Virus record (IMG/VR): IMGVR_UViG_3300042350_004528
Location: 234,834 to 298,833 of that record
Reading direction: 5' to 3' (one strand)
DNA length: 64,000 nt
Shown here: piece after piece, positions 1-64,000 of the stretch
How positions within the stretch are numbered: position 1 is the stretch's first letter
Layout of the letters: every line of letters begins with the position of its first letter
The notes under the pieces: generated by a model
The model's database searches: none
What the model was told of the DNA's origin: nothing
The model's input: only the letters and a program-made list of their open reading frames with translations
Made by a program: the position numbers and the translations under genes

Positions 1-984
1 TTTATACTCACCAGGCGCATCGGATAATTGTTCTTCTCTACCACAAATAATATCAACTGGATCACCAGAGTCAGGACGAATTACTAACTTACCGTCACGA
101 GCCATGATAGCTTCTTTGTTTGCTGGTAAGTATTCAGTAATCAACTTCCACAAATCAAATGTGTCAGATACAATTGATAGGATTCCATTCGGAAAATCTA
201 CCAACCAATCGGCAATCATTTGTTGTTCACCAACAGTAAAGATTTTTGTTGTTGATACAGAGTGTTCAGATGCGTTAACCGAGTTAATGCACACTTCGTC
301 TTTTGGTTCATTATAGAAATAACGAGCCCCTGGAATACAGATGATTGTATCTGAACCACGGAACGATGTTGCATGTCCCATTCCACTAGTCAACATATCC
401 CATGGTGATAAACCACGTGCTGAAAAGTCATGACACATAAAAGGAATTAACCAAGCTGTTGATGGGTCGGTTTTCATAACCCACTCAACAACATTACGTT
501 TGTATTGCAATGCTATTGTTGCTGATGTGGATGGTTTCCAAGCCAACGAACTGATAATTGTTTCCAAATACAATGTCAACCACGCAAACCCATCGACAGT
601 ATTGATGAAAGTCATGTGTGGAACATTTGGGTTTGTTTCAATACCTTCAGGTAGTGCTTTAACACGAATAGGTAAGTAACCTAATCTGTGTAGTGCAACG
701 AAGTGTGATGCATCGTAATCCATTCCAAGATACAATGACATATCTTTTCCAAAGTTAACCGCAACTTCCTCGGGTAAACTGAAAAAGTTCTCTTGAAATT
801 CATCATGTAACCATTTAACAACCAATTGTTGTCCGAATGAAACGATTTTTGACACGCCTTTAGGTGCATACTTAACACTACGTGGAATCCATGTGCCGTA
901 CAAACGGGTGGTTCCAGGAGCTAACATTTTCTTGTGACCGATCTTATATCCGTCAGTGTAAAATAAACTTGTTGGTTTGAACAT
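1..984 (-). CDS. Nicotinamide phosphoribosyltransferase-like protein (NAMPT / NARP1 Namat-like), 3' end truncated by the window edge
   Basis: Hand translation from ATG at 984: MFKPTSLFYTDGYKIGH...HDFSARG...ASEHSV...SIVSDTFDLW...LVIRPDSGDPVDIICG; NAMPT motifs; frame open to position 1 (absent from ORF track). Confidence 0.9.
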   Translation of the reverse strand, partial: MFKPTSLFYTDGYKIGHKKMLAPGTTRLYGTWIPRSVKYAPKGVSKIVSFGQQLVVKWLHDEFQENFFSLPEEVAVNFGKDMSLYLGMDYDASHFVALHRLGYLPIRVKALPEGIETNPNVPHMTFINTVDGFAWLTLYLETIISSLAWKPSTSATIALQYKRNVVEWVMKTDPSTAWLIPFMCHDFSARGLSPWDMLTSGMGHATSFRGSDTIICIPGARYFYNEPKDEVCINSVNASEHSVSTTKIFTVGEQQMIADWLVDFPNGILSIVSDTFDLWKLITEYLPANKEAIMARDGKLVIRPDSGDPVDIICGREEQLSDAPGEYK

Positions 985-1003
985 AATAATTATTATTTTG
1001 GGG

Positions 1004-1975
1004 TTAAAATACGTTTAATTGTTTAACTAATGAGTGAATTGTTTTGTGCCTTGAAAGCGTGTCAACGATAGTTCCGTCTTGAACATCCTTCACACTATTT
1101 GTTGTGTAGATACCATCAAAATATTCACTTAGGAAATCAAACCCAGCGCTGAAGATGCCATGAGTAACTATCAAATAGTTTTTACCGTGGTGTTTTGGGT
1201 GAACAGTACTTGATATTTTTCTGGCATCATTGACAGCTTTAGCGATTTCAATGAATGTTCTACCACCATCGCAGATGTCATCAATAATGAAAATATCTTT
1301 GTCGGCATCGTTTACTGAAATTGGTACGTTAGTGTAATCAATCTTACCAGTTTCAATATTACGATGTTTTGATGCGATGATAACTTCATGTCTATATTTG
1401 AGTTGTTCAGCACAATGAAACACTTTTTTCAAAGCACCAGCATCGGGTGATACTAAACGTACACCATCGAAATTCATGGAGTCCCAAATTTCAAATCCTT
1501 TTGATAAAAAGTAATCTTTAAATGCGAAATAAAGTAAAACGGTATTGTCCCGTTTCTCAAAGTTATTGATGCATGCCTCAAGAACATCTGAGTGTGGGTC
1601 AAGGACTGTTACCTTTTCGTAACCCTGTGAGTTAATGATTGGTGCGATTACGTTCTTAACATAATTGATACCACCTTCCGTAAACTTACGGTCGCTTCTA
1701 GCACCCATACAATAAGGAATGTAAAGACGAATACGATTAACACCAACCTCTTTTAACGCTTGTGTTGCACAGATAATAATTTCCAAATCCTGGAATGTAT
1801 TTAAACGAGATTTGATTGTTATACCTTGCGAATTATCTTTAAGTGAACAAAAGGTATTGTATCCATTTTCAACCAATCTCAATGATTGTTGTCCATCGGG
1901 AAAACGACTAATCTCATATTTGAATGATAGCTTATCGTTATCGTTATGGTTAACTAAATTTAAAAGTTCCGCCAT
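1004..1975 (-). CDS. Ribose-phosphate pyrophosphokinase-like protein (PRS / NARP1 Adps-like)
   Basis: Motifs RFPDGQ, YIPYCMGARSDR, LDPHSD, VSPDAGA, IIDDICDGGRTF, VTHGIFS. Confidence 0.9.
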   Translation of the reverse strand: MAELLNLVNHNDNDKLSFKYEISRFPDGQQSLRLVENGYNTFCSLKDNSQGITIKSRLNTFQDLEIIICATQALKEVGVNRIRLYIPYCMGARSDRKFTEGGINYVKNVIAPIINSQGYEKVTVLDPHSDVLEACINNFEKRDNTVLLYFAFKDYFLSKGFEIWDSMNFDGVRLVSPDAGALKKVFHCAEQLKYRHEVIIASKHRNIETGKIDYTNVPISVNDADKDIFIIDDICDGGRTFIEIAKAVNDARKISSTVHPKHHGKNYLIVTHGIFSAGFDFLSEYFDGIYTTNSVKDVQDGTIVDTLSRHKTIHSLVKQLNVF

Positions 1976-2000
1976 TTTTTTATTTTCTTTAAATGTTGTA

Positions 2001-2008
2001 CAAAGATA
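2001..2008 (-). promoter_or_regulatory. Bacteroidota-type sigma-A -7 element TAnnTTTG (representative copy)
   Basis: TATCTTTG on the minus strand upstream of 1975. The motif recurs in intergenic gaps upstream of minus-strand genes, e.g. 5240-5247, 9383-9390, 28924-28931, 30975-30982, 40535-40542, 46195-46202, 46295-46302, 63870-63877. Confidence 0.8.
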
Positions 2009-2032
2009 AGTTAAAATTTTTAAACCACCAAA

Positions 2033-2542
2033 TTATTTAATTTTTCCAATGATATCCAACATTCTTTCGAGTTGTGGATTCTTGTGGGCTGTGGACTCAT
2101 TTAAATTTGAAGTGCCCTTGGAGATGTTAACTGGTGCTATGTTCGCACCGCTACTGAGTAAGTCTTGTAATTCACTATCCGATAATTTTTCAGCATCTAT
2201 TTCTACAAATGTACGTGGGTCATACCTTCTACCACGAAAAGATATTGGTCTATCGTAAGACTGTTGATATGCTGTACTTGCGAATGGCATCATGGACGTC
2301 CCATTATTACCAATAGTTTCAGATCTAACCATGGTTGTTGCCCCAGTTAAAATATCACCACTAGTGCCAGTTTTTTTACTTATGAACTCCTGTGACGCAG
2401 CGCTAGTTTGCTTTGGGTTATTGTTCTTTATTTTTATCGCAGATACAGTTTCGTGATTTATAGTTGCACTCGAACTCTTGGGTTCGCCAGTTTGATTTAT
2501 CAACTTGATAAATTTTGCAAGTAATCTAAAAAGAATATTCAT
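2033..2542 (-). CDS. Hypothetical protein
   Basis: 169-aa ORF, co-oriented. Confidence 0.6.
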   Translation of the reverse strand: MNILFRLLAKFIKLINQTGEPKSSSATINHETVSAIKIKNNNPKQTSAASQEFISKKTGTSGDILTGATTMVRSETIGNNGTSMMPFASTAYQQSYDRPISFRGRRYDPRTFVEIDAEKLSDSELQDLLSSGANIAPVNISKGTSNLNESTAHKNPQLERMLDIIGKIK

Positions 2543-2650
2543 TTAATCTCTATCAAAAAATGTTGTAAATACCGATAAAATAAAAATACAAACGACAATA
2601 CCAATAACTATTATCGCTGTGACTTGAGCTGCTGGGTGTAAACTTTCCAT
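2543..2650 (-). CDS. Small single-TM membrane protein (35 aa)
   Basis: Hand translation MESLHPAAQVTAIIVIGIVVCIFILSVFTTFFDRD*; fills the gap between neighbours. Confidence 0.55.
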   Translation of the reverse strand: MESLHPAAQVTAIIVIGIVVCIFILSVFTTFFDRD

Positions 2651-2662
2651 ATTATTAATTTT

Positions 2663-3217
2663 TTAATTATCAAACCAAACTATCATTCTAGAAACATAAC
2701 CATTTTCCTCAAAGGTTTTCATGGCCGATAGCAAAACCACATACTCAATAGGTGCACCAAAATCATACTCAGATGATGAGCAATATTTAGTGTAGCGATT
2801 GATTGCGGTTTCAAATTCTTTTGTGGTTAACCAAGTGTGTGAGTGCCAATCAGGATGTTCGACCCAACAAGGTTTATCATTTCTGTCCTTGATTATTTTA
2901 AGACGACCACTCTCAGCCCATCTCATCGCAGTTTCTAATGTAACGCTATTCTCAGATGGCGAATCACTTATGTAACAAACAGAATCGTTCCTCGAATAGT
3001 AACCAAGTTCCTCAAATGGTGGTAATCCTTTAGGTAATAATCCATTTTTATGATTGGATCTAACACCCTGTGAGATAAAGCCAAACATATCATAGTTTCT
3101 ACCTGGATTAATGGCACCAGCAAAATCACGCCAATATGCTGGTTTACCAGTTTTTTTAGCTTCTTTTAATTCTTCTTTTGTGGTGTACTCAAGGTACATA
3201 TGAATATCACATCCCAT
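2663..3217 (-). CDS. Conserved phage hypothetical protein (MGCDIH...HSHTWLT family)
   Basis: MGCDIH start, RNYDMFG, GLP, HSHTWLT, C-terminal VWFDN; pattern typical of phage proteins. Confidence 0.7.
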   Translation of the reverse strand: MGCDIHMYLEYTTKEELKEAKKTGKPAYWRDFAGAINPGRNYDMFGFISQGVRSNHKNGLLPKGLPPFEELGYYSRNDSVCYISDSPSENSVTLETAMRWAESGRLKIIKDRNDKPCWVEHPDWHSHTWLTTKEFETAINRYTKYCSSSEYDFGAPIEYVVLLSAMKTFEENGYVSRMIVWFDN

Positions 3218-3232
3218 ATTATTTTCTATTAG

Positions 3233-3306
3233 TGGGCCCTGCTGGGTTCGAACCAGCGACCACCTGATTATGAGTCAGACGCTCTAACCGACTGAGCTAA
3301 GGGCCC
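3233..3306 (-). tRNA. tRNA CAT, Ile2-like (lysidine type)
   Basis: GGGCCCT acceptor, TCTGA-CTCATAA-TCAGG anticodon arm, body resembles bacterial ileX; no encoded CCA. Confidence 0.85.
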
Positions 3307-3336
3307 TAATTTTATACAAAGATAGTAATTAATTTT

Positions 3337-3840
3337 TTATTTTCCAAATCCAGTATCGGTAAAAAATCTGAGCGTCTCGGCCATAAATGTATTTGTATCA
3401 AAATTTGGGTCGAATGTTAAATTATCATCCACAATAATATTATCATCCTCATCAACTTTATATTGGTACATTTCAAAACTGTTTGGGGTAGTTTTTATAG
3501 GATCAACTTTAATAATATCACCCTCAAATTGAACCCCACATAGTTCACAAAAATGTACAACTTTATAACTATTCGTATCAGGCATTGGGATTAGAATGTC
3601 TTTATGTGTTAAACTCATCGCCTTTGAACCATCTTCATTTGTGTGATTGCAACTCAATTTTATCTCATAAATTTGTTTTTCATACGAAGTTATGTGATTA
3701 TTTTTCGATTCGATTAAAATATCAACTTTTTTCTTGAGCTCTCGTTCAATGGAGTTTAGATCTCGAGTAACCTTTTCTTTATTAATCTCAAGTTCGATTA
3801 TTTTTTTACGGCCCTCTATAAACGGATTCTTTGATTCCAT
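3337..3840 (-). CDS. Hypothetical protein (coiled coil + CxH...CxxC)
   Basis: 167-aa ORF. Confidence 0.6.
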   Translation of the reverse strand: MESKNPFIEGRKKIIELEINKEKVTRDLNSIERELKKKVDILIESKNNHITSYEKQIYEIKLSCNHTNEDGSKAMSLTHKDILIPMPDTNSYKVVHFCELCGVQFEGDIIKVDPIKTTPNSFEMYQYKVDEDDNIIVDDNLTFDPNFDTNTFMAETLRFFTDTGFGK

Positions 3841-3845
3841 AAAGA

Positions 3846-4280
3846 TTAACCATTTGTATTTTTTAATTCTAATTCATAATATTTTACCATCAGAGATGCG
3901 CTGGCATAATTGGTGGCAAGTGGTATGTTATGTACATTACATATCCTCAAAAGCATGCTCACATCCACCTGATGTGGGTGGGCTTCAAGTGGGTCGATGA
4001 AAAAAACAACACCGTCAATTTTACCGTTAACAATCATAGATGCTATCTCCGCATCACCACCGTAAGGCCCAGAGTTTAACTTGGTTACATTCGTCAAACC
4101 AGCGTGTTCAACGTGTTTACCTGTGGTTCCAGTAGCATATATGTTTACGTTGTTTTTAAAGAAATCGAGACGTTTCATAATGAATGAGACCATATCCGCT
4201 TTCTTACCATCATGTGCGATAATAGCAACATTAAGTTTTTTCCGATTCTCTTTGTCAGCTAAAAATTTATTCAACAACAT
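3846..4280 (-). CDS. mgsA: Methylglyoxal synthase
   Basis: IAHDGKK, ATGTTG, SGPYGGD, FFIDPL, HPHQVDV, PLATN motifs. Confidence 0.95.
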   Translation of the reverse strand: MLLNKFLADKENRKKLNVAIIAHDGKKADMVSFIMKRLDFFKNNVNIYATGTTGKHVEHAGLTNVTKLNSGPYGGDAEIASMIVNGKIDGVVFFIDPLEAHPHQVDVSMLLRICNVHNIPLATNYASASLMVKYYELELKNTNG

Positions 4281-4282
4281 AA

Positions 4283-4804
4283 TTAAAATTTAATTCTAAG
4301 ACCCATTTTTTGCATAGCCAATAATGCCTCGGCGTTACCCATAGCATCATCAACGGGATTGTGAGTATGTTTTGTTTTTCTATACAAACGTTTCCACTCC
4401 TGGTTCTTACTAGCATCCTTAACCAAACCACAATACAAATCACCGATACGTCTGCCAGAAAACCCGAATGGGTTTCTACCGCAGTACTTATGCATGTACC
4501 AGTTAATCCACTGCCAATCAAAGGCTAAGTTATCGCTGATAAAGGTTGGTTTACCTTCGGAATTTTTAACTAACCATTTTTCGAACTCGCTCATAACCTC
4601 ATATGGTTCCCCAAACTGTTCATGCTCAGACCTTGAAAACCCACTGACAGCTAACGCATCTGGTTTGTATTGATCAGTTAATGGTCTGATCTTACCATAA
4701 AACGTTTTTGATGTGTCGGACACTTTAACAACACCGAAACATACAATTGAATGTGTACCAACTAATTCACCATCAGCCTCAACATCCACTACAAAATAAC
4801 TCAT
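4283..4804 (-). CDS. DEDDh 3'-5' exonuclease (RNase AS/Rv2179c-like)
   Basis: VDVEADG, SDNLAFDW, HTHNPVDDA. Confidence 0.8.
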   Translation of the reverse strand: MSYFVVDVEADGELVGTHSIVCFGVVKVSDTSKTFYGKIRPLTDQYKPDALAVSGFSRSEHEQFGEPYEVMSEFEKWLVKNSEGKPTFISDNLAFDWQWINWYMHKYCGRNPFGFSGRRIGDLYCGLVKDASKNQEWKRLYRKTKHTHNPVDDAMGNAEALLAMQKMGLRIKF

Positions 4805-5235
4805 ATCTTTACTAATTTTTTAATTTCTCTGTCAATATCGCGCTTTTTAATTGTCTCGCGTTTATCGTAATTCTTTTTACCCCTAGCAATAGCGATTCTA
4901 CATTTTATCTTACCAGAACCATTCAAGTAAAACCAAAACGGAACGATTGTTAAACCTTTTGTCAAACTGTTCTGAATCTTTCGGATTTCTGTTCTGTGTA
5001 AAAGTAATTTTTTATCACGATTCTCATCATGACCAAAAAATTCGCTATTTGTGGTTATTTTAAAATTTTTGATGAACATTTCGTCATCCTTGATATAGCA
5101 AAACGCATCAACTATGCTAATTTTACCATCCTTAATTGCTTTAACTTCAGAGCCAAAAAGAATAATACCAGCCTCATACTCTTGAAGGTATTCATAATCA
5201 AATTTTGCTTTTCTATTTGTAACTAAAGTTTTCAC
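4801..5235 (-). CDS. smpB: SsrA-binding protein SmpB
   Basis: NRKAKFDY, EAGIILFGSEVK, RDKKLLLH, GKKNYDKRETIKKRD. Confidence 0.95.
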   Translation of the reverse strand: MKTLVTNRKAKFDYEYLQEYEAGIILFGSEVKAIKDGKISIVDAFCYIKDDEMFIKNFKITTNSEFFGHDENRDKKLLLHRTEIRKIQNSLTKGLTIVPFWFYLNGSGKIKCRIAIARGKKNYDKRETIKKRDIDREIKKLVKI

Positions 5236-5321
5236 AATACAAATATAGTAAATGATTTGAATAAAAACAAAAAAACCCCGTAATTTTTTACGGGGTTTAG
5301 TTTATTCGATGATACGCTCGA

Positions 5322-5957
5322 TTAAAAGTAAGTTTGTTCGAAATACAATACTTCAAATTTGTTCTCTTCGTTAATTAATTCAATTGCATTAATTAAATCA
5401 TTATATTCAACGACAGATTCTTTTTGACCAGTTCTATAAGTTTGTAAGAAATCAAATGTAGTTAAGTCATTCCCGAATAGTTTTGAAGATGTTGTGTTGT
5501 ACTTCATCATCAAACCTAACTCTAACTTATAAGCTTCTCTAACTATCTCACATAATCCAGAGAAAGTTCTCTTAGTATCAACTGATGGTATAGTTGGGAT
5601 AATATTAAATCCAACCATATACTCTTGTAACCCTTTAGCGTGTACTAATTCGGTATCAGCCTCAGCGTCAAAGAAAGCGCCAGCTTTTTTATAGTTTCTA
5701 TCGTGACACCAGTTAGCGGCGTTTCTATAAAAATAATGGGCTTCATATTCATCGGCAATTCTACTAGTCAATTCAGCGACAGTTTCGCCAGGTAAGTTAT
5801 ACAACATTTGGCCCTCATCTTCCATCGGTTCAACGGAAACAGCAACGGGGGTGACATCTTCAGCATCTGGTGTCATTGTAACCTCAGCCTCAGGTAATTT
5901 ATTATCCCTTGCAATGTTCATAATCTTACTTTTCATTTCTTCTTTTGTAACATTCAT
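5322..5957 (-). CDS. ftnA: Ferritin with acidic N-terminal extension
   Basis: EYEAHYFY, FFDAEADTELVHA, EAYKLE, Q...E ferroxidase-type pattern. Confidence 0.8.
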   Translation of the reverse strand: MNVTKEEMKSKIMNIARDNKLPEAEVTMTPDAEDVTPVAVSVEPMEDEGQMLYNLPGETVAELTSRIADEYEAHYFYRNAANWCHDRNYKKAGAFFDAEADTELVHAKGLQEYMVGFNIIPTIPSVDTKRTFSGLCEIVREAYKLELGLMMKYNTTSSKLFGNDLTTFDFLQTYRTGQKESVVEYNDLINAIELINEENKFEVLYFEQTYF

Positions 5958-6002
5958 GATTAAATCTTTTACATAAATAGTTTGATTTTATAATAAATCC
6001 CC

Positions 6003-6770
6003 TTACAAATCATTAAATAACTTGATCATATCCGAGATATCAACAACACCCTTTTTCTGAATCACATGAGTTGCACATTCGTTTGCAAAGAAAATGCTAG
6101 TCTCAACATGCCTTGTTTTAATTAACGCAGCGGTGAACGCGGCGATAAAAGTATCACCAGCCCCAGCCACATCCCTAACATCAACCTTTTTTGTTGGATA
6201 GTTATTGCCATTAAGGTCACAACCATCACCACCTTTAGTGATTAATAATTTATTACTTATCTTATTGATAACGTTATTATTATGCGCTGGGTTCTTACTT
6301 TCTGAATGATTAACTTTGATATATGTTGCATTAGTTATCCACGACCCGAAAGGTTTCTTAGTGTCAACTGTCGATATGTTGCTATTCGCTATGATATACT
6401 CAATCATCTCTGTCGTTAAAAATCCCTTGTCGTAATCGGATATAATAACAGCATCATAGTTAGCAAACTCAACGCTTGATATTTTACTGAAAACCAGCGG
6501 TTCAACAACATCACCATCATCAACTCTCAATAAAATGTAATTGGATTTCTCATCTACATAACGAGTCTTAACCATGTTTGTTTCTTGGTAAATAAAATCA
6601 ACATCAATACCCAATGATTTTAAATTAGCAACAACATTACCAGCCATACCTGGATTAGTTTTGGTATCGATTGGTTTAAATACTGGTGTGGGGGCTTCTG
6701 GGTTTAACCTGGAACACTCTCCATAGATAAATTTATCTATACAAATTTCACCGATAACTAAAATTTTCAT
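6003..6770 (-). CDS. PfkB-family kinase, RfaE/HldE-like heptose-7-phosphate kinase domain
   Basis: RLNPEAPTPV, GMAGNV, ISDYDKG, DVAGAGDTF; start placed at MKILV. Confidence 0.85.
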   Translation of the reverse strand: MKILVIGEICIDKFIYGECSRLNPEAPTPVFKPIDTKTNPGMAGNVVANLKSLGIDVDFIYQETNMVKTRYVDEKSNYILLRVDDGDVVEPLVFSKISSVEFANYDAVIISDYDKGFLTTEMIEYIIANSNISTVDTKKPFGSWITNATYIKVNHSESKNPAHNNNVINKISNKLLITKGGDGCDLNGNNYPTKKVDVRDVAGAGDTFIAAFTAALIKTRHVETSIFFANECATHVIQKKGVVDISDMIKLFNDL

Positions 6771-6952
6771 ATTAAATAACAAAATTGCGATTCTTTTTCT
6801 GAAGACCTAACCTGATGAATTATACCTCGGTCTGTCCTCACAACTAATTTATTTTCTTTTGGTAGCACTTCTAAAACTACACCTGTTTTATGTTCACCGA
6901 GGAACGAGAAATTAACTGGATCCCCAACTTTATAGTCCGAAATCTTTTTCAT
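6767..6952 (-). CDS. Small SH3/KOW-like hypothetical protein
   Basis: YKVGDPV...GVV pattern, 61 aa. Confidence 0.5.
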   Translation of the reverse strand: MKKISDYKVGDPVNFSFLGEHKTGVVLEVLPKENKLVVRTDRGIIHQVRSSEKESQFCYLI

Positions 6953-7597
6953 TTAATCCCACCAACCTCTAATGTCTCTGTTTAATAACTTGAACAAAAT
7001 ATCCTGAGCCCTTTTTTCGTTGTAGTGACTAAGATTCATCGCCAATCTTCTTTTATATTCATCTTTGGTTAATTCAAAAATTTGATGTTTTTTATTGGCC
7101 AAAACTTTCCTAACAGCAGCTTTATGTTGATTAAAATACTCGTCATATCTCTCAGAGACCTCAACAATTTCTAGTTCCTTGTAATCAGGTTTATCATCCA
7201 TATCCAACCAATTGTAATTTGATTCGTGATAATCCATGTATTCCATTGAATAATATTCTTCTTGAATTTTATCAATAAGCCTAACACATAACATCATTCT
7301 TTGAGCATCGTATTTGGCTGATGTATGGATATCCCTATCACCAATATATTTGGATTGATTTTTAAGTTTAAACTTTAATATCTCCCAGATAAAATGATCA
7401 TCCCAATCCCTATCTTTCCAGATAACTGGGAACCATCTGACTAAATTTTTAATGTTACGCGAAAATTCCCTGAATCTCCACCCCAGGTTTTTCCAATAAT
7501 AATCGTAAGTTTTATCCCATAAAACTTTTAATTTATTGGGTTCCTTAACATTTTCATCAGTATCAAAATCAATATTTAGTTTATGGCTATTTCTCAT
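6953..7597 (-). CDS. Conserved phage hypothetical protein
   Basis: WFPVIWKDRDWD and C-terminal GWWD motifs. Confidence 0.7.
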   Translation of the reverse strand: MRNSHKLNIDFDTDENVKEPNKLKVLWDKTYDYYWKNLGWRFREFSRNIKNLVRWFPVIWKDRDWDDHFIWEILKFKLKNQSKYIGDRDIHTSAKYDAQRMMLCVRLIDKIQEEYYSMEYMDYHESNYNWLDMDDKPDYKELEIVEVSERYDEYFNQHKAAVRKVLANKKHQIFELTKDEYKRRLAMNLSHYNEKRAQDILFKLLNRDIRGWWD

Positions 7598-7978
7598 TCA
7601 GTTAAATAATTTAAGTTTTGTGTGTTTAAATGTTTTCTTTGTGTAAATACTTACTCGGCGTTTAAAACAACGGAATCTAATTTTCAACTCATCAATACCA
7701 TCAACACCAGCACAAACTGTTTTGTGAAACTTTAGTAGTTCTCTGATCATTTGTGGCCTCTTCTTAGCTGACTTTAAAAAGACATCGTTAAACTTACCAA
7801 AGTGCTTAATTTCGTACTTGCAACCATCAAAGTCAGCCACATTGTATGTGATGGAAAATTGATGGTCTGTGACCATAATTGATGTGGTGTCAGGTACATT
7901 TGACGTAATCCAAACGGTTAACCCATCTTCCGTATGAAAGATAGATTTGGAAACTTTTTGATTTACATTACTTTCCAT
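7598..7978 (-). CDS. Hypothetical protein
   Basis: 126-aa ORF. Confidence 0.55.
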   Translation of the reverse strand: MESNVNQKVSKSIFHTEDGLTVWITSNVPDTTSIMVTDHQFSITYNVADFDGCKYEIKHFGKFNDVFLKSAKKRPQMIRELLKFHKTVCAGVDGIDELKIRFRCFKRRVSIYTKKTFKHTKLKLFN

Positions 7979-7986
7979 TTTTATAT

Positions 7987-8595
7987 TTATATTAGATGTT
8001 TCAATATTTTTTCTTTAATACCAGATTGTTTTATACCCTCGAAATCTCTAGGCGTCCAGACAAAATTTTCTAAACCCCAATCGCGATCAAATGGGCCATA
8101 TGAACTATTCTCAACATGTATACCCATGTGTAAATCATCAACAGCGACCCAATGAGTAACTTCTGGATGATCTCTTAACCAACGAAGGATTTCAAAATGT
8201 CTTTCTTGCTCCCTATCAGAGGTTCGAGTCCACGGAAAATCGTTATGGTCAGGGACAAACCCTTCCTCTAACCAATTTGTAAAATGAAACACCTCTGTTC
8301 CATCAATTGGTCTTTTAATAATACCTTTAGATTCATAGTAGTCACCTAATTCTTCAATTGTCGCGTGTAATCGCCAATCGGAACTAACAACAATTTCAGC
8401 GCCAGTTTCTTCAAGTATTTCATTGAGCACTTTAACAGCTTTATCGTCAAAATTATCGAACCTATATTCAACAGGAATCTCTTTCGAGGTCATGGACAAC
8501 TTTCTACCACCCCACTTTTCTTGTTTTTTGTATCGACTACCCCAATTGTTTGACAAACAAATGACCCCGTCATTATCTAAAAATATAACTTTCAT
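7987..8595 (-). CDS. HAD domain protein, Swiss-Army-Knife RNA repair type (HAD_SAK_2-like)
   Basis: FLDNDGV, IVVSSDWR, WVAVDD. Confidence 0.8.
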   Translation of the reverse strand: MKVIFLDNDGVICLSNNWGSRYKKQEKWGGRKLSMTSKEIPVEYRFDNFDDKAVKVLNEILEETGAEIVVSSDWRLHATIEELGDYYESKGIIKRPIDGTEVFHFTNWLEEGFVPDHNDFPWTRTSDREQERHFEILRWLRDHPEVTHWVAVDDLHMGIHVENSSYGPFDRDWGLENFVWTPRDFEGIKQSGIKEKILKHLI

Positions 8596-8596
8596 C

Positions 8597-9169
8597 TTAA
8601 TAATTTAAATCAATGATATCTTTTTCCAACATTGCTTTTGCAATTTCATAGTAATGTTGGTTAAACCCATCTTTATTTCTTGGTGATGGTAATACATGCA
8701 CAAAATGATTACGTTGCCCGTAAAGCATATCAGAATCATCATCTATGATGATATAGTTTTCAACACCAGACTTATCCATGTACTCTTGCTGTACAACTTC
8801 ATCCCAATTAATATGGTGGAATTGTAGATCGTTATTTAGGTAATACTCTATCTCCATTCCTCGCGGAATTGAATAACCTTTGGCTCTCATACTAGGCGTG
8901 ATGCCAATGATTTTACCTGCCATCTCTTCCATCTCCCAAACCTTTCTCATAAAGTCTATACCACCGTGTCTCCAGGTTGAACTAACGACAATTTCGGCGC
9001 CAGTTTCAAGAATTAATTTGTTCATTAACTCTTTACTCCAAGAGCAAAATGTTTGATAATGATCTTTGCGGCCATCTTCCCAAACCCATTCTTTGTATTG
9101 ACACTCACCACTTCGATAAGCATTCTCGCAGTTCAACACACCGTCTATGTCAAGGAATATTACTTTCAT
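8597..9169 (-). CDS. HAD domain protein (HAD_SAK_2-like), tandem paralog
   Basis: FLDIDGVLN, IVVSSTWR, RGMEI, YIIIDDDSDML. Confidence 0.85.
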   Translation of the reverse strand: MKVIFLDIDGVLNCENAYRSGECQYKEWVWEDGRKDHYQTFCSWSKELMNKLILETGAEIVVSSTWRHGGIDFMRKVWEMEEMAGKIIGITPSMRAKGYSIPRGMEIEYYLNNDLQFHHINWDEVVQQEYMDKSGVENYIIIDDDSDMLYGQRNHFVHVLPSPRNKDGFNQHYYEIAKAMLEKDIIDLNY

Positions 9170-9378
9170 TTTTTATCATTTGATGAGAGTGAAGAATAAC
9201 CGAGCAAACCAATTAATACTTTGATACCAAGAGCTTGCCAAAACCCAATCTTTACTAAGATAGTGGGCATAGCTGGAACCAAACAAAAGTTCCATAACCA
9301 CATTATAGGTAACGCCAAGATAACCGCTAAAAGAAGCAGTAATCCGATCACAATCAAGAACGCTAATAATTTTTCCAT
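9166..9378 (-). CDS. Small membrane protein
   Basis: Two hydrophobic segments, MWLWN...IGFWQALG. Confidence 0.65.
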   Translation of the reverse strand: MEKLLAFLIVIGLLLLLAVILALPIMWLWNFCLVPAMPTILVKIGFWQALGIKVLIGLLGYSSLSSNDKK

Positions 9379-9421
9379 GTTACAAATATAATATTTTTTT
9401 ATTTAACAACAAAATTTATTT

Positions 9422-9751
9422 TTATTTTATAGTTACTTTTATGCTAACACCAATCGTATCTATTTGATAATCCGAATATATCTTGATTGTTTTTTCATTA
9501 TCTTCGTAGGTACCAGCATCACCATTAAAAAACAAAATAAACTTTTCACCAAAATAAACCTCGTTAGATTTATAATTTGTATCTTTATTGATTATCTCGT
9601 ACTTATATTCTAGTTTGTCTTTTTTATGATGGTTGTATAATAAAAAAGAAAATCCTATCAATATATGCACTGATAGGAACACACTTAAAATGAGTTTAAA
9701 ATTTTCTTTGAAAAATTCTAAGATTCGATTAGTTTTCGTCTCCTGGTTCAT
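9422..9751 (-). CDS. Hypothetical membrane-anchored protein
   Basis: N-terminal TM segment. Confidence 0.55.
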   Translation of the reverse strand: MNQETKTNRILEFFKENFKLILSVFLSVHILIGFSFLLYNHHKKDKLEYKYEIINKDTNYKSNEVYFGEKFILFFNGDAGTYEDNEKTIKIYSDYQIDTIGVSIKVTIK

Positions 9752-10274
9752 AATTCAATTGTTTAAGTATTATATAGTCGTTCGTTTGAATGTATAAGTT
9801 GTTTTTACGCATCAGGGTAATAAATGAGTCTAACGGACTTGTTAATGGGAAATATTCGATGACATCGGATGGTATCCCATAATTTATATAATTAAACCCA
9901 GATAATCTGCGATATTTCTTCTCTCTACCCATTTGTTTATAAGGTCGACCAGAATCATCAATAAAATTAAACTCTTCCCAGCCATCTGGATCGCGTTTAG
10001 GTATATCCCAAGTTTCCTCGTATTTTGGTAACTTTTCAATAACCTCATTCAATAATTCTGGGTTTTCACCACATTGTGTGACAGTACCCATTAGTTTGTA
10101 ATTTTTCGATTCCCCTGGATTAAATTCAAACAAGATGTTACCATCGCTGGTGATTTTGCCCCATGCGTGATCCATTGTGATGTTTTCTCTAGGTGAATCA
10201 ATCTCTATCAACAATAATTTGTTCTTTATTGTGTATACTTCAATTGGATTCCATATCGCTTTTAAGTCTTGCAT
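9729..10274 (-). CDS. Hypothetical protein
   Basis: 181-aa ORF. Confidence 0.55.
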   Translation of the reverse strand: MQDLKAIWNPIEVYTIKNKLLLIEIDSPRENITMDHAWGKITSDGNILFEFNPGESKNYKLMGTVTQCGENPELLNEVIEKLPKYEETWDIPKRDPDGWEEFNFIDDSGRPYKQMGREKKYRRLSGFNYINYGIPSDVIEYFPLTSPLDSFITLMRKNNLYIQTNDYIILKQLNYEPGDEN

Positions 10275-10275
10275 A

Positions 10276-10737
10276 TTAACTATTCTTTAATGTACTATCC
10301 CAAGCTACATAACAAACTAGATCGTAATTAACTTTACTGGCATCATTGTTCAATATATATGGTTCACTTGGTTTAAATTTAACGTATTCGAGTATATCCT
10401 CAGCGGGTAATAACTCACTAAGTTGTACTAATTGTTTTAAACTTAATGACTTAAAAACCAATTTACTCAACATCAAATTCTCTGGATGGAGTCTACTTGA
10501 GAAGTGATAAAAGATATTGTCTTTAGTTACTAAGTGTTCGTTTAAACAATAGTCAACCAAATACATGAACCTCAGATCTTTGAACCATTTCGGTATTGCC
10601 TGATCATTCACATCAATACCATGGACAATCTTAAATTGAATCTGGTCAATATAAACACCACGCTCAAATTTACCAGCAGTCAAGCCGTTAAATGATGGGT
10701 TTTTGGGATTCGTGGTTATGTAATTGTTTAAATCCAT
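10276..10737 (-). CDS. Hypothetical protein
   Basis: 153-aa ORF downstream of a TAnnTTTG element. Confidence 0.55.
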   Translation of the reverse strand: MDLNNYITTNPKNPSFNGLTAGKFERGVYIDQIQFKIVHGIDVNDQAIPKWFKDLRFMYLVDYCLNEHLVTKDNIFYHFSSRLHPENLMLSKLVFKSLSLKQLVQLSELLPAEDILEYVKFKPSEPYILNNDASKVNYDLVCYVAWDSTLKNS

Positions 10738-10764
10738 ACCACAAATATAATCAAAATTTTTTAA

Positions 10765-11388
10765 TTACAAAACTTTAATGACATTTTCTGGACTAATTGC
10801 ATGATAATTAGTGCCAACCGTTATTATCTTAATCCCATCAATCTCCATAATAATAGGTTTTGGGGCATCGTTTGATAAAATCATTAACTCGGAATCATGG
10901 GTGTAGCCACACTCAACCAAAGCGGTTGTTAGCCTATGAATAATATAAACGCTGAGGTAATAATCTAAAACTTTCATATGGTAATTATAATCAAGCTCCT
11001 TTTTACCCGTCATACTACCCTGTCCGCTACCATCACATTCTTTACAATCAACAATACTCTCGCAACATTCGCACTCAATCTTACCATCACCATCACATGC
11101 ATAACAATCATCGTATTCATCAATCATTGGAACCGTGTTCAACTTAGTAATTAAATCACCTAATTTTACTGGTACATTATTATCCAGTTTCTGGTTCTTT
11201 AATACAAATGAAAAATCTGGCATACCATCGGTTTTAATTGTGATCTCATCATCTGGTATTTGCTCTTTTGGTACCATAATTAAAAGTCGAGAGTCTGTTG
11301 CGCAATAATAATCTTCGTACTCAAAATACGCATTTAGTTTGTCCGCTGCAAACATTTTAGCTGCATCTAGTAATTTAATCTTACTCAT
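10765..11388 (-). CDS. Hypothetical protein with DnaJ-type Cys-rich zinc finger
   Basis: CYACDGDG...CECC...CKECDGSG; start placed at MSKIK. Confidence 0.65.
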   Translation of the reverse strand: MSKIKLLDAAKMFAADKLNAYFEYEDYYCATDSRLLIMVPKEQIPDDEITIKTDGMPDFSFVLKNQKLDNNVPVKLGDLITKLNTVPMIDEYDDCYACDGDGKIECECCESIVDCKECDGSGQGSMTGKKELDYNYHMKVLDYYLSVYIIHRLTTALVECGYTHDSELMILSNDAPKPIIMEIDGIKIITVGTNYHAISPENVIKVL

Positions 11389-11671
11389 GTTGTCTTTTAT
11401 TTTTAAATTCTTCAAGTTGTTTTTCCACAATTCTATTCCAATCCATTTCATCGTACTTTGAGCCAATGGTTCCAAAATCTTTCTTATACTCGAATATTTC
11501 TTTAACCATTAAATCTTTATCAATTGGTGTAAACTTGTCCCAGTTTGTTAATATCATATCAACCGTTCGGCTAACAATAGGGGTTCTTCTCCCTAATGCA
11601 TATCTAAAAGCTGATATCATTATAACAGAGTCGACTCTAAATATTTTTCTAAATCTCGGATCTTTCGTCAT
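11381..11671 (-). CDS. Conserved phage hypothetical protein
   Basis: SAFRYALGR motif. Confidence 0.6.
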   Translation of the reverse strand: MTKDPRFRKIFRVDSVIMISAFRYALGRRTPIVSRTVDMILTNWDKFTPIDKDLMVKEIFEYKKDFGTIGSKYDEMDWNRIVEKQLEEFKNKRQHE

Positions 11672-11672
11672 G

Positions 11673-12074
11673 TTATTCTCTATAATAATCGTTTTTTATA
11701 TGAATATGGCCATTATATATTGGTGAAAACCCATCGAAAGATTCAGCAGGTTCTTCCAATGCAAATCCCAGTAAAACCAATTTGACATCAAATTTATCGT
11801 TCACCGATGAGTAAACCAATTCTTTACCACAAAAAAATAAACAATTTTCTAAAAAATCTGGTATTATTTTTTTAAAATCGTAAGAAGCATCAAATGCTTC
11901 AATCACATCAATACCCACCCTATCAACAATATAATCAATTTTAACACCGAAATAATTTTTTCTAATCGATGTTAATGACTTAAGTGATAAAACATAAGCA
12001 CCCAGTTTACCTGTGAGTTTGTTTAATGGATCGTCTATATTAAAATTAGTATCAAGATAATGAAAAATATTCAT
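11673..12074 (-). CDS. Hypothetical protein
   Basis: 133-aa ORF. Confidence 0.5.
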   Translation of the reverse strand: MNIFHYLDTNFNIDDPLNKLTGKLGAYVLSLKSLTSIRKNYFGVKIDYIVDRVGIDVIEAFDASYDFKKIIPDFLENCLFFCGKELVYSSVNDKFDVKLVLLGFALEEPAESFDGFSPIYNGHIHIKNDYYRE

Positions 12075-12372
12075 GGTTTTTTATTACAATGTAATTTATA
12101 ATCTTATGTTTCAACACCAAATCGACAATATTTTTTTTCAAAACAAGTTTTTTAACTTTAGATTTGGATCCATCATATATGTGAAAATAAAAATCAAAGA
12201 TTTCTTTATCATAGTAATGGTAGGGCCCGATTAAATCCACCAACCCAGCTTTTTTTAGCGCCAGATAGTATTCCTCGATTTTTTCATAGTCACTTTCAGA
12301 TAACGGATTCTTTATGTTATCTAACAAAATTTTGTTGACAGAAACTTCTCTTTCTATTTCTAATACATCCAT
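12052..12372 (-). CDS. Hypothetical protein
   Basis: 106-aa ORF. Confidence 0.5.
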   Translation of the reverse strand: MDVLEIEREVSVNKILLDNIKNPLSESDYEKIEEYYLALKKAGLVDLIGPYHYYDKEIFDFYFHIYDGSKSKVKKLVLKKNIVDLVLKHKIINYIVIKNHEYFSLS

Positions 12373-12373
12373 A

Positions 12374-12970
12374 TTAAATTATTTGATCGATAACACCATT
12401 TTTCAAAGCTTCTTCTGCCGAAAAATACCAATCTTTTTTAAGATTTTTGATTTGGTCAAGTTGTTTCTGTTTCAGACGAGTACAATCAATTAAATGTGCG
12501 TCATAAACCATCATAATCCTTTTGGTTTCTTCAAGATTTTCCTTCAATATACTAAGTTTATCGTATGGCATTTGATCCAAACACTCATGATACATGTATG
12601 TCGATAACTTGTGTCCGTATCTTTTATCCCCAGATACTAATACAAGTAGAGCCATCGACATAGCAGAACCAAAACAATAAGTATAGACCTCGGTATTCGA
12701 ACTCTCTATTGCCGCGATTAAAGCAAAGCCATCATATACCGATCCCCCAAAGCTATTCACAATCAATTTTATTGGCTTACGTTCATAATCAACCAAATTC
12801 TCTTGGTTCTCGTCATCATACTCATTAATCTCAGCAATATATTGGATTATATCGCCTACGGAAGATTCATCTATCTCGCTACTTAGTGTGATCGTCCTTG
12901 ATGGATTTTCCCTATCAAAAGAAAAATACCTATTCTTCTTTTTGTTCTGGTTTTTTAATTTCATATTCAT
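12374..12970 (-). CDS. clpP: ClpP-like protease subunit (divergent copy)
   Basis: VNSFGGSVYDG, GSAMSMA (catalytic Ser), MYHE, FSAEEALKNGVID. Confidence 0.85.
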   Translation of the reverse strand: MNMKLKNQNKKKNRYFSFDRENPSRTITLSSEIDESSVGDIIQYIAEINEYDDENQENLVDYERKPIKLIVNSFGGSVYDGFALIAAIESSNTEVYTYCFGSAMSMALLVLVSGDKRYGHKLSTYMYHECLDQMPYDKLSILKENLEETKRIMMVYDAHLIDCTRLKQKQLDQIKNLKKDWYFSAEEALKNGVIDQII

Positions 12971-13268
12971 ATGTCAACCATGGTTTTTTTTGTTGGGTGT
13001 TTAGTGCCTCAACTATCTTATTATAATTTTCTTCATAAAATCTTTCACCGTCTTCCGAATTTGCCCAAAATAGAAATCCTGGTTCAGTCTGCGTCCTCCC
13101 CAGGATTTCTTTTGTTGCTCTTCTATCTTTTTTAAGAAATGAAATACTAACATAGTTCAGTATAAACTTCCCATCAGTCTTTGACCAATACGCCAGTTGG
13201 CCAAATTTTTGTTTGTTCTTTACTCTGGCATTTTCAATAATCTCTATTAAAAATTTAACATTTCCCAT
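12930..13268 (-). CDS. Hypothetical protein
   Basis: 112-aa ORF. Confidence 0.5.
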   Translation of the reverse strand: MGNVKFLIEIIENARVKNKQKFGQLAYWSKTDGKFILNYVSISFLKKDRRATKEILGRTQTEPGFLFWANSEDGERFYEENYNKIVEALNTQQKKPWLTYEYEIKKPEQKEE

Positions 13269-14650
13269 TAACTAGATTCTTCCATATCAACCACACCCGA
13301 GTCTTTAACTATACCCTCAAGAACCTTAAACTCAAAAGATTTGTGTTTGTAAATTCTAGGTACCAGACCAGATTCTAATCTGACACATACACCCTCACGG
13401 ATATGGGTATCATCGAGCATTGATTTACCTTTAGAATAAATATCAACAAGTTCAGTAATCTTGTCATTAAAATCCCTATCACCGTTTATACTTGGATAGG
13501 TTAATTCCATTTCAATTCTTCTGAAACGTGTTATCTCTGGAACATGTTTTACACCTATCTCATTACATCTTTTAACAACATCATCCCAAGTGTAATCAAC
13601 TGATTGGCCATCTGGGTTGGTCATTGTCATACGGTACACATAAAAGTCTTGTTGGGCTGTCGAACAACCATATGAGTAAACCATGTGCTTTTTATCGCCC
13701 ATGTTGGAATACTGTTTCGTGAATTCCTTATCACCCATTTTACTTGTATCAACAGATGGCATGATTGGCGTATTCTCATTCTCATAACCAACAATCTCAA
13801 GATAAACAGTCTCACCTTTTCTTAGATTACCTTTGAAAAGAGCGAAAGCTTTATCTCTTATGGTTGGATCATGGAATTGGGTTGCATTTGATTTAGCCTC
13901 CTCCAAAACAACTCTGCGTGTACCAGTTAAATAAGCCCATTCAGTCTCGTTTATCTTGATACCAAGCTTAATCAATAATCTTTCAAACCAATTTAAATCA
14001 CGGTCAACCAACACATGCCCAACTCTATGAGAAGTTCCGTGTAGTTTTTCTGTGATGACAACCAAATCCTCACGATTTATTTGATGTACATTCTTACCAA
14101 AATGTTCGGTATCAATATGTTCCTTGAACATAACCGAAGTTTTTGCCACTCTGGTTTTTTTACCTTGGTTTTGTTGAGCGGCTTTTATTGTGTTCGGGTT
14201 GATGTACTTATTACAAATTGGTACACCACCCCATTCATCAATCTCAAGACCCTCATCAACCAGACCAGTCACATAAATGAAACCAAAACTGTGTAATGGT
14301 GTCCAGAAACCATCTGAGATTTCCCCACGAAATCTCTGGGCCCTAACCCTACGGTTATCATCAAACATACCAGCTTTATCATCTGGGAATTTGTTCTTTG
14401 TTTTATCTCGATATAAGTTATTCGCATGGCAAAACTCATGAGATAACTGACCATCACATGGGAAGTATACCCCCCAATGATCTTCTTTGCAATCTAAACC
14501 AACCACCACTTGATTACCGTGGCATGTCGCTAATTGCACCTTATCCGCATTAGGATGCGGTCTAACGTTTTTAAGTTTTGTTACTATTCCTTTATACATA
14601 TTTTTTACTTTGATTCTACCATTACGTAAGTACCCTCTACCATACCCCAT
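13268..14650 (-). CDS. ATP-dependent RNA ligase with N-terminal OB/tRNA-binding-like domain (DRB0094/Rnl5-like)
   Basis: N-terminal HPNADKVQ...FPCDGQL, motif I TEKLHGTS, REGVCVR, YKHKSFEF. Confidence 0.8.
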   Translation of the reverse strand: MGYGRGYLRNGRIKVKNMYKGIVTKLKNVRPHPNADKVQLATCHGNQVVVGLDCKEDHWGVYFPCDGQLSHEFCHANNLYRDKTKNKFPDDKAGMFDDNRRVRAQRFRGEISDGFWTPLHSFGFIYVTGLVDEGLEIDEWGGVPICNKYINPNTIKAAQQNQGKKTRVAKTSVMFKEHIDTEHFGKNVHQINREDLVVITEKLHGTSHRVGHVLVDRDLNWFERLLIKLGIKINETEWAYLTGTRRVVLEEAKSNATQFHDPTIRDKAFALFKGNLRKGETVYLEIVGYENENTPIMPSVDTSKMGDKEFTKQYSNMGDKKHMVYSYGCSTAQQDFYVYRMTMTNPDGQSVDYTWDDVVKRCNEIGVKHVPEITRFRRIEMELTYPSINGDRDFNDKITELVDIYSKGKSMLDDTHIREGVCVRLESGLVPRIYKHKSFEFKVLEGIVKDSGVVDMEESS

Positions 14651-14886
14651 GAAGATTCTTCATGAAAGTAATATGTTTCTGGTACGTCTTTGTCTGTCAT
14701 AGGTCTTGTCAGATACCATAATTGTGACCCTTTCCAAGTGACATTTAACAATTTTTGACCTTTTGGTAAATGCAATGTGGCCTCACCGCCCCAGTTTTTA
14801 ACCCGAGAGTTATCAGTACAGGATGTAAATAAACAAACTGAAATAATGGCCGCCCAAATAGATGCGATGATAATAATTTTTCTCAT
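14605..14886 (-). CDS. Lipoprotein, hypothetical
   Basis: Signal peptide ending FTSC; start placed at MRKII. Confidence 0.65.
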   Translation of the reverse strand: MRKIIIIASIWAAIISVCLFTSCTDNSRVKNWGGEATLHLPKGQKLLNVTWKGSQLWYLTRPMTDKDVPETYYFHEESSWGMVEGTYVMVESK

Positions 14887-14985
14887 ATTATTTTTATTAA
14901 GGTACAAAGATAGTGATTATTTTTTTAATTCGCAAATAAAAAAACCCCACAGAGGGGGTTTTTTAAAAAAAAATTCATATTAAAT

Positions 14986-15312
14986 TTAAATAGAGAATAT
15001 TTCTGCGAGTTGATCTATGAATTTATTCTTTGGTACATAACCGCTTTTAGTAGCGATTTTTGCCCCATTCTTGTAATATAAAAGGGTTGGAATTCCTCTT
15101 ACATTATTTTTTGCAGCTAACTCTGGACAATTATCCACGTTAACTTTGCATATTTTAACGATACCAATTTGATCCGCAGTTTCTTCTAGAACTGGGGCTA
15201 AAGATTTACAAGGGCCGCACCATTCAGCGTAGAAATCAACCACTACCTTATCTTGACTTGAGATTATTTTTTCGAAATCGCTTTCATTTTCAATTGAAAT
15301 TACATTTGACAT
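14986..15312 (-). CDS. trxA: Thioredoxin
   Basis: DFYAEWCGPCK, VRGIPTL. Confidence 0.95.
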   Translation of the reverse strand: MSNVISIENESDFEKIISSQDKVVVDFYAEWCGPCKSLAPVLEETADQIGIVKICKVNVDNCPELAAKNNVRGIPTLLYYKNGAKIATKSGYVPKNKFIDQLAEIFSI

Positions 15313-15367
15313 ATTAATTTTATTAATTTTTTATTATTTTATACAACTATAAATATACAAATTTTGT

Positions 15368-16159
15368 TTATAATGATAAATCGTTTAATGAATAAATTCT
15401 TTTATAGCCAACATTATATCTTCGGTTATGTTCGCAATCCATAAGAAATGTGCATATACCAGCGTTGTTCAATTCAACAAAATTTTCATATCTATCATCA
15501 ACAAACCAATCGATACCAGATTTTTTTGCTACCTCAACTTTTGATTGGTCAAACCCGATACTATAAACTGGAACCGCTGGGAAATTCCACTTTTTTAACC
15601 ACTCTTCAGTCCATTCCCTGGGAATTGATCTTGATGTGATATAACAATGTGGCTCAAATGGTAGGTCTTTTGGGGTCACTTTGGGCTCAATGTTGAGCCA
15701 GAAATCCTTATCATCTCGCATTAATTCGAATTTTTCCTTAATATTTCTATCAAAATTCCAAAATAACACTGGTTCAATGATACCATGTCTTTTTGTCCAA
15801 GCGCCTAACCAATCAGCTAAAACTTCATCAATATCCAACCCTATCTTTGGTGGGTTAAGGTACCGATGTCGTCTATCATCACCTTGTGGGTGTATCTTAT
15901 AGAACTCGGTTAAAAAAGCTGCGTTTGTTAATACATGTGAAATATGTAACAATCCACTTTCAGGATCATGGTCTTCACCGTTCTTAAAAGCATTCAAGTG
16001 CCTCTCAAGTGATGCTATTACCTCAGACCATTGTAGGCCGTTCTCCCAATCCCTTTCGCCGTATATCTCAGCACCCTTCATAAGTGCTGTCGCTAACTGG
16101 TTATACGCAAATGGGGGAACCAGGTCATAGCGAGGTTTATCTTTTTTTTCTCTATTCAT
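15368..16159 (-). CDS. Fusion: dATP/dGTP diphosphohydrolase-like domain (DUF5664-like) + HAD 5'-nucleotidase-like domain
   Basis: N-terminal KPRYDLVP...GAEIYGERDW...DPESGLLHISH; C-terminal LDIDEVLADW...ITSR...FVDD. Confidence 0.75.
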   Translation of the reverse strand: MNREKKDKPRYDLVPPFAYNQLATALMKGAEIYGERDWENGLQWSEVIASLERHLNAFKNGEDHDPESGLLHISHVLTNAAFLTEFYKIHPQGDDRRHRYLNPPKIGLDIDEVLADWLGAWTKRHGIIEPVLFWNFDRNIKEKFELMRDDKDFWLNIEPKVTPKDLPFEPHCYITSRSIPREWTEEWLKKWNFPAVPVYSIGFDQSKVEVAKKSGIDWFVDDRYENFVELNNAGICTFLMDCEHNRRYNVGYKRIYSLNDLSL

Positions 16160-16161
16160 AG

Positions 16162-16743
16162 TTATTGATTAATGTTGAAGGCTCGATCATATGCCCCATC
16201 TAGTATAATCTTTTTATGGAGTTTCATTGTTATTTCAGCATCATATAAAGCATTATGTTGACCACCATTCTTATCCAAGCCAAGTATTAGGTGCCTATTT
16301 TTTTTAGGATCGTGATACCAAATCTTTAAAACTGTTGCCATATCATATGGTTGATATCCGTTAAAATTATTTGGTAATTTTCTGGACGGTTCTCCCATAA
16401 AATATAAATCCATGAATAAAACCCAATCAAAAGCTAAAGTATCACCCCAAAACTCAATATCCTTAAATTGTTTTAACCAAGTAACTAAAGCATCTGATAT
16501 TGTTTGTTTATCTTGTTTTATGGTGAAGGATTTATTCTCCTCGTCATTTTCAAAAAAATGAACGTATTCGGAATATGTGAGCTTGGGTATAACATTATCT
16601 TTAATCCATTGGTCACATTGTGATTCATCGTAGTCATTAAATTCAGCGTAAAATTTATGACCATTTTCTGTTATCATCCCTAAAGAAATGGGTGTGGTTG
16701 CTTTATGCAAACCAGTAAATTCAAAATCAAAAAATATTCTCAT
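16162..16743 (-). CDS. DEDDh 3'-5' exoribonuclease (Rv2179c-like), second copy
   Basis: FDFEFTG, WGDTLAFDW, QHNALYDA. Confidence 0.8.
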   Translation of the reverse strand: MRIFFDFEFTGLHKATTPISLGMITENGHKFYAEFNDYDESQCDQWIKDNVIPKLTYSEYVHFFENDEENKSFTIKQDKQTISDALVTWLKQFKDIEFWGDTLAFDWVLFMDLYFMGEPSRKLPNNFNGYQPYDMATVLKIWYHDPKKNRHLILGLDKNGGQHNALYDAEITMKLHKKIILDGAYDRAFNINQ

Positions 16744-16767
16744 GGTACAAATATAGGTTATTTATTT

Positions 16768-17184
16768 TTATTTAGCAACTTTATTTAATTTTAATACAAA
16801 TTCAGTTAAATCAGTCGTATTGTAATTAGCCATTTTCTCATCAATCGAACCATTAATAGAATCTTTAATTAAATTGTAATTTTCTTCTTTTAAAAATTTC
16901 AAAGACTCATCATCAGACCATATTTTATCGCCCCAGGGATGTATAAAAAATTGTTTCAAAGTCATATTGATTGTTGGTACTGGTTGTTTATGACCAGCAA
17001 CAATTTCAGGTATTCCTATTTCTTCGGTTAAGTAAAAAAATAGAATCGCTTTACGCTCACTAAGAATGGTGATTAATTCTTCCATCTTTGGAAGAGCTAA
17101 ACGATCGTGTATATTGCGATGATGATTAATCGTTCTATGTAAATCGTTTAGCTTTTCTACAACCTGTTCGTTTGTATAAAACAT
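16768..17184 (-). CDS. Hypothetical protein
   Basis: 138-aa ORF. Confidence 0.5.
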   Translation of the reverse strand: MFYTNEQVVEKLNDLHRTINHHRNIHDRLALPKMEELITILSERKAILFFYLTEEIGIPEIVAGHKQPVPTINMTLKQFFIHPWGDKIWSDDESLKFLKEENYNLIKDSINGSIDEKMANYNTTDLTEFVLKLNKVAK

Positions 17185-17185
17185 G

Positions 17186-17629
17186 TTAATCGATTATAGT
17201 TTCAATTGTATGGGGCACTACCCATCTAGCGCAGTCTTGGGGTAAGCGATGGATATGTTTATAGTTATTTATATAACCCATCATGTTTGCTGAACCGACA
17301 GCATTAGCTGAATGAACCATTACCTTACAAACAGGCGCACCATTCAACCACTGTTCAACTAACCATTTAGTGCAGTCCATACCAGTTTTTTCGGTGATGT
17401 TATCATAGTTCAATTGATAATTGTGATAAACATTTGTGTGCCATTCTTTCATCGCACTATCACCAAGATCATGATCAAGTGATATTAAATCAATATTCTC
17501 TAAACCAATTTCGGTTATTTTGGAAACAAACTCATCGTAGTCTCTGACAACAGTCCACTCGATTGTCATGTGTGTTGACGGGTTAGGTAAAGGCGTCCTA
17601 AGATCGTCTAAGTATATATTATATCTCAT
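17186..17629 (-). CDS. Cyclic-phosphate-processing receiver-like domain protein (cREC-like)
   Basis: YLDDLRTP, ISLDHDLG, TGMDCTKWL, VHSAN. Confidence 0.8.
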   Translation of the reverse strand: MRYNIYLDDLRTPLPNPSTHMTIEWTVVRDYDEFVSKITEIGLENIDLISLDHDLGDSAMKEWHTNVYHNYQLNYDNITEKTGMDCTKWLVEQWLNGAPVCKVMVHSANAVGSANMMGYINNYKHIHRLPQDCARWVVPHTIETIID

Positions 17630-18024
17630 AATTTTATCTCAAATCTATTTTTCATTATTTCTAATTTATCTTCTGGTACACCGTGTATGTTTTTACCACC
17701 ATGCCTATTTTCTACGATTAAAGATGTTACTTTGTAATCGTAGTATTTAGCTTTTTCGTAGTAGAAATCCATTTCCCATTCTTGGGTAAATGTGTTAGAT
17801 ACTATGATTATCGATGTATCGTTAGCCATAGCTTTTTCCGTTTGGATCATACACCAGTTGTGTGCCATTTTAATATCGGCTGGGTTAAACTTGTATTCTC
17901 CGTCCTTCATGAAATACATGTCAGCTTCAAAGTGAGCATATCCAGCACCCTTTGCACCGATTAAATCAGCGACTGTTGACTTACCACTTCCAGGCAATCC
18001 GCGTAATAATATTAAATCTTTCAT
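17626..18024 (-). CDS. P-loop kinase (AAA_33 / polynucleotide-kinase-like)
   Basis: RGLPGSGKST, EAD, VSNTFTQEWE, HGVPED. Confidence 0.85.
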   Translation of the reverse strand: MKDLILLRGLPGSGKSTVADLIGAKGAGYAHFEADMYFMKDGEYKFNPADIKMAHNWCMIQTEKAMANDTSIIIVSNTFTQEWEMDFYYEKAKYYDYKVTSLIVENRHGGKNIHGVPEDKLEIMKNRFEIKL

Positions 18025-18482
18025 TTTTTTACTTCTTTTGTTTTTATTTCTCTTAAATCTTCTGTTGGTACAATTGTTAAAACATCATACCTACCTCGTC
18101 TGCGATACATTTTATACGGTTCGGGTTCATCTGTAACAACCATCATTAATTTATCCTCAACCATCTTAATTAAATTGTCTCGTTTAACAACCAACCAAGA
18201 ATCATCAGTTTCGAATGAAATGTAATCAGCCATACCATATAACCAACCAGGTTTACCGTGAACATTTTCGATCTCAACCCAATGTATAGCTGGGTCAACA
18301 CTTGCATCCGAACGGCTAATTTTTTTCAAACCCTTTATATCAAACTTAATATTATCTATTTGAACATCCCAATGTTCATTAATATCTTGTTCGGTTGTTG
18401 GGTAAACAAGTTCGTGACCAGGTTTACTAACCAAATCAACAAACTCTTTTTCTTTTAATTTACCATCAGACAAAAACCCCAT
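18021..18482 (-). CDS. Hypothetical protein, possible PD-(D/E)XK nuclease fold
   Basis: HWD...FDIK and GWLYG patterns. Confidence 0.5.
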   Translation of the reverse strand: MGFLSDGKLKEKEFVDLVSKPGHELVYPTTEQDINEHWDVQIDNIKFDIKGLKKISRSDASVDPAIHWVEIENVHGKPGWLYGMADYISFETDDSWLVVKRDNLIKMVEDKLMMVVTDEPEPYKMYRRRGRYDVLTIVPTEDLREIKTKEVKK

Positions 18483-18961
18483 TACGCCAATCTAAACTGA
18501 TTTATAAATGTTCTAATTTTATAGTTAGTTTCACCACCAATAGCTTCAATAAACAAATCAATCTCTTCGTTAGTTGCGAATGGTTGCGGTTCTGGGTATT
18601 TTGTTTTATTAAAGATTCGTTCATCGATAATAAAAACAATCGCCGTTAACTGGTCACCCAAATCTGGTTCATAAAATGCCGCATGTGGAATACCCAGGTC
18701 TAATAAAGCCATCAAGTGTCTATTCATAGAACCAAACGGTAGGCCATCGTCAGTACTCATATTGGTATTTGTTGTACCACCATTCAGAATAATGAATGTC
18801 TTCCAATTATCAGCCCAATCTTTATAGATAGCTTCCATGTTTTTCACACCATCACAATTTCTACTATACTCAACAACAGCGTGTCCAAATTGGATGCCTT
18901 GTTGAATTGGTGATATATTATACGGAACCAACCCGTACATTCTAAGTTCTAATCTTTCCAT
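18482..18961 (-). CDS. Peptidyl-tRNA hydrolase 2-like protein
   Basis: QQGIQFGHA, ILNGG, EPDLGDQLTAI. Confidence 0.7.
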   Translation of the reverse strand: MERLELRMYGLVPYNISPIQQGIQFGHAVVEYSRNCDGVKNMEAIYKDWADNWKTFIILNGGTTNTNMSTDDGLPFGSMNRHLMALLDLGIPHAAFYEPDLGDQLTAIVFIIDERIFNKTKYPEPQPFATNEEIDLFIEAIGGETNYKIRTFINQFRLA

Positions 18962-19266
18962 TAAAAATCTAATTCAAGTTGTTTAAGTTCGGTATCAATT
19001 TCATTTAACACCAATTTATTGTATGATTTGGTTACATCGCGATCATTCAAATCAATAATAGTTGGCCCATCCTTTGATTTACCATGTGCCGCAGAAATCA
19101 ATTCATTATTCTTGTAAACGAAAACAATAGGTTGATACATCTCAAAATATTTTTGAGATTGCTCTGGTTGAGCTGGGTTACAAATATCCCAAAGGACTTT
19201 GGCGTTAGCTAATCTAACTAATTCAATCGCGTGAGCAGCATTTTTCGGTTTTCTGTATGTGTACAT
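18961..19266 (-). CDS. Hypothetical protein
   Basis: ORF; start placed at MYTY. Confidence 0.5.
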   Translation of the reverse strand: MYTYRKPKNAAHAIELVRLANAKVLWDICNPAQPEQSQKYFEMYQPIVFVYKNNELISAAHGKSKDGPTIIDLNDRDVTKSYNKLVLNEIDTELKQLELDF

Positions 19267-19310
19267 AATTTTTTTTACAAAGATAAGAATAAAATTTTTA
19301 ATATGCAAAT

Positions 19311-19826
19311 TTATGAAAAAGTTAAAATTATATCCTTAACGGTATCATCGTTTGTGTGTGTCCTGGCCGTTAATAACTTATACTTCTCAAAAAATGGGTC
19401 GTACTCTGATGAAAAATATTGATATTTATTCAACTCGTCTATATTTTTCGCAAAATATTCATTGACCATAATTCTTTCACTTGATGTGGTCTGCATAAGC
19501 ATTATGTAAACCAAGAAACCATCATCAGTTGTTAAAAAAACAACGTTATTTTTAAAATTGATTGATATGAAATTTAAAAAATCGTCATTAATCATACCCG
19601 AATATTTGAATGGGCATAATTTATACAGAACACCCATCTGGCCAATCAATATCGGTTGTATTTCTTGATTAAAAGAATTGGTGATAAATATATTATCACC
19701 ATTTTCTTCAAGGATTTTTGCAAAAAAAATATCCTTGAACACATTCTTATTTAAGTCAATATAATACTTTATGATTTTGTTAAAAGCCTCATCAAAAAAT
19801 TTTGGATCTTTCATTTTAACCATCAA
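19311..19826 (-). CDS. Hypothetical protein
   Basis: 171-aa ORF. Confidence 0.5.
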   Translation of the reverse strand: MMVKMKDPKFFDEAFNKIIKYYIDLNKNVFKDIFFAKILEENGDNIFITNSFNQEIQPILIGQMGVLYKLCPFKYSGMINDDFLNFISINFKNNVVFLTTDDGFLVYIMLMQTTSSERIMVNEYFAKNIDELNKYQYFSSEYDPFFEKYKLLTARTHTNDDTVKDIILTFS

Positions 19827-20917
19827 CTTATCGCATATATTCTTTTTCTAAAACGAATTAACAAGTCGTCAACAAATTTTCTATCAACAGAATTAGGTAG
19901 ATCTGATTTTGCGTAAAGGTCATCCAAAAGTGTGATTTTTGATTCCGCTTCGGCAAGAAGATCCTCATATTCAGCATCACCATTTCTTATTTTAAGTAAT
20001 TCCTCAGCATCTGGTCTTTTGACGATCACTTGTTTAAGTTCGGCAATCTCGGTTGCCATACGTATCAACCTAATACAGTGCATCATATTTTTTGAATCAT
20101 AACCCTTACCATGTTCTTGGTTTGTGTTATATCGATCGTCATTACGCTTTTCAACCCAATCCCAGTATTCCTTATAATCTTTACAGTAAGAAGTATAACC
20201 ATCCTTGTTATAGATAATTGTCGCAACTGGCTTTTCGCCAAATGGAATGGAACTTAATCTAACCTCATTCGATGTGTCATCATCATTGACGATGCCACGA
20301 TAACCGAGCCTAGAATTTTCTTTACTGGCGTAATGATCATAAAACATGGCGTATACATCTCTGGCATGTGGTACATTAACCAAACCACATTTGTTCTGTA
20401 CATAACCACTATTGTCCAAAAATGCTTTGAGTGGGATCGATTTATAACCATCGACAACATAGCAAAAATCCAATATAGATTTGCGCTCTTTGTCAACTGG
20501 GTTTACAATTTTTTTGTTTAACCCGCGAGCTTTTTTAATTTGTGCGACAGCGTACCCACCAAATGAATCGCGGCAAACTTTACTGATGAACTTATCCTTA
20601 TGTTGTAGAATCATATCAAACATTGGGTGTTTGTAAAGTATATTCTCTTCGGGCATATTGAATAACTCAATTATGTTTGGGTTTTGCGATTGTAATAATT
20701 GCAAGAACCTACCAATCTCATAGTAGACAGCATCATTTGTGGCATCCGAAACTTGTTCAATATAGTCATATCCCAGTACGTTATCAAGCGGTAAGTAGTA
20801 AACTCCACGATAATCGGTATCGGATGTTGGTTTGTGTGTACCATACGCCCTTGATCCAGATATTGTTTCAAACAATAAAAGTCCATTCGTTCTTAAATAA
20901 TCTATCGTTAATCGCAT
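19823..20917 (-). CDS. Pol-beta superfamily nucleotidyltransferase (RlaP/YcgL-like)
   Basis: SGSRAYG...SDTDYRGVY, NPNIIE, YDSKNMMHCIRL. Confidence 0.85.
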   Translation of the reverse strand: MRLTIDYLRTNGLLLFETISGSRAYGTHKPTSDTDYRGVYYLPLDNVLGYDYIEQVSDATNDAVYYEIGRFLQLLQSQNPNIIELFNMPEENILYKHPMFDMILQHKDKFISKVCRDSFGGYAVAQIKKARGLNKKIVNPVDKERKSILDFCYVVDGYKSIPLKAFLDNSGYVQNKCGLVNVPHARDVYAMFYDHYASKENSRLGYRGIVNDDDTSNEVRLSSIPFGEKPVATIIYNKDGYTSYCKDYKEYWDWVEKRNDDRYNTNQEHGKGYDSKNMMHCIRLIRMATEIAELKQVIVKRPDAEELLKIRNGDAEYEDLLAEAESKITLLDDLYAKSDLPNSVDRKFVDDLLIRFRKRIYAIS

Positions 20918-21393
20918 ATCATTTCTAATTTAAACCATTCGGGTATTTCTCTTTTTGTCCACTTAGCGAAATCGGCTTTAGCACCTATGTAATAATTTCG
21001 GTACGATTGAACCACCGAATAACCAACTTTATATTCGTCAGGCATAGCCATCGGTGGTGTTGTTGCACCAACATCCCTGGGTAACATTGGTACGTTCTTA
21101 GCGCACCATTCAATGATCGCTTCAGATTTATGTACCTTACCGTATCGGTATGTATATTCTTCACACAACGCTAAACCAATTTCACAAAGATACTCATAAT
21201 TCTCATCACTTTCTCTGACCCATTTTGCGCAGGGGTGGTTTTTGTGGCTAAGTTTGTATGGCGCTTCTGAACCAACCATCCAGCAAGCTCCACATAATAA
21301 TTGTGCTGTTTCAAGAATCATCTTCACAACATGCTTATCACAATGATATTCAGCAATTTTACGTGGGTTAGTGTCTAAAAAGAATATATTCAT
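20908..21393 (-). CDS. Pyrimidine-dimer DNA glycosylase-like protein
   Basis: MNIFFLD...HCDKHVVKMILETAQLL, HKNHPC, PPMAMPD, YRNYY. Confidence 0.7.
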   Translation of the reverse strand: MNIFFLDTNPRKIAEYHCDKHVVKMILETAQLLCGACWMVGSEAPYKLSHKNHPCAKWVRESDENYEYLCEIGLALCEEYTYRYGKVHKSEAIIEWCAKNVPMLPRDVGATTPPMAMPDEYKVGYSVVQSYRNYYIGAKADFAKWTKREIPEWFKLEMICD

Positions 21394-21557
21394 ACCTTAT
21401 TTTTCAACAAAGATACGCAAATATTTTTAATTCGCAAATTTTTTTGTAAAATTAGGGTATTTATGATTAAAAAGCGGTGACAGTTTGTCAGTAAGCATAA
21501 AATTAAATCTAACACATATGGACAGTGAGAGTTATAGGAGTGAAAAAAAGAGTGACA

Positions 21558-21770
21558 ATGGAGACCGTTGTGTTGATGCTGGCGACATTTTTCAACCCAC
21601 TTGGGTTCGATGCCCTATTCGCGTATGTAATGAAATTGACAGGTTCTTACTGGATTACGGATTTAATTTTTTACCTTATATCAGTTTCGTTATTTATATT
21701 ATACTTTTTCTTAAAGAAACGTTCTGATCATTCTTCTTCGTCAGTTTCGAAAAATCCATCTTTATCGTAG
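21558..21770 (+). CDS. Small two-TM membrane protein
   Basis: METVVLMLATFFNPLGFDAL...; preceded by a TATTTAT motif. Confidence 0.55.
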   Translation: METVVLMLATFFNPLGFDALFAYVMKLTGSYWITDLIFYLISVSLFILYFFLKKRSDHSSSSVSKNPSLS

Positions 21771-22093
21771 TCGTATTCAACACAAGGGTATGGCCTACCT
21801 CGTTCATCTAAGTATTGCCAAACACCGTCATCCTTTGTAATTTTTCCCATATATTCATCCCCTGGATGTTCAACCCATCTCCAATCTTTATTCTCAATAC
21901 CTTCAGGTAACTCTGGATTATCTATTGGTGGATCATATGCATTTACATTCGTGTGATGCCAATTACATGAGCATCCAATATCATCTGAGGAAGATATACA
22001 ATCATCACAAAAATAAGGGTTTGCACCACCAGAAAAACCTGGCATATAAACATATACGGCCATTTTACCGCAATCACATTTAGCTTTACTCAT
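21728..22093 (-). CDS. Cys-rich hypothetical protein
   Basis: CDC...CDDC...CSC...PC. Confidence 0.6.
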   Translation of the reverse strand: MSKAKCDCGKMAVYVYMPGFSGGANPYFCDDCISSSDDIGCSCNWHHTNVNAYDPPIDNPELPEGIENKDWRWVEHPGDEYMGKITKDDGVWQYLDERGRPYPCVEYDYDKDGFFETDEEE

Positions 22094-22482
22094 AAATGTA
22101 TCAAAACTTTTGATTGGTGAAATAAAGGTACAAATGCAACGTTTGTTAATGGATCAAAATCCTCAATTAATTCTGTATTAATATCATCAATTTCAATCCT
22201 ACAAACACCATCATTTGATTTGATTGTCTCTAAGTGATGTTTATTAAGTAGAGTGAGTCTGAATAAACCATTTTCATCCGCACCTTCATTTACCCAACCA
22301 ATGTTTTTAGGTTCCACCAATACAGGTTTAGCCCATTGAATTTGTTCACCTAATAGCTCATCAAAATTAGCAACAACTAAATTATCATTGATACAAAAAA
22401 CAAATAATTGATTATTAGAATCCTCTGATAATATATAATTCTCATCGTTAATCGTAACTAATTGTACTTCTTTTAATTTCAT
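22090..22482 (-). CDS. Hypothetical protein
   Basis: 130-aa ORF. Confidence 0.55.
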   Translation of the reverse strand: MKLKEVQLVTINDENYILSEDSNNQLFVFCINDNLVVANFDELLGEQIQWAKPVLVEPKNIGWVNEGADENGLFRLTLLNKHHLETIKSNDGVCRIEIDDINTELIEDFDPLTNVAFVPLFHQSKVLIHL

Positions 22483-22620
22483 TTACCGTATTCTTGCTTT
22501 AACATTTGTCTTACAAAGTGTTGTGTGGCTATCCTTTCAACATAACCACATAACAAATCAATTTCTTCATCAGTTAATTTTGTATCACATAAAAAATTAG
22601 ATAACTCCTCAATCACCTCA

Positions 22621-23073
22621 TTACTGATGTTGAGTTGGCGTAACCTGCTTAGGTTTTTTACCTCTATATTTCTTTTTTGTCGTGTTAGTTTTTTTAGCAA
22701 CGACTTCAGTTTTTGGTGAATCATTTGGTTCAGTTTTTTTATGTGTTTTATTAACAACTTTTTTTGGTACTGGGGTGAGAGTTACTTCCGTTGTTTGTGT
22801 TTTTGGTTTTTTCTTATAATACCTTTTTTTCTTTGGTTTTTCATCGGTAACCACAGGCCTATCATCAAAAACGTTCATTTTTAGTGTTATTTGATTTAAA
22901 TCATCCGATTTAAACTCACCCCTTAATACATTCTCGAACTCATTTTTAATATCAACACCGTGATATTTTTCCAATGTATCAACTGTTGATTGATTGATGT
23001 TTACTGTAACAGTTTTTTTAGGTTTCATACCTAAAATACGTCTAATAAAATTAGTTATATTATTCATAATCAT
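22621..23073 (-). CDS. Hypothetical protein with Lys-rich C-terminus
   Basis: 150-aa ORF with KKKRYYKKK and KKKYRGKK. Confidence 0.55.
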   Translation of the reverse strand: MIMNNITNFIRRILGMKPKKTVTVNINQSTVDTLEKYHGVDIKNEFENVLRGEFKSDDLNQITLKMNVFDDRPVVTDEKPKKKRYYKKKPKTQTTEVTLTPVPKKVVNKTHKKTEPNDSPKTEVVAKKTNTTKKKYRGKKPKQVTPTQHQ

Positions 23074-23115
23074 GTTTTTTTTGTAAATTTAAGAAAAAAA
23101 AATCAGAAAGTCAAG

Positions 23116-23565
23116 TCACTGAATGGTAAACATGGTGACCGATTGGTCTGGTTGATGCTTATCTAGTAAAACATCCAACCCACTTTCAATAAATTTAGAC
23201 ATTATTTTTTTTCTAACGAATATACCCAATTTCTTATGTGGGTAGAGATAAATCATCTTATTTGGTGTGAAGAATCTTTTATCTTGGCTAATATGTCCAC
23301 AAAAAATTAATTTATTCTTATGTAAAGACAGTTCGTTAAAAAAATCATCATCCAATTTATGACATATGGTATTCTGTTCTTTGGTTTGTGATAAAAGTAT
23401 ATTAAAATTATAGTAATTTAGATATGTTGAGATACCGCCACTTTCAAAACCTTTTAAAAATACGATAGATAATTGTTTTATTGGTTGATGTTGATACAAA
23501 TCTTCATTGAATAATAAATCATACAATTTCGGATCTATCTCAAAGTAATTTTTAGCAAGGATCAT
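23116..23565 (-). CDS. Hypothetical protein
   Basis: 149-aa ORF. Confidence 0.5.
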   Translation of the reverse strand: MILAKNYFEIDPKLYDLLFNEDLYQHQPIKQLSIVFLKGFESGGISTYLNYYNFNILLSQTKEQNTICHKLDDDFFNELSLHKNKLIFCGHISQDKRFFTPNKMIYLYPHKKLGIFVRKKIMSKFIESGLDVLLDKHQPDQSVTMFTIQ

Positions 23566-23906
23566 TAAAATTTAAAATTGAACTTATTTTCGAAATCTTT
23601 CTTTGTGACTGTATTAATACTCGAAACAATTTCATTTGGGATAACCACAATTATACCGTATGAACGGGAGAATTTTTCACAATACCCCATATATTTGTTG
23701 GTAATTTTTCGCCCCTCGATTAAATCAAAATATACTTTACCATTGATAATAAACTCTGGTTTCATCAAAACCGTTTCGGTAATAAAAAACACCTCGTTAT
23801 TTGGTTGTATCGTTAAACCATTGTCAACACACCACTGGTTTAATATGTGGTAATTACCCATCTGGCCTCGTTTAACACCCGTAAAAACTTTAAGTTTTTC
23901 TGACAT
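23565..23906 (-). CDS. Hypothetical protein
   Basis: ORF; start placed at MSEKL. Confidence 0.5.
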   Translation of the reverse strand: MSEKLKVFTGVKRGQMGNYHILNQWCVDNGLTIQPNNEVFFITETVLMKPEFIINGKVYFDLIEGRKITNKYMGYCEKFSRSYGIIVVIPNEIVSSINTVTKKDFENKFNFKF

Positions 23907-23978
23907 AGTGAATATTTTTTTTACAAATATAAATATAATCCAAAAAAATTCCATACCTTTGCGTGATATTTATGTAAA

Positions 23979-26063
23979 ATGGCACAAAAAGTATCATATA
24001 CAGGGGTTTTCTTGGACAAGGATTCAAGAGCCGTATTAGAAAAAGAGTTCAAATCGCAGGTTCCTGATGGATGGGAGTGGATTGCGCATCATATGACCAT
24101 AACTTTAGGGGAAATGGTTGATAAATCGGAATTGGGTAAACAAGTTGCCCTTAATATAGTTTCATTTGGTAAAGATGATAAAGTCATGGCAATTGGTGTC
24201 AAGGGTTACCCTAGTAAAAATGAAAAACCGCACATTACTTTAGCCGTTAATCGCGCTGAGGGTGGTAAACCTTATATGAGTAATTTAATTAAGGAATGGG
24301 TACCATACTCGATCGGTGCCATATTAACTGGTGTTGTCAGTGAATACCCGCCACAATCTAAAGAAACACTTAATGAAGCTTATGATATTAAATCATTACC
24401 GTTCTATAACGATGTTATCAATAAAAACGGTAAAATATATCAGGTTGGTGGGGCTGTTAGAGATTTGTATCTGGGTAAACAATCTAAAGACCTTGACATC
24501 GTTATTAGTGGAATACCAGCTAAGGAACTCGAAGATGTGTTGAAAAAATATGGTAAAGTTGATATGGTTGGTGCGTCATTTGGTGTTATTAAGTTCACAC
24601 CACCAGATGGTGAAGAAATTGATATTGCAATACCAAGAACTGAAAAGAAGAGTGGTGTTGGTTATCAGGGTTTTGATGTGTCGGCTGATCACACTCTCCC
24701 TATCGAAAAGGATCTTGAGAGAAGAGATTTCACAATAAATTCAATCGCTAAAGATAGTGATGGGAATGTTATTGATCCATTCGGTGGGTTAAAGGATCTT
24801 GATTCGAAGGTTATCAAATTAACAAACCCTAAGGCTTTTTCAGATGACCCATTAAGGATGTTAAGGGCGATTCAATTTGCGTCTAGGTTTGGTTTTAAAA
24901 TAGATGAGGAAACGTTTGATGCTATTAAAAAGAATGCGATGACTATTGACGAAATATCAAAAGAGAGAATATTGATAGAGTTTGATAAAATCGTAAACAA
25001 AGGTAATCCCAGAGTCGGAGCTGAGTTATTAGTTTCAAGTGGATTGTACAGGGGCATATTCGGTACCGAGTTTGATGGTGATTTTGAACCGTTTGACCAA
25101 GTAACTAGGAACAGTGAGTTCGCTTACTGGTTGATCCAATCGTTCACCGAACAACCAGACCAATACTATAAGAATATAATGAAAGGTGACATCGATACGG
25201 CTAGAGAGATATCAGCTTTGGCTTATATGTATAACAACTTACCTGGTAACGACAAAGCAAAACAAAGATTTGTTTATTTTAATATAAATAAGATATCACC
25301 ACAGATGTTTAATAGTAATTTCGTGAGAAGTATATTGAGTGATGTTATCAATGACTTTGATTCTCAAAAATACCCAGCTGGTTATTCGGATTTAAAAGTC
25401 AATGGTAATGATTTAATGGCAATGGGTTTAAAAGGTAAAGCTGTTGGTGATATGTTAAATAAATTAATCTCTGCAATATATTCTGATAAAATTGAAAATA
25501 CAAAGAATGGTTTGTTGGGTTTTGTTGAGAGGAATAAGGATATGTTAAATGAATCTGTTGGTGGTACAAATAAGAATAGAGTTGTGTTTTATGATTTTGA
25601 TGGTACTTTAATGGATAGTCCACTTCCTGACACAGGTAAACAAATCTATAAAGAAAAAACTGGTAATGTATACCCACATCAAGGTTGGTGGGGTCGTGCT
25701 GAGAGTTTGGATTTAAATGTCTTCGACATAAAAACAAATCCAGATGTTGAGGCTAAATTTAGAGCTGACTCATCGGATCCAAATACGCATGTTGTTTTAT
25801 TAACCAATAGGTTGTCAAAACTTGAGGAACCAATTAAAAAAGTTCTTGACAAACATAATATGGTATTCGATTTTTATTCTTTTAAAAATGATGGTCGTGA
25901 AAAGGGTGAACGTGTTTTGGATATTTTAGCCAAAGTATATCCGAATACGAATGAAATTGAATTTTATGATGACGATGAGCGACACATTCAAAATGTAAGA
26001 GATAATTTAATCGACACCGATTACGATTTCAAGGTGAATCAAGTTATTGATGGTAGATTATAA
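23979..26063 (+). CDS. Three-domain RNA end-repair protein: 2H phosphoesterase + CCA-adding/poly(A)-pol-type nucleotidyltransferase + HAD phosphatase
   Basis: HHMT and PHIT (2H); VGGAVRD...DLDIV, RRDFTINS, DDPLRMLRA (class II NTase); FYDFDGTL...LLTNR...FYDD (HAD). Confidence 0.85.
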   Translation: MAQKVSYTGVFLDKDSRAVLEKEFKSQVPDGWEWIAHHMTITLGEMVDKSELGKQVALNIVSFGKDDKVMAIGVKGYPSKNEKPHITLAVNRAEGGKPYMSNLIKEWVPYSIGAILTGVVSEYPPQSKETLNEAYDIKSLPFYNDVINKNGKIYQVGGAVRDLYLGKQSKDLDIVISGIPAKELEDVLKKYGKVDMVGASFGVIKFTPPDGEEIDIAIPRTEKKSGVGYQGFDVSADHTLPIEKDLERRDFTINSIAKDSDGNVIDPFGGLKDLDSKVIKLTNPKAFSDDPLRMLRAIQFASRFGFKIDEETFDAIKKNAMTIDEISKERILIEFDKIVNKGNPRVGAELLVSSGLYRGIFGTEFDGDFEPFDQVTRNSEFAYWLIQSFTEQPDQYYKNIMKGDIDTAREISALAYMYNNLPGNDKAKQRFVYFNINKISPQMFNSNFVRSILSDVINDFDSQKYPAGYSDLKVNGNDLMAMGLKGKAVGDMLNKLISAIYSDKIENTKNGLLGFVERNKDMLNESVGGTNKNRVVFYDFDGTLMDSPLPDTGKQIYKEKTGNVYPHQGWWGRAESLDLNVFDIKTNPDVEAKFRADSSDPNTHVVLLTNRLSKLEEPIKKVLDKHNMVFDFYSFKNDGREKGERVLDILAKVYPNTNEIEFYDDDERHIQNVRDNLIDTDYDFKVNQVIDGRL

Positions 26064-26120
26064 AAAAAGCCGAGAATATTCTCGGCTCTTTATTTTTAGA
26101 TCTGAATCTATCTATCGAAA

Positions 26121-26729
26121 TTAAACTATATCTGTTGATTCTAGCAAAGTGTAACTAAATTTGTTACCGTGTATTTTTGATGCTTTTCTACATATCTGCA
26201 TAAAAATATCGAAATCAATAACTCTTTTAAAAACCTGACACCCCTCAGACCAATTTTCAACCCAAGTTGAATCTCGACCAGCTTTGTGTATATTGATACC
26301 AAACATACCAGTATCTGTTACTGTTTCTTGAAAAGTTAAATCTCTATTAGCATCTCTGTAAACCGTAACATTGCCATTTCTTTGGCATAATGCGGAATAC
26401 TTTCCTTGATGTAAATCGATAGACCAAACACTTCTATATTGGCCTGGAACTAATCTAGCAACCCCTTTGTTATTGTGAAATTCCATAACGCCCTTCTTAC
26501 CAGGATCAGTTGTTGCATTCCAGCAGTAGAATTTCCAAGTGCCAGTTTCGTCTTTGTATGATATTGTCAAACAATCATCAAACACATTTGTTACTTTGTC
26601 AGCAACAGATGGTGTGTTTAACCTAACACCAACTATGTTGACATCATACGTTTTATTTTTATCATCGTTAAACCAAACATAATTTTTTGATTTAACAGCC
26701 CTCTCAATTTGTTCTCTCGTATAACACAT
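26121..26729 (-). CDS. Putative cell-wall enzyme (YkuD/L,D-transpeptidase-like His...Cys motif)
   Basis: GINIHKAG...WSEGCQV; lies next to lysis genes. Confidence 0.5.
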   Translation of the reverse strand: MCYTREQIERAVKSKNYVWFNDDKNKTYDVNIVGVRLNTPSVADKVTNVFDDCLTISYKDETGTWKFYCWNATTDPGKKGVMEFHNNKGVARLVPGQYRSVWSIDLHQGKYSALCQRNGNVTVYRDANRDLTFQETVTDTGMFGINIHKAGRDSTWVENWSEGCQVFKRVIDFDIFMQICRKASKIHGNKFSYTLLESTDIV

Positions 26730-26731
26730 AT

Positions 26732-27022
26732 TTAATCTCTAGTTGGGAAAATACCCTGAAGGGCGATGCATGTTTCCATGTACGGTTTACCTTGGTAAAT
26801 ATCACCAATATTTAACTGAACCAAATTACCGTGTTCATCTTTTGGTCTTAAATCTGGTAACGCAAATGTCGTAACACCATCGCCACCATAATATGTACCC
26901 AATAGAGCAAATAATGCTGTGTTTTGTGAAATTGATAATAATTGTCCGTGGCAGAAAGCCCAACCACGTGGTGCAAATGGGAATCCAAATTGTTGAATTT
27001 GCCCTAAAAATTGTTCATCCAT
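26732..27022 (-). CDS. Stand-alone tail-collar domain protein
   Basis: LGQIQQFGFPFAPRGWAFCHGQLLSI...LLGTYYGGDG...FALPDLR. Confidence 0.85.
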   Translation of the reverse strand: MDEQFLGQIQQFGFPFAPRGWAFCHGQLLSISQNTALFALLGTYYGGDGVTTFALPDLRPKDEHGNLVQLNIGDIYQGKPYMETCIALQGIFPTRD

Positions 27023-27053
27023 ATTTAATTTTTTTTATTTAATTTTATTTATT

Positions 27054-27344
27054 TTAAAATTTAGCATCTGCGATAAGTTTTTTTCGGTATAATGGTGTGG
27101 TTAACTTACTCTCATTAACATATTCACCGATTATTGCTATGTAATAAAGTGGTAACCCCATTGCCATAGCTTGGCTATTAAAGTCTGGTAAAGAAAAATT
27201 TTGCGCACTATCACCACCATAAGTATTTCCAATCACAGCGTACAACGCTTTACTTGATGGTTCCGCACGTGAACCATCACACGGGGCCCAGATCATTGGG
27301 TTTGGGGTGTAAGCAAACTGTCTTATTTCTCCAATTGTTATCAT
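27054..27344 (-). CDS. Stand-alone tail-collar domain protein (paralog)
   Basis: IGEIRQF...WAPCDG...LYAVIGNTYGGD...FSLPD. Confidence 0.75.
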   Translation of the reverse strand: MITIGEIRQFAYTPNPMIWAPCDGSRAEPSSKALYAVIGNTYGGDSAQNFSLPDFNSQAMAMGLPLYYIAIIGEYVNESKLTTPLYRKKLIADAKF

Positions 27345-28078
27345 TGTAATAAGTTATTAAATTTTTTGAAATATTTTAGTCTATCATCTAAACCATTTGT
27401 TCCACCATTAACTCTTTTTGTTACTGAAATAACAGTTGCATCGTCAGCTCCTCTATCACAGATAGTCCATAGTTTATTGCTATTAAAAAAATATGCCGCA
27501 GACATCATTGGGTATTTTGTTGCAACCAAATCTGGATTGGCGACACAATCTTCACCGCAGAACTTAGAAAATTTACCATAATTTGCCCTACCAGTTAATT
27601 GTATATAACCTCTTCCTTTAAATCTTACACCATCACCTGGTTGTGTGTTACCAAGATCTTTTCTACCCTCATATGCAGCACCTGACGCAAATTCAACAAC
27701 CCATTTAAAGTTACCAGATTCGTGTGCACATTGCGCTAAAAAGTGAGCTAATCTTAAATTAGTTGTTATATTAAATTTTGCGGCTGTATCTGGTATCTGA
27801 GCTAAAACGTTATCTGGTATTTGTCCTTTTAATTTATCAAGATTTAAACCAGAGTTGTTTGAAATAACTGTTTCAGTTTTTTTAGGTTCTGGAAACATTT
27901 TACCCCAGGTTATATCACCCACAATACCATCATCAAGTAATCCATTGGCTTTCTGCCATGCTTTCACAGCGGCCTCAGTTTTTGGGCCAAAAGTCCCAAG
28001 TGCTTTACCAGCATCTACACCCAAAAAGTTCTGTAATTTTTTTACATCTTCACCTTTTGATCCAATCTTTAACAACAT
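27341..28078 (-). CDS. Endolysin: peptidoglycan-binding domain + GH19
   Basis: LKIGSKGEDVKKLQ...DGIVG; HFLAQCAHES, FKGRGYIQLTG, VTKRVNGG. Confidence 0.9.
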   Translation of the reverse strand: MLLKIGSKGEDVKKLQNFLGVDAGKALGTFGPKTEAAVKAWQKANGLLDDGIVGDITWGKMFPEPKKTETVISNNSGLNLDKLKGQIPDNVLAQIPDTAAKFNITTNLRLAHFLAQCAHESGNFKWVVEFASGAAYEGRKDLGNTQPGDGVRFKGRGYIQLTGRANYGKFSKFCGEDCVANPDLVATKYPMMSAAYFFNSNKLWTICDRGADDATVISVTKRVNGGTNGLDDRLKYFKKFNNLLQ

Positions 28079-28138
28079 ACTTCTTTATTTTATTATAAAT
28101 AGTATGAGATAAATAAAAGTAATAAAAAATTAGATTTG

Positions 28139-28209
28139 AGCTGGTAGTTGGAATCGAACCAATCTCTATAAGTTTTGCAGACTTATTGCACTCCATGTAC
28201 ATTACCAGC
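28139..28209 (-). tRNA. tRNA-Cys(GCA)
   Basis: TAAGT-CTGCAAA-ACTTA, U73. Confidence 0.85.
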
Positions 28210-28216
28210 ATATTAG

Positions 28217-28287
28217 CACGGGTGGAAGGATTCGAACCTCCATCGCTGGTTTTGGAGACCAGCATTCTACCATTGAAATACACCCGT
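28217..28287 (-). tRNA. tRNA-Trp(CCA)
   Basis: CTGGT-CTCCAAA-ACCAG. Confidence 0.9.
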
Positions 28288-28293
28288 ATATTG

Positions 28294-28363
28294 TGGACAC
28301 AGTGGGAATCGAACCCAAACGATCTCCTTGCAAGGGAGTCGACCTGCCTTCGGTATCTGGCCC
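28294..28363 (-). tRNA. tRNA-Ala(TGC), atypical
   Basis: CTCC-CTTGCAA-GGAG, G3:U70 kept, irregular acceptor and D arm. Confidence 0.7.
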
Positions 28364-28366
28364 ATA

Positions 28367-28453
28367 TGGCGGAGAGCGGAGTACTCGAAACTCATACCCG
28401 AAAGTACCACTCGCTTAGCAGGCGGTGACAGCACCCTGGCTGTGTCACTCTCC
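28367..28453 (-). tRNA. tRNA-Ser(GCT), atypical, CCA encoded
   Basis: CGC-CTGCTAA-GCG, long variable arm, G73, 5-bp D-stem. Confidence 0.75.
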
Positions 28454-28458
28454 ATTTG

Positions 28459-28534
28459 TCGGGAAAGCTGGATTCGAACCAGCGATCTCTCGCGTCCAAG
28501 GCGAGCGAGGATGACCTGACTCCTCCATTTCCCG
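28459..28534 (-). tRNA. tRNA-Pro(TGG)
   Basis: CTCGC-CTTGGAC-GCGAG, C1-G72, A73. Confidence 0.9.
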
Positions 28535-28539
28535 TTTTG

Positions 28540-28612
28540 TAGGGTAGACAGGGTTCGAACCTGCGACCCCGTGCTCCCAAAGCACGTGCGCTACCAACTG
28601 CGCTACTACCCT
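28540..28612 (-). tRNA. tRNA-Pro(TGG), second copy
   Basis: CGTGC-TTTGGGA-GCACG, A1-U72. Confidence 0.9.
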
Positions 28613-28619
28613 ATGTTTG

Positions 28620-28705
28620 TCGGAGTGGAGGGATTCGAACCCCCTGAGTTTCCAATGTGCCAGATTTACAGTCTGGTGCCCATCCGCCGTCTGAGCAGCA
28701 CTCCG
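28620..28705 (-). tRNA. tRNA-Tyr(GTA)
   Basis: CCAGA-CTGTAAA-TCTGG, long variable arm, C1-G72. Confidence 0.9.
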
Positions 28706-28720
28706 AAATGATATAAAACA

Positions 28721-28752
28721 AAAAACCCTGAGATTTTGTCCCAGGGCTTCTA
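28721..28752 (-). terminator. Intrinsic terminator of attenuator A
   Basis: CCCTGGGA-CAAAA-TCTCAGGG followed by a U tract; its 5' arm (TAGAAGCCCTG) is complementary to 28801-28811 in the leader ORF. Confidence 0.85.
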
Positions 28753-28785
28753 CTATTTTATATAATTAGTTTCCAAAAAAAATCG

Positions 28786-28884
28786 TTAACTAAAAGACAA
28801 TAGAAGCCCTGTTCCAGCTGGATATGCTGGAGCTGCTGGACAACTATACGGCCATGCCACGATATTTTTGTTCAAATTTTTCAT
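28786..28884 (-). CDS. Leader peptide A (32 aa) MKNLNKNIVAWPYSCPAAPAYPAGTGLLLSFS
   Basis: Hand translated; codons 10-23 are all Ala/Trp/Pro/Tyr/Ser(AGT)/Cys, the species in the downstream array. Confidence 0.8.
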   Translation of the reverse strand: MKNLNKNIVAWPYSCPAAPAYPAGTGLLLSFS

Positions 28885-28985
28885 TTTGTCTTTATAAATA
28901 GTGTGTTCTTTTAAAAAGTGATACAAATATAAGCACAGTTTTTTAAATAAGCAAGTTTTTTTAAAAATTAATCATAAATTTCTGT

Positions 28986-29029
28986 TATATCGGTCATGTG
29001 ATACAAATATATCGGTCATGTGATACAAA
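28986..29029. repeat. 22-bp tandem duplication
   Basis: TATATCGGTCATGTGATACAAA x2. Confidence 0.9.
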
Positions 29030-29051
29030 CCAGGCGCTTACCACTCACAAT

Positions 29052-29129
29052 TGGGGCGAACGATGAGGTTCGAACTCACGACCTCCTGAACCACAATCAG
29101 GCGCTCTAACCAACTGAGCTACGTCCGCC
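29052..29129 (-). tRNA. tRNA-His(GTG) with encoded G-1, C73 and CCA
   Basis: CCTGA-TTGTGGT-TCAGG. Confidence 0.92.
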
Positions 29130-29139
29130 ATGTAATCCC

Positions 29140-29982
29140 CTACCTGTTGGTGGGGATTAAGTTATTTAAATATTCTCTATTTTGAGTAAAGATTGGTGTT
29201 TCGACATCCAATTCCCAAGCGCTTCTGGTGTAAACATCCTTTGGATCAATCACAACCGTATCACGATTGACTTCCGCATTGGCACTTTTACGAACAAACG
29301 TCTTTTCAATTTTTCTGATTATACCACCACGTTTTTCTCTTGGTGAGTAATCATTCCAATTTGTACCAGCCTGAAATATCAATTCTTGCATACCATCGGT
29401 CTTAACCCCATGTAATTGTTTTGGTGAGTATAAACTCTGAGCGACCGATGAAATTGAATTTCTGGTCGCATCTTGTTGTCTCCAGATGAAATAATTCTCA
29501 ACCTCAACTTTTTGTGGGATTTGAAATACCCTGGCATCAAACATAGCCAATTTAGGTTCGCTGGCGTATCTTTTATCCGTCACAGACTTTCTCTCGATAA
29601 CATGTAGATTCTTAATATAACGATCCATTCTCAATTTATTAAAGATGGCTGTTGCCATTGAGGCTGAAACGCTCGCCATTTTCTGTAAGTTATTATCGAA
29701 CCAAGCTTGTGTGCCCTCATCTTCAAAATCGGTGATCAAAATTGAAATCTCATCTGATTGCACATACGCAAACTTAGCACCCATAATGTTTTTACATAGA
29801 TATGCCGCTGTCTCATCCATATCATCAATCAAATCCAAATCAAATGGCCTTCTCAAACCTTTTGTATAGGTGTGAAAAGCCTTACCATCAATTCTGATAA
29901 TGGTGTAACCTCTTCTTGGTAATGAAATACGAGTTCTATCCTCATAGTTCGATTTCATTCTGTCTCCTAATGCGTCTTTCAT
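29140..29982 (-). CDS. thg1: Thg1-like tRNA(His) guanylyltransferase / 3'-5' polymerase
   Basis: RIDGKAFHTYT, YVQSDEIS, FDARVF, WRQQDATRNSIS. Confidence 0.92.
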   Translation of the reverse strand: MKDALGDRMKSNYEDRTRISLPRRGYTIIRIDGKAFHTYTKGLRRPFDLDLIDDMDETAAYLCKNIMGAKFAYVQSDEISILITDFEDEGTQAWFDNNLQKMASVSASMATAIFNKLRMDRYIKNLHVIERKSVTDKRYASEPKLAMFDARVFQIPQKVEVENYFIWRQQDATRNSISSVAQSLYSPKQLHGVKTDGMQELIFQAGTNWNDYSPREKRGGIIRKIEKTFVRKSANAEVNRDTVVIDPKDVYTRSAWELDVETPIFTQNREYLNNLIPTNR

Positions 29983-30413
29983 TTTATTTCTTGGTTAATT
30001 TTATATTCTTCTTCTGTTGCTATTCTAATTGGTACGAACAGCGCATACCCATCATCATCCTCAAAATGGTTACAATCGTCTTCATAAGTCATATTAAACT
30101 TAGTTCGATTGTAGATGAACTTGTTTTGTTTGACATCCCATTTTGCTATGGTGGCTCTCCTATGATCACCCGCATAAAACTGACCGTCAACCAAATTTTT
30201 TTTCTGAATAGCCCCAGCGCCAATTAATTTTGGTACATAAAAGTTATTCCACTCATCAGTTTCAACTCGTGGTAATTCGGGTATATCATTAACACCAGCG
30301 AATGGTTTTAATGTCTCCCAATATTCACGAATACGTTGTTCCCTTTCAGCTTTTTCAATTTCTCGTTTAGCTTTCAGTTCAGCGAATATCATATCTTTAT
30401 CAATCTGTTCCAT
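29979..30413 (-). CDS. Hypothetical protein
   Basis: 144-aa ORF. Confidence 0.6.
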
Positions 30414-30427
30414 AACAAATCATTTTG

Positions 30428-30512
30428 CGGAGAGGGAGGGATTCGAACCCCCGTTACCTTTCGGTAAAACGGTTTTCAAGACCGCCGCGATCAACCGCTC
30501 TGCCACCTCTCC
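30428..30512 (-). tRNA. tRNA-Ser(TGA)
   Basis: GCGGT-CTTGAAA-ACCGT, long variable arm, G73. Confidence 0.92.
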
Positions 30513-30561
30513 AATATTTCACAAATATAAGAATAAAAATGTTAATTAACAAGTTTATTTT

Positions 30562-30638
30562 TGGTAGGCATGGTAGGACTCGAACCTACGACCTTCTGCG
30601 TATCAGACAGACGCTCTAACCAACTGAGCTACATGCCT
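30562..30638 (-). tRNA. tRNA-Ile(GAT), CCA encoded
   Basis: TCTGT-CTGATAC-GCAGA. Confidence 0.92.
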
Positions 30639-30645
30639 ATATTTG

Positions 30646-30719
30646 TACACCCTGATGGATTCGAACCACCGACCCCCTGCATGTAAGGCAGGTGCTCTAA
30701 CCAACTGAGCTAAGGATGC
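30646..30719 (-). tRNA. tRNA-Val(TAC)
   Basis: CCTGC-CTTACAT-GCAGG. Confidence 0.92.
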
Positions 30720-30725
30720 AAATTG

Positions 30726-30799
30726 TGACCCCATCGGGACTCGAACCCGAAACCTTCGCATTAAAAGTGCGAAGCTCTAACCAATTGAGCTACGAGGTC
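30726..30799 (-). tRNA. tRNA-Lys(TTT)
   Basis: TCGCA-CTTTTAA-TGCGA. Confidence 0.92.
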
Positions 30800-30808
30800 A
30801 TATAAAAC

Positions 30809-30837
30809 AAAAAACCCAGGTGGTTTACCTGGGTTTT
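30809..30837 (-). terminator. Intrinsic terminator of attenuator B
   Basis: AAAACCCAGGT-AAACC-ACCTGGGTTTT + U tract; AACCCAG is complementary to CTGGGTT in leader B (30885-30891). Confidence 0.85.
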
Positions 30838-30862
30838 CTTTTCTAACTCTATGTTCTTTAGT

Positions 30863-30949
30863 TTAACATAAATTAGGCAATACTAACCCAGCCCAGTTTT
30901 TCACCGAGATATGTTTAATTGACTTAATAATGTTAACCATTGTGTTCAT
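30863..30949 (-). CDS. Leader peptide B (28 aa) MNTMVNIIKSIKHISVKNWAGLVLPNLC
   Basis: Codons 5-17 dominated by Val/Ile/Lys/Ser(TCN)/His, matching downstream tRNAs. Confidence 0.75.
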   Translation of the reverse strand: MNTMVNIIKSIKHISVKNWAGLVLPNLC

Positions 30950-31022
30950 TTTACTGATTTTTAAATATATAGTGCAAAAGTAAGCAAAGTTTTTTAAATA
31001 TGCAAGTTTTTTCAAAAAAAAA

Positions 31023-31415
31023 TTAAAAAATTTCTCTTTTACCTCTAGATACTGGCTCCAAACCTTTATTTCTGTCAATATAGATCCAGTCATATTCAAC
31101 CAAACCGAACTCATTGAGATGGTCTAATACGGTCTCAATACTATATTCTTTACATGAATAAATGTCAAATTGAACCAAACTTGGTGTATTTGCATCCCAA
31201 ATATGAATCGCAGCATGTGAGGTTGCAAGGGTTATTGTCCCAGTAATACCCTCATTACCTGGCTCGTCAACATAAATGGACGTTGGGCCAGCAACGACAA
31301 CCATACCAACTTTATTTACCAACGAGGTTAACCATGCGTCTAAAACCTCTTCCTTCTTTGGTGGATTTAAAACGTATCCACGGACGATTAAATGCAAGTG
31401 ATTTGGATTGAACAT
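31023..31415 (-). CDS. speD: S-adenosylmethionine decarboxylase proenzyme-like
   Basis: HLHLI, GITG...LATSHAAIHIW, DIYSC. Confidence 0.8.
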   Translation of the reverse strand: MFNPNHLHLIVRGYVLNPPKKEEVLDAWLTSLVNKVGMVVVAGPTSIYVDEPGNEGITGTITLATSHAAIHIWDANTPSLVQFDIYSCKEYSIETVLDHLNEFGLVEYDWIYIDRNKGLEPVSRGKREIF

Positions 31416-31479
31416 TTTCTATAATATTTACTGAAATAAATATTAAGAATTAGCGTTAAAAACAAAAAAACCGAATTAT

Positions 31480-31863
31480 TTATTCGGTTTTTGCGTTATT
31501 TTTGAATTTTGGTTTTAATGATTTTTTATCAATTTCCATTGTAAAATGGTATCGTAATAAATCATCATCCGTATAATCACCTGACGATGAAAAATTTAAA
31601 GACTTAATGTCAAAACTAAAACCACCGATGATTTCACCAGTGGGGTCAAGGTATTCTAATTCAATTCTCGATAAATTAAATAAATCGGTTGGAATAATAT
31701 GGTCATTAACTGTTTCATAACAAGATGTTTCAAACATTAATCTATCACCATCATTATATAGTTTATATTTTGAAAATAAGTAGGGGTGAATCTCAACACC
31801 AACCGTTTTAATTAACCAGCGATTTGTTTTTTTCGGTTCAATTGGGAATTTTTCGATATTCAT
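31480..31863 (-). CDS. Hypothetical protein, possible short tail-tube (gp19-like) paralog
   Basis: EPKKTNRW and LEYLDPTG resemble tail-tube motifs recalled from related phages. Confidence 0.4.
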   Translation of the reverse strand: MNIEKFPIEPKKTNRWLIKTVGVEIHPYLFSKYKLYNDGDRLMFETSCYETVNDHIIPTDLFNLSRIELEYLDPTGEIIGGFSFDIKSLNFSSSGDYTDDDLLRYHFTMEIDKKSLKPKFKNNAKTE

Positions 31864-31884
31864 GATTAAATTTTATTTTTTTTA

Positions 31885-33537
31885 TTATAAACTGTAAATT
31901 CCAAAAGGCGTAATTAAATAATCAATGATTTTATTTTTTAAATGAGTCATAGCTTCTTCGGGACGATTTACTATTGGCTCGTTATGAACATTAAATGAAG
32001 TATTTACCAAACAACCAAAACCTGTTTGATTTTTATAAGATTTCAAAATATGATAAAATAATGGATTTGAATTTTTAGTTACAATTTGAATACGTGCCGT
32101 TTTGTCCACAGGATGGACAACAGTTGGTAACTTATCTTTCCATTCATCTCGTGTTTCAAAACATAATGTCATAAACTCAGCGGCATATCTAGATTTATTC
32201 ACTATAAACAATCGATTAGCATCCTCATCTATTACTGCTGGCGCAAAAGGCATAAAATCGTTACGTTGTAACTTATCATTAATTAATTTATAAGTTTCGG
32301 GGTGAGTGGCGTCACAAATAATACTTCTATTACCTAAAGCTCTAGGGCCGTGTTCAAATTTGCCCTGAAATAATCCTAATATTTTTTTATTAAGTAATAA
32401 AACAGTAATAAAATCTATATTAAAAGGAATATAATTATATGTTCCTAAAATATTTTTTGCCGCTTCATCTACGTGTTCTTTATCATACTCATTCCCAAAA
32501 AACACATTATTTAATCTAAAAGGTTTAAAATCAGGATGAAGTTGTTTAATCGTTCCTAAAACACACCCTAAAGCTAACCCCTCATCACCCATTGGGGGGG
32601 CTATAAATACTTCATCCACCCATTCTAGTTCATTAATTAATTTATTCATTTTTACATTAGCAAAAATACCTCCAGCCATTGCCACTTTTTTAACATGAGG
32701 ATATTTTTGATGTAAATTATTAAGTATTTTTAAGATTTTTTCCTCAAATACTTTCTGTCCAGTATAAGCAATGTTTTTAATAGTTTCATGATTCTTCCAA
32801 TATCGAGAACCCATTGATTTAAAAAAGTTTTGATAAGTTTTTAAAAAAACATTTCCCCCAGCTAAATCACTATCATCAGAAAAAGGTGAAATTTCTGTTT
32901 GAAGACCATCAATTTTAATAACTTCGTTAAAAGCATCATATATTTCAGGTATTAGTCCTCCATGCCCAGCCATACCCACTACTTTACCTTCATCTTTTAA
33001 TCTTTTAAATCCTATTAATTCTGTAATAGCGGCATAAAATAGTCCTAAAGAATCTCTATTTAATAAAATCCCATCGATATACTCTAAATTACCATTTTTA
33101 CCTAAATAATACTTAGCTGAATGATTTTCTCCTGAACCATCAATAGCCACAACTAATGTATCTTCTTGAAAGTTAGATAAGTAATATGCTGTATTAATAT
33201 GAGAATCGTGGTGTTCGATTTTAATATATTTTTCTTTTTCTAAATTAAAATTAATGGTCATTTTAAAAATATCTCTGATTATTTCGTAATCGTAAAAACT
33301 AGTGAAATAATTTACTTTTCCTAAATCTACATCATGTTTAACTATTAATTCAGTAAGAGAAGCTAAAGGATATCTAAAATAATTATTTTCAAAATCTTTA
33401 TAAGGTTTAATCCTATTTAATCTTTCTTCCTCTAAGACTACTTTTAAATCGCCATTTTCAAAATAAGCTAACCCACAGCTGTGAGAACCACCAATAATTC
33501 CTAATATTCGATAGGAAGAATTTTCGTACAATTTCAT
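31885..33537 (-). CDS. Carbamoyltransferase (NodU/CmcH family)
   Basis: EEERLNRIK, EHHDSH, DGSGE, EGKVVGMAG, GGIFANVK, GDEGLALG, EHGPRALGNRSI, FMPFAP, NTSFNVHNEPIV. Confidence 0.92.
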   Translation of the reverse strand: MKLYENSSYRILGIIGGSHSCGLAYFENGDLKVVLEEERLNRIKPYKDFENNYFRYPLASLTELIVKHDVDLGKVNYFTSFYDYEIIRDIFKMTINFNLEKEKYIKIEHHDSHINTAYYLSNFQEDTLVVAIDGSGENHSAKYYLGKNGNLEYIDGILLNRDSLGLFYAAITELIGFKRLKDEGKVVGMAGHGGLIPEIYDAFNEVIKIDGLQTEISPFSDDSDLAGGNVFLKTYQNFFKSMGSRYWKNHETIKNIAYTGQKVFEEKILKILNNLHQKYPHVKKVAMAGGIFANVKMNKLINELEWVDEVFIAPPMGDEGLALGCVLGTIKQLHPDFKPFRLNNVFFGNEYDKEHVDEAAKNILGTYNYIPFNIDFITVLLLNKKILGLFQGKFEHGPRALGNRSIICDATHPETYKLINDKLQRNDFMPFAPAVIDEDANRLFIVNKSRYAAEFMTLCFETRDEWKDKLPTVVHPVDKTARIQIVTKNSNPLFYHILKSYKNQTGFGCLVNTSFNVHNEPIVNRPEEAMTHLKNKIIDYLITPFGIYSL

Positions 33538-33539
33538 AA

Positions 33540-34220
33540 TTAATCTAATTCTTTTATAATTTCTTTTTTATTAAAATCATATTTCCACCAAGAATTTTCA
33601 CCAGGTGTAGAAATGTATGACACATGAGTCATGTGCGCTTTTTTTACACACATTTGTTTATATTTATTTTGGTTTGTAATTCTGTTAGACCATTGAGCGT
33701 CAGTTGACGCGAGATATTGGGTGATGCCTTGAATATCGTTAGCGGCAATAGTGTGATAAGGGTGTTCTAACCAAATGTGTCTCCTAATTCCAGTAAAAAA
33801 CCAACCAGTAAACGACACTTCAAATTCATCTGGTAGGGCATCCATTTCATATGTTTTAAAAAATTTATTATATTTTTCCATCAAAGGAAGTTGCCCTCCC
33901 TGACAATGTATCCATTGTTTGCCTTGAGAATGAATTGTTGCTAAATAACTATTTTGCCTAACACACGACCACCCTGTAACTATTTCGTGTCTATGTAACG
34001 CTTCTTCTAAATAGGCAAAATTTTCAGGACTAATAATAACATCATCAGAAACAATAAAATAATTATCATAATTTGTTTCTTCAATGAAGGAAGGAATATG
34101 TGTATTGAGTTCATATTCCCTAAACCCCTTAAACCAAACTTTAGGGACTTTTAATTTTGAGATGGCGTGTTTTATGATTTCTTCATCTCTAACACTCATT
34201 ATCATTAAACAATTTTTCAT
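33540..34220 (-). CDS. Putative glycosyltransferase (GT-A-like)
   Basis: SDD motif, position in the sugar island. Confidence 0.5.
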   Translation of the reverse strand: MKNCLMIMSVRDEEIIKHAISKLKVPKVWFKGFREYELNTHIPSFIEETNYDNYFIVSDDVIISPENFAYLEEALHRHEIVTGWSCVRQNSYLATIHSQGKQWIHCQGGQLPLMEKYNKFFKTYEMDALPDEFEVSFTGWFFTGIRRHIWLEHPYHTIAANDIQGITQYLASTDAQWSNRITNQNKYKQMCVKKAHMTHVSYISTPGENSWWKYDFNKKEIIKELD

Positions 34221-34900
34221 AATTTATTCGAAAAAAATCCTAAAATATCTTCAATAATTTCTAAAGAATTTTTATTAACAATTCCATCTGGGTTATAAAA
34301 ATAATCGGGAACGCTCTCCGTACCAAATTTTCCCACATTATACCCAGCATAAAATTGATTGAAATCACTACCCCAAGGTAAATAAGCTGTAACCCAATCA
34401 TATTTTTTTGTTTCGTGCAGATAACCATTAATGATAGAAATGTTACAATTATGTTCTTTTCTAAATCTATCTATTACGCACATCCAAACGTGAAGCTCTT
34501 CTGGGTTTTCACTGTGTAACGTAAAATTAACTAATTTATATCTTAAATCTAGCTTGTCTTCAAGTAAGATCTCTCTAGTATGTGGATTAAGAATTTTAAC
34601 CTCATAAGGGACAAATCCTTTATAAAACCACCTTAAATACGAATGATTTGGTATATTGGCGGCTTCCCAAAGAATTTTAAAATCTTCTGAATTTATTATT
34701 TCCTCTTCAATTGACTTTGAACCTGAGGCGTTGTAATTGTACTTTAATTTTTTTACAACTTTGGTTTTTTCAATAGATATTTCTACACGAAATTCATTAA
34801 GTTTATTATCATCATCGTGTACATGAACACATAAACCATCTCGGTAATCTACCATAAATCTATAATTCATATTTTTGTTTTTAAAATTTATTTTATCCAA
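34217..34900 (-). CDS. Hypothetical protein (sugar island)
   Basis: 227-aa ORF. Confidence 0.55.
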   Translation of the reverse strand: MDKINFKNKNMNYRFMVDYRDGLCVHVHDDDNKLNEFRVEISIEKTKVVKKLKYNYNASGSKSIEEEIINSEDFKILWEAANIPNHSYLRWFYKGFVPYEVKILNPHTREILLEDKLDLRYKLVNFTLHSENPEELHVWMCVIDRFRKEHNCNISIINGYLHETKKYDWVTAYLPWGSDFNQFYAGYNVGKFGTESVPDYFYNPDGIVNKNSLEIIEDILGFFSNKL

Positions 34901-35618
34901 AGCAACTCATTGTGCTATAATTTTTCATTTCAAATATATAATTAACCCTAATATCCGAAGGATCCATTTCAATAGTCCTGTTCGTATTACAAGCCATGGC
35001 AATAGCGGACGTTGCTGTTAAATTACCTAAAAAATGGTCACAAGAAGCTATTGCTGTTGTCATATCTTTTAATAAAGGTAAATATAGCATAGGTATTTTA
35101 TTAAAAAAAGGAGAAGTTGTATATTGTTCGATATATGAACAAACAAAGTAAGCTTTATCTTTCCAATATTCAATGTAATTTAAATAATATTGAATAGTAT
35201 CTAAATGCGGTAAAGGTTTAAAATTTCTATTTATTAATAATAAGTCTTTGAATGCGCTGTCTTTTTTAACCTCTAACCAAGAATAATTAAAAGGTATTTC
35301 AATGTTTGGGTTAATATAATTGCGGAGGTACAATTCATTCCACGATGCTGTGAACAAATTTGGGTCGGTTCTAAATCTGGTGAGATCAATATCTATTTCT
35401 TGGTTCGCCCAAATTTCAAAGTTATTAACATAAGATTGATTTGATACTATGGGGGATAATTCATTAAAACTATTTTCTACCCCCGAAGCAAATACTTCAT
35501 GGTCGTGATTACAAATATATATGTTAAATTTTTCCCCTGTGGTTTCAAAAAGATATTTGGGTAAAATTAAAGCGTGAATAAAATCACCTAGTTTTCCACC
35601 AATTAATATATTTCTCAT
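34893..35618 (-). CDS. Putative GT9/heptosyltransferase-like protein
   Basis: GGKLGDFIH, IASCDHFLGNLT. Confidence 0.55.
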   Translation of the reverse strand: MRNILIGGKLGDFIHALILPKYLFETTGEKFNIYICNHDHEVFASGVENSFNELSPIVSNQSYVNNFEIWANQEIDIDLTRFRTDPNLFTASWNELYLRNYINPNIEIPFNYSWLEVKKDSAFKDLLLINRNFKPLPHLDTIQYYLNYIEYWKDKAYFVCSYIEQYTTSPFFNKIPMLYLPLLKDMTTAIASCDHFLGNLTATSAIAMACNTNRTIEMDPSDIRVNYIFEMKNYSTMSCFG

Positions 35619-35869
35619 TTTTTACCGTACATTTTAGTTGCACCTTGTTTATATAATTTTTGTTGTTTTCCAGTTGCCACCATTTCATTAATACTTTCAT
35701 CAATTTCTTGTATTAAATCTGTTCGATATGTGTTAGCAACATTTGTAACTCGAGTAGCATCTGCTATTTGTTTATCGGAGGCATTGGGATCACGTTTAAT
35801 GTCTTCGGCCATCCAAATACGAATATTAGCTATTGTAAGTTTGTCAATTAAATTTCCTATTGTTTCCAT
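35615..35869 (-). CDS. Small helical protein (DUF4254-like)
   Basis: TIGNLIDKLTI...R...IQEID. Confidence 0.6.
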   Translation of the reverse strand: METIGNLIDKLTIANIRIWMAEDIKRDPNASDKQIADATRVTNVANTYRTDLIQEIDESINEMVATGKQQKLYKQGATKMYGKK

Positions 35870-35872
35870 AGT

Positions 35873-36496
35873 TTATTTTTTAATGTAAATATAATTATAT
35901 TCTACAGTTTTATCCAATTTATAACCAATTAAATCCATATAATCATTATAAGATTCTAAATATATATAATTTTCAAGTATAACAACTTTAGGATTATATT
36001 TAGTATGATTAAATCCTTTCATTACTTCTAATTCCCAGCCTTCTGTATCAATAATTAGAATATCTATTTCTTGTTCTAATTTAGCTTCTTCTAAAACTAA
36101 ATCTAAAGTAGTAATATTAACATTAATATTCTGAATAAAACCAGGATCTCCTTCTTTATCTATATATTCTTGTTTTATGTTAATTGATGAAAAAGATTCA
36201 TAAGTTAAATCTCCATCTTCAGGATATCTCCATTTTGTTATTTGAAAGTTAGCGTTTTCTTCAATGTAATCAGCACAAGCATAAGGATATATTTCATTTC
36301 CTACTTTTTTATGAAATTCTACAAAATATGGGTTTGGTTCAACACTAATACATCTCCATCCATCTTCCCTAAATATTTTTGAAAAACTAAGTATTTCAGG
36401 GTGTGCTGCTCCTACTTCAACTAATATTCCTTTAGATTTAAAAAATCTACTATATTGATCTTTTACAATATCATCTATATCAAATTCAGCGTACAT
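35873..36496 (-). CDS. FkbM-family methyltransferase
   Basis: VEVGA, VEPNP, IDTEGWELEVMKG. Confidence 0.85.
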   Translation of the reverse strand: MYAEFDIDDIVKDQYSRFFKSKGILVEVGAAHPEILSFSKIFREDGWRCISVEPNPYFVEFHKKVGNEIYPYACADYIEENANFQITKWRYPEDGDLTYESFSSINIKQEYIDKEGDPGFIQNINVNITTLDLVLEEAKLEQEIDILIIDTEGWELEVMKGFNHTKYNPKVVILENYIYLESYNDYMDLIGYKLDKTVEYNYIYIKK

Positions 36497-36497
36497 A

Positions 36498-37721
36498 TTA
36501 TTTTCCTCCTATAATTTCAAAACGTGGGCAAGGTACAATAAATTGCCCACCATTATTTAAATAATCTTGTTCACGAGAAACAAACTCATTAATAAAATGC
36601 CAAGGTAATACTAACATATAATCTGGTGGTGACTGTCTCATTTCTTCTTCTGAAATAATTGGAATGTTGGTTCCAATGGTTTTTAATCCAAATTTATAAG
36701 GACTGCGTTCAACCATAGCGGAGATTAAACTGCTATCTAAACCAAAATATTGAAGTAATGTATTTCCTTTAGTAGAGGCGCCATAGCCATAAACTGTTTT
36801 TCCTTTAGCCACCTCTTCTTTAATAAACGCTACCGTTTGTTCTTTTAAAGCATCAATATCTTTCTGAAATTGTTCCCACACTTCAGGAGACTCGACATCA
36901 AATTTTTCTTCTAACGATAAGATAGATTCCATTCTAAATTGGCAAACATCTCTTAAAGGAGAAGTTCCAAATGAAGTGATGGGGGCGTTATCTTTTTGAA
37001 CATAAACTCTAAAACTACCTCCGTTTACATCATTTAGTTCACAATCCACCACTTTTAAATTATGTTTAGCGAATAAATTTTTAATTGTTTTTAAAGAATA
37101 GTAATATCTATGCTCGTGGCATATATTATCAAACGCTAACTGTTTTACCATTAATGGTGTATAACTTAATTGAAGTACCCAAACACCATCATCCGCCAAA
37201 ATTTCATTTATATCGTTAATAAATGGATGTGGGTCGGATAAATCATAAAACATAGCAATAGTTGTAATTACTTTAGCTTTTTTATCACCATATCCTGTTT
37301 TTTGATAGGCGTCATAACTAAAATAATCTTGAATTACTGTGCCATATTTACTAGATTCATTATAAAAAGTATCATCACAAGGATCGATCCCTAATTTAAT
37401 AAATTCGTTAGGAATTTGTCTCATCATCGTTCCATCATTACAGGCAATATCTAACCACACATCATCTTTTTTATATTTAATTCTAGAACATATTTCATTA
37501 ACAATATTACCAAGTTCTTTGGTCATAGTTGCGTTGATACCAGAACGATACCAATATTTACCCCACATTGTTTCATTTGGGGCATCCTCAATTAATCTAA
37601 CAGCTCCCGTCACCTCTTCTATTTGAAGGTCAAGACTGTATTTATTTTTACCATCATAATCGGTATCTGATTTAATAAAATCAGAGACATAATGGGAACC
37701 AATTTCTAATATTTTTTTCAT
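36498..37721 (-). CDS. NDP-sugar C-methyltransferase-like class I SAM-dependent methyltransferase
   Basis: YWYRSG, LDIACNDG, FDNICHEH, YGASTKGNTLLQ, VLPWHF. Confidence 0.88.
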   Translation of the reverse strand: MKKILEIGSHYVSDFIKSDTDYDGKNKYSLDLQIEEVTGAVRLIEDAPNETMWGKYWYRSGINATMTKELGNIVNEICSRIKYKKDDVWLDIACNDGTMMRQIPNEFIKLGIDPCDDTFYNESSKYGTVIQDYFSYDAYQKTGYGDKKAKVITTIAMFYDLSDPHPFINDINEILADDGVWVLQLSYTPLMVKQLAFDNICHEHRYYYSLKTIKNLFAKHNLKVVDCELNDVNGGSFRVYVQKDNAPITSFGTSPLRDVCQFRMESILSLEEKFDVESPEVWEQFQKDIDALKEQTVAFIKEEVAKGKTVYGYGASTKGNTLLQYFGLDSSLISAMVERSPYKFGLKTIGTNIPIISEEEMRQSPPDYMLVLPWHFINEFVSREQDYLNNGGQFIVPCPRFEIIGGK

Positions 37722-37780
37722 TTTTTTTATAAATTTTGTATAACTTAAAATTAAGTTAAAATAATTGATAAGTAAAGTAT

Positions 37781-38248
37781 TTAATACAATTTTTTATATT
37801 TAATTATAGAATCACTACAAACACCATAACAACCAGAAACGTCATCGTTATTTAATTCTGGTAAAACCGCAACGCTTTTTTTAATTGGTTGTTTACCAGG
37901 GTAAGCCCAAATATAACCTTTACTTGTTATGGTCAGTGTATCATGTTCATGCCAAAAATAATGTAGATATGCCCCTCTCGAGTCCAACTCATTAAATCTT
38001 TCAATTACAACTATATCTTTACAGTGTAACCATAATTTGCTGTGATGCTTCTCCAACCAATCAATATCTAATTGGTATTGTGGTTGATCGTGACCCAAAA
38101 AAAGTTTGTTGTTATGTAATCTAACATCAATTTTACAATCAAATCCCAAATTGATTGCGTTTTCTATATATGAGGGGTTATTCTCATATTCCTTTTGTAC
38201 GCCATCTAAATTACCTCTGTGGGATATAAGTTTCACAATTTTAACCAC
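37781..38248 (-). CDS. GDPD/PI-PLC-like phosphodiesterase
   Basis: ISHRGN, EN, LGHD, WLHCK. Confidence 0.7.
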   Translation of the reverse strand: MVKIVKLISHRGNLDGVQKEYENNPSYIENAINLGFDCKIDVRLHNNKLFLGHDQPQYQLDIDWLEKHHSKLWLHCKDIVVIERFNELDSRGAYLHYFWHEHDTLTITSKGYIWAYPGKQPIKKSVAVLPELNNDDVSGCYGVCSDSIIKYKKLY

Positions 38249-38251
38249 ATT

Positions 38252-38701
38252 CTATTTTAGGGCCTCAAATTCCATTTCTTCTGGAGTTAATAAACCCTTA
38301 TTATATTTCTGAACTCGATCGAAATACCTTTGTTTTACTTTACTAGATATTGGTATCGGGTTACCTTCTTCGTCAATTCTAACAAATTTAATATTTGTGT
38401 ATGTCACAATTTCTTGTGTGCCCGTGTGAACATTGTGTTTTCTAACTTCAATATATAGGGATAACGATGTTTTACCAAACTCTAAAACTTTACCATAAAT
38501 TTTAAGCAAATTATTAACCTTAACTGGTTTTTTAAAAACCAGTTGATCAATCATAATAGTAACAACTCTTGGGGTATCACAAATCTGAGCGGCGTAAGCT
38601 GCTGATGCGTCATCTATTAATGACACCAAAGTACCCCCGAACATATTATCATGGACTCCAATGTCGCCTTTTTTACAGATATACGTTGTGATTAATTCCA
38701 T
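38252..38701 (-). CDS. Acyl-CoA thioesterase (HotDog fold)
   Basis: NMFGGTLVSLIDDA, FKKPVK, FVRIDEEG; start placed at MELIT. Confidence 0.85.
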   Translation of the reverse strand: MELITTYICKKGDIGVHDNMFGGTLVSLIDDASAAYAAQICDTPRVVTIMIDQLVFKKPVKVNNLLKIYGKVLEFGKTSLSLYIEVRKHNVHTGTQEIVTYTNIKFVRIDEEGNPIPISSKVKQRYFDRVQKYNKGLLTPEEMEFEALK

Positions 38702-38776
38702 GCGACAATAGTAATAAAAAATGTGGATAAAACAAATAAAAAAAGGGTAAAATATTTTACCCTTTTTAAATTTCTG

Positions 38777-39152
38777 TGGAGTCGGAGGGATTCGAACCCT
38801 CGTCTCGTTTAGCCATTCAATAATTCTCATTCACATGCTTAGTTCATTTTTCTAAACAAACAAAATATTTGTCTTCACTAACCCAGAAGTTCAATAAAAC
38901 TGGAATACCTTTTTTGGAGTTCCCACCTCCCACCTGGCATCTAAGGGTTTTTGCAGTTTTAACTGACAGTTGTTGGCTTACGCCAATTCGTAGTCTGCAA
39001 ACTCAACTGGCTGACCGTTCAACACGATGTTGCCTTCAGCGTCAATGTAGCTTTCGCCATCTGAAATTGTGTATAGGTTATTTAAGTGTTTCCGATACTA
39101 ACACCACATGCAAATTAAAGAACGAATCTACCGATCGATTCCAGTCGACCCC
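38777..39152 (-). ncRNA. ssrA: tmRNA; tag ORF 39058-38978 = GESYIDAEGNIVLNGQPVEFADYELA*
   Basis: 5' GGGGTCGACTGGAATCGA; 3' T-arm GAGGGTTCGAATCCCTC + CGACTCCA with G3:U70. Confidence 0.92.
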
Positions 39153-39183
39153 ATATGTATAAATACCGTAATATTTTACTTTG

Positions 39184-39267
39184 TACCGAGGATGGGAGTC
39201 GAACCCACACGGCCTTTTGGGCCAAGGGATTTTAAGTCCCTCATGTCTACCATTCCATCACCTCGGC
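39184..39267 (-). tRNA. tRNA-Leu(TAA)
   Basis: AGGGA-CTTAAAA-TCCCT, long variable arm. Confidence 0.92.
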
Positions 39268-39318
39268 ATTACGATGATTTACACCACAATATTACGAAAT
39301 TATTTTTAAAAAACAAAA

Positions 39319-39891
39319 TTATTTTCTAAATAGAAACGCATTTTTTATTCCAGGTATCATTGATTCAGAATAAAATGAAATATTTTCTTTTAAACCGTAA
39401 TATGTTTTAAAATTAATCACGTTATCTTCATTATCTTTTTTTATTGAAAATAAAAATGGTGCGTGTGTTTCAAATTCTTTTATTTCATATGTTAAATTAT
39501 ATTTTTTGATTAAATCGTTAACAGCGGTTACCGATCCAGTAAAATAATAATCAACATCAAAACCTAATGATGTTATATCATAACCAATTATTACAAAATT
39601 TAAATTATCATCATTATTGAGATAATCAGCGTAAATTTTTATACCCACAATATTTTCATGTTCATCTGTTTTAATCGCATATTGTTTAAATACTGGTTTA
39701 TCTAATATATTAAACATAGCATTAATATCATGAACTCTACTTTGTAAGTCATCAATATTGTCTATCAAATAATATTGGCTGTTAAGTTTTTCAGTTGTGG
39801 TTAAAAACTTAGCAAAGTTATTATCCCCAGTTGATGCCTTTACATCACCATTCAGATCAATGTAAAAATCTTTGAAGTCTGTTATTTCCAT
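39319..39891 (-). CDS. Hypothetical protein
   Basis: 190-aa ORF. Confidence 0.55.
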   Translation of the reverse strand: MEITDFKDFYIDLNGDVKASTGDNNFAKFLTTTEKLNSQYYLIDNIDDLQSRVHDINAMFNILDKPVFKQYAIKTDEHENIVGIKIYADYLNNDDNLNFVIIGYDITSLGFDVDYYFTGSVTAVNDLIKKYNLTYEIKEFETHAPFLFSIKKDNEDNVINFKTYYGLKENISFYSESMIPGIKNAFLFRK

Positions 39892-39928
39892 AAAACAAAT
39901 ATAAACAATTTTTTTTAAAAAACAAATG

Positions 39929-39999
39929 TTGTCGGGGGTGGATTCGAACCACCGTAAACTCCTTCAAAGGGAGTTGTCCTGCCGCTAGACGACCCGACA
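39929..39999 (-). tRNA. tRNA-Gln(TTG)
   Basis: ACTCC-CTTTGAA-GGAGT, U1-A72. Confidence 0.9.
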
Positions 40000-40005
40000 A
40001 TTTAG

Positions 40006-40091
40006 TACCTGGAGAGGGATTCGAACCCTCACGCCCCTTTCAGAGCACTGGATTTTAAGTCCAGCGTGACTACCAGTTCCACCATCCAGGC
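40006..40091 (-). tRNA. tRNA-Leu(TAA)
   Basis: CTGGA-CTTAAAA-TCCAG. Confidence 0.92.
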
Positions 40092-40096
40092 ATTTG

Positions 40097-40177
40097 TACC
40101 CTCGGTCGGATTCGAACCGACACGCCTCGCGACACTGGTTTCTAAGACCAGCGGGTCTACCGTTCCCCCACGAGGGC
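40097..40177 (-). tRNA. tRNA-Leu(TAG)
   Basis: CTGGT-CTTAGAA-ACCAG. Confidence 0.92.
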
Positions 40178-40182
40178 ATTTG

Positions 40183-40255
40183 TGGCTTTAACAGGATTCG
40201 AACCCATACTTTATCGTCCGTAGCGATAAGTGCTATCCAGTTACACCATAAAGCC
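40183..40255 (-). tRNA. tRNA-Arg(ACG)
   Basis: TATCG-CTACGGA-CGATA. Confidence 0.9.
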
Positions 40256-40262
40256 ATAAAAT

Positions 40263-40295
40263 AAAAAACCCTGAGTTGCTTAGCACCCCAGGGTT
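40263..40295 (-). terminator. Intrinsic terminator of attenuator C
   Basis: AACCCTGGG...CTCAGGGTT + U tract immediately upstream of tRNA-Arg. Confidence 0.8.
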
Positions 40296-40320
40296 GATTT
40301 TTCATAGTTAAAATCTTTGT

Positions 40321-40401
40321 TTACATATGAACATAGCTTACCCCAGGCTCTTTTGTCAAGAGTTGTAATTGTAACTGGCGTTGTAAGCTTAGTGTTCTCA
40401 T
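40321..40401 (-). CDS. Leader peptide C (26 aa) MRTLSLQRQLQLQLLTKEPGVSYVHM
   Basis: 11 of codons 4-15 are Leu/Gln/Arg(CGC), matching downstream Leu(TAA,TAG), Gln, Arg(ACG). Confidence 0.8.
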   Translation of the reverse strand: MRTLSLQRQLQLQLLTKEPGVSYVHM

Positions 40402-40442
40402 GTCTATATAAATATGTTCGTTTTTAAAAAAGTGCAACTATC

Positions 40443-40524
40443 GGACTAACCTTTACAAACTTTCCGAAGAAAGCTTTTGGGGTTGAACCAAATTTAACCA
40501 GAGTTAGTTGCTGAATTTAGTCCC
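40443..40524 (-). ncRNA. Stem + TTCAGCAA motif small RNA candidate
   Basis: GGACTAA/TTAGTCC closing stem, TTCAGCAA after the 5' arm, starts just after a TAnnTTTG promoter. Confidence 0.55.
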
Positions 40525-40580
40525 AATTGCGATACAAAGATAAGAAATGTTTTTTTAATAAACAAGTATTTTTGAAAATT

Positions 40581-41621
40581 TTATTTATTATATCTGTTGA
40601 ATGAGTTTTGCGATATTTCAATACACTCTGGCTTACCCACAAACTCATTCAAGTTAAGCGCATCGGTATAGCTCATAGCAGATTTAAGATAGTGTGAAAA
40701 ATTTTCAACCCAACCTGGTATTGTATATTCAACTTTTTGTTTTTTGACAATACCCTCGGATGTTTTAATGTCACTCTTACCCCAATCTCTTTGAACCTCT
40801 TTGGTTGACATACCTCTGAATGATTTATACAACGGTATATCGCAATCCAAATAATTTCTGGCTATTTGCGAATATTGATCAATAATTTCACCACTATCAT
40901 TTGTAGTTGTCCCAGAACTTTCCAAAGCCTTATTGAAAATAGAACCCAACATGACGTAATCCGCACCGAGTGCCAATGCTTTGATAACATCCGAATATTT
41001 TTTAAAGCCGCCGTCAGCAACAATTTTGGCTGGTTCCATTAATGTACACGATTCAGAATATACTTCTCGAATCAGGGATGCCATAGGGAAACCGATACCA
41101 GTTTGTACGGTTGTTAAACAACCACCACCGTTACCAATACCAATTCTAACATAGTCAGCGCCAGCAATGGACAAATCAACATATGTTTGTGGGTTAGCAA
41201 CATTTCCAGCCATTATAACTAGTTCGGAGCGGTATTTGTTTTTCGCTTCATTTACAGCATCTATCAAAGCTGGCATGTGCCCATTTGCCACATCAATCAA
41301 AGCATACATTGTTGCACCACGATTATAACTATCGGGTGTGTTTTGTAAAAAAATTTGTTTAAACTCAGTCAATCCATATGACCTCCAACAAACTGGTGAT
41401 GTTGATATATCATCACTATAACTATGTGGTTTCCTAGGTAGGATTACCCTGATATGATTATTAATAAAGAAATCAGCATTTTCATCACTAACCACAGTAT
41501 CCATTGGTGCGGTAAAAATTGGCAACATATCCATATTGTCCAAAATCTCGATTTCGGATCTGGTGTTGATTCTTGTTCTAACCGCAGGTTTAATCAGGAT
41601 GTCATCAAAGTCAATTTTCAT
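40581..41621 (-). CDS. IMP dehydrogenase / GMP reductase family protein
   Basis: FDDILIKP, TAPMDTV, IDVANGH, GNVAN, IGIGNGGGCLT, IVADGG, VMLGS, FRGMST, SAMSY. Confidence 0.9.
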   Translation of the reverse strand: MKIDFDDILIKPAVRTRINTRSEIEILDNMDMLPIFTAPMDTVVSDENADFFINNHIRVILPRKPHSYSDDISTSPVCWRSYGLTEFKQIFLQNTPDSYNRGATMYALIDVANGHMPALIDAVNEAKNKYRSELVIMAGNVANPQTYVDLSIAGADYVRIGIGNGGGCLTTVQTGIGFPMASLIREVYSESCTLMEPAKIVADGGFKKYSDVIKALALGADYVMLGSIFNKALESSGTTTNDSGEIIDQYSQIARNYLDCDIPLYKSFRGMSTKEVQRDWGKSDIKTSEGIVKKQKVEYTIPGWVENFSHYLKSAMSYTDALNLNEFVGKPECIEISQNSFNRYNK

Positions 41622-41648
41622 TCTTTTTCGTGTTTAATAAAAAATAAT

Positions 41649-42257
41649 TTATAAAATATAAAAGTCGTTTACTTCGTGCCTTCTAATTTTACGGTAACCA
41701 AATGAAGTTAAGTATTCTTCAATTTCGGGATCGTTAAAATTGTTTTCAATGCAAAACAATCTGACATTCCATTTTGCGATATCAAAACCCTTTAAAACAT
41801 TTAATTCCGTACCCTCGGTATCAATTGATATAAAATCGATACGATTTATCCAATTAAAATCAGAAATTATATTATCTAAAGTGCGTTCGGGTACTTTAAT
41901 TACATTTATTTGCGGATTATAAATAGCATGAGATAAAATTAATCTTTCATCAATTTCCAACCCACTTATCGCCGTTTGGTTACCACCATCTAGAGTAACT
42001 ACATTAAATTCTACTTCTTTATTATTATGTAACCCAACCGCACAATGAACTGTATTTGCACGATTTTGTTGAAGTAATGGAATCATTTTTGGATTGGCTT
42101 CCACACAAATACATTTCCAACCATTTTGTTCAAAATGATAAGTATTAGACAAATCTATACCATCGGTAGCACCAATGTCTATACAAATACCTTTATATGT
42201 TGGGTCAAAATATTTAGCGATAAAAACATCTTCGCCAAATTGTGAATAAGAGTGCAT
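41649..42257 (-). CDS. FkbM-family methyltransferase
   Basis: YSQFGED, IDIGATDG, VEANP, IDTEGTELNVLKG. Confidence 0.9.
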   Translation of the reverse strand: MHSYSQFGEDVFIAKYFDPTYKGICIDIGATDGIDLSNTYHFEQNGWKCICVEANPKMIPLLQQNRANTVHCAVGLHNNKEVEFNVVTLDGGNQTAISGLEIDERLILSHAIYNPQINVIKVPERTLDNIISDFNWINRIDFISIDTEGTELNVLKGFDIAKWNVRLFCIENNFNDPEIEEYLTSFGYRKIRRHEVNDFYIL

Positions 42258-42324
42258 ATTTTTAGTGATTTTTTTTAATTAAAAATTATAAAACCCCCAA
42301 GCTATTAACCTGGGGGTTTTGAAC

Positions 42325-42675
42325 TTAGATACCGTAACGTTCCATCAATCGGCCAACGGTTCTTGCCGATACACCCAAGGCTTCTCCTGTTCTTGTTTTA
42401 ACATAATCGTTTTGTTTCAAGATACGAGAAAAAGTTTTCTTGTTGATAGACGAGATGTATTGTGCACGATTGTACATATTTGTTGGCACAACACGTTCAA
42501 TAACGACTTCACCCTTTCGGTTTTTGGTTACATTATATTCGTAACCAGAGTTGTTATTGGTAATTGCGTTAACGGTGTTAACGACTTCGTTGCGATTGGC
42601 TCCAGAGAGTTTCATCGACTCACCAGCGACCATCGACTTGATGGCGGCTGACAAGGTTTTGTTGGTGTTAGACAT
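42325..42675 (-). CDS. Small protein with C-terminal Fis-type HTH
   Basis: TRTGEALGVSARTVGRLMERYGI. Confidence 0.6.
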   Translation of the reverse strand: MSNTNKTLSAAIKSMVAGESMKLSGANRNEVVNTVNAITNNNSGYEYNVTKNRKGEVVIERVVPTNMYNRAQYISSINKKTFSRILKQNDYVKTRTGEALGVSARTVGRLMERYGI

Positions 42676-42742
42676 AAATAATGATTTTATAAGACAATAA
42701 TAAGAAAGAAAGTTTGAAATACCAAATATTGGTGAAAAAAAG

Positions 42743-42816
42743 TTGGCGGGATGGGACTTGAACCCATGACCTTGACCTTATAAGAGTCCTGCGCTAACCA
42801 ACTGCGCCACCCGCCA
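42743..42816 (-). tRNA. tRNA-Ile(TAT)
   Basis: GGACT-CTTATAA-GGTCA, A73. Confidence 0.85.
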
Positions 42817-42823
42817 GTCGAAT

Positions 42824-42898
42824 TGGAGCGGTAAGACAGAATCGAACTGTCGTCCTCAGCTTGGAAGGCTGATGTAATAGCCACTATACGACTACCGC
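42824..42898 (-). tRNA. tRNA-Gly(TCC), CCA encoded
   Basis: TCAGC-CTTCCAA-GCTGA, U73. Confidence 0.92.
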
Positions 42899-43175
42899 AA
42901 GATGCCTCATTCTGGGGTTTGATTGAGGTCTAGTTACATCGGTTTCTTTCGCTGTTTCAAGAACCTGCCGCACTTCTGCTGGTAAAACCCGTCAACACTA
43001 CTCGGCGGAGATGTGTCGCTCTCCGTTACTCCGACCCCCAGCATTTTAACTATAAAGGCTCATTACCACCCTATGAGCGGATGATTGCTCTCCAGTACAG
43101 TTTTCGGTTACCATCTGGGTATTAACCGTGATCCTTTAGTGAGATCCAAACACTCTGAGTACCCCTTACTCGTTG

Positions 43176-43248
43176 AGCGGTAGACAGGATTCGAACCTGC
43201 GACCCTCACCTTGGCAAGGTGATGCTCTACCAACTGAGCTACTACCGC
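43176..43248 (-). tRNA. tRNA-Gly(GCC)
   Basis: TCACC-TTGCCAA-GGTGA. Confidence 0.92.
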
Positions 43249-43362
43249 TTAAAAGACAGCCCACAACGTCCACATTATACCGTTGGTGGGGAATGACGAC
43301 CAGTCAAGTTGTGGTTCTTACTTTATGTCGCCTGCAACAGGTGCCACCCACTTCTGTCTTAG

Positions 43363-43452
43363 CACTCGACATGGGAATCGAACCCACCACCCTTAGCGCA
43401 CCACTGTTATGGTGATTCGAACACCGCTACTAAGGGCTGACCCCAATCGAGT
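43363..43452 (-). ncRNA. tRNA-like RNA with two T-loop hairpins and no D arm or anticodon
   Basis: ACTCGAT/GTCGAGT acceptor; GGTG-TTCGAAT-CACC and GTGGG-TTCGATT-CCCAT. Confidence 0.6.
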
Positions 43453-43665
43453 AAGTTGGGGAACCTATTTACAAGCTTTTGGTTCCCCGATTGATCAAGT
43501 TATTTAATTATTTTAACCTCAAATAAGGCATTCACATCGCCAATAAAGGGGATCGGCTTTAAGGTTTAACCGCCATAACTCTCAGATACGCTCGTCATGT
43601 GACTCTTTCTCCGTTTATTTTAAGATGCACGGATCCCTCTCTGATGGGAGTACAAAACATCTGCT

Positions 43666-43743
43666 TGGTTGCGGGAACGGGATTCGAACCCGTGTAATTC
43701 GGCTTATGAGACCGAGCTGGAACCAACTCCAGTCCACCCCGCA
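43666..43743 (-). tRNA. tRNA-Met(CAT), atypical, CCA encoded
   Basis: TCGGT-CTCATAA-GCCGA; fMet-like 5' end, extended D-stem. Confidence 0.85.
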
Positions 43744-44285
43744 GTAATGAAAGGCTCTGAATCGTCCCTGCGCCATTCTCAGGAGAGCCTTTCGGTTTTA
43801 AATAGATTCGGCGATCGATTATTCCCACTGATATACCTAAGATTCGTTAGATCATAGTAACCATCCACAATGGGCCTATACTCTTACACTCCGTCCGTAT
43901 TTACTCACCTAATCAAATGCGTCATAGGTATTTCAGATACAGCGTTCAGTGCTACCCTCAGGACTTCTTCACCCTACCCCCATAGTTACGTGGCAGATCT
44001 CGCTCGGAAGAAAAGAGCGTGTATCGTAGAATTGTCCAGTATTTCTACGACTTGTGGATTACAACACGACCAATTAAGGCCCCTTACCCTCTCAATCCAT
44101 AATGAGGGACTCGGTCATACTCGTTCCCAACGTATCCGACTGAACTTCCCCATGTCGGTAAACCCCGTTTATTAGAGGTTATACGAATTTCACTTCTTGT
44201 GTGACCTTCCCCATAGCCTTGGAGCCTTCTAGCCAGGTTCACACACCATAACGGATGAGTACGTCCGTTAATCGTGGGGTCTTTT

Positions 44286-44377
44286 GCTGATTAAAGGGAA
44301 TTGAACCCAATCCTCCAGCCCTGTCCACTTCTATCCTGAAGCAACTAGGGCCAGTGTGCCCATTACACTATAACCAA
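44286..44377 (-). ncRNA. tRNA-like RNA with a 24-nt insert replacing the anticodon loop
   Basis: TTGGTTA/TAATCAG acceptor, GTGT/ACAC D-stem, GGCCCT/AGGGCT stem, GGG-TTCAATT-CCC T-arm. Confidence 0.6.
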
Positions 44378-44426
44378 TCGAGAGTTTCGAACCTCTCAGA
44401 CTCAAGTTAATTACTCTTGAGTTTTG

Positions 44427-44498
44427 TAGCGGGGGTGGGAATCGAACCCACGACCTCCAGGTTATGAGCCTGGCGAGCTACCTCTGCTCTACCCCGCA
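44427..44498 (-). tRNA. tRNA-fMet(CAT)
   Basis: U1xU72 mismatch, A11-U24, CCAGG-CTCATAA-CCTGG. Confidence 0.88.
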
Positions 44499-44504
44499 AT
44501 GTTG

Positions 44505-44576
44505 TACTCCCTACGGGAATCGAACCCGTCTTTTCAGGATGAAAACCTGATGTCCTAACCGATAGACGAAAGGAGC
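44505..44576 (-). tRNA. tRNA-Glu(TTC)
   Basis: TCAGG-TTTTCAT-CCTGA. Confidence 0.92.
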
Positions 44577-44953
44577 GTAAATTGATGATTCGACCACATT
44601 TCTTACCAGAGCGGAACTAAGGGGTCTATTGGTACCGTACCCTCATGCACTCGATTGGGATTGCAGCCCCGTGAGTCTCCCGATGCGCCAGATTGTCTTT
44701 CCTATACTTTCGCTAACCTATCTGTTATTGGGTTCTGGCAGTGTCCCAGTTAGCATACTCCCATAGTACTTTTTCCTCATCAATTCTTTTTTTTTGCCTT
44801 TACCTTTCAAAGACTAAGTAGGTTTAGTTGCGGACTTTCACGTCTTATGCGTCCATAAGACTCCTTCCTCTGAGTGCTTCTCTTTTTACAGTCTTTAAAC
44901 TATCAAGGTACGTTATCTCAGTTTTCAACACAAAACCACTGTGTTAGCAATCG

Positions 44954-45027
44954 CGATCCCGATAGGATTCGAACCTATGACCTACTGCTTAGAAGGCAGT
45001 TGCTCTATCCAGCTGAGCTACGGGATC
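44954..45027 (-). tRNA. tRNA-Arg(TCT)
   Basis: ACTGC-CTTCTAA-GCAGT. Confidence 0.92.
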
Positions 45028-45036
45028 GTAAATTTC

Positions 45037-45098
45037 GGGTTGATCTTTTTAGTCGGATTTACAAGTCTGATTTTTTAAGATTTGCTGAACTCAACCCC
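45037..45098 (-). ncRNA. Stem + TTCAGCAA motif small RNA candidate
   Basis: GGGTTGA/TCAACCC closing stem, TTCAGCAAA, internal CAGACTTGTAAATCC resembling the Tyr anticodon arm with one extra nt. Confidence 0.55.
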
Positions 45099-45116
45099 AA
45101 TAAGTAAATAAAACAC

Positions 45117-45235
45117 AGGATGCGTTTATACGTGCTCTAACCAACTGAGCTATCGACCTCATACGAAGCCGAGTGGGACTCGAACCCACGACCCCGAGGT
45201 TGACATCCTAAAGTTTAATTTGCGGAATGCATCCT
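45117..45235 (-). ncRNA. Circularly permuted tRNA-like RNA (YrlA/Y-RNA-like)
   Basis: AGGATGC/GCATCCT terminal stem + TTCCGCAAA; T-arm precedes D-arm; acceptor stem closed by a GTAT loop. Confidence 0.75.
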
Positions 45236-45249
45236 CTTTGTTTTATTTG

Positions 45250-45321
45250 CGGTCTATGCGGGAATCGAACCCGCCTCACCGCCGTGACAGGGCGGCATCC
45301 TAGCCGATGAACGAATAGACC
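45250..45321 (-). tRNA. tRNA-Asp(GTC)
   Basis: CCGCC-CTGTCAC-GGCGG, G73. Confidence 0.92.
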
Positions 45322-45327
45322 GTTTAG

Positions 45328-45449
45328 AGCCCAGAGCTGGATTCGAACCAGCGCCTTTTTTTTCCATAAAAAATTGTTAGATAGTGATTTGCTGAAATCA
45401 TCCACACTGGATGACTCTTTTTTTAATGCTACCGCTACACCATCTGGGC
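45328..45449 (-). ncRNA. tRNA-like RNA with anticodon arm replaced by a hairpin + TTCAGCAA module
   Basis: GCCCAGA/TCTGGGC acceptor, D-loop-like segment, TCATCCA-GTG-TGGATGA hairpin + TTTCAGCAAA, GCTGG-TTCGAAT-CCAGC. Confidence 0.7.
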
Positions 45450-45453
45450 TTTG

Positions 45454-45527
45454 CTCCCCCGTCAGGGCTCGAACCTGAGACCTACTGATTAACAGTCAGT
45501 TGCTCTAACCAGCTGAGCTACAGAGGA
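45454..45527 (-). tRNA. tRNA-Asn(GTT)
   Basis: ACTGA-CTGTTAA-TCAGT. Confidence 0.92.
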
Positions 45528-45710
45528 ATATTTGATGGTGTCACAACTATATACCATCAGCTACGGAACCCTTCTGTTAATAAGTAAGTAGGAGATTTAA
45601 AAATCTCGTCCGTATCAAATCCACGCCATTGGTTACGTTGTCTCACGACAAGAGGCTTTACCAAGGCAAAGTTTTAATTTTTTCACCAATATGTCAAAGA
45701 ACAATCTTTG

Positions 45711-45783
45711 AGCCACATGACGGGATCGAACCGCCGACCTACTGATTACAAATCAGTTGCTCTACCAGCTGAGCTAATGTGGC
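45711..45783 (-). tRNA. tRNA-Thr(TGT)
   Basis: ACTGA-TTTGTAA-TCAGT. Confidence 0.92.
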
Positions 45784-45788
45784 ATCTG

Positions 45789-45861
45789 TGGTGCGGGGAG
45801 GAATCGAACCTCCGACACAGGGATTTTCAGTCCCTTGCTCTACCAACTGAGCTACCGCACC
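45789..45861 (-). tRNA. tRNA-Phe(GAA)
   Basis: AGGGA-CTGAAAA-TCCCT. Confidence 0.92.
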
Positions 45862-46001
45862 AAGTAAAGATAATGGTTGGATTCCCGTTACACCCAACTC
45901 TGTACTGCTTCTTGAGTTTTACAAGCGCTTGGCAGAGGGAGCTGATTTCTTCGGCCCAAACTCGCTTGTCGACAGCTTATTTGGAGAAACCCATTATCTT
46001 C

Positions 46002-46100
46002 GTAGCGTATGTGGGATTCGAACCTAAACCAACTATTCATGCTTCGTTGGCCACCTGTACACGGGCTCATGACTGCGCCGTGCTCTCCAAGAGTACGCTA
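46002..46100 (-). ncRNA. tRNA-like RNA (acceptor + T-loop, non-canonical core)
   Basis: TAGCGTA/TACGCTA acceptor, GG-TTCGAAT-CC T-loop, internal TCATG/CATGA stem; no 7-nt anticodon loop found. Confidence 0.5.
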
Positions 46101-46334
46101 TGTATTTTAAAAGTTACAATTCATCGGAATGTGTTTGTTTTCCATTAAAAGTAGAGTTTGTATTATTTGCCGAATACATTCCCGAATTGTGGTACAAAAG
46201 TAAGAACAAAATTTTTAACCTGCAAATACTTTTGAAACTTTTTTCATTTTTTTTCAAAGAACTTATTTTAACGCTTGCTCTCGCAATTGTGGTACAAATG
46301 TAAGAACGAAACTTCAAACTCGCAAACTTTCAAC

Positions 46335-46369
46335 AAAAAAAAACCCGAACTTTTGGTTCGGGCTTTCTA
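46335..46369 (-). terminator. Intrinsic terminator of attenuator D
   Basis: GCCCGAAC-CAAAA-GTTCGGGT + long U tract; TAGAAAGCCCG is perfectly complementary to 46401-46411 in leader D. Confidence 0.88.
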
Positions 46370-46391
46370 CTATGGTTTACACAATGAATAA

Positions 46392-46469
46392 TTACACCAA
46401 TAGAAAGCCCGTAGATGAGTCCTCGCCTCTTCCAAAGAATCTATTCGTTGTATTTATCACTCTTTTCAT
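46392..46469 (-). CDS. Leader peptide D (25 aa) MKRVINTTNRFFGRGEDSSTGFLLV
   Basis: 14 of codons 3-17 are read by tRNAs in the 42743-45861 array. Confidence 0.8.
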   Translation of the reverse strand: MKRVINTTNRFFGRGEDSSTGFLLV

Positions 46470-46604
46470 TGAATGTTTTATAAGTTTTGTATAAATATAG
46501 GTAACTTTATAAAAAAGTCAAGTTTTTGAAAAAAAATATTTTTATCTACGATAAATACTTTATTATTGGTTGATATAACTTATATTTAAGTTATATTTTT
46601 TTTA

Positions 46605-47591
46605 ATGAAAAAAGCTTTAATTACTGGAATTACTGGTCAAGACGGGTCTTACTTGGCAGAATTTTTATTATCTAAAAACTATGAAGTACATGGTACTATA
46701 AAAAGAAACTCAATTAATGAAAATAATTTTGAGCGAATAATTCATATTAAAGATAATATTATACTACACTATGCGGATTTAACTGATTTATCTTCATTAT
46801 TATTAGTTTTACAAAAAGTAAAACCAGATGAGGTTTATAATTTAGCGGCACAATCGGACGTTAGAGTATCTTTTGATCAACCAATTTACACAATCCAAGC
46901 AACTGGTGTTGGGACGATTAATTTGTTAGAAGCTATTAGGCAATTAAACATATCGCCAAAAATTTATCAAGCATCTTCATCAGAAATGTTTGGTAATTCG
47001 ATTGATTCTGATGGGTATCAGAGAGAAACGACACCCATGCATCCCGTTTCACCTTATGGGTGTGCTAAAGTATTATCTTATAATATATGTAGAAATTATA
47101 GAAATGCTTATCATATGCATATATCAAATGGTATTCTTTTTAATCACGAGTCTCCTAGAAGAGGTACTAATTTTGTTACAAATAAAGTATGTAAGGAAGC
47201 CGTCAAGATTTATTTAGGGTTATCTAAAGAATTAAGATTAGGTAATTTAAATGCGACAAGGGATTGGGGCCACGCTAAGGATTATGTTAAAGCTATGTGG
47301 TTAATCTTACAACAAGACAAACCAGATGATTTTGTTTGCTCAACAGGTATATCACATTCGGTTAAAGATTTAGTTGAATATGTTTTTAGTAAATTGGGGT
47401 TAGATTGGACTCAATATGTTAAAGAAGATGCTGAGTTTTTACGAACAGAAGAGTTAAACAATTTAAAAGGTGATTGTACAAAATTAAAAATAAAAACTGA
47501 GTGGGCGCCAACATATTCTTTTGAAAAAATGTTAGATGAAATGATTAATTATTGGTTGGTGAGGTACAACAACGTAATCGATACAAAATAA
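46605..47591 (+). CDS. gmd: GDP-mannose 4,6-dehydratase
   Basis: ITGITGQDGSYLA, YNLAAQSDV, YQASSSEMFG, SPYGCAK, FNHESPRR, RDWGHAKDYV. Confidence 0.96.
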   Translation: MKKALITGITGQDGSYLAEFLLSKNYEVHGTIKRNSINENNFERIIHIKDNIILHYADLTDLSSLLLVLQKVKPDEVYNLAAQSDVRVSFDQPIYTIQATGVGTINLLEAIRQLNISPKIYQASSSEMFGNSIDSDGYQRETTPMHPVSPYGCAKVLSYNICRNYRNAYHMHISNGILFNHESPRRGTNFVTNKVCKEAVKIYLGLSKELRLGNLNATRDWGHAKDYVKAMWLILQQDKPDDFVCSTGISHSVKDLVEYVFSKLGLDWTQYVKEDAEFLRTEELNNLKGDCTKLKIKTEWAPTYSFEKMLDEMINYWLVRYNNVIDTK

Positions 47592-47614
47592 CATTTTTAT
47601 AAAATTTTATACAC

Positions 47615-48415
47615 ATGAATTTAGTTGTTGGAAATACTAGTCAATTATTCCCATATTTTAAAGAATATGATCCAAATATACTTGGTGTGTCTTCACGTAA
47701 TTTTAATTACGATGATTTAAAAAAATATAATTTTGATAAAGCGTTTTTGGTATTTGCCGAACAACAAATTCACTTAAACGAATCTGTTGATTTTTTTAGT
47801 AAGACTAATGTTGATTATACATTAGAAGTTATTAATAAATTAAAACAAAATACAAACACAATAATCATTTATTTATCATCCGATATGTGGGATTTATGTG
47901 AAGGTGGTATTACATTAAACACGCCGTTTAAAAACAGAAAAACTTCATATATTATTTCAAAAGAAATGTTAAAAAAAGAAGTTGAGGAGTTAAGGTTAAA
48001 AGAAGGTTTAGATATAAGAATCGTATACCCATTTAATTTTAATTCGCCATACAGAAGGCCAAATTTTGTTTTTTATAAATTTATGGATATAATAATAAAT
48101 AAAAATAAAATCCAAGTTGGTGACTTAGATTTTGAACGCGATATCGTACACCCAAAAATTATTGTGGACAGAAGTTTTAATTGTATTGGTGATGAAATAG
48201 TAGGTTCTGGAGTTTTAACACATGTCAAAACATTTTATTCTGAAATACTTAAACATTTTGGGTTTGATTATAATGAGTATGTTACAGAACATTTTGATAA
48301 TTTTCCAAATGTGAGGAAAACTTTTTACTACGAAACTCAAAATAAATACCTAAATTTATTGGATGATACGATCAAGGATATTGAAAAATACATACACATT
48401 AATACAAAAATATAA
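47615..48415 (+). CDS. NAD-dependent epimerase/dehydratase-like (extended SDR)
   Basis: YxxxK (YIISK), YPFNFNS, RDIVH; follows gmd. Confidence 0.65.
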   Translation: MNLVVGNTSQLFPYFKEYDPNILGVSSRNFNYDDLKKYNFDKAFLVFAEQQIHLNESVDFFSKTNVDYTLEVINKLKQNTNTIIIYLSSDMWDLCEGGITLNTPFKNRKTSYIISKEMLKKEVEELRLKEGLDIRIVYPFNFNSPYRRPNFVFYKFMDIIINKNKIQVGDLDFERDIVHPKIIVDRSFNCIGDEIVGSGVLTHVKTFYSEILKHFGFDYNEYVTEHFDNFPNVRKTFYYETQNKYLNLLDDTIKDIEKYIHINTKI

Positions 48416-48446
48416 AAATTCAAAGGGTTAGTTAAATAAAATATTT

Positions 48447-48914
48447 TTATCTACAATAATTATCTGCTGCGCATGACGCCGCCCAGGCATGTGGTTTACC
48501 AACCGCATCGTAACCCATAGACTTAGCATATCCAATACCAGCTTCGTATAGTTGGTTTGATTTTTCATTCTGTTTTGAATTGTAATCAACATGGACTGTT
48601 ATCTTTTTATCGATACCTTTAAGTTGATCCGCAACCTCAACCGATTTCACAACCTCGTTCCACAATTTGGGTTGCATGTTTGCAATTGGGTTATGATTCC
48701 TGGCTCTGGGTTCAGATTCTTTTTTATAGATAACGTGTACACCATGACCAATCTCATATAAACAAACCGTTGTGACATAGTTAATCTTAGCCCCAACTTC
48801 TTGTGAATCGCAGCCAATGTATATTTCACTCTTTGGGTATCTCTCAACCCAATTCTTTACATACTCAAATAAGTTTTCAATAGTTTTACCGTCTGTTTGT
48901 TTAAAATTTTTCAT
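48447..48914 (-). CDS. RNase H-like YkuK (DUF458) family protein
   Basis: YIGCDSQ, EVVKS, VHVDYN, KPHAWAASCAAD. Confidence 0.85.
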   Translation of the reverse strand: MKNFKQTDGKTIENLFEYVKNWVERYPKSEIYIGCDSQEVGAKINYVTTVCLYEIGHGVHVIYKKESEPRARNHNPIANMQPKLWNEVVKSVEVADQLKGIDKKITVHVDYNSKQNEKSNQLYEAGIGYAKSMGYDAVGKPHAWAASCAADNYCR

Positions 48915-48927
48915 AAAATATTAACCT

Positions 48928-50523
48928 TTAATACTCAAAGGTCGTGAATCCCATCATTCCCTCCGAATCTTTTACAAAATTAATGTGTTGCGCTTTACCA
49001 TCCTTATGGATAATAACGTGTGATTGTAACCAAGAACTTGGGCCATTATTATAACCAACCCTTAACTTTGTTGATGTTCCAACAGCCAAAGCACCATCTT
49101 TTCTACCTGGTGAATGGTAATGCCCGATTACAATCTTTGTGTTTAAATTTCGATACTGTTGCAACGAACCTCTGGATCCGTTTGACCCAATATCACCATG
49201 TTGCCCTAATTCCCAGTTTTTTACCCTGTATGAGTCGTTTCTACCTAAAGTTTTATACTTGGGGTACTTCTCATTTATCAAAGCTGGGATTACACCCTTA
49301 ACAGCATGTGGGTTCTCAGCATATTGGCCCAAGAGTATATCTGAGAGTTGCATATACAATCTTGAATTTTTCGGTGTTGGTTGTTTTTTCCAATCCTCAT
49401 TCTTCAACCAACGATCCAAAAAATCATCGTGATTACTTCTCACAACAACCACATTATTATACTTTTCAAAGTCTTTTAACCCATCCATCATCATATCAAG
49501 TTCTCTCTTTAAATCGTTGGTTCCGTTTATTTCTTTACCATATTGTATAAACGGATCTTTCATTTGATGATGACTTATTGAATCGCCATCAAAAACATCA
49601 TGTAAAATCACATGGTTTGGTGTCAATTTATTCATAAAATCATGCGTGACAGATAAAACATTATGATCATGGCTACCATAGTGTAGGTCACCCAAAATAA
49701 TCGCTTCAATAGTATCTATTTTTTCAACATCACCAGATTTAACAGAATAACATAAATCTGTGAAATCACCAGTCTTATCATCGGCTGTGACTTGTCTAAC
49801 ATAAAAAGTATCTTTATCCTTTATCTCAACAATCGCAAAACCGTAAGTATGATGAAACTCACCTTTTTTACCTGACTTAGAGTCCGTGTAATTCATTTTG
49901 GTTACAGCACCAGTTGTTAACATCATTTTAGGTTTATTACCCTCTAAAACTGGAATCATTTCCATTTGAACTTTTGGTGCGCCAAAAACACAAGAATTAA
50001 TACCACTCATGCCCTGCAATCCGCTCATTGGATTTGTTGCTGTGGGTTGAATTTTGATATCAGACATAATCGCCAAATATTTGTGTAGGTTATGTCTATT
50101 CGCATCCAGATACGGTAATACAGCATCATCCCAAGTATCAAAATCTCTGTCTGTAAATACGGATGTTGGATTTTTGTATCTACCAGCAATCACGTGAATG
50201 TCGGCATTTAAAAATTCAGCATAGGCTTTTATATTTTTTAATAAACCATTGTGTACTGGGGTGTCATTTTGCGCCCAAGTTATAATAAACTTATTCTGTT
50301 CTTTGTTTAACTGTTTTTGTTTTGCCAATTCATATTGCTCAGAAACAACATCAACTTTTTCTTTAAAGTTTAATTTTTCAGAGCACCATTTTCTAACCGT
50401 TCTTTCAGACTTACCAAAAAGTTCCATTAAAGCTTTCATTCTATCATCCCAGGCTAACTCTTTGTTAACGTAAATGTTTTTAGCTTTTTCTATTTGTTCT
50501 TCTGTTAATTCATTAAATTTCAT
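48928..50523 (-). CDS. Phage protein with N-terminal HTH and metallophosphoesterase-like C-terminal domain
   Basis: GKSERTVRKW; GDLHYG, HDVFDG, RSNHDDFL, HGDIG, GHYHSP. Confidence 0.7.
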   Translation of the reverse strand: MKFNELTEEQIEKAKNIYVNKELAWDDRMKALMELFGKSERTVRKWCSEKLNFKEKVDVVSEQYELAKQKQLNKEQNKFIITWAQNDTPVHNGLLKNIKAYAEFLNADIHVIAGRYKNPTSVFTDRDFDTWDDAVLPYLDANRHNLHKYLAIMSDIKIQPTATNPMSGLQGMSGINSCVFGAPKVQMEMIPVLEGNKPKMMLTTGAVTKMNYTDSKSGKKGEFHHTYGFAIVEIKDKDTFYVRQVTADDKTGDFTDLCYSVKSGDVEKIDTIEAIILGDLHYGSHDHNVLSVTHDFMNKLTPNHVILHDVFDGDSISHHQMKDPFIQYGKEINGTNDLKRELDMMMDGLKDFEKYNNVVVVRSNHDDFLDRWLKNEDWKKQPTPKNSRLYMQLSDILLGQYAENPHAVKGVIPALINEKYPKYKTLGRNDSYRVKNWELGQHGDIGSNGSRGSLQQYRNLNTKIVIGHYHSPGRKDGALAVGTSTKLRVGYNNGPSSWLQSHVIIHKDGKAQHINFVKDSEGMMGFTTFEY

Positions 50524-50526
50524 ATT

Positions 50527-50907
50527 TTATCTTTTTAAATTCTCAATTCTAATATAAGTATCTTCAAATTCTTTTATGAGCGTTTGATGCTCGTCTATTA
50601 ATCCGTTTATATCATTTAGTTTATCAAACCATAATTTAGTTATAGTACCTCTACCCCACCCTTCTTTACTTTCACTAAGAGCACCGAATAATGTTGGCTC
50701 AATCATAGCTAATAAATCTCTTTGGTTGTCTATGATTTCGGCACGTTTTATTGATAACGCACCTTGTAAATTTATTAATTGGTTTGATACCACTTCCAAT
50801 TCAACCTCTTTTTTTGTTTTTGGGTTTAGCTTTGTAATATCAACACCACGTGCTTTTAATATTCTCAAGAACCATTCGGTCATCGCAAATAATAGTTTTG
50901 TAGTCAT
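50527..50907 (-). CDS. Hypothetical protein
   Basis: 126-aa ORF. Confidence 0.55.
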   Translation of the reverse strand: MTTKLLFAMTEWFLRILKARGVDITKLNPKTKKEVELEVVSNQLINLQGALSIKRAEIIDNQRDLLAMIEPTLFGALSESKEGWGRGTITKLWFDKLNDINGLIDEHQTLIKEFEDTYIRIENLKR

Positions 50908-50957
50908 TGTATAAAGTTAGTTTTTTGTTGTTTAATGTATCGCAATCCACCAAATTT

Positions 50958-51365
50958 TTAATCAGTTAAAAGTTCTGCTGATTGGCTTGGTTGTTCTTGA
51001 TTTATTCTAGGTAACTTTCGATAAACGTTATCAAAACGCTTATCTAATTGTTTTTCGAATTCTCGCATGACATCATCAATCCTATCATGAATATGTTTTG
51101 ATTCCTGATGAATTTGATTATGTATGTGATCGAATTCTCTTGTCATGTCATTTCTGACATCTTTTATTATTTCATTGTTTTTACGATCATAGTTCTCAAA
51201 TTCGCGATAAACAACATCGAATCGAGTACCAACATCCGCACGAAAACCCTCTAGCTCAGAGACCTTTCGCTTTAAACTAACAATCGCCCAGATGCCCGCA
51301 CCTAAGCCGATTACCGCAACCGTAGATAAAACGGTCACTAAGATTGTAGCTATTATTGTATCCAT
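50958..51365 (-). CDS. Membrane-anchored coiled-coil protein
   Basis: N-terminal TM followed by heptad-like region. Confidence 0.6.
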   Translation of the reverse strand: MDTIIATILVTVLSTVAVIGLGAGIWAIVSLKRKVSELEGFRADVGTRFDVVYREFENYDRKNNEIIKDVRNDMTREFDHIHNQIHQESKHIHDRIDDVMREFEKQLDKRFDNVYRKLPRINQEQPSQSAELLTD

Positions 51366-51520
51366 ATAATTTCTGTTTTTAAAAATATTTTATTTTATAT
51401 GGTAGATCGCGATACATTTCACAACACAAACAATATTAAACAATATTTTGAAATAAAACAACATTCGGGCAAAAAAAAATCCGACTCTATGGTCGGATTT
51501 TTAATTAAAGTCTATTTTTA

Positions 51521-51787
51521 TTATTCTGTCGGTGTATCACCACTCGTCTCATTTTTGTTCTTTTTAAATGAAAACTTGTCAAGAGTATCACTACCCATAC
51601 CAATTGCTGTAATCACCAATACAGCATCCACTAAAGTGTCTGATGGTGAAAATCCAGAATGTGATAATGAATTTACTACCATGGAAACACAAAGAAAAAC
51701 CGCTCCCATAAATGCAATAACTGGTTTCACTGATGTTGATCCTCTCTCGTCTTTAAATAAATCGATAACCCATTTTTTAAATGTCAT
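51521..51787 (-). CDS. Two-TM small membrane protein (holin-like candidate)
   Basis: DERGSTSVKP followed by two hydrophobic helices. Confidence 0.55.
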   Translation of the reverse strand: MTFKKWVIDLFKDERGSTSVKPVIAFMGAVFLCVSMVVNSLSHSGFSPSDTLVDAVLVITAIGMGSDTLDKFSFKKNKNETSGDTPTE

Positions 51788-51863
51788 AATTGTATTGTTT
51801 TTGTTTGTTTATTTTACCCATATATAAATATTTTCATAAACTGGTAAAACACAAAAAATACAA

Positions 51864-52124
51864 TTATTCTTTTTCAGGTACAATCACATCTTTAATCTTT
51901 CTAAGTGTGATTGAAATAGCTTCAGATTCCTCGACAGAAAAAACACCAGATGCTTGGGCATACCTCAAAGCTGAGTGTATTGTAATCAATACATCGTGTA
52001 CCGATTTAGCATTTAATCTTTCGATATATTGCTCAAATTCTTCTTCGTTATTATATGCTAACACACCAAACAAAACACCCATTGGTTTTTGCTCTTCTGT
52101 GATATTTTCATTTTCCTTACTCAT
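51864..52124 (-). CDS. Hypothetical protein
   Basis: 86-aa ORF. Confidence 0.6.
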   Translation of the reverse strand: MSKENENITEEQKPMGVLFGVLAYNNEEEFEQYIERLNAKSVHDVLITIHSALRYAQASGVFSVEESEAISITLRKIKDVIVPEKE

Positions 52125-52797
52125 ATGTTGTAAAAAAGTTTACGCCTAAAACATGAAACATCGTATCTTCATATCTTTCAGACCTGGTTGTATGAAAGTG
52201 TCCATAAAACCAATGTTTTATTTTATTGTTTTCGTTTAAAATATTATACATTTCATTGAAACGATTCCTCTCATCGGTTAAATCTTGTATGAGTTTAGAA
52301 TCATAACTGGCGAATGATAGAACGAGGCTATTAAAAGTTTGTGGAAAAACAAAATGTGGCGCACTGTGCGTTATCACCGTATCAATGTCCCTAAACTCCG
52401 ATAATTTTTCGGAATCAAAATTAAAAACCTCGTCTTTCCACCAGCTCACATTTTCAGTTCGTTGTAATCTATCAATTGATATCGCACCGCCAACCAATAG
52501 TATTCTTTTACCCTCAATTTCTAATACGGTATAATCTGGAAGTAATTTAATATTACTCCAATTATAATCTCCATTAAAAAATTTTGGATCATCGTGATTA
52601 CCTCTTATTGCATATAGAGTAACATTATTGTATGCTAATTCGGTATTGAGATATTCCATATCATCTATAAAAGATGATCTAAACCCAGCGCCAAAATCAC
52701 CAACCTGTATAAGATTGATGGGCTCCTGTGTTTCATTTCTTTTGGAGAAATAATAAATCTCTTGGAAGTCTCCATGTATATCACCTAATAGTACCAT
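52117..52797 (-). CDS. Calcineurin-like metallophosphoesterase
   Basis: GDIHG, VGDFG, RGNHD, THSAP, YGHFH. Confidence 0.9.
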   Translation of the reverse strand: MVLLGDIHGDFQEIYYFSKRNETQEPINLIQVGDFGAGFRSSFIDDMEYLNTELAYNNVTLYAIRGNHDDPKFFNGDYNWSNIKLLPDYTVLEIEGKRILLVGGAISIDRLQRTENVSWWKDEVFNFDSEKLSEFRDIDTVITHSAPHFVFPQTFNSLVLSFASYDSKLIQDLTDERNRFNEMYNILNENNKIKHWFYGHFHTTRSERYEDTMFHVLGVNFFTTYE

Positions 52798-52817
52798 GGG
52801 ACAAATATAGATATTGT

Positions 52818-53078
52818 TTAAGAAATAAACAACTCTTTTTTCTTTGTTTTTTTGTGAACCTTATCGGCGTAACTTTTCATTGGTACCGATCTCTTAAAAA
52901 GACTTTCAGATTTTTTATAACGTATTTCCATCACACTAATATATAAAGATGGTAAATAAACTAAGTAGAATATCGCAACAAATTTTTCAACACCATGGTC
53001 AAGCAAAAGTACAAACGGTGAGAATATGATCATCAGATCAAGTATGCATTTAATAGTCTCAAAATTCTTTTTTATCAT
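52818..53078 (-). CDS. Small membrane protein
   Basis: Two hydrophobic segments. Confidence 0.5.
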   Translation of the reverse strand: MIKKNFETIKCILDLMIIFSPFVLLLDHGVEKFVAIFYLVYLPSLYISVMEIRYKKSESLFKRSVPMKSYADKVHKKTKKKELFIS

Positions 53079-54238
53079 GCTGAAACAACTCTTCTAACTT
53101 TACCTTCAAGAAAGGCTTTATAATTAGGGCCTCTAAGAATAAGAATCTCGTTACCCTCTCGTTTAAAACGGAAAATCCCAGCAGCTTCTGCTGAGTCCAA
53201 TAAAGTTTGTAGATAACCTTGTTTATGTTTTAAGTTATTTGCTTCAAAGAAGTCGTCCAGGATCGGTTTTTTAGCTGTGCTAATGAAACTAATTAAGTCT
53301 AAGATAATTTTGTTTTTGTTTGGTGTACTGAATGAATATGAGAAGTTTGGATTATCTGTTTTCCAAAATACAAAGTTTTTGTTAAAAGGGTCTATTTGTA
53401 TAACACTGGTATCAATATATTTTTTTAATAACGAAAATACTGTTTTTCTAAAAAATTTCTCGGCGATAACTTCATGCGTTGGGATTCGGTAAATTTCAAA
53501 AAAAGTGTTTAATAAAACCTCACCCTTTCTATTTTTAACATCGACAATAATTTTATTACTATCGTTCGGAAAAACCAAACATTCGATGTATATTGATGGC
53601 TCTTTAACACTTTCCCAGGTTATTAATAATTTACCATCTTTACTCAAAGATTTAATCGCTTTCCAACCACCAATATCAGTTTTCATCTCATAATTTAAAA
53701 ACTTATCATCAAATACATTTTTAATTATCAAATCAACCCTTTTCGGGTTTTGTGTTTTTTCTACTTTTGCTGCAATTGGGATGTTTGGTGTTTGCCTTTG
53801 TGTCGGTTCTTTTGTAATAGGGATATTTGAAGCCTTATTTGGTGTGTTTGATTTAGGTTGTTGTGAGTTTAATTGACCATCTATCTCATCAAACAACTCA
53901 ATAATTGGGTTGTAATTTTCTTTAATTAAAGGGAGGTTAAGTTCATACCCATCATAATAATTTGTTGATGTGAGGTCAAGTTCGGATTCGTTTATACTAA
54001 AACCAAACTCACCTAAAACCCCACCGATTCTTTCACCAACTAATTCATCCAAAAATTCAATGACGGAGCTGTGCGTTGTAAAGTTTTCTGTGATATTTTC
54101 TATCTCATCCAAAGTTATAACCTCGGAATAAGTTCCATATCTACCACTTAAGGTCAAATTAAGACGATTATTGTCCTGTCTACCCTCAGTTAAAATCTTA
54201 TTAATTAAATTCTTTCTATACAGATCAGCTCTTTTCAT
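53075..54238 (-). CDS. Hypothetical protein
   Basis: 387-aa ORF preceded by a TATTTAT motif. Confidence 0.65.
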   Translation of the reverse strand: MKRADLYRKNLINKILTEGRQDNNRLNLTLSGRYGTYSEVITLDEIENITENFTTHSSVIEFLDELVGERIGGVLGEFGFSINESELDLTSTNYYDGYELNLPLIKENYNPIIELFDEIDGQLNSQQPKSNTPNKASNIPITKEPTQRQTPNIPIAAKVEKTQNPKRVDLIIKNVFDDKFLNYEMKTDIGGWKAIKSLSKDGKLLITWESVKEPSIYIECLVFPNDSNKIIVDVKNRKGEVLLNTFFEIYRIPTHEVIAEKFFRKTVFSLLKKYIDTSVIQIDPFNKNFVFWKTDNPNFSYSFSTPNKNKIILDLISFISTAKKPILDDFFEANNLKHKQGYLQTLLDSAEAAGIFRFKREGNEILILRGPNYKAFLEGKVRRVVSA

Positions 54239-54314
54239 TAAAAATGAATTTACTTATAAATAGTTTAAAAAATCCATTTATACTCTCAAAATTTTTTTTT
54301 ATTATTGTTTCTAT

Positions 54315-54524
54315 ATGAGAATAATAATCAAAGAATTACCAAAGATAAATCACATATATCTATTTGATCAAACAATGCGCCCACTCTTTATGGACATTGT
54401 AAGTAAAAGGAATACAAAATCTTATATAAAAAAAATGATAAAAAAGTACGATATTATTGATTTTGATTTTGTTTCTGCGATAGATTTATCAAATACTACC
54501 GATAGTTTTAGGGGCCATATTTGA
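54315..54524 (+). CDS. Hypothetical protein
   Basis: 69-aa ORF diverging from 54238. Confidence 0.4.
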   Translation: MRIIIKELPKINHIYLFDQTMRPLFMDIVSKRNTKSYIKKMIKKYDIIDFDFVSAIDLSNTTDSFRGHI

Positions 54525-56181
54525 TAATAGAAACAGTACCATTGCTGTTATTTTCCATAATTTGCTTGGTTTCTTGGCTGATTTTTGTGTCATCAATACA
54601 GATTGCGACAATATGAGGTAATTTACTCAATCCAACTGGTATTTTATCCAACTTAAGGTTCATATGAACATCCACGAGAAACAAATCATTACAGTTTGTT
54701 ATATCCTCTTTTATTTCCCTTAAATCGCAACTCGATGCGGTTAATCTAACTAGTTTTTTAAGTTTACCGATGTTAGCGGGTAGTTGTTTGAGTTTTTGGT
54801 TATTATCCAAAACCAACTCAGTCAATTTTTCACATTCACCAAGATCGCCAATTTCTCTGATATCACATCCAGCACAATCAAGATACTCCAAAGATTTTAA
54901 CTCGGAGAACCACTCAGGTACTGAGGTAATTTTCTTGTTGTTTCTAAATTTAATCTTTTTTAGGTTTTTCAAGTCTTTAATCGACTCTGGTAAAAAAGTT
55001 ATACCACAGTCACTTAAATCAAGACTTTTTATACTAGTAATCTCACCTATTTTTTCAAGATATTCCGATTCAATTTTATGACCAGAAAAATCAACGGTTT
55101 CTGGTTTAGATTCCTTGAATATTTTGATGATCTCATCTCCAAAGCCAAGATTCAATAAATATTTAATATCATCAACCTGTTTGTTGTTTTTCTTTTGGCG
55201 ATACGCTAAGACACGCTTAATGATGTAGTTTCTAAAATACAATTTAATATCTTTATTGTTGAAAAGAAATTCATTGATGTTTATACTTTTATCGTTCGCA
55301 TCCATATATTGATTATCCTCAAAATGGAATTGTAGGCGATATTCGGGGTGTTTTGATATGGCTTTTTTGGAACCATACCCTTTCTTAATTAAAACGAATA
55401 ATTCACCTCGGCTATGATAACTATCAAACATATTACCATAACGAGTACCAGCAGTGCACCAGGTTGTGTATTTACCAAACTCAATATTTGCTTGGCGATC
55501 ATGGGTGATTACTATAACCCATTCACTATTTTCAAAAACAAGTTCAGCTTTACCCTCGACTTTCTTATTATCGACAAAATTTTGGATACAGGTTATTTCT
55601 TTATGGTCTAAAGTATGAATCGAATCATCGCCAGTATCGGTACTCATATATGGTTTAACCATATTAACAAATTCATTGATGTCTTTAAATCGATTAATAT
55701 CGCGATTCTCAACAGAAAGTACATTTGTTTTCTTTAAGAATGAAAATACCTCTAGTGCTTCAATAACTTTAGATTGCAAATCCTCAAAAAAGTTTTGGTA
55801 TTCTGGTCTTATCTCAGCGACCGAATTTTCTTTGCTTGCTAGATAAGCATCATCAATTCTATCTCTAATGATATTTTTATACAAGTTAATAAACCAACTA
55901 ACGTATTCTTTATTATGGCTTGGGTCACACTCAACAAAAAAGTTAAATAATAACTCCATTGGGGTTTTACCTTCCAAATATGTACCGTTTCTTTGATATT
56001 GGTTGCGATAAAACTCCATAAATAAATTATCACCGTCATACATTTTAACAGAGTCAACAACAAACTCTTTATCTGGGACTACATGTTTACCATAGATATT
56101 TTTATCAACGGCCTTTTTATGATATTTCTTAAAGATATCAAAAACGTACTCTAATCGTGTTTTCTTGTCCTGTTCAGTCAT
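54508..56181 (-). CDS. Protein with central TTWCTA-type phage domain and C-terminal leucine-rich repeats
   Basis: LDLSDCGITFLPESIKDLKNL, LDCAGCDI, LVLDNNQKLKQLPANIGKLKKL repeats. Confidence 0.8.
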   Translation of the reverse strand: MTEQDKKTRLEYVFDIFKKYHKKAVDKNIYGKHVVPDKEFVVDSVKMYDGDNLFMEFYRNQYQRNGTYLEGKTPMELLFNFFVECDPSHNKEYVSWFINLYKNIIRDRIDDAYLASKENSVAEIRPEYQNFFEDLQSKVIEALEVFSFLKKTNVLSVENRDINRFKDINEFVNMVKPYMSTDTGDDSIHTLDHKEITCIQNFVDNKKVEGKAELVFENSEWVIVITHDRQANIEFGKYTTWCTAGTRYGNMFDSYHSRGELFVLIKKGYGSKKAISKHPEYRLQFHFEDNQYMDANDKSININEFLFNNKDIKLYFRNYIIKRVLAYRQKKNNKQVDDIKYLLNLGFGDEIIKIFKESKPETVDFSGHKIESEYLEKIGEITSIKSLDLSDCGITFLPESIKDLKNLKKIKFRNNKKITSVPEWFSELKSLEYLDCAGCDIREIGDLGECEKLTELVLDNNQKLKQLPANIGKLKKLVRLTASSCDLREIKEDITNCNDLFLVDVHMNLKLDKIPVGLSKLPHIVAICIDDTKISQETKQIMENNSNGTVSIIKYGP

Positions 56182-56260
56182 ATTGTTCTATTTTGGATAC
56201 AAATGTAGGGTAAAAATGTTTAATAAGCAAATTTTCTTTAAAAAAAATGTATTTATCTAT

Positions 56261-56455
56261 ATGATAATTATTGATGTCAAAAAAACGGGTGGATTAGACC
56301 GAGCCCTTAAAAAGTACAAATATAAAGTTGCTAAGATAAAAATGATTGATGATTTGCGTGAAAAACAAGATTTTACAAAAAAATCTGTAAAAAGACGTGA
56401 TGAAATTAAAAAAGCAACATACATCCAAAAGAAAAAACAAGAAGAATTAGGTTAA
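56261..56455 (+). CDS. rpsU: Ribosomal protein bS21
   Basis: MIIIDVKK...LDRALKKYK...LREKQDFTKKSVKRR; start placed at ATG 56261. Confidence 0.85.
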   Translation: MIIIDVKKTGGLDRALKKYKYKVAKIKMIDDLREKQDFTKKSVKRRDEIKKATYIQKKKQEELG

Positions 56456-56887
56456 TTTACCCTCGAAAAGGTTTTTACCCATCTCATCTTGTTTAATGAA
56501 TGTCTTAACCAGGGAACCTGCTCTTGCATTAGCCTCATCTTCAATCTCACCCCCAATGTCTTGTACTGGATATTCAATTCTACCTTCTTGGTGCTGTAAT
56601 TGATGTACAAGTTCGTGTGCAATACTTCTTAAAATATCACCCAACATTCTGTTTTTACCGTACACAACAACCAACTTATCATCATCTCTATAATATGCTG
56701 TTGTTTTAACCCCATTTGATTCGCGATCAAAAACTATTTTACATGTAAACTTATCAGCTAACCCTAGTTCATTACAACAAAAATTGAGAAATTTATTTGT
56801 CGTGGCTATTTTCTTATCATCAAATGATAGGTCTTCATCCACCAATAACTCAAATTTTTCTTTTAATAAAGTTTCAAATAATTTCAT
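56447..56887 (-). CDS. Hypothetical protein with HExxH metallopeptidase-like motif
   Basis: AHELVHQLQ...EDEAN; start placed at MKLF (TAATG overlap with upstream gene). Confidence 0.65.
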   Translation of the reverse strand: MKLFETLLKEKFELLVDEDLSFDDKKIATTNKFLNFCCNELGLADKFTCKIVFDRESNGVKTTAYYRDDDKLVVVYGKNRMLGDILRSIAHELVHQLQHQEGRIEYPVQDIGGEIEDEANARAGSLVKTFIKQDEMGKNLFEGKLT

Positions 56888-57762
56888 TATAATAGATTGT
56901 TTATATTTCGTTCGATGTAACATGTATCAAATAACGGATCGACATTATTATCTAATTCAATAAAGTTTTTAGCATTCAGCGCAACATAACCTTGTTTGAC
57001 CATGTTGGTAACTAAATAATCATATCCATCCCAAATTATTTCAACACTCTCCATAGTTTCGAGAGGCAAGAAATAACTATCATTATATTTGGTTTTAATA
57101 TTAGTTGCTATTATTCTTTCAATAGGGCTGAACACCATTAAATATTTATCTAAATTAGTGTTATCATTACTTTTTGCTATTATTTTATATATTATACCAG
57201 CATCATTAACGGTTAAACCAGTTGGTAAAAAAACTAAATGATGATAATCTTCGGATGTATTTAAATCTATAACCACAATGTTCTGCTTTGCCGCTTGAGT
57301 TAGGTCACCAAAAATTACATCATAAGTATTATATGTATCGCCACTAATAACTTCTTGTGTCCAACCACTTGTTATCAATTGATAGCTATGGTTAGATACA
57401 CCTATTGAATATTGCGGGCCATTTAATTCAACATCATTTATATCAATATTAAATGAGCCACCATCCCCCATGCCAATTGTGGCGATTGTACCATTTAGTG
57501 TGTAACCAGTTATTGCCGCACCCTCAGCTAATTTATACCAGTTGCTTAAAGTTGTTGCTGGTAATGTTTTTAACAACCAAACTCCATTTTGATCTGGGTC
57601 TGGATCACTTGTTACAGCAACGGTCATACCCAAATAAGGGTAAGGTAAAGAGTTGTTTGTTAGCTCAGATAATGTTACTACCGTAGCTCTCGCATCTAAC
57701 GGCCCCGCAATTAACGCTTCAAAGTTAGCAGAAAAATTAAAAACACCAGGTACTCTAGCCAT
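56887..57762 (-). CDS. Putative virion structural protein
   Basis: GPLDAR...YLGMTV N-terminal pattern; Thr/Gly/Asn-rich. Confidence 0.5.
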   Translation of the reverse strand: MARVPGVFNFSANFEALIAGPLDARATVVTLSELTNNSLPYPYLGMTVAVTSDPDPDQNGVWLLKTLPATTLSNWYKLAEGAAITGYTLNGTIATIGMGDGGSFNIDINDVELNGPQYSIGVSNHSYQLITSGWTQEVISGDTYNTYDVIFGDLTQAAKQNIVVIDLNTSEDYHHLVFLPTGLTVNDAGIIYKIIAKSNDNTNLDKYLMVFSPIERIIATNIKTKYNDSYFLPLETMESVEIIWDGYDYLVTNMVKQGYVALNAKNFIELDNNVDPLFDTCYIERNINNLL

Positions 57763-57764
57763 AA

Positions 57765-59159
57765 TTAAAATACTAATCTAATTCTTCTAGCACCAGCGGC
57801 TAACCCAGTGTGTGTGTACCTAGTGTAATTAACACTATTACCTTGAATAGTATTTGTTACAGCACTTGTGCTAAATTCACTTATTTTATTTGCCGAATCA
57901 AATTGGTTTGAAACCACGTTAAAATAATTAACCGCAACCAAAGGTCTAGCAGTTGTCCAAGCAACTGGTATCTCAAATTTATGCTTAACAGAATTATCTT
58001 CTGGTTCCGCAACAAAAAGAATCTCAATATTATTACTGTACAACATTGACACTAAAGTTTGTTTTGTCAACGTGTTAATGTTAACTGTTGTTCCAAACAA
58101 AGGATAAACACCCTCAAATAAAGCGTTTGCGTTAACCGTACCAGCATTTGTAAAATTAGTATCGATAAAGTTTGATCCGTCATCATAAACTGGTTGTTGA
58201 CCAACATTATAATCGACAGCAAGTTGCCATTGATTTAGACCTTGAACAACTACATAATTATTTATTGTGGTGCTGTCAGTTAATGAGCTACTAACATTAG
58301 TAATCGTACCAACAATACCTTGACCCGTATAATTGTAATCAATTGGGTTACCCATGTATTTAACTGGTTGGCCTGTCACTGTCGATTGGCCTCTGGTATA
58401 TCCAGCGTTAAGTGTTAAATTATTTGTGTAGCCAATTTCGATTAGAGAAGCGTTAAACGGCGCCCCTTCACTTAAAGATGCTGAGCTATAAAATATCGTT
58501 GGTGCTATTGCTGGATAAAATATTTCTTGTATAATTTCGTGTATCGTCTTACCACCAACAAACGGGCTCGAATTTATCGTTATACCACCGACCGTTTTTT
58601 TAACTGGGTTTGGGTTTTCAAAAGTAAACGCTGGAGCCAAATCGATTACAATCGTGCCACCACCAGCTTGTTCTAAAATTTCTGTAATATTTGTAGTTCC
58701 ACCTGTTGTTGCATTTGTGGTACCACCTGTTATTTCAGTATCGCCACCAGATGCGTTTATGGTTACAATTGTTTTGCCACTGATAGGATCGTCTGTTACT
58801 GTAACATTATCACCAACAAAATTTAATACAGTTCGCTCTACTAATGGTATACCTTCGTCTTCAATTGTAACATAACCGCCAGGTACTCCAGTTCCAATTT
58901 GTCTCCAAACTGTATATGTGGTTGGGCCTTCTGTATAAGATGTGATAAAATTACCAGAACCATACTGATTATACACATATTCAGTATGTGTCATTTCGCA
59001 GTAGTAAATTATACCAACCGCGTCAATTTTTCTCAACACATATTGACCCTCTAAATAACCTTTTTTAGTCCACTCCGCGATATTAAGGTAGACTAAGTTA
59101 CCATCTAATTCGGTGTGACTTAAAGGCCTGGGTAAATTGTTTCTTAAAATTAATGACAT
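57765..59159 (-). CDS. Putative virion structural/fibre protein
   Basis: RPLSHTELDGNL start, T/G/N-rich beta-type composition. Confidence 0.55.
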   Translation of the reverse strand: MSLILRNNLPRPLSHTELDGNLVYLNIAEWTKKGYLEGQYVLRKIDAVGIIYYCEMTHTEYVYNQYGSGNFITSYTEGPTTYTVWRQIGTGVPGGYVTIEDEGIPLVERTVLNFVGDNVTVTDDPISGKTIVTINASGGDTEITGGTTNATTGGTTNITEILEQAGGGTIVIDLAPAFTFENPNPVKKTVGGITINSSPFVGGKTIHEIIQEIFYPAIAPTIFYSSASLSEGAPFNASLIEIGYTNNLTLNAGYTRGQSTVTGQPVKYMGNPIDYNYTGQGIVGTITNVSSSLTDSTTINNYVVVQGLNQWQLAVDYNVGQQPVYDDGSNFIDTNFTNAGTVNANALFEGVYPLFGTTVNINTLTKQTLVSMLYSNNIEILFVAEPEDNSVKHKFEIPVAWTTARPLVAVNYFNVVSNQFDSANKISEFSTSAVTNTIQGNSVNYTRYTHTGLAAGARRIRLVF

Positions 59160-59244
59160 TTATCGTGTATGCTTGGATATTCTTAAATTATTATCTATCC
59201 ATAAATAGTTCGATACACGATAAATGTCACCACAAATTCATATC

Positions 59245-59910
59245 TTATTTTTTCTTTCTTTCAAGAATCGAGTCAATCATACCATATTCTTTAGCTTCTG
59301 GTGATCTCATCCAATAATCCCTCTCAGAATCTTTATATACTTTGTCATAATCCTGGCCAGTATGTTTAGATATGATCTCATAAAGTTCGGTTTTTAACTT
59401 ACCAATTTCCTTTGCTGTGATTTCAATATCAGTGGCTTGACCCTCAGCGCCCCCCAAAGGTTGGTGGATCATTATTCTTGAGTGGGGTAAGGCATATCTT
59501 TTACCCTTTGCCCCAGCACAAAGTAACACAGCGGCCATAGATGCGGCTAAACCCGTACATATTGTTGATATTTCTGGTTTAATATACTGCATTGTATCGT
59601 AAATACCCAAACCAGCATAAACAGAACCACCAGGTGAGTTTACATAGATCTGAATTGGGGCTTCTTTGTCAATTGATTCCAGGTATAATAACTGAGCTTC
59701 TATAATATTGGAAACTCGATCATCAATCGCCGTACCCAAAAATATAACTCTTTCCATCATTAATCTGGAAAACACGTCAATTTGAGCGACATTTAATTCG
59801 CGTTCTTCCATAATGTATGGAGTAACCGAACTCCTGTAATCACTTAATGTGATACTTGAAATACCCATATGCTTCGTTGCATAGTTTTTAAAATCGTTAC
59901 CAATATTCAT
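59245..59910 (-). CDS. clpP: ATP-dependent Clp protease proteolytic subunit
   Basis: DVFSRLM, YVNSPGGSV, GLAASMA, MIHQPLGG, ERDYWM. Confidence 0.96.
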   Translation of the reverse strand: MNIGNDFKNYATKHMGISSITLSDYRSSVTPYIMEERELNVAQIDVFSRLMMERVIFLGTAIDDRVSNIIEAQLLYLESIDKEAPIQIYVNSPGGSVYAGLGIYDTMQYIKPEISTICTGLAASMAAVLLCAGAKGKRYALPHSRIMIHQPLGGAEGQATDIEITAKEIGKLKTELYEIISKHTGQDYDKVYKDSERDYWMRSPEAKEYGMIDSILERKKK

Positions 59911-59937
59911 ATTTGTTTTTTTATAAATTTAATTAAT

Positions 59938-61614
59938 TTAGTTTAAATAATCAACCCACATTTTATGATTTACACCCATTTTTTCACAAAAAGATTCAAA
60001 AGTTTTTTTCGAATAAACAAATCTAAAATTAACACTAGAGGCTAAGTTATTATTGTTATTCTGAAAAGCTTGTGTGAAATTACTATGTGTGTATTTCATT
60101 TTGAGATTATTATCGTTAGTTATTCTAACCCTTTCGTATGCTGACATAGTGATTGGATTAAAGTATATTGTTGATATTACGTTTTTGTTTTTAACAATGT
60201 TAAAAGATAATTTAATACTATCAAAATTAAAAACGCCGTGTCTAATAAAATTAAAATCTTCTTCTGGTATTTTATTAATGTTTCTTAAAGAATAATTAAC
60301 ACTTATCTTTTCGTCTTTTTTAAAATATCTACCAAACCTTTTTAGTGTTTTATCATCAATTTTATAAGTACCAATGGCTACCGCTTCGAATAAACAATTT
60401 GCAATTTTTTTAAGTATTACTTCACAGTTTTTATAAGTCCATGTTGTGAGAAGAGTATTCTCATGATTGTTTATTTTTATTTTTATACCAAAAAATTCAA
60501 ATATTTTAAGCACCTTAAATATGTGGCCATCACCAGAATCTTTAAAACGTGAAATATCATAATAGTTTAGATTGTACATTTTAGAGTATTTTTCCATTAA
60601 ATCATACTCAGCGATTTCATTATTACTTGTAAAAAGTGTTGGTTTAAACACATTTTGATTTAACTTACCGCCATTAAATTCATAAGCTAGTCTTAATTCG
60701 GTATAATCAATCCCATTTAACGCATGTGCATAACTTGTGGGATAACCAGCGCCATTTGGTTTTAAAAGGAATTCGTTTTCCTGGTTAACAATCAAACGCT
60801 TATACTTAAAAAGCAAACTGAAAAGTAATTCTTTGTCTTTGATTTTATAATAATCACTCATGTAATCGACTATACCCAGTCCACGATATTTAGCTTTGTT
60901 TCTATTAAAAATATGTTGAAAATAGTATATAAAATTATATGAGATAATATCTATACTGTTTACCTTAAGATAATTTAAAAATGGGAACAACTCTAAAGCG
61001 GATGTATTTGGTGGGGTATATATAGGTTCCTCATCAAAAAAAGTTTTAACAATTGCTTTATAATCATTTGTTAGATTATGATAACCCAATTTACCATAAA
61101 ACAACCTTATTGCCGTGTCCATATTCAAGTTATTTCTACTATCACTGATCATGCAATTTAGTATTCGAGATGTCTCCATATTTGAGACATTTTTACGAAT
61201 AAAGGTAGAATACCTTTTACCCATTTTTGATTTCCTATAAACACTGTAATCACCAGTTGTTTTATTAATTGTTAAGATCCTGGATGTTTTGGTTGTGATT
61301 TTAAATCTTTTGTATTTCAACTTTTTAACTGGCACCAATGTTTTGGCGAAAAGATATTGTTTTAACGATATCGTGTTGTTGGTTAAATTTTCTGAAACAA
61401 CAAAAGTTTCCCGATAAACGGTAACCTCACCATTGTTAGCCATTTCTTTTTTAAACTCATCCGAATCGACCTCAATGTGTTTTTGTCGCTCAAACGTGTG
61501 CTCAGATCCCCCCTCATCTTCCGAAAAAATTGCCTGAATGGTTGATACCACTGTTTCGGTTACTGATTTTGTAAGCTTCTCATCAACAAATTTGTAATGA
61601 ATGATTTCTTCCAT
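59938..61614 (-). CDS. Hypothetical protein
   Basis: 558-aa ORF. Confidence 0.6.
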   Translation of the reverse strand: MEEIIHYKFVDEKLTKSVTETVVSTIQAIFSEDEGGSEHTFERQKHIEVDSDEFKKEMANNGEVTVYRETFVVSENLTNNTISLKQYLFAKTLVPVKKLKYKRFKITTKTSRILTINKTTGDYSVYRKSKMGKRYSTFIRKNVSNMETSRILNCMISDSRNNLNMDTAIRLFYGKLGYHNLTNDYKAIVKTFFDEEPIYTPPNTSALELFPFLNYLKVNSIDIISYNFIYYFQHIFNRNKAKYRGLGIVDYMSDYYKIKDKELLFSLLFKYKRLIVNQENEFLLKPNGAGYPTSYAHALNGIDYTELRLAYEFNGGKLNQNVFKPTLFTSNNEIAEYDLMEKYSKMYNLNYYDISRFKDSGDGHIFKVLKIFEFFGIKIKINNHENTLLTTWTYKNCEVILKKIANCLFEAVAIGTYKIDDKTLKRFGRYFKKDEKISVNYSLRNINKIPEEDFNFIRHGVFNFDSIKLSFNIVKNKNVISTIYFNPITMSAYERVRITNDNNLKMKYTHSNFTQAFQNNNNNLASSVNFRFVYSKKTFESFCEKMGVNHKMWVDYLN

Positions 61615-61686
61615 ACTTTGATTTATTTCAGCAAATATAAGGAAGAATTTTTAATAAACAAAAAAAAATGGGGGAAATTTCCCCCA

Positions 61687-62070
61687 TTATTTAATCTCGA
61701 CAGTCACACTTTTTGTTTCTTCTTTTTTTCTCAATGGTACTTTGATTTTAAGTAACCCATTTTCCATTTTAGCTTCAGTTTTACTCAGATCGTGTGAGCT
61801 TGATAAGTAGTAACTGTATGAATTATCAACATAGCGCTTAACAAAACCTTCAGCGTTTTTAATATTAGTTTTAACAATTAATGTCCTACCAGAAACCTCA
61901 ATTGATAAATGTTCTTTATCCAATCCTGGTAAAGGTAATTCCGTTAAAAACTCCTTGTCGCTTGGAATGTCATAAGATGTTCTAAAATCCTCATTGAAGA
62001 TGTTAAATAATTCATCAAAGCTTTGCCATAAATTCTTTTGGCTTCTCATGTTTGTTCTTAGTGTGTTCAT
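61687..62070 (-). CDS. Small heat-shock protein (Hsp20)
   Basis: LPGLDKEHLSIEV, AKMENGLLKIKVP. Confidence 0.85.
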   Translation of the reverse strand: MNTLRTNMRSQKNLWQSFDELFNIFNEDFRTSYDIPSDKEFLTELPLPGLDKEHLSIEVSGRTLIVKTNIKNAEGFVKRYVDNSYSYYLSSSHDLSKTEAKMENGLLKIKVPLRKKEETKSVTVEIK

Positions 62071-62171
62071 ATTTTTTTATTTTTAAATTTTTATTATACT
62101 GAAAATAAATTTACCAATTAAATGCCAAATTAATTTAAAAGACATTTTGTCTTAATTTGGTTAATTTAAAT

Positions 62172-62200
62172 AAAAAAGGACTGACAAAATGCCAGTCCTT
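62172..62200 (-). terminator. Intrinsic terminator closing the TROVE-like transcript
   Basis: AAGGACTGGC-ATTTT-GTCAGTCCTT + U tract. Confidence 0.8.
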
Positions 62201-62206
62201 AATTTC

Positions 62207-62266
62207 TGAGTGGGGGTCTATTGTATTTGGCTTTTCAATTTAAATAACAATTGCTGTAACCACTCA
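62207..62266 (-). ncRNA. Stem + TACAGCAA motif small RNA candidate
   Basis: TGAGTGG/CCACTCA closing stem, TTACAGCAA after the 5' arm. Confidence 0.6.
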
Positions 62267-62276
62267 CATTAAATTC

Positions 62277-62440
62277 GAGGTACTATCGGAATCGTTTGAA
62301 TCTTAAAGTGATCCGTCCTAGCTGGGTAAAACTTCCTTAGCTAAGGGAAGAGTTGGTTATGGCATCCGAAGATCCATAAACCTTTCTGTATAGCATAATT
62401 AATATTTAGTTAATTTTGCTGCAATTATTCCCAATACCTC
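62277..62440 (-). ncRNA. Stem + TGCAGCAA motif RNA candidate
   Basis: GAGGTA..GGAAT / ATTCC..TACCTC terminal helix with internal hairpins; starts a few nt after the stop of the TROVE-like gene. Confidence 0.6.
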
Positions 62441-62446
62441 AATATT

Positions 62447-63847
62447 TTAAGCTGTAATAGGCTCGTAACGTGCACTATGTACAGTTTTATTCATGATGCT
62501 GATTGGTGACATATCCTCACCAGTCAACAATGATTTTAAAATTGCTGGAGAAAACCCACTCACCAATGCAGTACCGTTGTCGGTAGTCTGAACTGGGTAG
62601 TTTCCACCATTTCTGCTTTGAATGTTCCAGAATACCAATTTTGGCATTGTGTAACCAGCGGACTCGTATTGTTCACGAATCATATCCAAAGCGCTGTTTT
62701 TATAACGAGTTGCTGAATTGAACTCCATATCTGACATAATCAGAATAGTTGTTGGCATCTCAGACTCTGGTAAGCTGAATTTTTTAGCTTGATTCAAGAT
62801 CAAATTAAAAACCGCTTCCAAATTTGTACTCATACCCCAGTCAGCTCTCGCCAATTGCATGTGGCGATCACTTAAGTTACCGTTAAGGTATTGCAATTGT
62901 GGGTTTTCACTAAAAGTTATGAAAGCGTCTTTAAACTTACCTTCATTTCTTTCTGAAATGTAAAGACCCAAAGAGATACAAACATCCATACATGTAACGT
63001 TAGCGTTACCACCAGCTGGTGAACTCATTGATCCAGATACATCGCATACTGGTAAAACTCGCTCATTGTTACCTTCCATGTAATTAGGGAGTGAAGCCCA
63101 TTGCTTCATAGCCATGGTTTTGTCCCCTCTAACTAATGTTTTCAACACATCATATGGATATACCGCAGATGCGTTTACCTTAGTATCGCCAGTTTTGTAG
63201 GCTGTAAAACGTTCAGCATCGTGTTTACCAAATGCTTTAGTATAACGAGCCATAGCAACAGATGGTACGTGTTCATATGTAACAACACCCCATTGATTTG
63301 AGCACATAAGTTGTTCAACCACCTTGGTTTTTTCAACCAACATCTTACGATATTGTTTAGGTGATAGCTTCATATAACGCTCCAATGCGATTGCTTCTTT
63401 ACCTTTACGAGGCATCCATTTAGCGCAAAGACCATTATTTTCGTTAAGAGCATTAACGATAAGGTTTTTTGCCTGGGTATCCAATGAGGTGCCAAATAAC
63501 ACTAAAAGATCGTCCCAACGTCCATATTCTGGAACGTATGATAGGTTTTTAGCCAAAGCCTCGTTATGGTTTTCAACCAAATAAAGCATTAAATCCTTGA
63601 AAATTTGACGCTCACCCGCACCACCACGAACGTCACGAGCCCAGAACATAGTTCTAAGAGCGGTTAATGGACTTTCGTTGAAAGCTTTTGAAAAGTTAGC
63701 GATTAATCTTCCCTTATCTTGACCACGCATCGCACCGATGGTGAAAAATAAATCAACACAAGCGTTCAATGATGAACTGTTAGTAACCATTCCGTTTTCG
63801 GTTACATTGTCTCTTGTTCTAAGAGCATTTACTAATGAGTTTGCCAT
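62447..63847 (-). CDS. DUF2828-type TROVE/Ro60-like protein with C-terminal vWA domain
   Basis: FWARDVRGGAGER, YGRWDDLL, AKWMPR; MIDAS DVSGS, SDMEFN, VFWNI, VSGFSP. Confidence 0.8.
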   Translation of the reverse strand: MANSLVNALRTRDNVTENGMVTNSSSLNACVDLFFTIGAMRGQDKGRLIANFSKAFNESPLTALRTMFWARDVRGGAGERQIFKDLMLYLVENHNEALAKNLSYVPEYGRWDDLLVLFGTSLDTQAKNLIVNALNENNGLCAKWMPRKGKEAIALERYMKLSPKQYRKMLVEKTKVVEQLMCSNQWGVVTYEHVPSVAMARYTKAFGKHDAERFTAYKTGDTKVNASAVYPYDVLKTLVRGDKTMAMKQWASLPNYMEGNNERVLPVCDVSGSMSSPAGGNANVTCMDVCISLGLYISERNEGKFKDAFITFSENPQLQYLNGNLSDRHMQLARADWGMSTNLEAVFNLILNQAKKFSLPESEMPTTILIMSDMEFNSATRYKNSALDMIREQYESAGYTMPKLVFWNIQSRNGGNYPVQTTDNGTALVSGFSPAILKSLLTGEDMSPISIMNKTVHSARYEPITA

Positions 63848-63981
63848 ACAATAGGTTTTAATTAGGGTACAAAAGTAATAAAGATTTTTTAAATAGTCAA
63901 GTTTTTGGGCGTTTTTTTTTCAATTTTTTTTCAAACGCTACTTTAACCTCCTCATTTATAGAGTATAAGAGTCCACCATCT

Positions 63982-64000
63982 AATGATACGGCGACCACCG
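63982..64000 (+). other. Illumina P5 adapter sequence (assembly artefact)
   Basis: Exact AATGATACGGCGACCACCG at the window end. Confidence 0.92.

What the first reader, a model, noticed from the sequence alone, without database searches (positions are those of the whole stretch)
45117..45235. Circularly permuted, anticodon-less tRNA mimic
Minus-strand order: AGGATGC, TTCCGCAAA, linker, GGGGTC, T-arm GTGGG-TTCGAGT-CCCAC, TCGGCTTC-GTAT-GAGGTCGA (acceptor stem closed by a loop), D-arm GCTC-AGTTGGTTA-GAGC, linker, GCATCCT. It has a perfect tRNA elbow but no CCA end and no anticodon, which is the YrlA topology. It could bind elbow-recognising proteins (RNase P, modification enzymes, defence nucleases).
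Basis: partly seen in the sequence, partly recalled or inferred. Interest (0 to 1): 0.8.

Follow-up and report, generated by a model that had tools for sequence, protein, structure and literature searches.

The report
Phage tRNA-shaped Y RNA, permuted
A freshwater jumbo phage carries a small expressed RNA that is a tRNA with its ends rewired, most likely a Y RNA that works with a Ro60-like phage protein, and the same RNA signature turns up next to that protein's gene in many phages, including laboratory ones.

Summary
On the minus strand, 45235-45117 reads closing strand, T-arm, loop-closed acceptor stem, D-arm, closing strand. It is not a tandem-tRNA artefact. In 28 homologues from other phages, 99.5% of pair cells are standard pairs, all 7 closing-stem pairs show changes on both sides, and the acceptor hairpin always forms from unrelated sequences. 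Four metatranscriptomes hold matching contigs (0-1 differences).

The YrlA-like reading holds, with two corrections. First, the RNA is not anticodon-less. It keeps a 3+2 bp anticodon-type stem with a 7-nt loop, and the new ends leave from that stem's 5' strand. Second, it fails strict YrlA membership: 45.9 bits against Rfam's cut-off of 69, no GNCGAA motif, and no TROVE gene within 4 kb.

Instead the closing stem is followed by a conserved UUCNGCAA motif, and the window encodes a DUF2828/DUF7788 protein with a Ro60 fold 17 kb away. Stem+motif RNAs lie beside DUF2828 genes about 25 times more often on the gene's strand than on the opposite strand, also in four cultured phages (Felixounavirus, Listeria, Campylobacter, Citrobacter).

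Best reading: one of about six Y-type RNAs of a Ro-like phage particle. Binding is inferred. This is a new variant of a known kind.

The parts
45229..45235 (-). 5' strand of the terminal (closing) stem, AGGATGC
   Evidence: Pairs with 45117-45123. All 7 pairs show changes on both sides across 28 homologues, with 98.5% of cells paired. There are 11 different stem versions.
45218..45227 (-). Conserved single-stranded motif TTCCGCAAAT (family consensus U-U-N-C-N-G-C-A-A), directly 3' of the closing strand. Proposed binding site for the Ro-like protein.
   Evidence: The C-GCA core is invariant in alignment A2. The motif sits at the same model position in distant members. It lies inside the RNA contigs.
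45197..45209 (-). Anticodon-type hairpin: AGG, 7-nt loop ATGTCAA (triplet GUC), CCT
   Evidence: Aligns with the anticodon arm of tRNA-Met genes. Its 3 bp are paired in 28 of 28 sequences, with one double change. The loop triplet varies: GTT 19, ATT 5, and GTC, TCT, GGT.
45190..45196 (-). C42-G43, which pair with C27-G28 (45132-45131), then variable loop GGGTC
   Evidence: The CG/CG pairs are invariant in 28 sequences. G15 with C48 fits the Levitt pair (direct reading).
45173..45189 (-). T-arm GTGGG-TTCGAGT-CCCAC
   Evidence: 5 bp, 100% paired, 3 pairs with changes on both sides.
45153..45172 (-). Acceptor-type stem closed by a loop: TCGGCTTC-GTAT-GAGGTCGA
   Evidence: Folds end to end with 8 bp. 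Homologues form 5-10 bp hairpins from unrelated sequences. Run X17 has a variant in the loop at 45163.
45131..45152 (-). U8-A9, D-arm GCTC-AGTTGGTTA-GAGC, A26, C27-G28
   Evidence: Invariant block TAGCTCAG..GAGCACGTA in A2.
45117..45130 (-). Linker TATAAAC and 3' strand of the closing stem, GCATCCT. An invariant G follows at 45116.
45037..45097 (-). Second stem+motif RNA (GGGTTGA-G-TTCAGCAAAT ... TCAACCC) with no tRNA-like part, analogous to YrlB
   Evidence: L124 has the same layout with a different stem, GGAATGC/GCATTCC. Three of the four RNA contigs reach into it and X17's spans it.
45328..45449 (-). Unpermuted tRNA-like gene. The anticodon arm is replaced by a hairpin TCATCC-AGTG-GGATGA plus TTTCAGCAAAT, the same module on a normal tRNA scaffold.
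   Evidence: Rfam tRNA 39.6 bits with a 55-nt insert. Fold. Analogues in L038, L212, L214 and Citrobacter phage Ci1.
46126..46182 (-). Stem+motif module GGAATGT-A-TTCGGCAAAT ... ACATTCC
   Evidence: It has no depth in the four RNA runs, so its expression is not shown.
40443..40523 (-). Stem+motif module GGACTAA-A-TTCAGCAAC ... TTAGTCC
62207..62266 (-). Stem+motif module TGAGTGG-TTACAGCAAT ... CCACTCA, about 180 nt downstream of the stop codon of the Ro-like gene
62447..63847 (-). Gene for a 466-aa DUF2828/DUF7788 protein with a Ro60 fold (helical-repeat ring plus vWA domain with an intact DxSxS MIDAS motif). Proposed protein partner.
   Evidence: Pfam and PHROG assignments. AlphaFold2 pLDDT 95.4. 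The top 6 Foldseek PDB hits are all Ro60. hhalign against phage TROVE gives 93.9%. Invariant D269, S271, S273.

Best explanation
The element is a phage Y RNA of the YrlA type. It is a stable small RNA made of a complete tRNA-shaped module (T-arm, D-arm, loop-closed acceptor, short anticodon-type hairpin). Its 5' and 3' ends leave from the 5' strand of the anticodon stem and pair into a 7-bp terminal stem. Directly after that stem's 5' strand lies a conserved single-stranded UUCNGCAA motif.

I propose that the terminal stem plus motif is the docking site for the phage's Ro60-fold protein (DUF2828/DUF7788, 62447-63847), in the way the terminal stem plus GNCGAA/CGAA motif docks Y RNAs on Ro60/Rsr. 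The tRNA-shaped module would then stick out as a handle. It could tether the Ro-like ring to proteins that recognise the tRNA elbow, or gate access to the ring, during infection.

The candidate is one of about six stem+motif RNAs in this window. They share the docking module but carry different interior modules.

Shown: the structure, its conservation and covariation, its presence in RNA libraries in colinear form, the Ro60 fold of the protein, and the genomic linkage of stem+motif RNAs to DUF2828 genes.

Inferred: physical binding, which part of the RNA is bound, and the downstream effect (RNA decay control, tRNA repair or quality control, or counter-defence).
For: Structure:
- Rfam YrlA matches end to end, 45.9 bits, E = 3e-9.
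- On 28 homologues, 99.5% of cells are paired, 11 pairs have changes on both sides, and 0 of 500 shuffles reach this.
- Acceptor hairpins form from unrelated sequences.

Expression:
- RNA contigs with 0-1 differences occur in 4 metatranscriptomes from 3 studies: 45054-45232, 45064-45231, 45010-45203 and 45052-45202.
- Nearby intergenic DNA has zero depth in the same runs.
- No listed joint links the two halves of the anticodon stem.

Protein:
- AlphaFold2 pLDDT 95.4, pTM 0.94.
- The top six PDB matches are all full-length Ro60 (9KOP E = 4.5e-9; 2I91 and 1YVR TM about 0.62). The next hits match only the vWA domain, at E about 2e-3.
- hhalign against phage TROVE proteins: 93.9% probability, E = 1.6e-7 over 374 columns.

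Linkage:
- In 80 DUF2828 loci there are 75 stem+motif modules on the gene's strand and 3 on the other (8.5 against 0.34 per 100 kb). Shuffled sequence gives 0.22 and unrelated viral loci 1.0.
- 56 of the 75 lie within 500 nt of the gene.
- Permuted tRNA-like members with the same stem+motif sit 58-550 nt from DUF2828 genes in L338, L364, L354, L358, L348 and L235. L212 has three modules within 350 nt upstream of the start codon.
- The same holds in cultured phages: Listeria List-36, Campylobacter Los1, E. coli Felixounavirus finno (which includes a permuted tRNA-like one) and Citrobacter Ci1.

Positive control:
- The same search recovers classic YrlA directly upstream of canonical TROVE genes.

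Literature:
- YrlA and Y RNAs dock on Ro through a terminal stem and a 5' motif (PMC4201824, PMC12135203).
- Bas63 gp130 of this protein family is Ro60-like and counters the ppl defence. Its Y RNAs were guessed to hide among the tRNA genes (PMC11482910).
- A Listeria P100-like phage has abundant unexplained ncRNAs next to its homologue (PMC12282133).
Against: - No binding data exist for any DUF2828 protein with any RNA.
- In this window the gene is 17.2 kb from the candidate, not within 4 kb, although a smaller module lies 180 nt from the gene.
- The motif is not the GNCGAA of Ro/Rsr ligands.
- The Rfam score is below the curated threshold.
- In the candidate's closest subfamily (A2 loci), the fetched flanks rarely contain the gene, so whole-genome co-occurrence is shown for only two contigs (the window, and contig 3300042549_008312 through L127 and L290).
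- The RNA contigs carry no strand information and run on into the neighbouring module, so discrete ends are not proven.
- The module at 46126-46182 has no RNA depth.
- Strand bias near the gene would also arise for any co-transcribed RNA element.
Confidence: 0.68

Rival explanations
1. It is a free-standing tRNA decoy. The tRNA-shaped RNA acts alone, soaking up or misdirecting host factors that read the tRNA elbow or anticodon loop (anticodon nucleases, RNase P, modification enzymes). The terminal stem only protects the ends, and the motif serves something else.
For: The elbow is complete and the anticodon-type loop has U33 and A37. The loop triplet changes between close relatives, as might happen in an arms race. 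It sits in a tRNA array, in a genome that also encodes an RNA ligase and a CCA-adding enzyme.
Against: This does not explain why the same stem+motif occurs on RNAs with no tRNA part. It also does not explain why those RNAs cluster beside DUF2828 genes on the same strand. More distant permuted members lack the anticodon hairpin.
Confidence: 0.14
2. The stem+motif is an RNA processing or transcription signal of tRNA operons (a nuclease entry site or an anti-termination element), not a protein-docking site of an RNP. The tRNA-like part is a by-product.
For: Modules lie between tRNAs in the window and in Felixounavirus finno. Two of them follow TAnnTTTG promoter-like boxes.
Against: The motif and both stem strands are retained in the RNA contigs. 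Modules occur next to DUF2828 genes even where no tRNAs are nearby, as in the gap directly upstream of the Campylobacter Los1 gene. Conservation and covariation of the whole tRNA-like module show that it is under selection.
Confidence: 0.1
3. It is a permuted tRNA gene. The transcript would be circularised at the terminal stem and opened at the acceptor loop by RNase P and 3' trimming, then given CCA, to yield a working tRNA, as with the permuted tRNA genes of the red alga Cyanidioschyzon.
For: All tRNA parts are present, including an anticodon-type loop with triplet GUC. Unpermuted versions with an insert at the same stem position exist. The phage encodes an RNA ligase and a CCA-adding enzyme. 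M. smegmatis YrlA can be cut by RNase P and receive CCA (PMC4201824).
Against: - No listed joint links 45131 to 45209, and the RNA contigs are colinear with the DNA.
- The triplet varies among close homologues and includes AUU.
- The window already has tRNA-Asp GTC and tRNA-Asn GTT next door.
- Distant members lack the anticodon hairpin.
- No bulge-helix-bulge motif or splicing endonuclease was found.
- It does not explain the stem+motif RNAs that lack tRNA parts.
Confidence: 0.05
4. It is a dead relic or an artefact: a deletion between two tandem tRNAs, or a chance juxtaposition of a T-arm and a D-arm.
For: Tandem tRNAs can mimic YrlA. This is the caveat in PMC4201824, and my own model R1 produced such a false hit in L370.
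Against: The two acceptor strands pair with each other. The element is conserved at the same position between tRNA-Asp and tRNA-Arg in related phages. Covariation is strong. RNA contigs exist.
Confidence: 0.02

Closest known systems
YrlA (Y RNA-like A; Rfam RF02553; Chen et al. 2014, PMC4201824)
   Same: The chain order is the same: terminal stem, T-arm, loop-closed acceptor-type stem, D-arm, terminal stem. The T and D loops are of tRNA type, with all elbow contacts possible. A stem-loop lies upstream of the T-arm (their 'V'). A conserved motif follows the 5' strand of the terminal stem. A smaller sibling RNA without the tRNA part lies next to it (like YrlB). A Ro60-fold protein is encoded in the same genome.
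   Different: The motif is UUCNGCAA, not GNCGAA(N)G. The partner gene is DUF2828/DUF7788, not Pfam TROVE, and lies 17 kb away rather than within 4 kb. The Rfam score is below the gathering score. The element sits inside a tRNA array. The 'V' hairpin is recognisably an anticodon arm, and the ends leave through its 5' strand. The family also exists in unpermuted form.
Phage Ro60 with Yrl1/Yrl2 of Thermus phage phiLo (PMC12135203; PDB 9KOP, 9L5Y)
   Same: It is a phage-encoded Ro60-fold protein with several small stem-closed RNAs carrying a short conserved motif beside the stem. 9KOP is the best structural match of the window's protein.
   Different: phiLo Ro60 is a recognisable TROVE protein. 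Its Yrls lie directly upstream, carry CGAA, and are not reported in that paper as tRNA-like. Binding and attenuation of host PNPase were shown there, whereas nothing has been shown for this system.
Bas63 gp130 (Felixounavirus) Ro60-like counter-defence protein (PMC11482910)
   Same: It belongs to the same protein family (Felixounavirus homologues at about 41% identity). The gene lies directly upstream of a tRNA array. The authors guessed that Y RNAs hide among the tRNA genes.
   Different: No RNA partner was identified there. Here candidate partners are located in the related phage finno, between its tRNAs.
Permuted tRNA genes of Cyanidioschyzon merolae and some green algae (own knowledge)
   Same: The 3' half of the tRNA is encoded upstream of the 5' half, and the acceptor ends are joined by a short linker.
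   Different: Those are matured into working tRNAs through a circular intermediate, using a bulge-helix-bulge motif and the eukaryotic or archaeal splicing endonuclease. There is no evidence here for such processing, the triplet is unstable across relatives, and the element is linked to a Ro-like protein.

Membership tests
YrlA (Rfam RF02553 / Chen et al. 2014) | T-type and D-type stem-loops in the order T then D, with an acceptor-like stem-loop between them | tested here: met
   Direct reading. The Rfam alignment covers model positions 1-114. Covariation in the T-arm and an acceptor hairpin in all homologues.
YrlA (Rfam RF02553 / Chen et al. 2014) | Nucleotides for tRNA tertiary contacts (U8-A14, R15-Y48, G18-U55, G19-C56, T54-A58) | tested here: met
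   All are present by direct reading of 45131-45194. The blocks are invariant in 28 homologues.
YrlA (Rfam RF02553 / Chen et al. 2014) | Terminal stem formed by the 5' and 3' ends | tested here: met
   45235-45229 pairs with 45123-45117. All 7 pairs covary.
YrlA (Rfam RF02553 / Chen et al. 2014) | GNCGAA(N0-1)G motif near the 5' end (Rsr recognition) | tested here: not met
   The motif is absent from 45117-45251. The conserved motif at that place is UUCCGCAAAU, family consensus UUNCNGCAA.
YrlA (Rfam RF02553 / Chen et al. 2014) | Encoded within 4 kb of, and on the same strand as, a TROVE-domain Ro60 orthologue | tested here: not met
   None of the 20 ORFs scanned, which include every ORF of 387 aa or more, has Pfam TROVE. 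The Ro60-fold DUF2828 gene is on the same strand but 17.2 kb away.
YrlA (Rfam RF02553 / Chen et al. 2014) | Score at or above Rfam's gathering score (69 bits) | tested here: not met
   45.9 bits. The classic TROVE-adjacent viral examples L114, L094 and L027 also fail this threshold, so it is conservative for phages.
YrlA (Rfam RF02553 / Chen et al. 2014) | Bound by Ro/Rsr, carries tRNA-type modifications, cleavable by RNase P | not testable with these tools
   Needs immunoprecipitation, modification mapping and an RNase P assay.
Y RNA in the broad sense (ligand of a Ro60-fold protein) | A Ro60-fold protein (helical-repeat ring plus vWA/MIDAS domain) is encoded by the same genome | tested here: met
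Y RNA in the broad sense (ligand of a Ro60-fold protein) | The RNA genes are genomically linked to the protein gene across genomes | tested here: met
   75 modules on the gene's strand against 3 on the opposite strand, and 56 of 75 within 500 nt. Full-length hits of model R1 next to DUF2828 genes. Four cultured phages.
Y RNA in the broad sense (ligand of a Ro60-fold protein) | Expressed as a discrete small RNA | tested here: inconclusive
   RNA contigs with 0-1 differences in 4 runs, two of which end at 45231/45232 near the 5' end of the stem. However, the contigs carry no strand information and run on into the next module.
Permuted tRNA gene (Cyanidioschyzon type) | Matured through joining of the permuted ends into a tRNA with a continuous anticodon stem | tested here: inconclusive
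   No such joint is among those listed, and the contigs are colinear. However, Logan contigs drop rare forms and 15 joints were not shown.
Permuted tRNA gene (Cyanidioschyzon type) | Stable anticodon identity within the family | tested here: not met
   GTT 19, ATT 5, and one each of GTC, GTC (window), TCT and GGT.
Two-piece (permuted) tmRNA | Match to a permuted tmRNA model, with a tag reading frame | tested here: not met
   ARAGORN finds none here. The only Rfam tmRNA_permuted match in the 45020-45460 scan is a 13-bit, 17-nt fragment at 45258-45274, in the neighbouring tRNA-Asp. A standard tmRNA lies at 38774-39152.

The most novel reading that the evidence does not exclude
Stem+UUNCNGCAA is the docking tag of a large, undescribed class of phage Y RNAs that serve DUF2828-type Ro proteins. 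The tag is grafted onto interchangeable bodies: a permuted tRNA, a normal tRNA with an extra arm, or bare hairpins. The tRNA-shaped members, whose anticodon-type triplet switches between close relatives, would act as bait or sensors for host tRNA-targeting defences. They would bring cut or attacked tRNA-like substrates to the Ro-like ring and to the phage's ligase and CCA-adding repair enzymes.
Probability: 0.15. Interest if true: 0.85.

Novelty: new variant of a known kind. Interest (0 to 1): 0.7.

Why it matters
Ro60 and its Y RNAs are a conserved but poorly understood RNA-surveillance particle. In phages, the papers I found record it for mycobacteriophages, two jumbo phages (Caulobacter CcrColossus, Bacillus phage G) and one Thermus phage.

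Three points come out of this work:
- A much more common phage protein family (DUF2828/DUF7788: 710 phage records,694 representatives) has the Ro60 fold.
- It comes with its own recognisable RNA partners, marked by a short motif different from the Ro/Rsr one.
- These RNAs lie unannotated, or are called pseudo-tRNAs, in and around the tRNA arrays of well-studied phage groups.

This makes an open question directly testable. One family member (Bas63 gp130) was recently found to counter a bacterial defence system, with its RNA partners unknown (PMC11482910). A Listeria phage study was left with abundant unexplained transcripts beside its homologue (PMC12282133).

It is also a natural example of one RNA design occurring in both circularly permuted and unpermuted forms.

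Tried and rejected
- **Rfam's proximal closing pair** (AGGATG at 45209-45204 with CATCCT): rejected. Relatives have AGGCTG or AGGCTT there, while the distal pair covaries.
- **Motif enrichment in the window as a plain 10-mer:** 31 matches against 29 expected, so not enriched. Only the combination with an adjacent stem is informative.
- **First loose module scan:** background was too high, at 4 per 100 kb in shuffles. I replaced it with a stricter definition.
- **phmmer of the DUF2828 protein against PDB sequences:** no Ro60 hit. The relationship appears only by fold and by profile comparison.
- **megablast of the region against GenBank phages:** only tRNA fragments matched, with no close cultured relative.
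- **Strict pattern for close homologues:** only the window's own contig and L097 matched.
- **First strict permuted-topology scan of the A1-protein loci:** found only the window's contig, because it required perfect stems and short loops. Reading the tRNA-Asp to tRNA-Arg gaps found the homologues.
- **DUF2828 genes within the short loci fetched around the candidate's closest homologues:** none found apart from L212 and L235.
- **Model R1 hit in Campylobacter phage Los1:** it is two tandem tRNAs, so I discarded it.
- **RNase P RNA idea for the 44577-44952 gap:** by eye it has a GAAAGUCCG-like stretch, but there is no complementary P4 strand and no Rfam hit. Dropped.
- **Literature search for DUF2828:** nothing relevant.
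Full report
**Setting**

The window is a 64-kb piece of a low-GC (about 33%) phage genome. It is identical, over the regions compared, to IMG/VR contig IMGVR_UViG_3300042350_004528 (298,833 bp). The phage is found in lake and freshwater metagenomes. The window has 27 tRNA genes and a tmRNA, all on the minus strand. It also encodes a head maturation protease, a T5-A1-like DNA transfer protein, an RNA ligase and a CCA-adding enzyme fused to an RNA-repair HAD domain. The finding lies in the 221-nt gap between tRNA-Asp (45249-45321) and tRNA-Arg (44953-45027), where no detector called a gene.

**1. The observation**

- AGGATGC (45235-45229)
- TTCCGCAAAT (45227-45218)
- a T-arm, GTGGG-TTCGAGT-CCCAC (45189-45173)
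- an 8-bp acceptor-type stem closed by GTAT (45172-45153)
- TA, then a D-arm, GCTC-AGTTGGTTA-GAGC (45150-45134)
- GCATCCT (45123-45117)

All bases needed for the tRNA elbow are present. The two acceptor strands pair with each other and not with outside partners, so this is not the T-arm of one tRNA followed by the D-arm of the next.

**2. Is it real?**

Rfam's YrlA model matches end to end (45.9 bits, E = 3e-9 for the 441-nt search), below the curated 69 bits.

Comparative data settle the question. Related phages keep an element at the same place between tRNA-Asp and tRNA-Arg. A pattern search of IMG/VR gave 28 distinct permuted homologues. On that alignment:
- 99.5% of pair cells are standard pairs, against 21-44% when the partners are slid by 1-3 columns.
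- 11 of 21 pairs have changes on both sides.
- None of 500 shuffles reaches the observed values.
- All 7 pairs of the terminal stem covary, across 11 stem versions.
- The acceptor segment has unrelated sequences and lengths of 18-38 nt, yet folds into a hairpin in nearly every homologue.

**3.

The same pattern search also returned ordinary tRNA-Met genes, whose anticodon arm reads CGAGG-CTCATAA-CCTCG-AGGTC. The family's conserved block AGG-CTGTTAA-CCTCG-TGGTC (AGG-ATGTCAA-CCTCG-GGGTC in the window) aligns with it. So the 'linker' is an anticodon-type hairpin with a 7-nt loop carrying U33 and A37 A38.

C27-G28, which follow the D-arm, pair with C42-G43. A29-G31 come from the upstream segment. 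The anticodon stem is therefore discontinuous, and the new 5' and 3' ends leave between positions 28 and 29. The triplet in the loop is not stable: GTT in 19 sequences, ATT in 5, and GTC, TCT and GGT in the rest. That argues against a decoding role.

The same design also exists unpermuted. In L038, L231, L251, L212, L214 and Citrobacter phage Ci1 the acceptor is open, and the terminal stem is instead capped by a loop at the same 28/29 position. The window itself has such a gene at 45328-45449.

**4. The motif and its siblings**

Directly 3' of the terminal stem's 5' strand lies a conserved single-stranded motif, consensus UUNCNGCAA, with an invariant C-GCA core.

The window's minus strand holds five RNAs with a 7-bp terminal stem followed by this motif:
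- 62266-62207
- 46182-46126
- 45235-45117 (the candidate)
- 45097-45037
- 40523-40443

The hairpin+motif inside the 45328-45449 gene makes a sixth. The interiors differ and only the candidate has a permuted tRNA body. A conserved terminal stem and motif with variable interiors is the design of Y RNAs, and a large tRNA-like member with a small neighbour recalls YrlA and YrlB (PMC4201824).

**5. The protein**

ORF 62447-63847 (minus strand, 466 aa) is DUF2828 + DUF7788, and PHROG 850 'RNA-binding protein'. Sequence search against the PDB finds nothing. Other evidence shows it is a divergent Ro60 homologue:
- An AlphaFold2 model built on 135 sequences is very confident (pLDDT 95.4, pTM 0.94).
- Its six best PDB matches are all full-length Ro60: Thermus phage Ro60 9KOP at E = 4.5e-9, and Xenopus Ro60 at TM about 0.62. 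After those the scores drop to matches that cover only the vWA domain.
- A profile comparison with the canonical TROVE proteins found beside classic YrlAs gives 93.9% probability and E = 1.6e-7 over 374 columns.
- The MIDAS residues are invariant.

The family is in 710 phage records.

**6. Linkage of RNA and protein**

As a positive control, my search recovered classic YrlAs directly upstream of canonical TROVE genes on the same strand (L114, L094, L027, L242).

For DUF2828, I scanned 80 loci centred on the gene with a strict module definition. The results:

| Set | Modules per 100 kb per strand |
|---|---|
| Gene's strand (75 modules) | 8.5 |
| Opposite strand (3 modules) | 0.34 |
| Shuffled sequence | 0.22 |
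| Unrelated viral loci | 1.0 |

Of the 75, 56 lie within 500 nt of the gene, and 42 of the 80 loci have at least one that close.

A covariance model of the candidate's family finds full-length permuted tRNA-like members beside DUF2828 genes in L235, L338, L358, L364, L348, L354 and L329. L212 has three modules in the 350 nt upstream of the start codon.

Cultured phages show the same pattern:
- Listeria List-36 has two modules upstream of the gene.
- Campylobacter Los1 has two.
- Felixounavirus finno has four, scattered in the tRNA array downstream of the gene. One of them is a permuted tRNA-like RNA.
- Citrobacter Ci1 has one, plus a 'pseudo-tRNA' that is an unpermuted member.

In the window the candidate is 17 kb from the gene, but one small module lies 180 nt downstream of it.

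**7. Expression**

Contigs from four metatranscriptome runs (three studies) match with 0-1 differences over 45054-45232, 45064-45231, 45010-45203 and 45052-45202. Two of them end 3-4 nt from the first base of the terminal stem. Intergenic stretches at 45552-45679 and 45872-46300 have zero depth in all four runs, which argues against DNA carry-over. No listed joint links the two parts of the anticodon stem, and the joints that are listed carry foreign letters typical of other organisms' tRNAs.

There are limits to this evidence. The contigs have no strand, they run into the neighbouring module, and they drop rare forms. So a discrete RNA is likely but not proven.

**8. Mechanism**

Best supported: the terminal stem plus UUNCNGCAA docks the RNA on the phage's Ro-like ring, and the tRNA-shaped body is presented as a handle or gate. 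This parallels Y RNAs on Ro60/Rsr, where the RNA tethers the ring to PNPase or blocks its cavity (PMC4201824, PMC12135203).

The structure, conservation, expression, protein fold and linkage are shown. Binding and the downstream effect are inferred.

A functional hint comes from Bas63 gp130, a member of this protein family that counters the ppl defence (PMC11482910). Another is the neighbourhood of RNA repair genes, both here and in Listeria phage List-36, which has RtcB nearby.

Four rivals are scored in the report: a free decoy, a processing signal, a true permuted tRNA gene, and a relic.

**9. Comparison and novelty**

It works like YrlA but fails three defining membership tests: the GNCGAA motif, a TROVE gene within 4 kb, and the Rfam threshold. 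I therefore file it as a new variant, a Y-type RNA of DUF2828-type Ro proteins.

The Ro60 likeness of the protein has been noted before (PMC11482910, PMC12282133, and GenBank names such as 'Ro-like RNA binding protein'). I found no description of the RNA partners, their motif, or the permuted and unpermuted pair of forms. The library does not include subscription journals, however.

**10. Verdict**

The element is ordinary in kind (a Y RNA) but leads to a broad, testable and apparently undescribed RNA family.

Noticed in passing
window 45328-45449 (-): A tRNA-like gene with acceptor, D-arm and T-arm, but with about 55 nt in place of the anticodon arm. The insert holds a hairpin TCATCC-AGTG-GGATGA followed by TTTCAGCAAAT. 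ARAGORN misses it and Rfam tRNA scores it 39.6 bits. L097 (5402-5516) has an analogous gene.
   Followed up: partly
window 44577-44952 (-): A 375-nt gap between tRNA-Glu and tRNA-Arg has no Rfam match at E <= 1. It is nevertheless covered by RNA contigs with no base differences (two small gaps) in two metatranscriptomes (44584-44912 and 44553-44918). This is an unknown expressed RNA.
   Followed up: partly
L034 7656-7860 (+) and L106 323-527 (+): A permuted tRNA-like unit (T-arm, closed acceptor, D-arm) is nested where the anticodon arm of an outer tRNA-like molecule should be. This would give an RNA with two elbows and no anticodon.
   Followed up: no
L135 14689-14794 (+): It lies at the same genomic position and has the same terminal stem and motif as the candidate. 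Inside, however, a D-arm is followed directly by a T-arm, with no acceptor hairpin and no anticodon arm: a minimal elbow on a stem.
   Followed up: no
window about 46183-46205 and 40524-40545 (-): TAnnTTTG boxes lie just upstream of two stem+motif modules. To my knowledge this is the -7 promoter element of Bacteroidota, which suggests the host phylum and that these small RNAs have their own promoters.
   Followed up: no
L124-L130, e.g. L124 9678-10378: In several relatives an ORF of about 700 nt is inserted between tRNA-Asp and the element. It looks like a homing endonuclease by eye but was not tested.
   Followed up: no
window 23979-26063 (+) and 13268-14650 (-): A CCA-adding enzyme fused to a 'Swiss Army Knife' RNA-repair HAD domain, and an RNA ligase. 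Listeria phage List-36 has an RtcB ligase 1.3 kb from its Ro-like gene (L367 5804-7015).
   Followed up: partly
L368 5006-5119 (Citrobacter phage Ci1, OR515478.1 77205-77318): The record annotates a 'tRNA-Pseudo-AAC / tRNA-OTHER'. It is an unpermuted member of this RNA family, with a hairpin plus ATTCAGCAT insert after ACGTAT, 600 nt downstream of the DUF2828 gene.
   Followed up: partly
L084 7080-7126 (+); L097 2197-2268 (-): A Pistol ribozyme match above Rfam's gathering score in one viral contig, and an HDV-like ribozyme match below it (32 against 44 bits) in the 362-kb relative's tRNA region.
   Followed up: no
window 54508-56181 (-): A 557-aa protein with C-terminal leucine-rich repeats in a phage genome. 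Its function is unknown.
   Followed up: no

What the first reader, a model, noticed from the sequence alone, without database searches (positions are those of the whole stretch)
45328..45449. The opposite permutation: normal tRNA ends with the anticodon arm replaced by a hairpin-TTCAGCAA module
Order is 5' acceptor, D segment, A-rich linker, TCATCCA-GTG-TGGATGA hairpin + TTTCAGCAAA, linker, T-arm, 3' acceptor + U73. Topologically this is the same object as 45117-45235 opened at a different point, only ~90 nt away. It could be a substrate for the phage CCA enzyme or be aminoacylated.
Basis: partly seen in the sequence, partly recalled or inferred. Interest (0 to 1): 0.75.

Follow-up and report, generated by a model that had tools for sequence, protein, structure and literature searches.

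The report
tRNA-ended phage Y-like RNA
A 122-nt gene in a freshwater jumbo phage's tRNA cluster is not a tRNA: it is a circularly permuted member of a widespread, apparently undescribed phage RNA family that travels with a Ro60-like protein, rearranged so that it has real tRNA ends.

Summary
On the minus strand, 45449->45328 encodes a perfect 7-bp acceptor stem plus U73, a D arm and a T arm. The anticodon arm is replaced by about 70 nt holding a 7-bp hairpin, the motif UUCAGCAAAUC and a U6/A6 hairpin.

The hairpin-plus-motif is the signature of a large family of phage RNAs found in tRNA arrays (consensus A-GGAUnnn-UUCAGCAAAU...AAAAA-nnnAUCC-UGUU). Their cargo is either an anticodon-like hairpin or a permuted tRNA-like domain resembling YrlA.

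The family co-occurs with DUF2828/DUF7788 proteins: 27 of 39 records versus 1 of 37 controls. These proteins fold like Ro60. The window encodes one at 62447-63847.

Read as a circle and reopened in its hairpin loop, the element aligns end to end with one tRNA-like subtype (60-69% identity, z about 9). Its termini fall exactly where that subtype has an acceptor-hairpin loop.

The element is 98% conserved between two phage lineages whose neighbouring spacer is 72% identical. This layout was found only in that clade.

Not shown: expression, CCA addition and protein binding. Aminoacylation has no support. The most likely role is a Y-RNA-like partner of the Ro-like protein that is processed like a tRNA.

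The parts
45328..45449 (-). Element B (the finding): 122-nt tRNA-ended RNA, a circularly permuted member of the Ro-like-protein-associated RNA family
   Evidence: Sequence; fold; permuted alignment to family subtype 2; 98% identical in L007; the family model matches its interior only
45443..45449 (-). B acceptor 5' strand GCCCAGA; pairs with 45329-45335
   Evidence: 7/7 Watson-Crick pairs; the outer 4 pairs have probability 1.0
45426..45440 (-). B D arm GUGU-AGCGGUA-GCAU, preceded by U8 G9
   Evidence: Carries A14, G18 G19 and A21 like a tRNA. Aligns with the subtype-2 D arm GGUGUAAUGGUAGCAC. Thermodynamic pair probability is low, 0.09
45398..45414 (-). Module hairpin UCAUCCA-GUG-UGGAUGA: the family's closing stem, capped by a triloop
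   Evidence: Pair probability about 1.0. GGAUGA/UCAUCC is the family's GGAUnnn/nnnAUCC stem
45386..45396 (-). Family signature UUCAGCAAAUC
   Evidence: Exact twice in the window; near-invariant in 60 aligned family members
45358..45373 (-). Inner hairpin U6-AUGG-A6
   Evidence: Aligned by the family model to the family's inner hairpin. The same U-run/A-run hairpin occurs in L006:1868-1926. Weak thermodynamically, about 0.2
45336..45352 (-). B T arm GCUGG-UUCGAAU-CCAGC
   Evidence: Pair probability 1.0; canonical GGUUCGAAUCC
45328..45335 (-). B acceptor 3' strand UCUGGGC plus discriminator U73; no encoded CCA (next bases CUAAAC)
45114..45237 (-). Element A: permuted tRNA-like family member (closing stem, UUCCGCAAAUU, T arm, closed acceptor hairpin, D arm)
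   Evidence: Rfam YrlA 45.9 bits, below the threshold of 69; family model R1 29.6 bits with a 69-nt insert; compensatory changes versus L007; present in RNA contigs
45034..45099 (-). Element M: mini family member with anticodon-like loop CUUGUAA
   Evidence: R1 52.7 bits here (this copy was in the training set); its L007 homologue, not in training, scores 55.1 bits
46123..46184 (-). Further mini family member (signature UUCGGCAAAU, loop CUUUUAA)
   Evidence: R1 42.3 bits, E 8e-9; homologue L007:1771-1833 scores 46.6 bits
40425..40530 (-). Divergent family-like RNA (GGGACUAA stem, UUCAGCAAC, T-arm-like hairpin) with its own promoter-like motif and a U-run
   Evidence: it did not appear among the R1 matches up to E 1, so membership is tentative
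62447..63847 (-). Ro60-like protein (Pfam DUF2828 + DUF7788; HEAT-repeat ring plus vWA with DxSGS MIDAS motif), the proposed protein partner
   Evidence: Pfam; MIDAS motif; AF2 model pLDDT 92.6; top 12 PDB and top 5 Swiss-Prot fold matches are Ro60/TROVE
23979..26063 (+). CCA-adding enzyme fused to 2H-phosphoesterase-like and HAD (Swiss-army-knife RNA repair) domains; candidate enzyme for B's 3' end
   Evidence: Pfam
29140..29982 (-). Thg1-like 3'-5' nucleotidyltransferase (context: repair of tRNA 5' ends)
   Evidence: Pfam PF04446
13268..14650 (-). RNA ligase (context: RNA repair toolkit)
   Evidence: PF09414

Best explanation
Element B is a non-coding, tRNA-shaped RNA that belongs to a widespread family of phage RNAs. 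The family lives in tRNA arrays and partners with a Ro60-like (DUF2828/DUF7788) protein, much as Y RNAs partner with Ro60.

Family members have a 7-bp closing stem (GGAUnnn/nnnAUCC), the single-stranded motif UUCAGCAAAU next to the 5' strand, an A-rich tract before the 3' strand, and a variable cargo. One recurrent cargo is a permuted tRNA-like domain: T arm, acceptor hairpin closed by a loop, then D arm.

B is that RNA with the circle cut elsewhere. The closing stem is capped by a GUG triloop and the acceptor hairpin is open. The likeliest origin is tandem duplication of a subtype-2 gene followed by loss of the outer halves.

Consequences (inferred, not shown):
- With a genuine acceptor/T-arm minihelix and tRNA-like spacing in the array, B is cut out by RNase P and 3' processing like its tRNA neighbours.
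- It can then receive CCA from the host enzyme or the phage's CCA/repair enzyme.
- It still presents the stem-plus-motif module to the Ro-like protein.
- It would therefore link that protein to enzymes acting on tRNA acceptor ends, inside the phage's RNA-repair and tRNA-maintenance toolkit.

Shown: the anatomy, family membership, the permutation, conservation, the protein's Ro60-like fold, and the genomic linkage of RNA family and protein family.

Inferred: binding, processing, CCA addition and the biological role.
For: Anatomy and position in the array.

Family:
- About 85 members with the consensus were recovered from viral contigs.
- Sixty minis were aligned.
- The inner hairpin, which was not used for selection, is 83.7% paired, and all 5 of its pairs covary. 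The covariation score for the whole structure (closing stem plus inner hairpin) is 0.615 versus 0.141 shuffled.
- A covariance model built on the minis finds members that were not in training: L007 (55.1 and 46.6 bits), window 46123-46184 (42.3 bits), element A (29.6 bits), and three RNAs in Listeria phage List-36 (24-35 bits).

Permutation:
- Rotated B aligns colinearly with subtype 2 at 60-69% identity over about 107 nt.
- Scores are 96-112 versus 15-25 unrotated; shuffles give 30-35, sd 8.
- The best of all 122 rotations starts in the hairpin loop.
- The subtype's UUGG acceptor loop coincides with B's termini.
- The family model matches B only at positions 10-54, that is everything except the closing stem.

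Subtype 1 and subtype 2 pairs are adjacent in L181, L213, L232 and L236. The window has A (subtype 1) and B (subtype 2, permuted).

Conservation between window and L007: B 98%, the tRNAs 74-99%, A 78%, spacer 72%. All three differences lie in linkers or shift the A-run.

Protein:
- PF11443 is found in 27 of 39 family-bearing records, most of them fragments and 2 of 2 complete ones, versus 1 of 37 control records.
- In at least 10 records a mini lies 60-130 nt upstream of the gene on the same strand.
- The model has pLDDT 92.6. The top PDB and Swiss-Prot fold matches are all full-length Ro60/TROVE.

Context in the window: CCA/2H/HAD enzyme, Thg1-like enzyme, RNA ligase, RlaP and tmRNA.

Precedent: phage phiLo Ro60 binds two phage Y-like RNAs (PMC12135203), and YrlA RNAs are tRNA mimics (PMC4201824).
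Against: - No RNA evidence for B. Four metatranscriptomes that hold exact stand-alone contigs of A+M show zero depth on B. The best RNA runs hold only 30-40% of B's sampled words. The flanking phage tRNAs are equally absent, so small tRNA-like RNAs may simply be lost from these libraries.
- The B layout was found only in one narrow clade: 5 near-identical metagenome contigs and 1 viral contig. There is therefore almost no covariation for B itself.
- Binding of the Ro-like protein to any family RNA is untested. If binding needs the free 5'/3' ends of the closing stem, B's capped hairpin might not bind.
- The D arm and the U6/A6 hairpin are weak in thermodynamic folding. An 8-bp alternative pairing (AGAUGGUG with CACUAUCU) appears in the minimum-free-energy fold.
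Confidence: 0.6

Rival explanations
1. B is an intron-containing tRNA. A 38-nt insert is removed to give tRNA-Val(AAC), with an A5/U5 anticodon stem and loop CUAACAA.
For: The loop has the C-U-NNN-A-A pattern of anticodon loops.
Against: - The 'intron' is the family signature, which is shared by about 85 RNAs that are not inside tRNAs.
- It sits at position 31/32, not 37/38, and would leave a 16-nt unstructured variable region.
- From general knowledge: known bacterial and phage tRNA introns are group I introns of 200 nt or more, and A34 tRNA-Val is not a bacterial type.
- The phage already has tRNA-Val(UAC).
- The would-be anticodon differs in the sister clade (AAC versus AAA) while the rest is 98% conserved.
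- The anticodon stem would be all A-U.
Confidence: 0.03
2. B is a non-functional by-product of rearrangement in a tandem array of family genes and tRNAs: a relic that is not made, or not used.
For: It is confined to one clade. It is not seen in RNA contigs where A+M is seen. Tandem family genes make such rearrangements easy.
Against: - 98% identity across lineages whose spacer is 72% identical and whose element A is 78% identical.
- Every helix is intact, including a perfect 7-bp acceptor stem.
- Spacing to both neighbours is exact and tRNA-like.
- It appears to stand in for the subtype-2 RNA that related arrays carry.
Confidence: 0.12
3. B works independently of the Ro-like protein. It would be a bait or competitor for enzymes or host toxins that act on tRNA acceptor ends or T arms (CCA-end nucleases, nucleotidyltransferase toxins, RNase P, modification enzymes). 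The hairpin-plus-motif would then only be an inherited scaffold.
For: Opening the acceptor end is the one thing that distinguishes B from its relatives. The phage invests in end-repair enzymes: the CCA/2H/HAD fusion and the Thg1-like enzyme. The minis carry anticodon-like loops of Lys, Asn, Arg and Thr types, which suggests a decoy theme in the family.
Against: The signature and hairpin are kept letter for letter. 19 nt are identical to a mini in an unrelated contig, L006. B is 98% conserved throughout, which argues that the module is still used. No specific host toxin is implicated.
Confidence: 0.15
4. B is a chargeable RNA: a tmRNA-like or otherwise aminoacylated tRNA-like molecule.
For: It has the same gross layout as a tmRNA tRNA-like domain, with acceptor and T arm and the anticodon arm replaced. 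It has a free 3' end with a discriminator base. Ala is the only isotype missing from the phage's 27 tRNAs.
Against: - C3:G70 rather than G3:U70, so there is no alanine identity.
- No tag reading frame or pseudoknots, and ARAGORN tmRNA mode finds nothing.
- A proper tmRNA exists at 38774-39152.
- There is no anticodon arm for synthetases that need one.
Confidence: 0.05
5. The hairpins serve as intrinsic terminators for plus-strand (antisense) transcription.
For: The consensus scan flags 45336-45352 and 45398-45414 on the plus strand as hairpins followed by T-runs.
Against: The T-runs are the complements of A-runs, which are a family-wide feature of the minus-strand RNA. One of the 'terminators' is simply the T arm. 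No plus-strand gene lies upstream. 5 hits were found against 2.1 expected, a weak excess.
Confidence: 0.02

Closest known systems
YrlA / bacterial Y RNAs with Ro60 (Rsr) (Rfam RF02553; Chen et al. 2014, PMC4201824), and phage phiLo Ro60 with Yrl1/Yrl2 (PMC12135203)
   Same: A modular small RNA with a conserved protein-binding stem plus a tRNA-like domain (T arm, acceptor-like stem, D arm). Partnered with a ring-shaped Ro60-fold protein carrying a vWA domain. Found in phages as well as bacteria. The neighbour A gives a sub-threshold YrlA hit (45.9 bits).
   Different: - The protein is DUF2828/DUF7788, not Pfam TROVE: PF05731 finds nothing in the genome.
- The stem-plus-motif signature is unlike the YrlA stem.
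- B has the tRNA's native order and open acceptor ends. YrlA has its ends in the anticodon-side stem and a closed acceptor.
- B gives no YrlA hit.
Dictyostelium Class I RNAs (Rfam RF01414; Kjellin et al. 2021, PMC7919456)
   Same: Same layout as the family's minis: a 5' G-started short stem joining the ends, a conserved motif right after the 5' strand with a shared CAGCAA core (UACAGCAA in Felix-O1-like phages; the paper describes an 11-nt motif in this position), a variable middle, an A-rich tract, a 3' strand followed by CUG(U), and about 55-60 nt in length. The Rfam model gives full-length hits of 20-37 bits in 25 of 40 family-bearing phage records, versus 0 of 37 control records and 0 of 14 genomes.
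   Different: All hits are below the threshold of 41.5 bits. Class I RNAs are reported as unique to dictyostelids, and the protein known to bind them directly is an RRM protein. B itself carries the module as a capped hairpin inside a tRNA frame. Homology versus convergence is not resolved.
tmRNA tRNA-like domain
   Same: Normal tRNA ends (acceptor stem plus T arm), with the anticodon arm replaced by other RNA.
   Different: B has no G3:U70, no tag frame and no pseudoknots, and is 122 nt long. The phage has a separate tmRNA.
Phage T4 stable RNAs C and D (species 1 and 2) in the T4 tRNA cluster
   Same: Small stable non-tRNA RNAs encoded within a phage tRNA cluster. rnaC ends with a T arm and an acceptor-like 3' part. 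As far as I know their function is still unknown.
   Different: No UUCAGCAAAU signature, and no match to the family model.
Circularly permuted tRNA genes (the red alga Cyanidioschyzon merolae; from my own knowledge)
   Same: The same RNA fold encoded with different break points.
   Different: There the permuted gene is matured into a normal tRNA through a circular intermediate. Here both layouts seem to be end products, and neither is a decoding tRNA.

Membership tests
tRNA (RF00005) | 7-bp acceptor stem with discriminator base | tested here: met
   GCCCAGA/UCUGGGC plus U73
tRNA (RF00005) | T arm with GGUUCGAAUCC-type loop, and a D arm carrying A14, G18 G19, A21 | tested here: met
   The D-arm pairing is weak in thermodynamic folding
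tRNA (RF00005) | Anticodon arm (5-bp stem, 7-nt loop) between the D arm and the variable region | tested here: not met
   About 70 nt stand there instead. An arm appears only if 38 nt are notionally removed
tRNA (RF00005) | Score at or above the Rfam gathering threshold (29 bits), or a default ARAGORN call | tested here: not met
   20.3 bits for a partial alignment; not called by ARAGORN
YrlA (RF02553) | Order: stem 5' strand, T arm, closed acceptor-like hairpin, D arm, stem 3' strand | tested here: not met
   B has the tRNA order with open acceptor ends. It matches this order only after rotation
YrlA (RF02553) | Covariance-model score at or above 69 bits | tested here: not met
   No hit on B at E up to 10. 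Neighbour A scores 45.9 bits
YrlA (RF02553) | Encoded with a TROVE-domain Ro60 orthologue | tested here: inconclusive
   PF05731 is absent from the genome, but a Ro60-fold DUF2828/DUF7788 protein is present 17 kb away
Phage DUF2828-associated RNA family (defined here) | Signature UUC(A/C)GCAAAU immediately 3' of a GGAUnnn strand | tested here: met
   UGGAUGA-UU-UCAGCAAAUC, of which 19 nt are identical to the mini in L006
Phage DUF2828-associated RNA family (defined here) | 7-bp closing stem formed by the RNA's 5' and 3' ends, with a 3' UG(U)U tail | tested here: not met
   The stem is present, but as a hairpin capped by GUG. The RNA ends lie in the acceptor stem. The family model aligns only positions 10-54, at 15.1 bits and E 0.28
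Phage DUF2828-associated RNA family (defined here) | Colinear homology to members over the full length (allowing rotation) | tested here: met
   60-69% identity over about 107 nt to subtype 2; z about 9 against shuffles
Phage DUF2828-associated RNA family (defined here) | DUF2828/DUF7788 gene in the same genome | tested here: met
   62447-63847. Family-wide association is 27/39 versus 1/37
Phage DUF2828-associated RNA family (defined here) | Physical binding to the Ro-like protein | not testable with these tools
   Needs EMSA or co-purification. The complex predictor gives no verdict for RNA
Dictyostelium Class I RNA (RF01414) | 42-65 nt, ends joined by a short stem, an 11-nt motif with a CAGCAA core, a 3' CUGU, and a score of at least 41.5 bits | tested here: not met
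   B is 122 nt with a capped stem. There is no RF01414 hit in the window's genome at E up to 0.01. The family's minis reach 20-37 bits
tmRNA (RF00023) | G3:U70, a tag reading frame, pseudoknots | tested here: not met
   C3:G70; ARAGORN tmRNA mode finds nothing; the true tmRNA is at 38774-39152

The most novel reading that the evidence does not exclude
The RNAs found here may be the long-missing partners of a second, very large branch of Ro60-like proteins (DUF2828/DUF7788). That branch has thousands of 50%-identity clusters, occurs in 710 cultured phages including Felix-O1-like coliphages and P100-like Listeria phages, and also occurs in eukaryotes.

They may also be homologous to the Class I RNAs of Dictyostelium, so far thought unique to social amoebae. 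That would define a new Ro/Y-type ribonucleoprotein shared by phages and eukaryotes.

Within it, element B would be a natural experiment. The same RNA is re-cut so that it has tRNA ends and can be CCA-tailed, and it would tie the particle directly to tRNA-end surveillance or repair.
Probability: 0.25. Interest if true: 0.9.

Novelty: new variant of a known kind. Interest (0 to 1): 0.74.

Why it matters
Y RNAs and Ro60 are a classic but still poorly understood RNA quality-control system. This locus matters for four reasons.

- **A second Ro60-like branch has its own RNAs.** A divergent and far more numerous Ro60-like protein family in phages has its own conserved RNA partners. They sit inside tRNA arrays and were not found in Rfam 15 or in the literature I could search.

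- **The cargo points to tRNA surveillance.** These RNAs carry tRNA parts as cargo: anticodon-like hairpins and whole permuted tRNA-like domains. That points to a role in tRNA surveillance, repair or decoying during the phage-host conflict over tRNAs.

- **Element B isolates one variable.** It is the one known case in which evolution re-opened such an RNA at the acceptor end. It therefore tests whether a free, CCA-capable tRNA end changes what the particle does.

- **The family is experimentally accessible.** It occurs in cultured model phages such as Escherichia phage finno (Felix-O1-like) and Listeria phage List-36 (P100-like), so binding, processing and knock-out experiments are straightforward.

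The resemblance to Dictyostelium Class I RNAs, if it reflects common descent, would give those RNAs a biochemical context.

Tried and rejected
- **BLAST of the region against GenBank phages** found only tRNA matches and no close relative. BLAST of a mini against the same collection found nothing.
- **Pattern UUCAGCAAAUC...CUUGUAA in viral contigs** returned mostly chance hits in coding regions. Only 3 were real. The better pattern was AGGATNNNTTCMGCAAATY combined with a closing-stem filter.
- **Search for other tRNA-ended (B-type) members:**
  - The viral scan found only L007 plus chance hits.
  - The metagenome scan found 5 near-identical contigs plus 1 chance hit.
  - Variants with a different signature or hairpin would have been missed.
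- **Relatives reached through the DUF2828 protein** could not be extended to the tRNA array, because their records are not held for whole-record searches.
- **Pfam TROVE and RtcB** are absent from the genome, and T4-type Rnl1 was not found, although that search rang nowhere, so it shows nothing. Sequence search of the protein against PDB gave nothing. The profile search gave only weak Ro60 vWA hits. The fold search was decisive.
- **T4 rnaC/rnaD** were checked as possible relatives. They have no signature and no model hit.
- **B's tRNA scaffold** does not derive from any of the phage's 27 tRNAs.
- **RNA-seq** was available only as assembled contigs and only one lay-down call was allowed. B was not seen.
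- **The closing-stem pairing statistic** (100% paired) is circular, because pairing was a selection criterion. Only the inner hairpin, the flanks and the model hits outside the training set count as independent evidence.
- **AFDB cluster search** could not tell whether Dictyostelium has a DUF2828 protein, because organism names were masked.
- **The highly transcribed 491-nt region of Listeria phage CKA15** (PMC12282133) may be the ROOL RNA rather than family RNAs. The corresponding region of List-36 hits ROOL. I therefore do not count that paper as expression evidence for the family.
- **The 8-bp alternative pairing in B's minimum-free-energy fold** is about what chance gives in 122 nt (my estimate: about 3 expected).
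- **No complex prediction** was run, because jobs that include RNA receive no verdict.
Full report
**Setting**

The window is the last 64 kb of a 298,833-bp viral record judged complete. [quoted passage not shown] Every isotype except Ala is present.

The same window holds an RNA-repair and tRNA-maintenance set:
- a CCA-adding enzyme fused to 2H-phosphoesterase-like and HAD domains (23979-26063)
- a Thg1-like enzyme (29140-29982)
- an RNA ligase (13268-14650)
- an RlaP nucleotidyltransferase (19823-20917)
- a DUF2828+DUF7788 protein (62447-63847)

Promoter-like TAnnTTTG motifs upstream of two genes suggest a Bacteroidota host. That host assignment is my inference from the known promoter consensus.

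**The observation**

- a perfect 7-bp acceptor stem with U73
- U8 G9 and a D arm with A14, G18 G19 and A21
- a canonical T arm
- between them, about 70 nt containing a 7-bp hairpin capped by GUG, the motif UUCAGCAAAUC, a spacer and a U6-AUGG-A6 hairpin

It lies 4 nt after tRNA-Asn and 6 nt before tRNA-Asp. CCA is not encoded.

Standard detectors do not call it. Rfam tRNA gives only a partial hit of 20.3 bits. The cloverleaf-like fold costs -29.2 kcal/mol, or -34.2 with helix extensions, against a minimum free energy of -35.7. The module hairpin and T arm are essentially certain in the ensemble.

**What the hairpin-plus-motif is**

The 11-mer occurs exactly twice in the window. The second copy follows the neighbouring YrlA-like RNA.

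Pattern scans of viral contigs, filtered for a closing stem, recovered about 85 RNAs with one architecture:
- a conserved 5' flank (UUUA), then a GGAUnnn strand
- UUC(A/C)GCAAAU
- a variable middle
- an A-run, then the nnnAUCC strand, then UGUU

Nearly all sit among tRNA genes.

The middle, or cargo, takes several forms:
- **Minis:** most often a 5-bp hairpin with a 7-nt loop of anticodon type, C-U-NNN-A-A, with NNN such as UUU, GUU, UCU or UGU.
- **Permuted tRNA-like:** a T arm, an acceptor-like hairpin closed by a loop, then a D arm, as in YrlA.
- **One contig (two overlapping loci):** D arm, anticodon arm and T arm inside the closing stem (L150/L151).
- **Larger cargoes** of 150-167 nt also exist.

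In an alignment of 60 minis, the inner hairpin, which played no part in selection, is 83.7% paired with compensatory changes at all five pairs. The closing-stem statistic is circular, because pairing was required for selection.

A covariance model built from the minis then found members that it was not trained on:
- the L007 homologues (55.1 and 46.6 bits)
- a further mini in the window at 46123-46184 (42.3 bits)
- element A (29.6 bits, with a 69-nt insert)
- three RNAs in Listeria phage List-36 (24-35 bits)

Rfam 15 has no family for these RNAs. I found no description of them in the searchable literature.

**The protein partner**

PF11443 (DUF2828) is encoded in 27 of 39 family-bearing viral records. 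Most of these are fragments under 50% complete, and both complete ones have it. Only 1 of 37 control viral records has it.

In at least ten records a mini lies 60-130 nt directly upstream of the gene on the same strand (coordinates). Y RNA genes lie next to rsr in the same way.

Cultured phages show the same linkage:
- In Escherichia phage finno (Felix-O1-like), the gene abuts the tRNA array. The array gaps hold RNAs with the variant signature GACCnnn-UACAGCAA...GGUCUGG, including a permuted tRNA-like one.
- In Listeria phage List-36, three family RNAs fill the 400 nt upstream of the gene.

The window's protein has a DxSGS MIDAS motif. It models with pLDDT 92.6.
- The twelve best PDB fold matches are all full-length Ro60/TROVE structures: phage phiLo Ro60, Xenopus and human Ro60, and Deinococcus Rsr. 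After them there is a sharp drop to generic vWA domains.
- The best Swiss-Prot models are Ro60 from five species, followed by telomerase p80.

The protein family is large. There are 6,694 clusters at 50% identity, and 710 cultured phage genomes encode it, where it is sometimes annotated 'Ro-like RNA binding protein'.

**Element B is a circular permutation**

B was treated as a circle and cut in its hairpin loop. It then aligns colinearly, end to end, with one tRNA-like subtype (L213:3185, L181:5800, L236:7908, L211:2261, L232:1807) at 60-69% identity over about 107 nt. The aligned order is signature, inner hairpin, T arm, acceptor, D arm (GGUGUAGCGGUAGCAU against GGUGUAAUGGUAGCAC), A-rich tract, closing strand.

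Alignment scores are 96-112, against 15-25 for the native order. Shuffles give 30-35 with sd 8. Of all 122 rotations, the best starts in the hairpin loop.

The subtype's acceptor hairpin loop (UUGG) falls exactly at B's 3' and 5' termini. The family model sees B only across model positions 10-54, which is everything but the closing stem.

In other phages this subtype sits beside a second subtype whose D arm is of the common UAGCUCA...GAGC kind. The window has that second subtype as element A and has B in place of the first.

The simplest origin is a tandem duplication of a subtype-2 gene with loss of the outer halves. That is inference.

**Conservation and spread**

Compared with the related contig L007, B is 98% identical: three differences, all in linkers or shifting the A-run. 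The surrounding tRNAs are 74-99% identical, element A 78% and the spacer 72%. In A, the acceptor-like hairpin and the T stem differ between the two lineages by compensatory changes.

The B layout was found only in this clade. Selection on B is therefore inferred from its low divergence, not from covariation. A recent exchange of this segment between the lineages cannot be excluded.

**Expression**

Four metatranscriptomes from three studies contain exact, stand-alone contigs of 151-201 nt covering A plus most of M (45052-45232). The flanks are empty, which argues against DNA carry-over and for a stable A+M RNA.

B has no depth in these runs. Neither do the phage's tRNA-Asp and tRNA-Asn on either side of it. 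Other RNA runs hold at most 30-40% of B's sampled words, while DNA runs hold all of them.

I read this as 'not shown'. Short, quickly processed tRNA-like RNAs may simply be lost from such libraries. If so, B behaves like the tRNAs rather than like A+M.

**Mechanism**

*Shown:*
- B keeps the family's stem-plus-motif module intact.
- B has a complete acceptor/T-arm minihelix and a D arm.
- The phage encodes a Ro60-fold protein whose family is genomically tied to this RNA family.

*Inferred:*
- The module binds that protein.
- RNase P and 3' processing release B from the array, as they release tRNAs.
- CCA is added.
- The particle thereby gains a tRNA-like handle with a free acceptor end, which the closed relatives lack. 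That handle would connect it to acceptor-end enzymes in the phage's repair set.

**Rivals considered**
- **Intron-containing tRNA.** ARAGORN calls Val-AAC with a 38-nt intron when introns are allowed. I reject this on the position of the insert, the lack of a known removal mechanism, the non-bacterial anticodon type, the change of the 'anticodon' in the sister clade, and the family nature of the 'intron'.
- **Functionless rearrangement relic.**
- **Protein-independent acceptor-end decoy.**
- **Chargeable or tmRNA-like RNA.** There is no G3:U70, and a true tmRNA is present.
- **Plus-strand terminators**.

**Comparison with known systems**

B works most like a Y RNA of the YrlA kind. It is not a member of RF02553, of tRNA or of tmRNA: the defining features were tested and not met.

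The minis of the family resemble Dictyostelium Class I RNAs in every described feature. They give full-length sub-threshold hits to RF01414 in 25 of 40 family-bearing records, against 0 of 37 control records and 0 of 14 genomes (PMC7919456). Whether this reflects homology is open.

A 2025 study of a P100-like Listeria phage speculated that abundant unannotated RNAs upstream of its Rsr-like gene are Y RNAs (PMC12282133). At least one of those regions may instead be a ROOL RNA.

**Verdict**

The functional claims are open.

I classify B as a new variant of a known kind, a Y-RNA-like tRNA mimic. It lies inside an RNA family that itself appears to be undescribed.

Noticed in passing
window 46123-46184 (-): A further mini member of the family, just upstream of the tRNA array. 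Signature UUCGGCAAAU; inner loop CUUUUAA, which is Lys-anticodon-like. Family model 42.3 bits, E 8e-9; the homologue at L007:1771-1833 scores 46.6 bits. It overlaps a probably spurious plus-strand ORF (45708-46148).
   Followed up: partly
window 40425-40530 (-): A divergent family-like RNA: a GGGACUAA/UUAGUCC stem, UUCAGCAAC, a T-arm-like hairpin and a UUCG hairpin. It has its own TAnnTTTG-type promoter motif and a terminal U-run, so it may be an independent transcription unit.
   Followed up: partly
window 45052-45232 (-): Elements A and M appear together as exact stand-alone contigs of 151-201 nt in four metatranscriptomes from three studies, with empty flanks. This is the best sign that these RNAs are expressed and stable in nature.
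   Followed up: partly
window 13268-14650, 19823-20917, 23979-26063, 29140-29982: A full RNA-end repair set: RNA ligase, RlaP nucleotidyltransferase, a CCA-adding enzyme fused to 2H-like and HAD domains, and a Thg1-like enzyme next to tRNA-His.
   Followed up: partly
window 63848-63900 and 40531-40560 (-): Promoter-like TAnnTTTG motifs (TTACTTTTGTACC, TTATCTTTGTATC) of the Bacteroidota type. Similar motifs recur across the genome. A relative carries an SprB-domain gene. The host is probably a freshwater Bacteroidota.
   Followed up: no
whole genome (G000): All 27 tRNAs lie in this window. Every isotype is covered except Ala, and there is a tRNA-Ile(UAU) and a tmRNA at 38774-39152.
   Followed up: no
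L273 (Escherichia phage finno, MN850619) 5701-6560: A Felix-O1-like coliphage. The DUF2828 'vWFA protein' gene abuts the tRNA array. The array gaps hold family RNAs with the signature GACCnnn-UACAGCAA...GGUCUGG, three minis and one permuted tRNA-like RNA. None is annotated.
   Followed up: partly
L274 (Listeria phage List-36, NC_024364) 1920-2471 and 3112-3381: A ROOL RNA match (91.5 bits, threshold 99.1) lies between tRNA genes. Three family RNAs lie directly upstream of the Ro-like 'RNA-binding protein' gene, and a 'tRNA splicing ligase' gene lies downstream.
   Followed up: partly
L150:6431-6527(-) and L151: A third layout of the family: D arm, anticodon arm (loop CAUCAAA) and T arm in tRNA order inside the family closing stem, so that the closing stem stands where the acceptor stem would be.
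   Followed up: no
many loci, e.g. L137, L152, L174, L193, L196, L198, L228: The minis' inner loops copy the anticodon loops of particular tRNAs (UUU Lys, GUU Asn, UCU Arg, UGU Thr, GCA Cys, UGA Ser). Several of these are classic targets of anticodon nucleases, so the minis may be decoys or sensors. This is my inference.
   Followed up: no
L163:3852-4002, L228, L178:11588-11754(-), L215:5081-5247: Family members with large cargoes of 150-167 nt and unknown structure (shared CUGGAGCC...GAAGGUU motifs) between the signature and the closing strand.
   Followed up: no
window 45528-45709 (-): The 180-nt spacer between tRNA-Thr and tRNA-Asn holds a hairpin (GAGAUUUUUAAAUCUC) and a UACUUACUUAUU motif. 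That motif recurs after element A (UUUACUUAUU), and both are conserved in L007. Function unknown.
   Followed up: no
window 59245-59910, 61687-62070, 54508-56181: Downstream of the Ro-like gene lie an HSP20 gene, a ClpP protease and a leucine-rich-repeat protein. The order is conserved in relatives, which also carry a ribosomal protein S21 gene.
   Followed up: no

Follow-up and report, generated by a model that had tools for sequence, protein, structure and literature searches.

We analysed a 64,000-nt stretch of DNA, here called the window, which is part of the 298,833-bp viral contig IMGVR_UViG_3300042350_004528. All 27 tRNA genes of the window and its tmRNA are encoded on the minus strand. 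The window also has genes for tRNA repair or maturation (an RNA ligase, a CCA-adding enzyme and a Thg1-like enzyme). Four modules, designated A to D, each contain a promoter, a small leader ORF and an intrinsic terminator, and each precedes an array of tRNA genes (Table 1). Module A ends 16 nt before the array Tyr, Pro, Pro, Trp, Cys; module B precedes Lys, Val, Ile-GAT, Ser-TGA and, later, His; and module C precedes Arg-ACG, Leu-TAG, Leu-TAA and Gln-TTG. The phage tmRNA (38774-39152, minus strand; 78.8 bits) lies 3' of array C. The gene for the Thg1-like enzyme, a tRNA-His guanylyltransferase (29140-29982, minus strand), is directly upstream of tRNA-His (29052-29128, minus strand); both belong to the unit that begins with leader B, which itself has one His codon.

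Promoters of the form CTTG/TTTG-N19-20-TAnnTTTG are located upstream of leaders A, B and C. The pattern CTTG-N20-TAnnTTTG occurs five times in the window, compared with 0.83 expected. Besides the sites upstream of leaders A, B and C, it matches at 30522-30553 and 63870-63901 (both minus strand), one of them in array B immediately ahead of tRNA-Ser. Only one of 63 ORFs of the phage has a Shine-Dalgarno motif. Based on the promoter form and the near-absence of these motifs, the host is probably a member of the Bacteroidota. Since nearly all ORFs of this phage lack a Shine-Dalgarno motif, its lack before leader D is normal for the genome.

Array D consists of 11 canonical tRNA genes with a Y-RNA-like element among them. 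Its transcription unit probably ends at a strong terminator 3' of a 116-aa ORF. This ORF, which has a weak helix-turn-helix match, may be co-transcribed with array D because it is placed between the last tRNA of the array and that terminator. The Y-RNA-like element is a match to YrlA (45099-45221, minus strand) that falls below the gathering threshold (45.9 bits against 69; E 2.6e-8). The phage also encodes a Ro/TROVE-like protein (DUF2828/DUF7788, phrog_850; 62447-63847, minus strand), which suggests that the two form a candidate phage Ro-Y RNA pair. When introns were allowed, ARAGORN reported two odd tRNA candidates, Val-AAC and Ser-GGA, each with insertions. They lie at 45327-45449 and 44286-44377 (both minus strand) and exactly fill gaps in array D; GTG and TCT codons are also present in leader D.

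Module D starts with a promoter, P1, of the Bacteroidota type (-33 TTG, -7 TAnnTTTG-like) that also scores as sigma-70-like (TTGACT-16-TATATT). Its -7 box deviates from the consensus in ending with A, not G. P1 is kept in two related viral loci (L002 and L082), and it has no other gene to serve, as the adjacent upstream gene is divergent. Behind P1 lies the leader ORF, and its last codons overlap R1, the 5' strand of a predicted antiterminator helix. The core of this helix, formed by CGGGCTTTCTA (46411-46401) and TAGAAAGCCCG (46369-46359), is 11 bp long, as had been claimed in an earlier note on this DNA, and it reaches 14 bp with two G-U pairs. Ten nucleotides are common to R2, the 3' strand, and to the 5' arm of the intrinsic terminator, so the antiterminator and the terminator are mutually exclusive. 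In modules A, B and C, 9-16 nt separate the end of the terminator from the first tRNA. Module D is the least direct of the four, with 477 nt between its terminator and tRNA-Phe and two promoter-like sequences, P2 and P3, in between.

Table 1. Modules A to D with their parts, and neighbouring features of array D
Feature	Position	Strand	Remarks
Module D overall	46522-46330	minus	promoter, leader ORF, predicted antiterminator, overlapping terminator; matched codon fraction 0.71 (0.42 expected)
Promoter P1	46522-46492	minus	CTTG (46522-46519), 19-nt spacer, TATATTTA (46499-46492)
Leader ORF D	46469-46392	minus	25 codons, MKRVINTTNRFFGRGEDSSTGFLLV plus TAA; starts 23 nt after the -7 box
Sensor codons 3-17	46463-46419	minus	all 9 non-Met species of array D covered
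R1, antiterminator 5' strand	46411-46398	minus	within the last leader codons
R2, antiterminator 3' strand	46372-46359	minus	46368-46359 doubles as terminator 5' arm
Intrinsic terminator	46368-46330	minus	13-pair hairpin (46368-46338), loop CAAAA, then T run
Promoter-like P2	46326-46295	minus	TTTG-N20-TACATTTG, directly 3' of the terminator
Promoter-like P3	46226-46195	minus	TTTG-N20-TACTTTTG
Conserved element of ~85 nt	46190-46108	minus	3' of P3
Array D	45861-42742	minus	Phe-GAA, Thr-TGT, Asn-GTT, Asp-GTC, Arg-TCT, Glu-TTC, 2x CAT (Met), Gly-GCC, Gly-TCC, Ile-TAT
Strong terminator	42320-42290	minus	3' of the 116-aa ORF (42675-42325, minus)
Module A	28955-28721	minus	promoter 28955-28924, leader 28884-28786, terminator 28751-28721; matched codon fraction 0.26 (0.10 expected)
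Module B	31006-30808	minus	promoter 31006-30975, leader 30949-30863, terminator 30840-30808; matched codon fraction 0.41 (0.18 expected)
Module C	40566-40267	minus	promoter 40566-40535, leader 40401-40321, terminator 40295-40267; matched codon fraction 0.40 (0.10 expected)

Codon content, folding and conservation of leader D

The earlier note had read codons 3-17 of leader D as a series running from AGA GTG to GAC, and re-reading of the leader gave exactly the same series. The tRNAs of array D can read 14 of these 15 codons; the sole exception is GTG (codon 4), which has no cognate tRNA in the array. Over the whole leader, 17 of 24 codons are matched and 9/9 non-Met species are covered (P=1.8e-4, with codons drawn from the phage's own usage as the chance model). 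This clears a high bar, as array D can read 42% of all phage codons. For codons 3-17 alone the match has a P of 5e-7, a value that applies to a stretch chosen after the fact. The leader had also been said to sample every canonical tRNA of the array. That description holds for the non-Met species, while Met is represented by the start codon only, as ATG. Among the four modules of the window, in which the match of each leader to its own array has a P between 3e-3 and 3.5e-5, codon coverage is most complete in leader D. None of the four leaders matches the arrays of the other three modules. Each sensor codon of D occurs one to three times, and stalling would be signalled less strongly than by the runs of codons in the his and pheA leaders.

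The position of these codons relative to R1 was considered by assuming a 3' ribosome footprint of roughly 12 nt. With any of codons 3-16 in its A site, a ribosome would end upstream of R1 (46411). With TAA in the A site, the usual footprint geometry predicts that it would cover ~46409-46382 and thereby 12 of the 14 nucleotides of R1. The regulatory codons are located at least 8 codons ahead of the leader stop.

Folding of the segment from R1 to the U tract gave the antiterminator as the minimum-energy structure when R1 was free (-24.7 kcal/mol, compared with -21.6 kcal/mol when the terminator was forced). When R1 was masked, as a ribosome at the stop codon would do, the terminator formed at -16.6 kcal/mol, the terminator alone having -16.2 kcal/mol. 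The two conformers are only ~3 kcal/mol apart. The minimum-energy fold of the full naked transcript contains the terminator. We dropped this full-length fold as an argument, since it is dominated by long-range A-U pairing with the U tract.

Both helices were then compared across five D-type orthologues, a small sample that amounts to two lineages and an intermediate. In the antiterminator, three pairs have changed on both sides, including a U-A / U-G / C-G series. In the terminator, 100% of cells are paired and there are four two-sided changes. Slid controls were all worse for either pairing. On the scale of the whole family, the best duplex between a leader and its terminator 5' arm was stronger than that of shuffled sequences (z<-2) in 18 of 28 modules, with a median z of -3.7. 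In these 18 modules R1 is located at the leader stop, and the duplex ends from 17 nt before to 22 nt after the start of the stop codon. A four-segment design like that of trp, in which a hairpin between sensor and R1 acts as protector, was tried and rejected. Such a hairpin is visible in naked-RNA folds of D, but it is no stronger than in shuffled controls (z=0 for D, family median z -0.3). Because this pairing is no better than that of shuffled sequence, we describe the switch as having three segments, R1, R2 and R3.

A metagenome scan with the switch alone as query (R1, gap, R2) returned seven stretches. The leader ORF is intact in all seven, as well as in four viral-contig orthologues, and two variant forms (3/7 metagenome stretches) have gained an internal ATG. 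In the alignment of the leader, the gap between the two D-type lineages is 9 nt long, a multiple of three. Relative to two relatives, leader D has identical codons at 17/20 and 16/18 conserved residues. In the neighbouring gene of the same two relatives, the protein is 70-72% identical and the fraction of codons kept is 0.49-0.54. The orthologues also keep the leader stop beside the antiterminator strand, along with synonymous codons. These comparisons indicate that codon identity or RNA pairing, or both, are under selection in leader D; the nucleotide-level conservation of the sensor could in part reflect RNA pairing rather than codon identity.

Modules in related phages

Relatives were collected with the gene adjoining module C as anchor, which gave 68 viral loci, and modules were sought mechanically as a small ORF followed by a terminator and then a tRNA. 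They were present in 31 of the 33 related loci with at least three tRNAs and at the start of 44 of 50 tRNA runs in the related phage contigs. The same pipeline returned no modules in the tRNA region of a T5-like phage, which served as control. Three of the modules are very simple and would be the easiest to test. A leader in L086 (5302-5346, plus strand) has five consecutive Gln codons (QQQQQ) before Gln-TTG and Gln-CTG, and a Ser/Arg-rich leader in L148 (13041-13118, plus strand) precedes Arg-ACG and four tRNA-Ser genes. In L110 a Lys/Val/His leader (6192-6272, plus strand) stands before Lys, Lys, Val and His. A 35-codon leader in L090 covers 14 of 15 non-Met species of a 16-tRNA array, and its 33-codon relative in L109, before another 16-tRNA array, covers 15/15. 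One of the related loci, L135, has a tRNA with anticodon TTA at ~1990-2070 (plus strand), which would read the stop codon TAA.

Searches by other routes added a few modules. A GDP-mannose dehydratase gene was rejected as anchor, being too conserved: among 80 loci only L002, which has a D-type module, and L024 were informative. The L024 phage contig contains two more modules. The Thg1-like anchor gave few viral contigs with tRNAs at the locus, one of which (L224) contributed a distant module, and the switch pattern found three real matches in viral contigs plus a chance match in a GC-rich coding region (L234). Among GenBank phages there were tRNA-sized matches only and no close relatives, and a search through the Thg1-like gene yielded no cultured relative. 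By protein similarity, the closest records are huge uncultured phages that lack annotation (50% identity on a GMP-reductase-like gene), in whose syntenic regions no tRNAs were found.

Across 27 non-redundant modules the mean excess of matched codons was 0.194, compared with 0.004 +/- 0.021 after permutation (0/20000). Leaders were also compared with the different arrays of the same genome. The fraction of matched codons was 0.45 for a leader's own array and 0.18 for the other arrays (P=9e-8), and the fraction of tRNA species covered was 0.95 and 0.44, respectively (P=2e-14). Leaders track their own arrays in this way across 32 non-redundant modules. Among codons whose amino acid the array serves, the synonymous choice fits the isoacceptor of the array in 114 of 163 cases versus 77.8 expected (z=6.3), including 22/24 for Ile and 19/20 for Arg. 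The codon match is codon-specific, beyond being amino-acid-specific. It also depends on position. In codons 2-6 the matched fraction equals background; it is 0.5-0.7 across codons 7-17 and no higher than background over the final seven codons, which are those beside and over R1. The match falls in the part of the leader in which a stalled ribosome would leave the antiterminator strand free.

With these results in mind, we regard it as extremely unlikely that the leader of D is a chance ORF beside an ordinary terminator with a coincidental codon match. Some matching is to be expected of an array that reads 42% of phage codons. Against this stand the P value of D by itself, the outcome of the 20000 permutations, the positional profile, the covariation and the module-free T5-like control.

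The earlier note had pointed to modules A and D as paralogues, and the shared features that it named are all present: TAGTAGAA(A)GCCC in both, a loop containing CAAAA, and peptides ending in TG(L/F)LL (TGLLL.. in A and TGFLLV in D). It had also proposed an alignment with a covariance model. Such a model was built from eight D-type switches with the antiterminator as structure, and its best match outside the training set is module A (28710-28816; 41.7 bits, E about 5e-5 in 560 kb searched). The model further recovers four D-type switches in the searched loci, all of them training sequences. Of its weaker matches up to E=1, all but one lie at other pre-tRNA modules, the exception being the opposite strand of D. 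Alignment z-scores group modules A to D with many foreign modules into a single family. The description of A and D as a duplicated and re-tuned switch is therefore fair, but it applies to the family as a whole, in which A and D are not a unique pair. Most leaders start with M-x-x-x-x-N-I (A and B in the window; L084, L090, L098, L100, L103 and L024), and those codons are unmatched to the arrays. This start may be a mark of shared ancestry or a requirement of the start region.

The recurrence of this start and of a G-(L/F)-L-L end in many leaders, together with conservation of the D peptide in close relatives (20/25 residues), could also be taken to mean that the small ORF encodes a functional micro-protein and that the hairpin is simply its terminator. 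We consider this very unlikely. The middle of the peptide changes completely from module to module, in step with the tRNAs that the array contains; the residues conserved at the C-terminus are encoded by R1; and synonymous sites are conserved beyond what a protein would need.

Proposed mechanism and comparison with known attenuators

Taken together, the sequence features make it likely that module D is a ribosome-mediated transcription attenuator that places a phage tRNA array under demand-driven control. As the earlier note had proposed, D looks like an attenuator, and this interpretation is supported by the exclusive folds, the two-sided changes, the conserved ORF and the leaders that track their arrays. 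We predict that transcription would start at P1 and that the 25-codon leader would then be translated. If all sensor codons are decoded promptly, the ribosome would reach TAA and cover R1. R2 would then pair with the 3' arm of the terminator, and the transcript would end at ~46338-46330. If a charged tRNA is scarce, the ribosome would wait at a sensor codon (3-16/17) and leave R1 free. R1 would pair with R2 once the latter is made, the terminator would be blocked and RNA polymerase would enter the array. This scheme presumes that the leader is translated and that single hungry codons stall a ribosome enough. Since the sensor codons are those read by the tRNAs of the array, synthesis of these tRNAs would be shut off by the tRNAs themselves, so that feedback would be demand-driven and would act at the level of the isoacceptor. 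Because tRNAs are stable, such a loop can raise the supply and cannot quickly lower it. A shortage might arise from host tRNAs that are poorly matched to the AT-rich codons of the phage, from host tRNAs being lost as infection proceeds, or from anticodon nucleases of the host.

An attenuator of this kind might instead sense something broader, such as amino-acid starvation or how translation as a whole fares during host takeover. The modules are built like amino-acid attenuators, and a stalled ribosome reports on charged cognate tRNA, for which amino-acid shortage and tRNA shortage look the same in the sequence. The regulated genes, however, are tRNAs, which bring no relief from amino-acid starvation. 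In addition, the synonymous choice follows the downstream isoacceptor and not the amino acid (z=6.3), and every array is preceded by a separate leader that fits its content. We therefore judge a broader signal to be unlikely and favour sensing of the tRNAs themselves.

When the modules are considered jointly, we lean, with somewhat less confidence than for module D itself, towards the reading that large phages with hosts of the Bacteroidota type equip each tRNA sub-array with its own codon-programmed attenuator, drawn from one duplicating, re-tunable family that may serve as a sensor of host tRNA loss. The tRNA genes would then be regulated by the decoding activity of their own products, and sensor codons would be swapped as tRNAs change arrays. 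A fall in host tRNAs, for instance through cleavage by anticodon nucleases of the host, could then switch on the phage replacement set only when it is needed.

Amino-acid operons with attenuators (trp, his, leu, pheA) use ribosome position on a translated leader to select between a terminator and an alternative helix, and the thr and ilvGMEDA leaders mix codons for several amino acids. The modules described here resemble these systems in having a short leader ORF near the promoter, an intrinsic terminator before the regulated genes and an antiterminator helix (11-14 bp) that shares a strand with the terminator. A modified form of a further likeness is seen in module D, in which the codons mirror the downstream anticodons and are placed so that a stall would favour the antiterminator. 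By their anatomy the modules appear most like the multivalent thr and ilvGMEDA leaders and would carry the defining features of such attenuators except for the protector segment. In contrast to amino-acid attenuators, the targets are tRNA genes rather than biosynthetic enzymes; the sensor comprises up to 9-15 different codons in one to three copies each; the synonymous choice is isoacceptor-specific; and the modules are phage-encoded, with one per sub-array. Unlike in trp, a fourth segment (the 1:2 helix, or protector/pause hairpin) is no better than chance. No Rfam leader family matched in the window at its gathering threshold. The best match below threshold was Thr_leader (RF00506; 26 bits versus a gathering score of 55), and it involved the terminator part only.

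The modules would also share with T-boxes the principle of a transcription antitermination that responds to the condition of one particular tRNA, read by way of its anticodon. T-boxes bind uncharged tRNA directly and without a ribosome (by Stem I, the specifier codon and the T-box sequence), and their targets are synthetase or amino-acid genes. Module D, in contrast, has a translated ORF and many codons rather than one specifier, and a T-box search with Rfam gave no match at the gathering threshold in the window and none at E<=1 in 45700-46560. The pheST attenuator of E. coli is a case of leader-peptide attenuation of a component of the translation apparatus; it differs from the modules in having a single amino-acid specificity, a protein gene as target and a cellular origin. 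Sensing through few codons is made plausible by a his-leader codon-speed reporter (PMC4046918), which was engineered as a laboratory tool in Salmonella, is no natural element and involves no control of tRNA genes.

Full-text literature searches, whose coverage left out most subscription journals, found no description of attenuators before tRNA genes. The new elements here are the tRNA-gene target, a mixed set of codons that mirrors the anticodons, and phage-encoded modules, one for each sub-array. Phage tRNA genes are common, and to our knowledge the control of their expression is largely unknown. If the modules work as their anatomy implies, they would be the first known case of attenuation controlling tRNA genes and the first known sensor of isoacceptor supply rather than of amino-acid supply. 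They would provide a direct mechanistic link from the state of the host tRNA pool to phage tRNA production, of relevance to codon-usage compensation, host tRNA degradation and tRNA-targeting defence, and would give a function to dozens of small unannotated phage ORFs. The natural programmes are many, from Gln-only and Ser/Arg leaders to those that sample every tRNA of a 15-16-tRNA array. As the modules are short, modular and so variously programmed, the hypothesis is easy to test, and they could be used as ready-made codon-specific sensors of translation.

The region between terminator D and tRNA-Phe

P2 and P3 have the same consensus as the promoters of modules A-C. Because both are located between the terminator and the first tRNA, module D cannot be the sole control of array D. 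From this arrangement, array D very probably has an unattenuated supply, to which D would add on demand. Readthrough from P1 is predicted to make a material contribution to array D alongside P2 and P3.

A stronger form of this caveat would make module D real but marginal, with array D transcribed essentially from P2/P3 and the leader and terminator left as a relic of duplication or serving another output, for example a short leader RNA. The consensus match of P2/P3, the presence of P3 in all D-type relatives, the deviating -7 box of P1 and the 477 nt to the first tRNA would all fit. A relic, on the other hand, would not be expected to keep its ORF, the placement of its stop, codon identity and, through compensatory changes, both helices. 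These features have been kept although the neighbouring protein is only 61-72% identical, and the codon coverage of leader D is the most complete of the four. A marginal role for D is thus quite unlikely in our view, and we prefer an attenuator that supplements P2 and P3.

P3 and the conserved element behind it are present in the window and in every D-type relative (L002, L082, L084 and L134). An element in a similar place is found between the promoter and the leader of module C (40438-40535, minus strand). Folding of the post-P3 element and of the one before leader C was no better than that of shuffled sequences. Closer to tRNA-Phe there is a tRNA-like sequence (45995-46091, minus strand), uncalled by ARAGORN or Rfam, with a matching 7-bp acceptor-like stem and a TTCGAAT motif. 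It is kept in L082, with compensatory changes in one arm.
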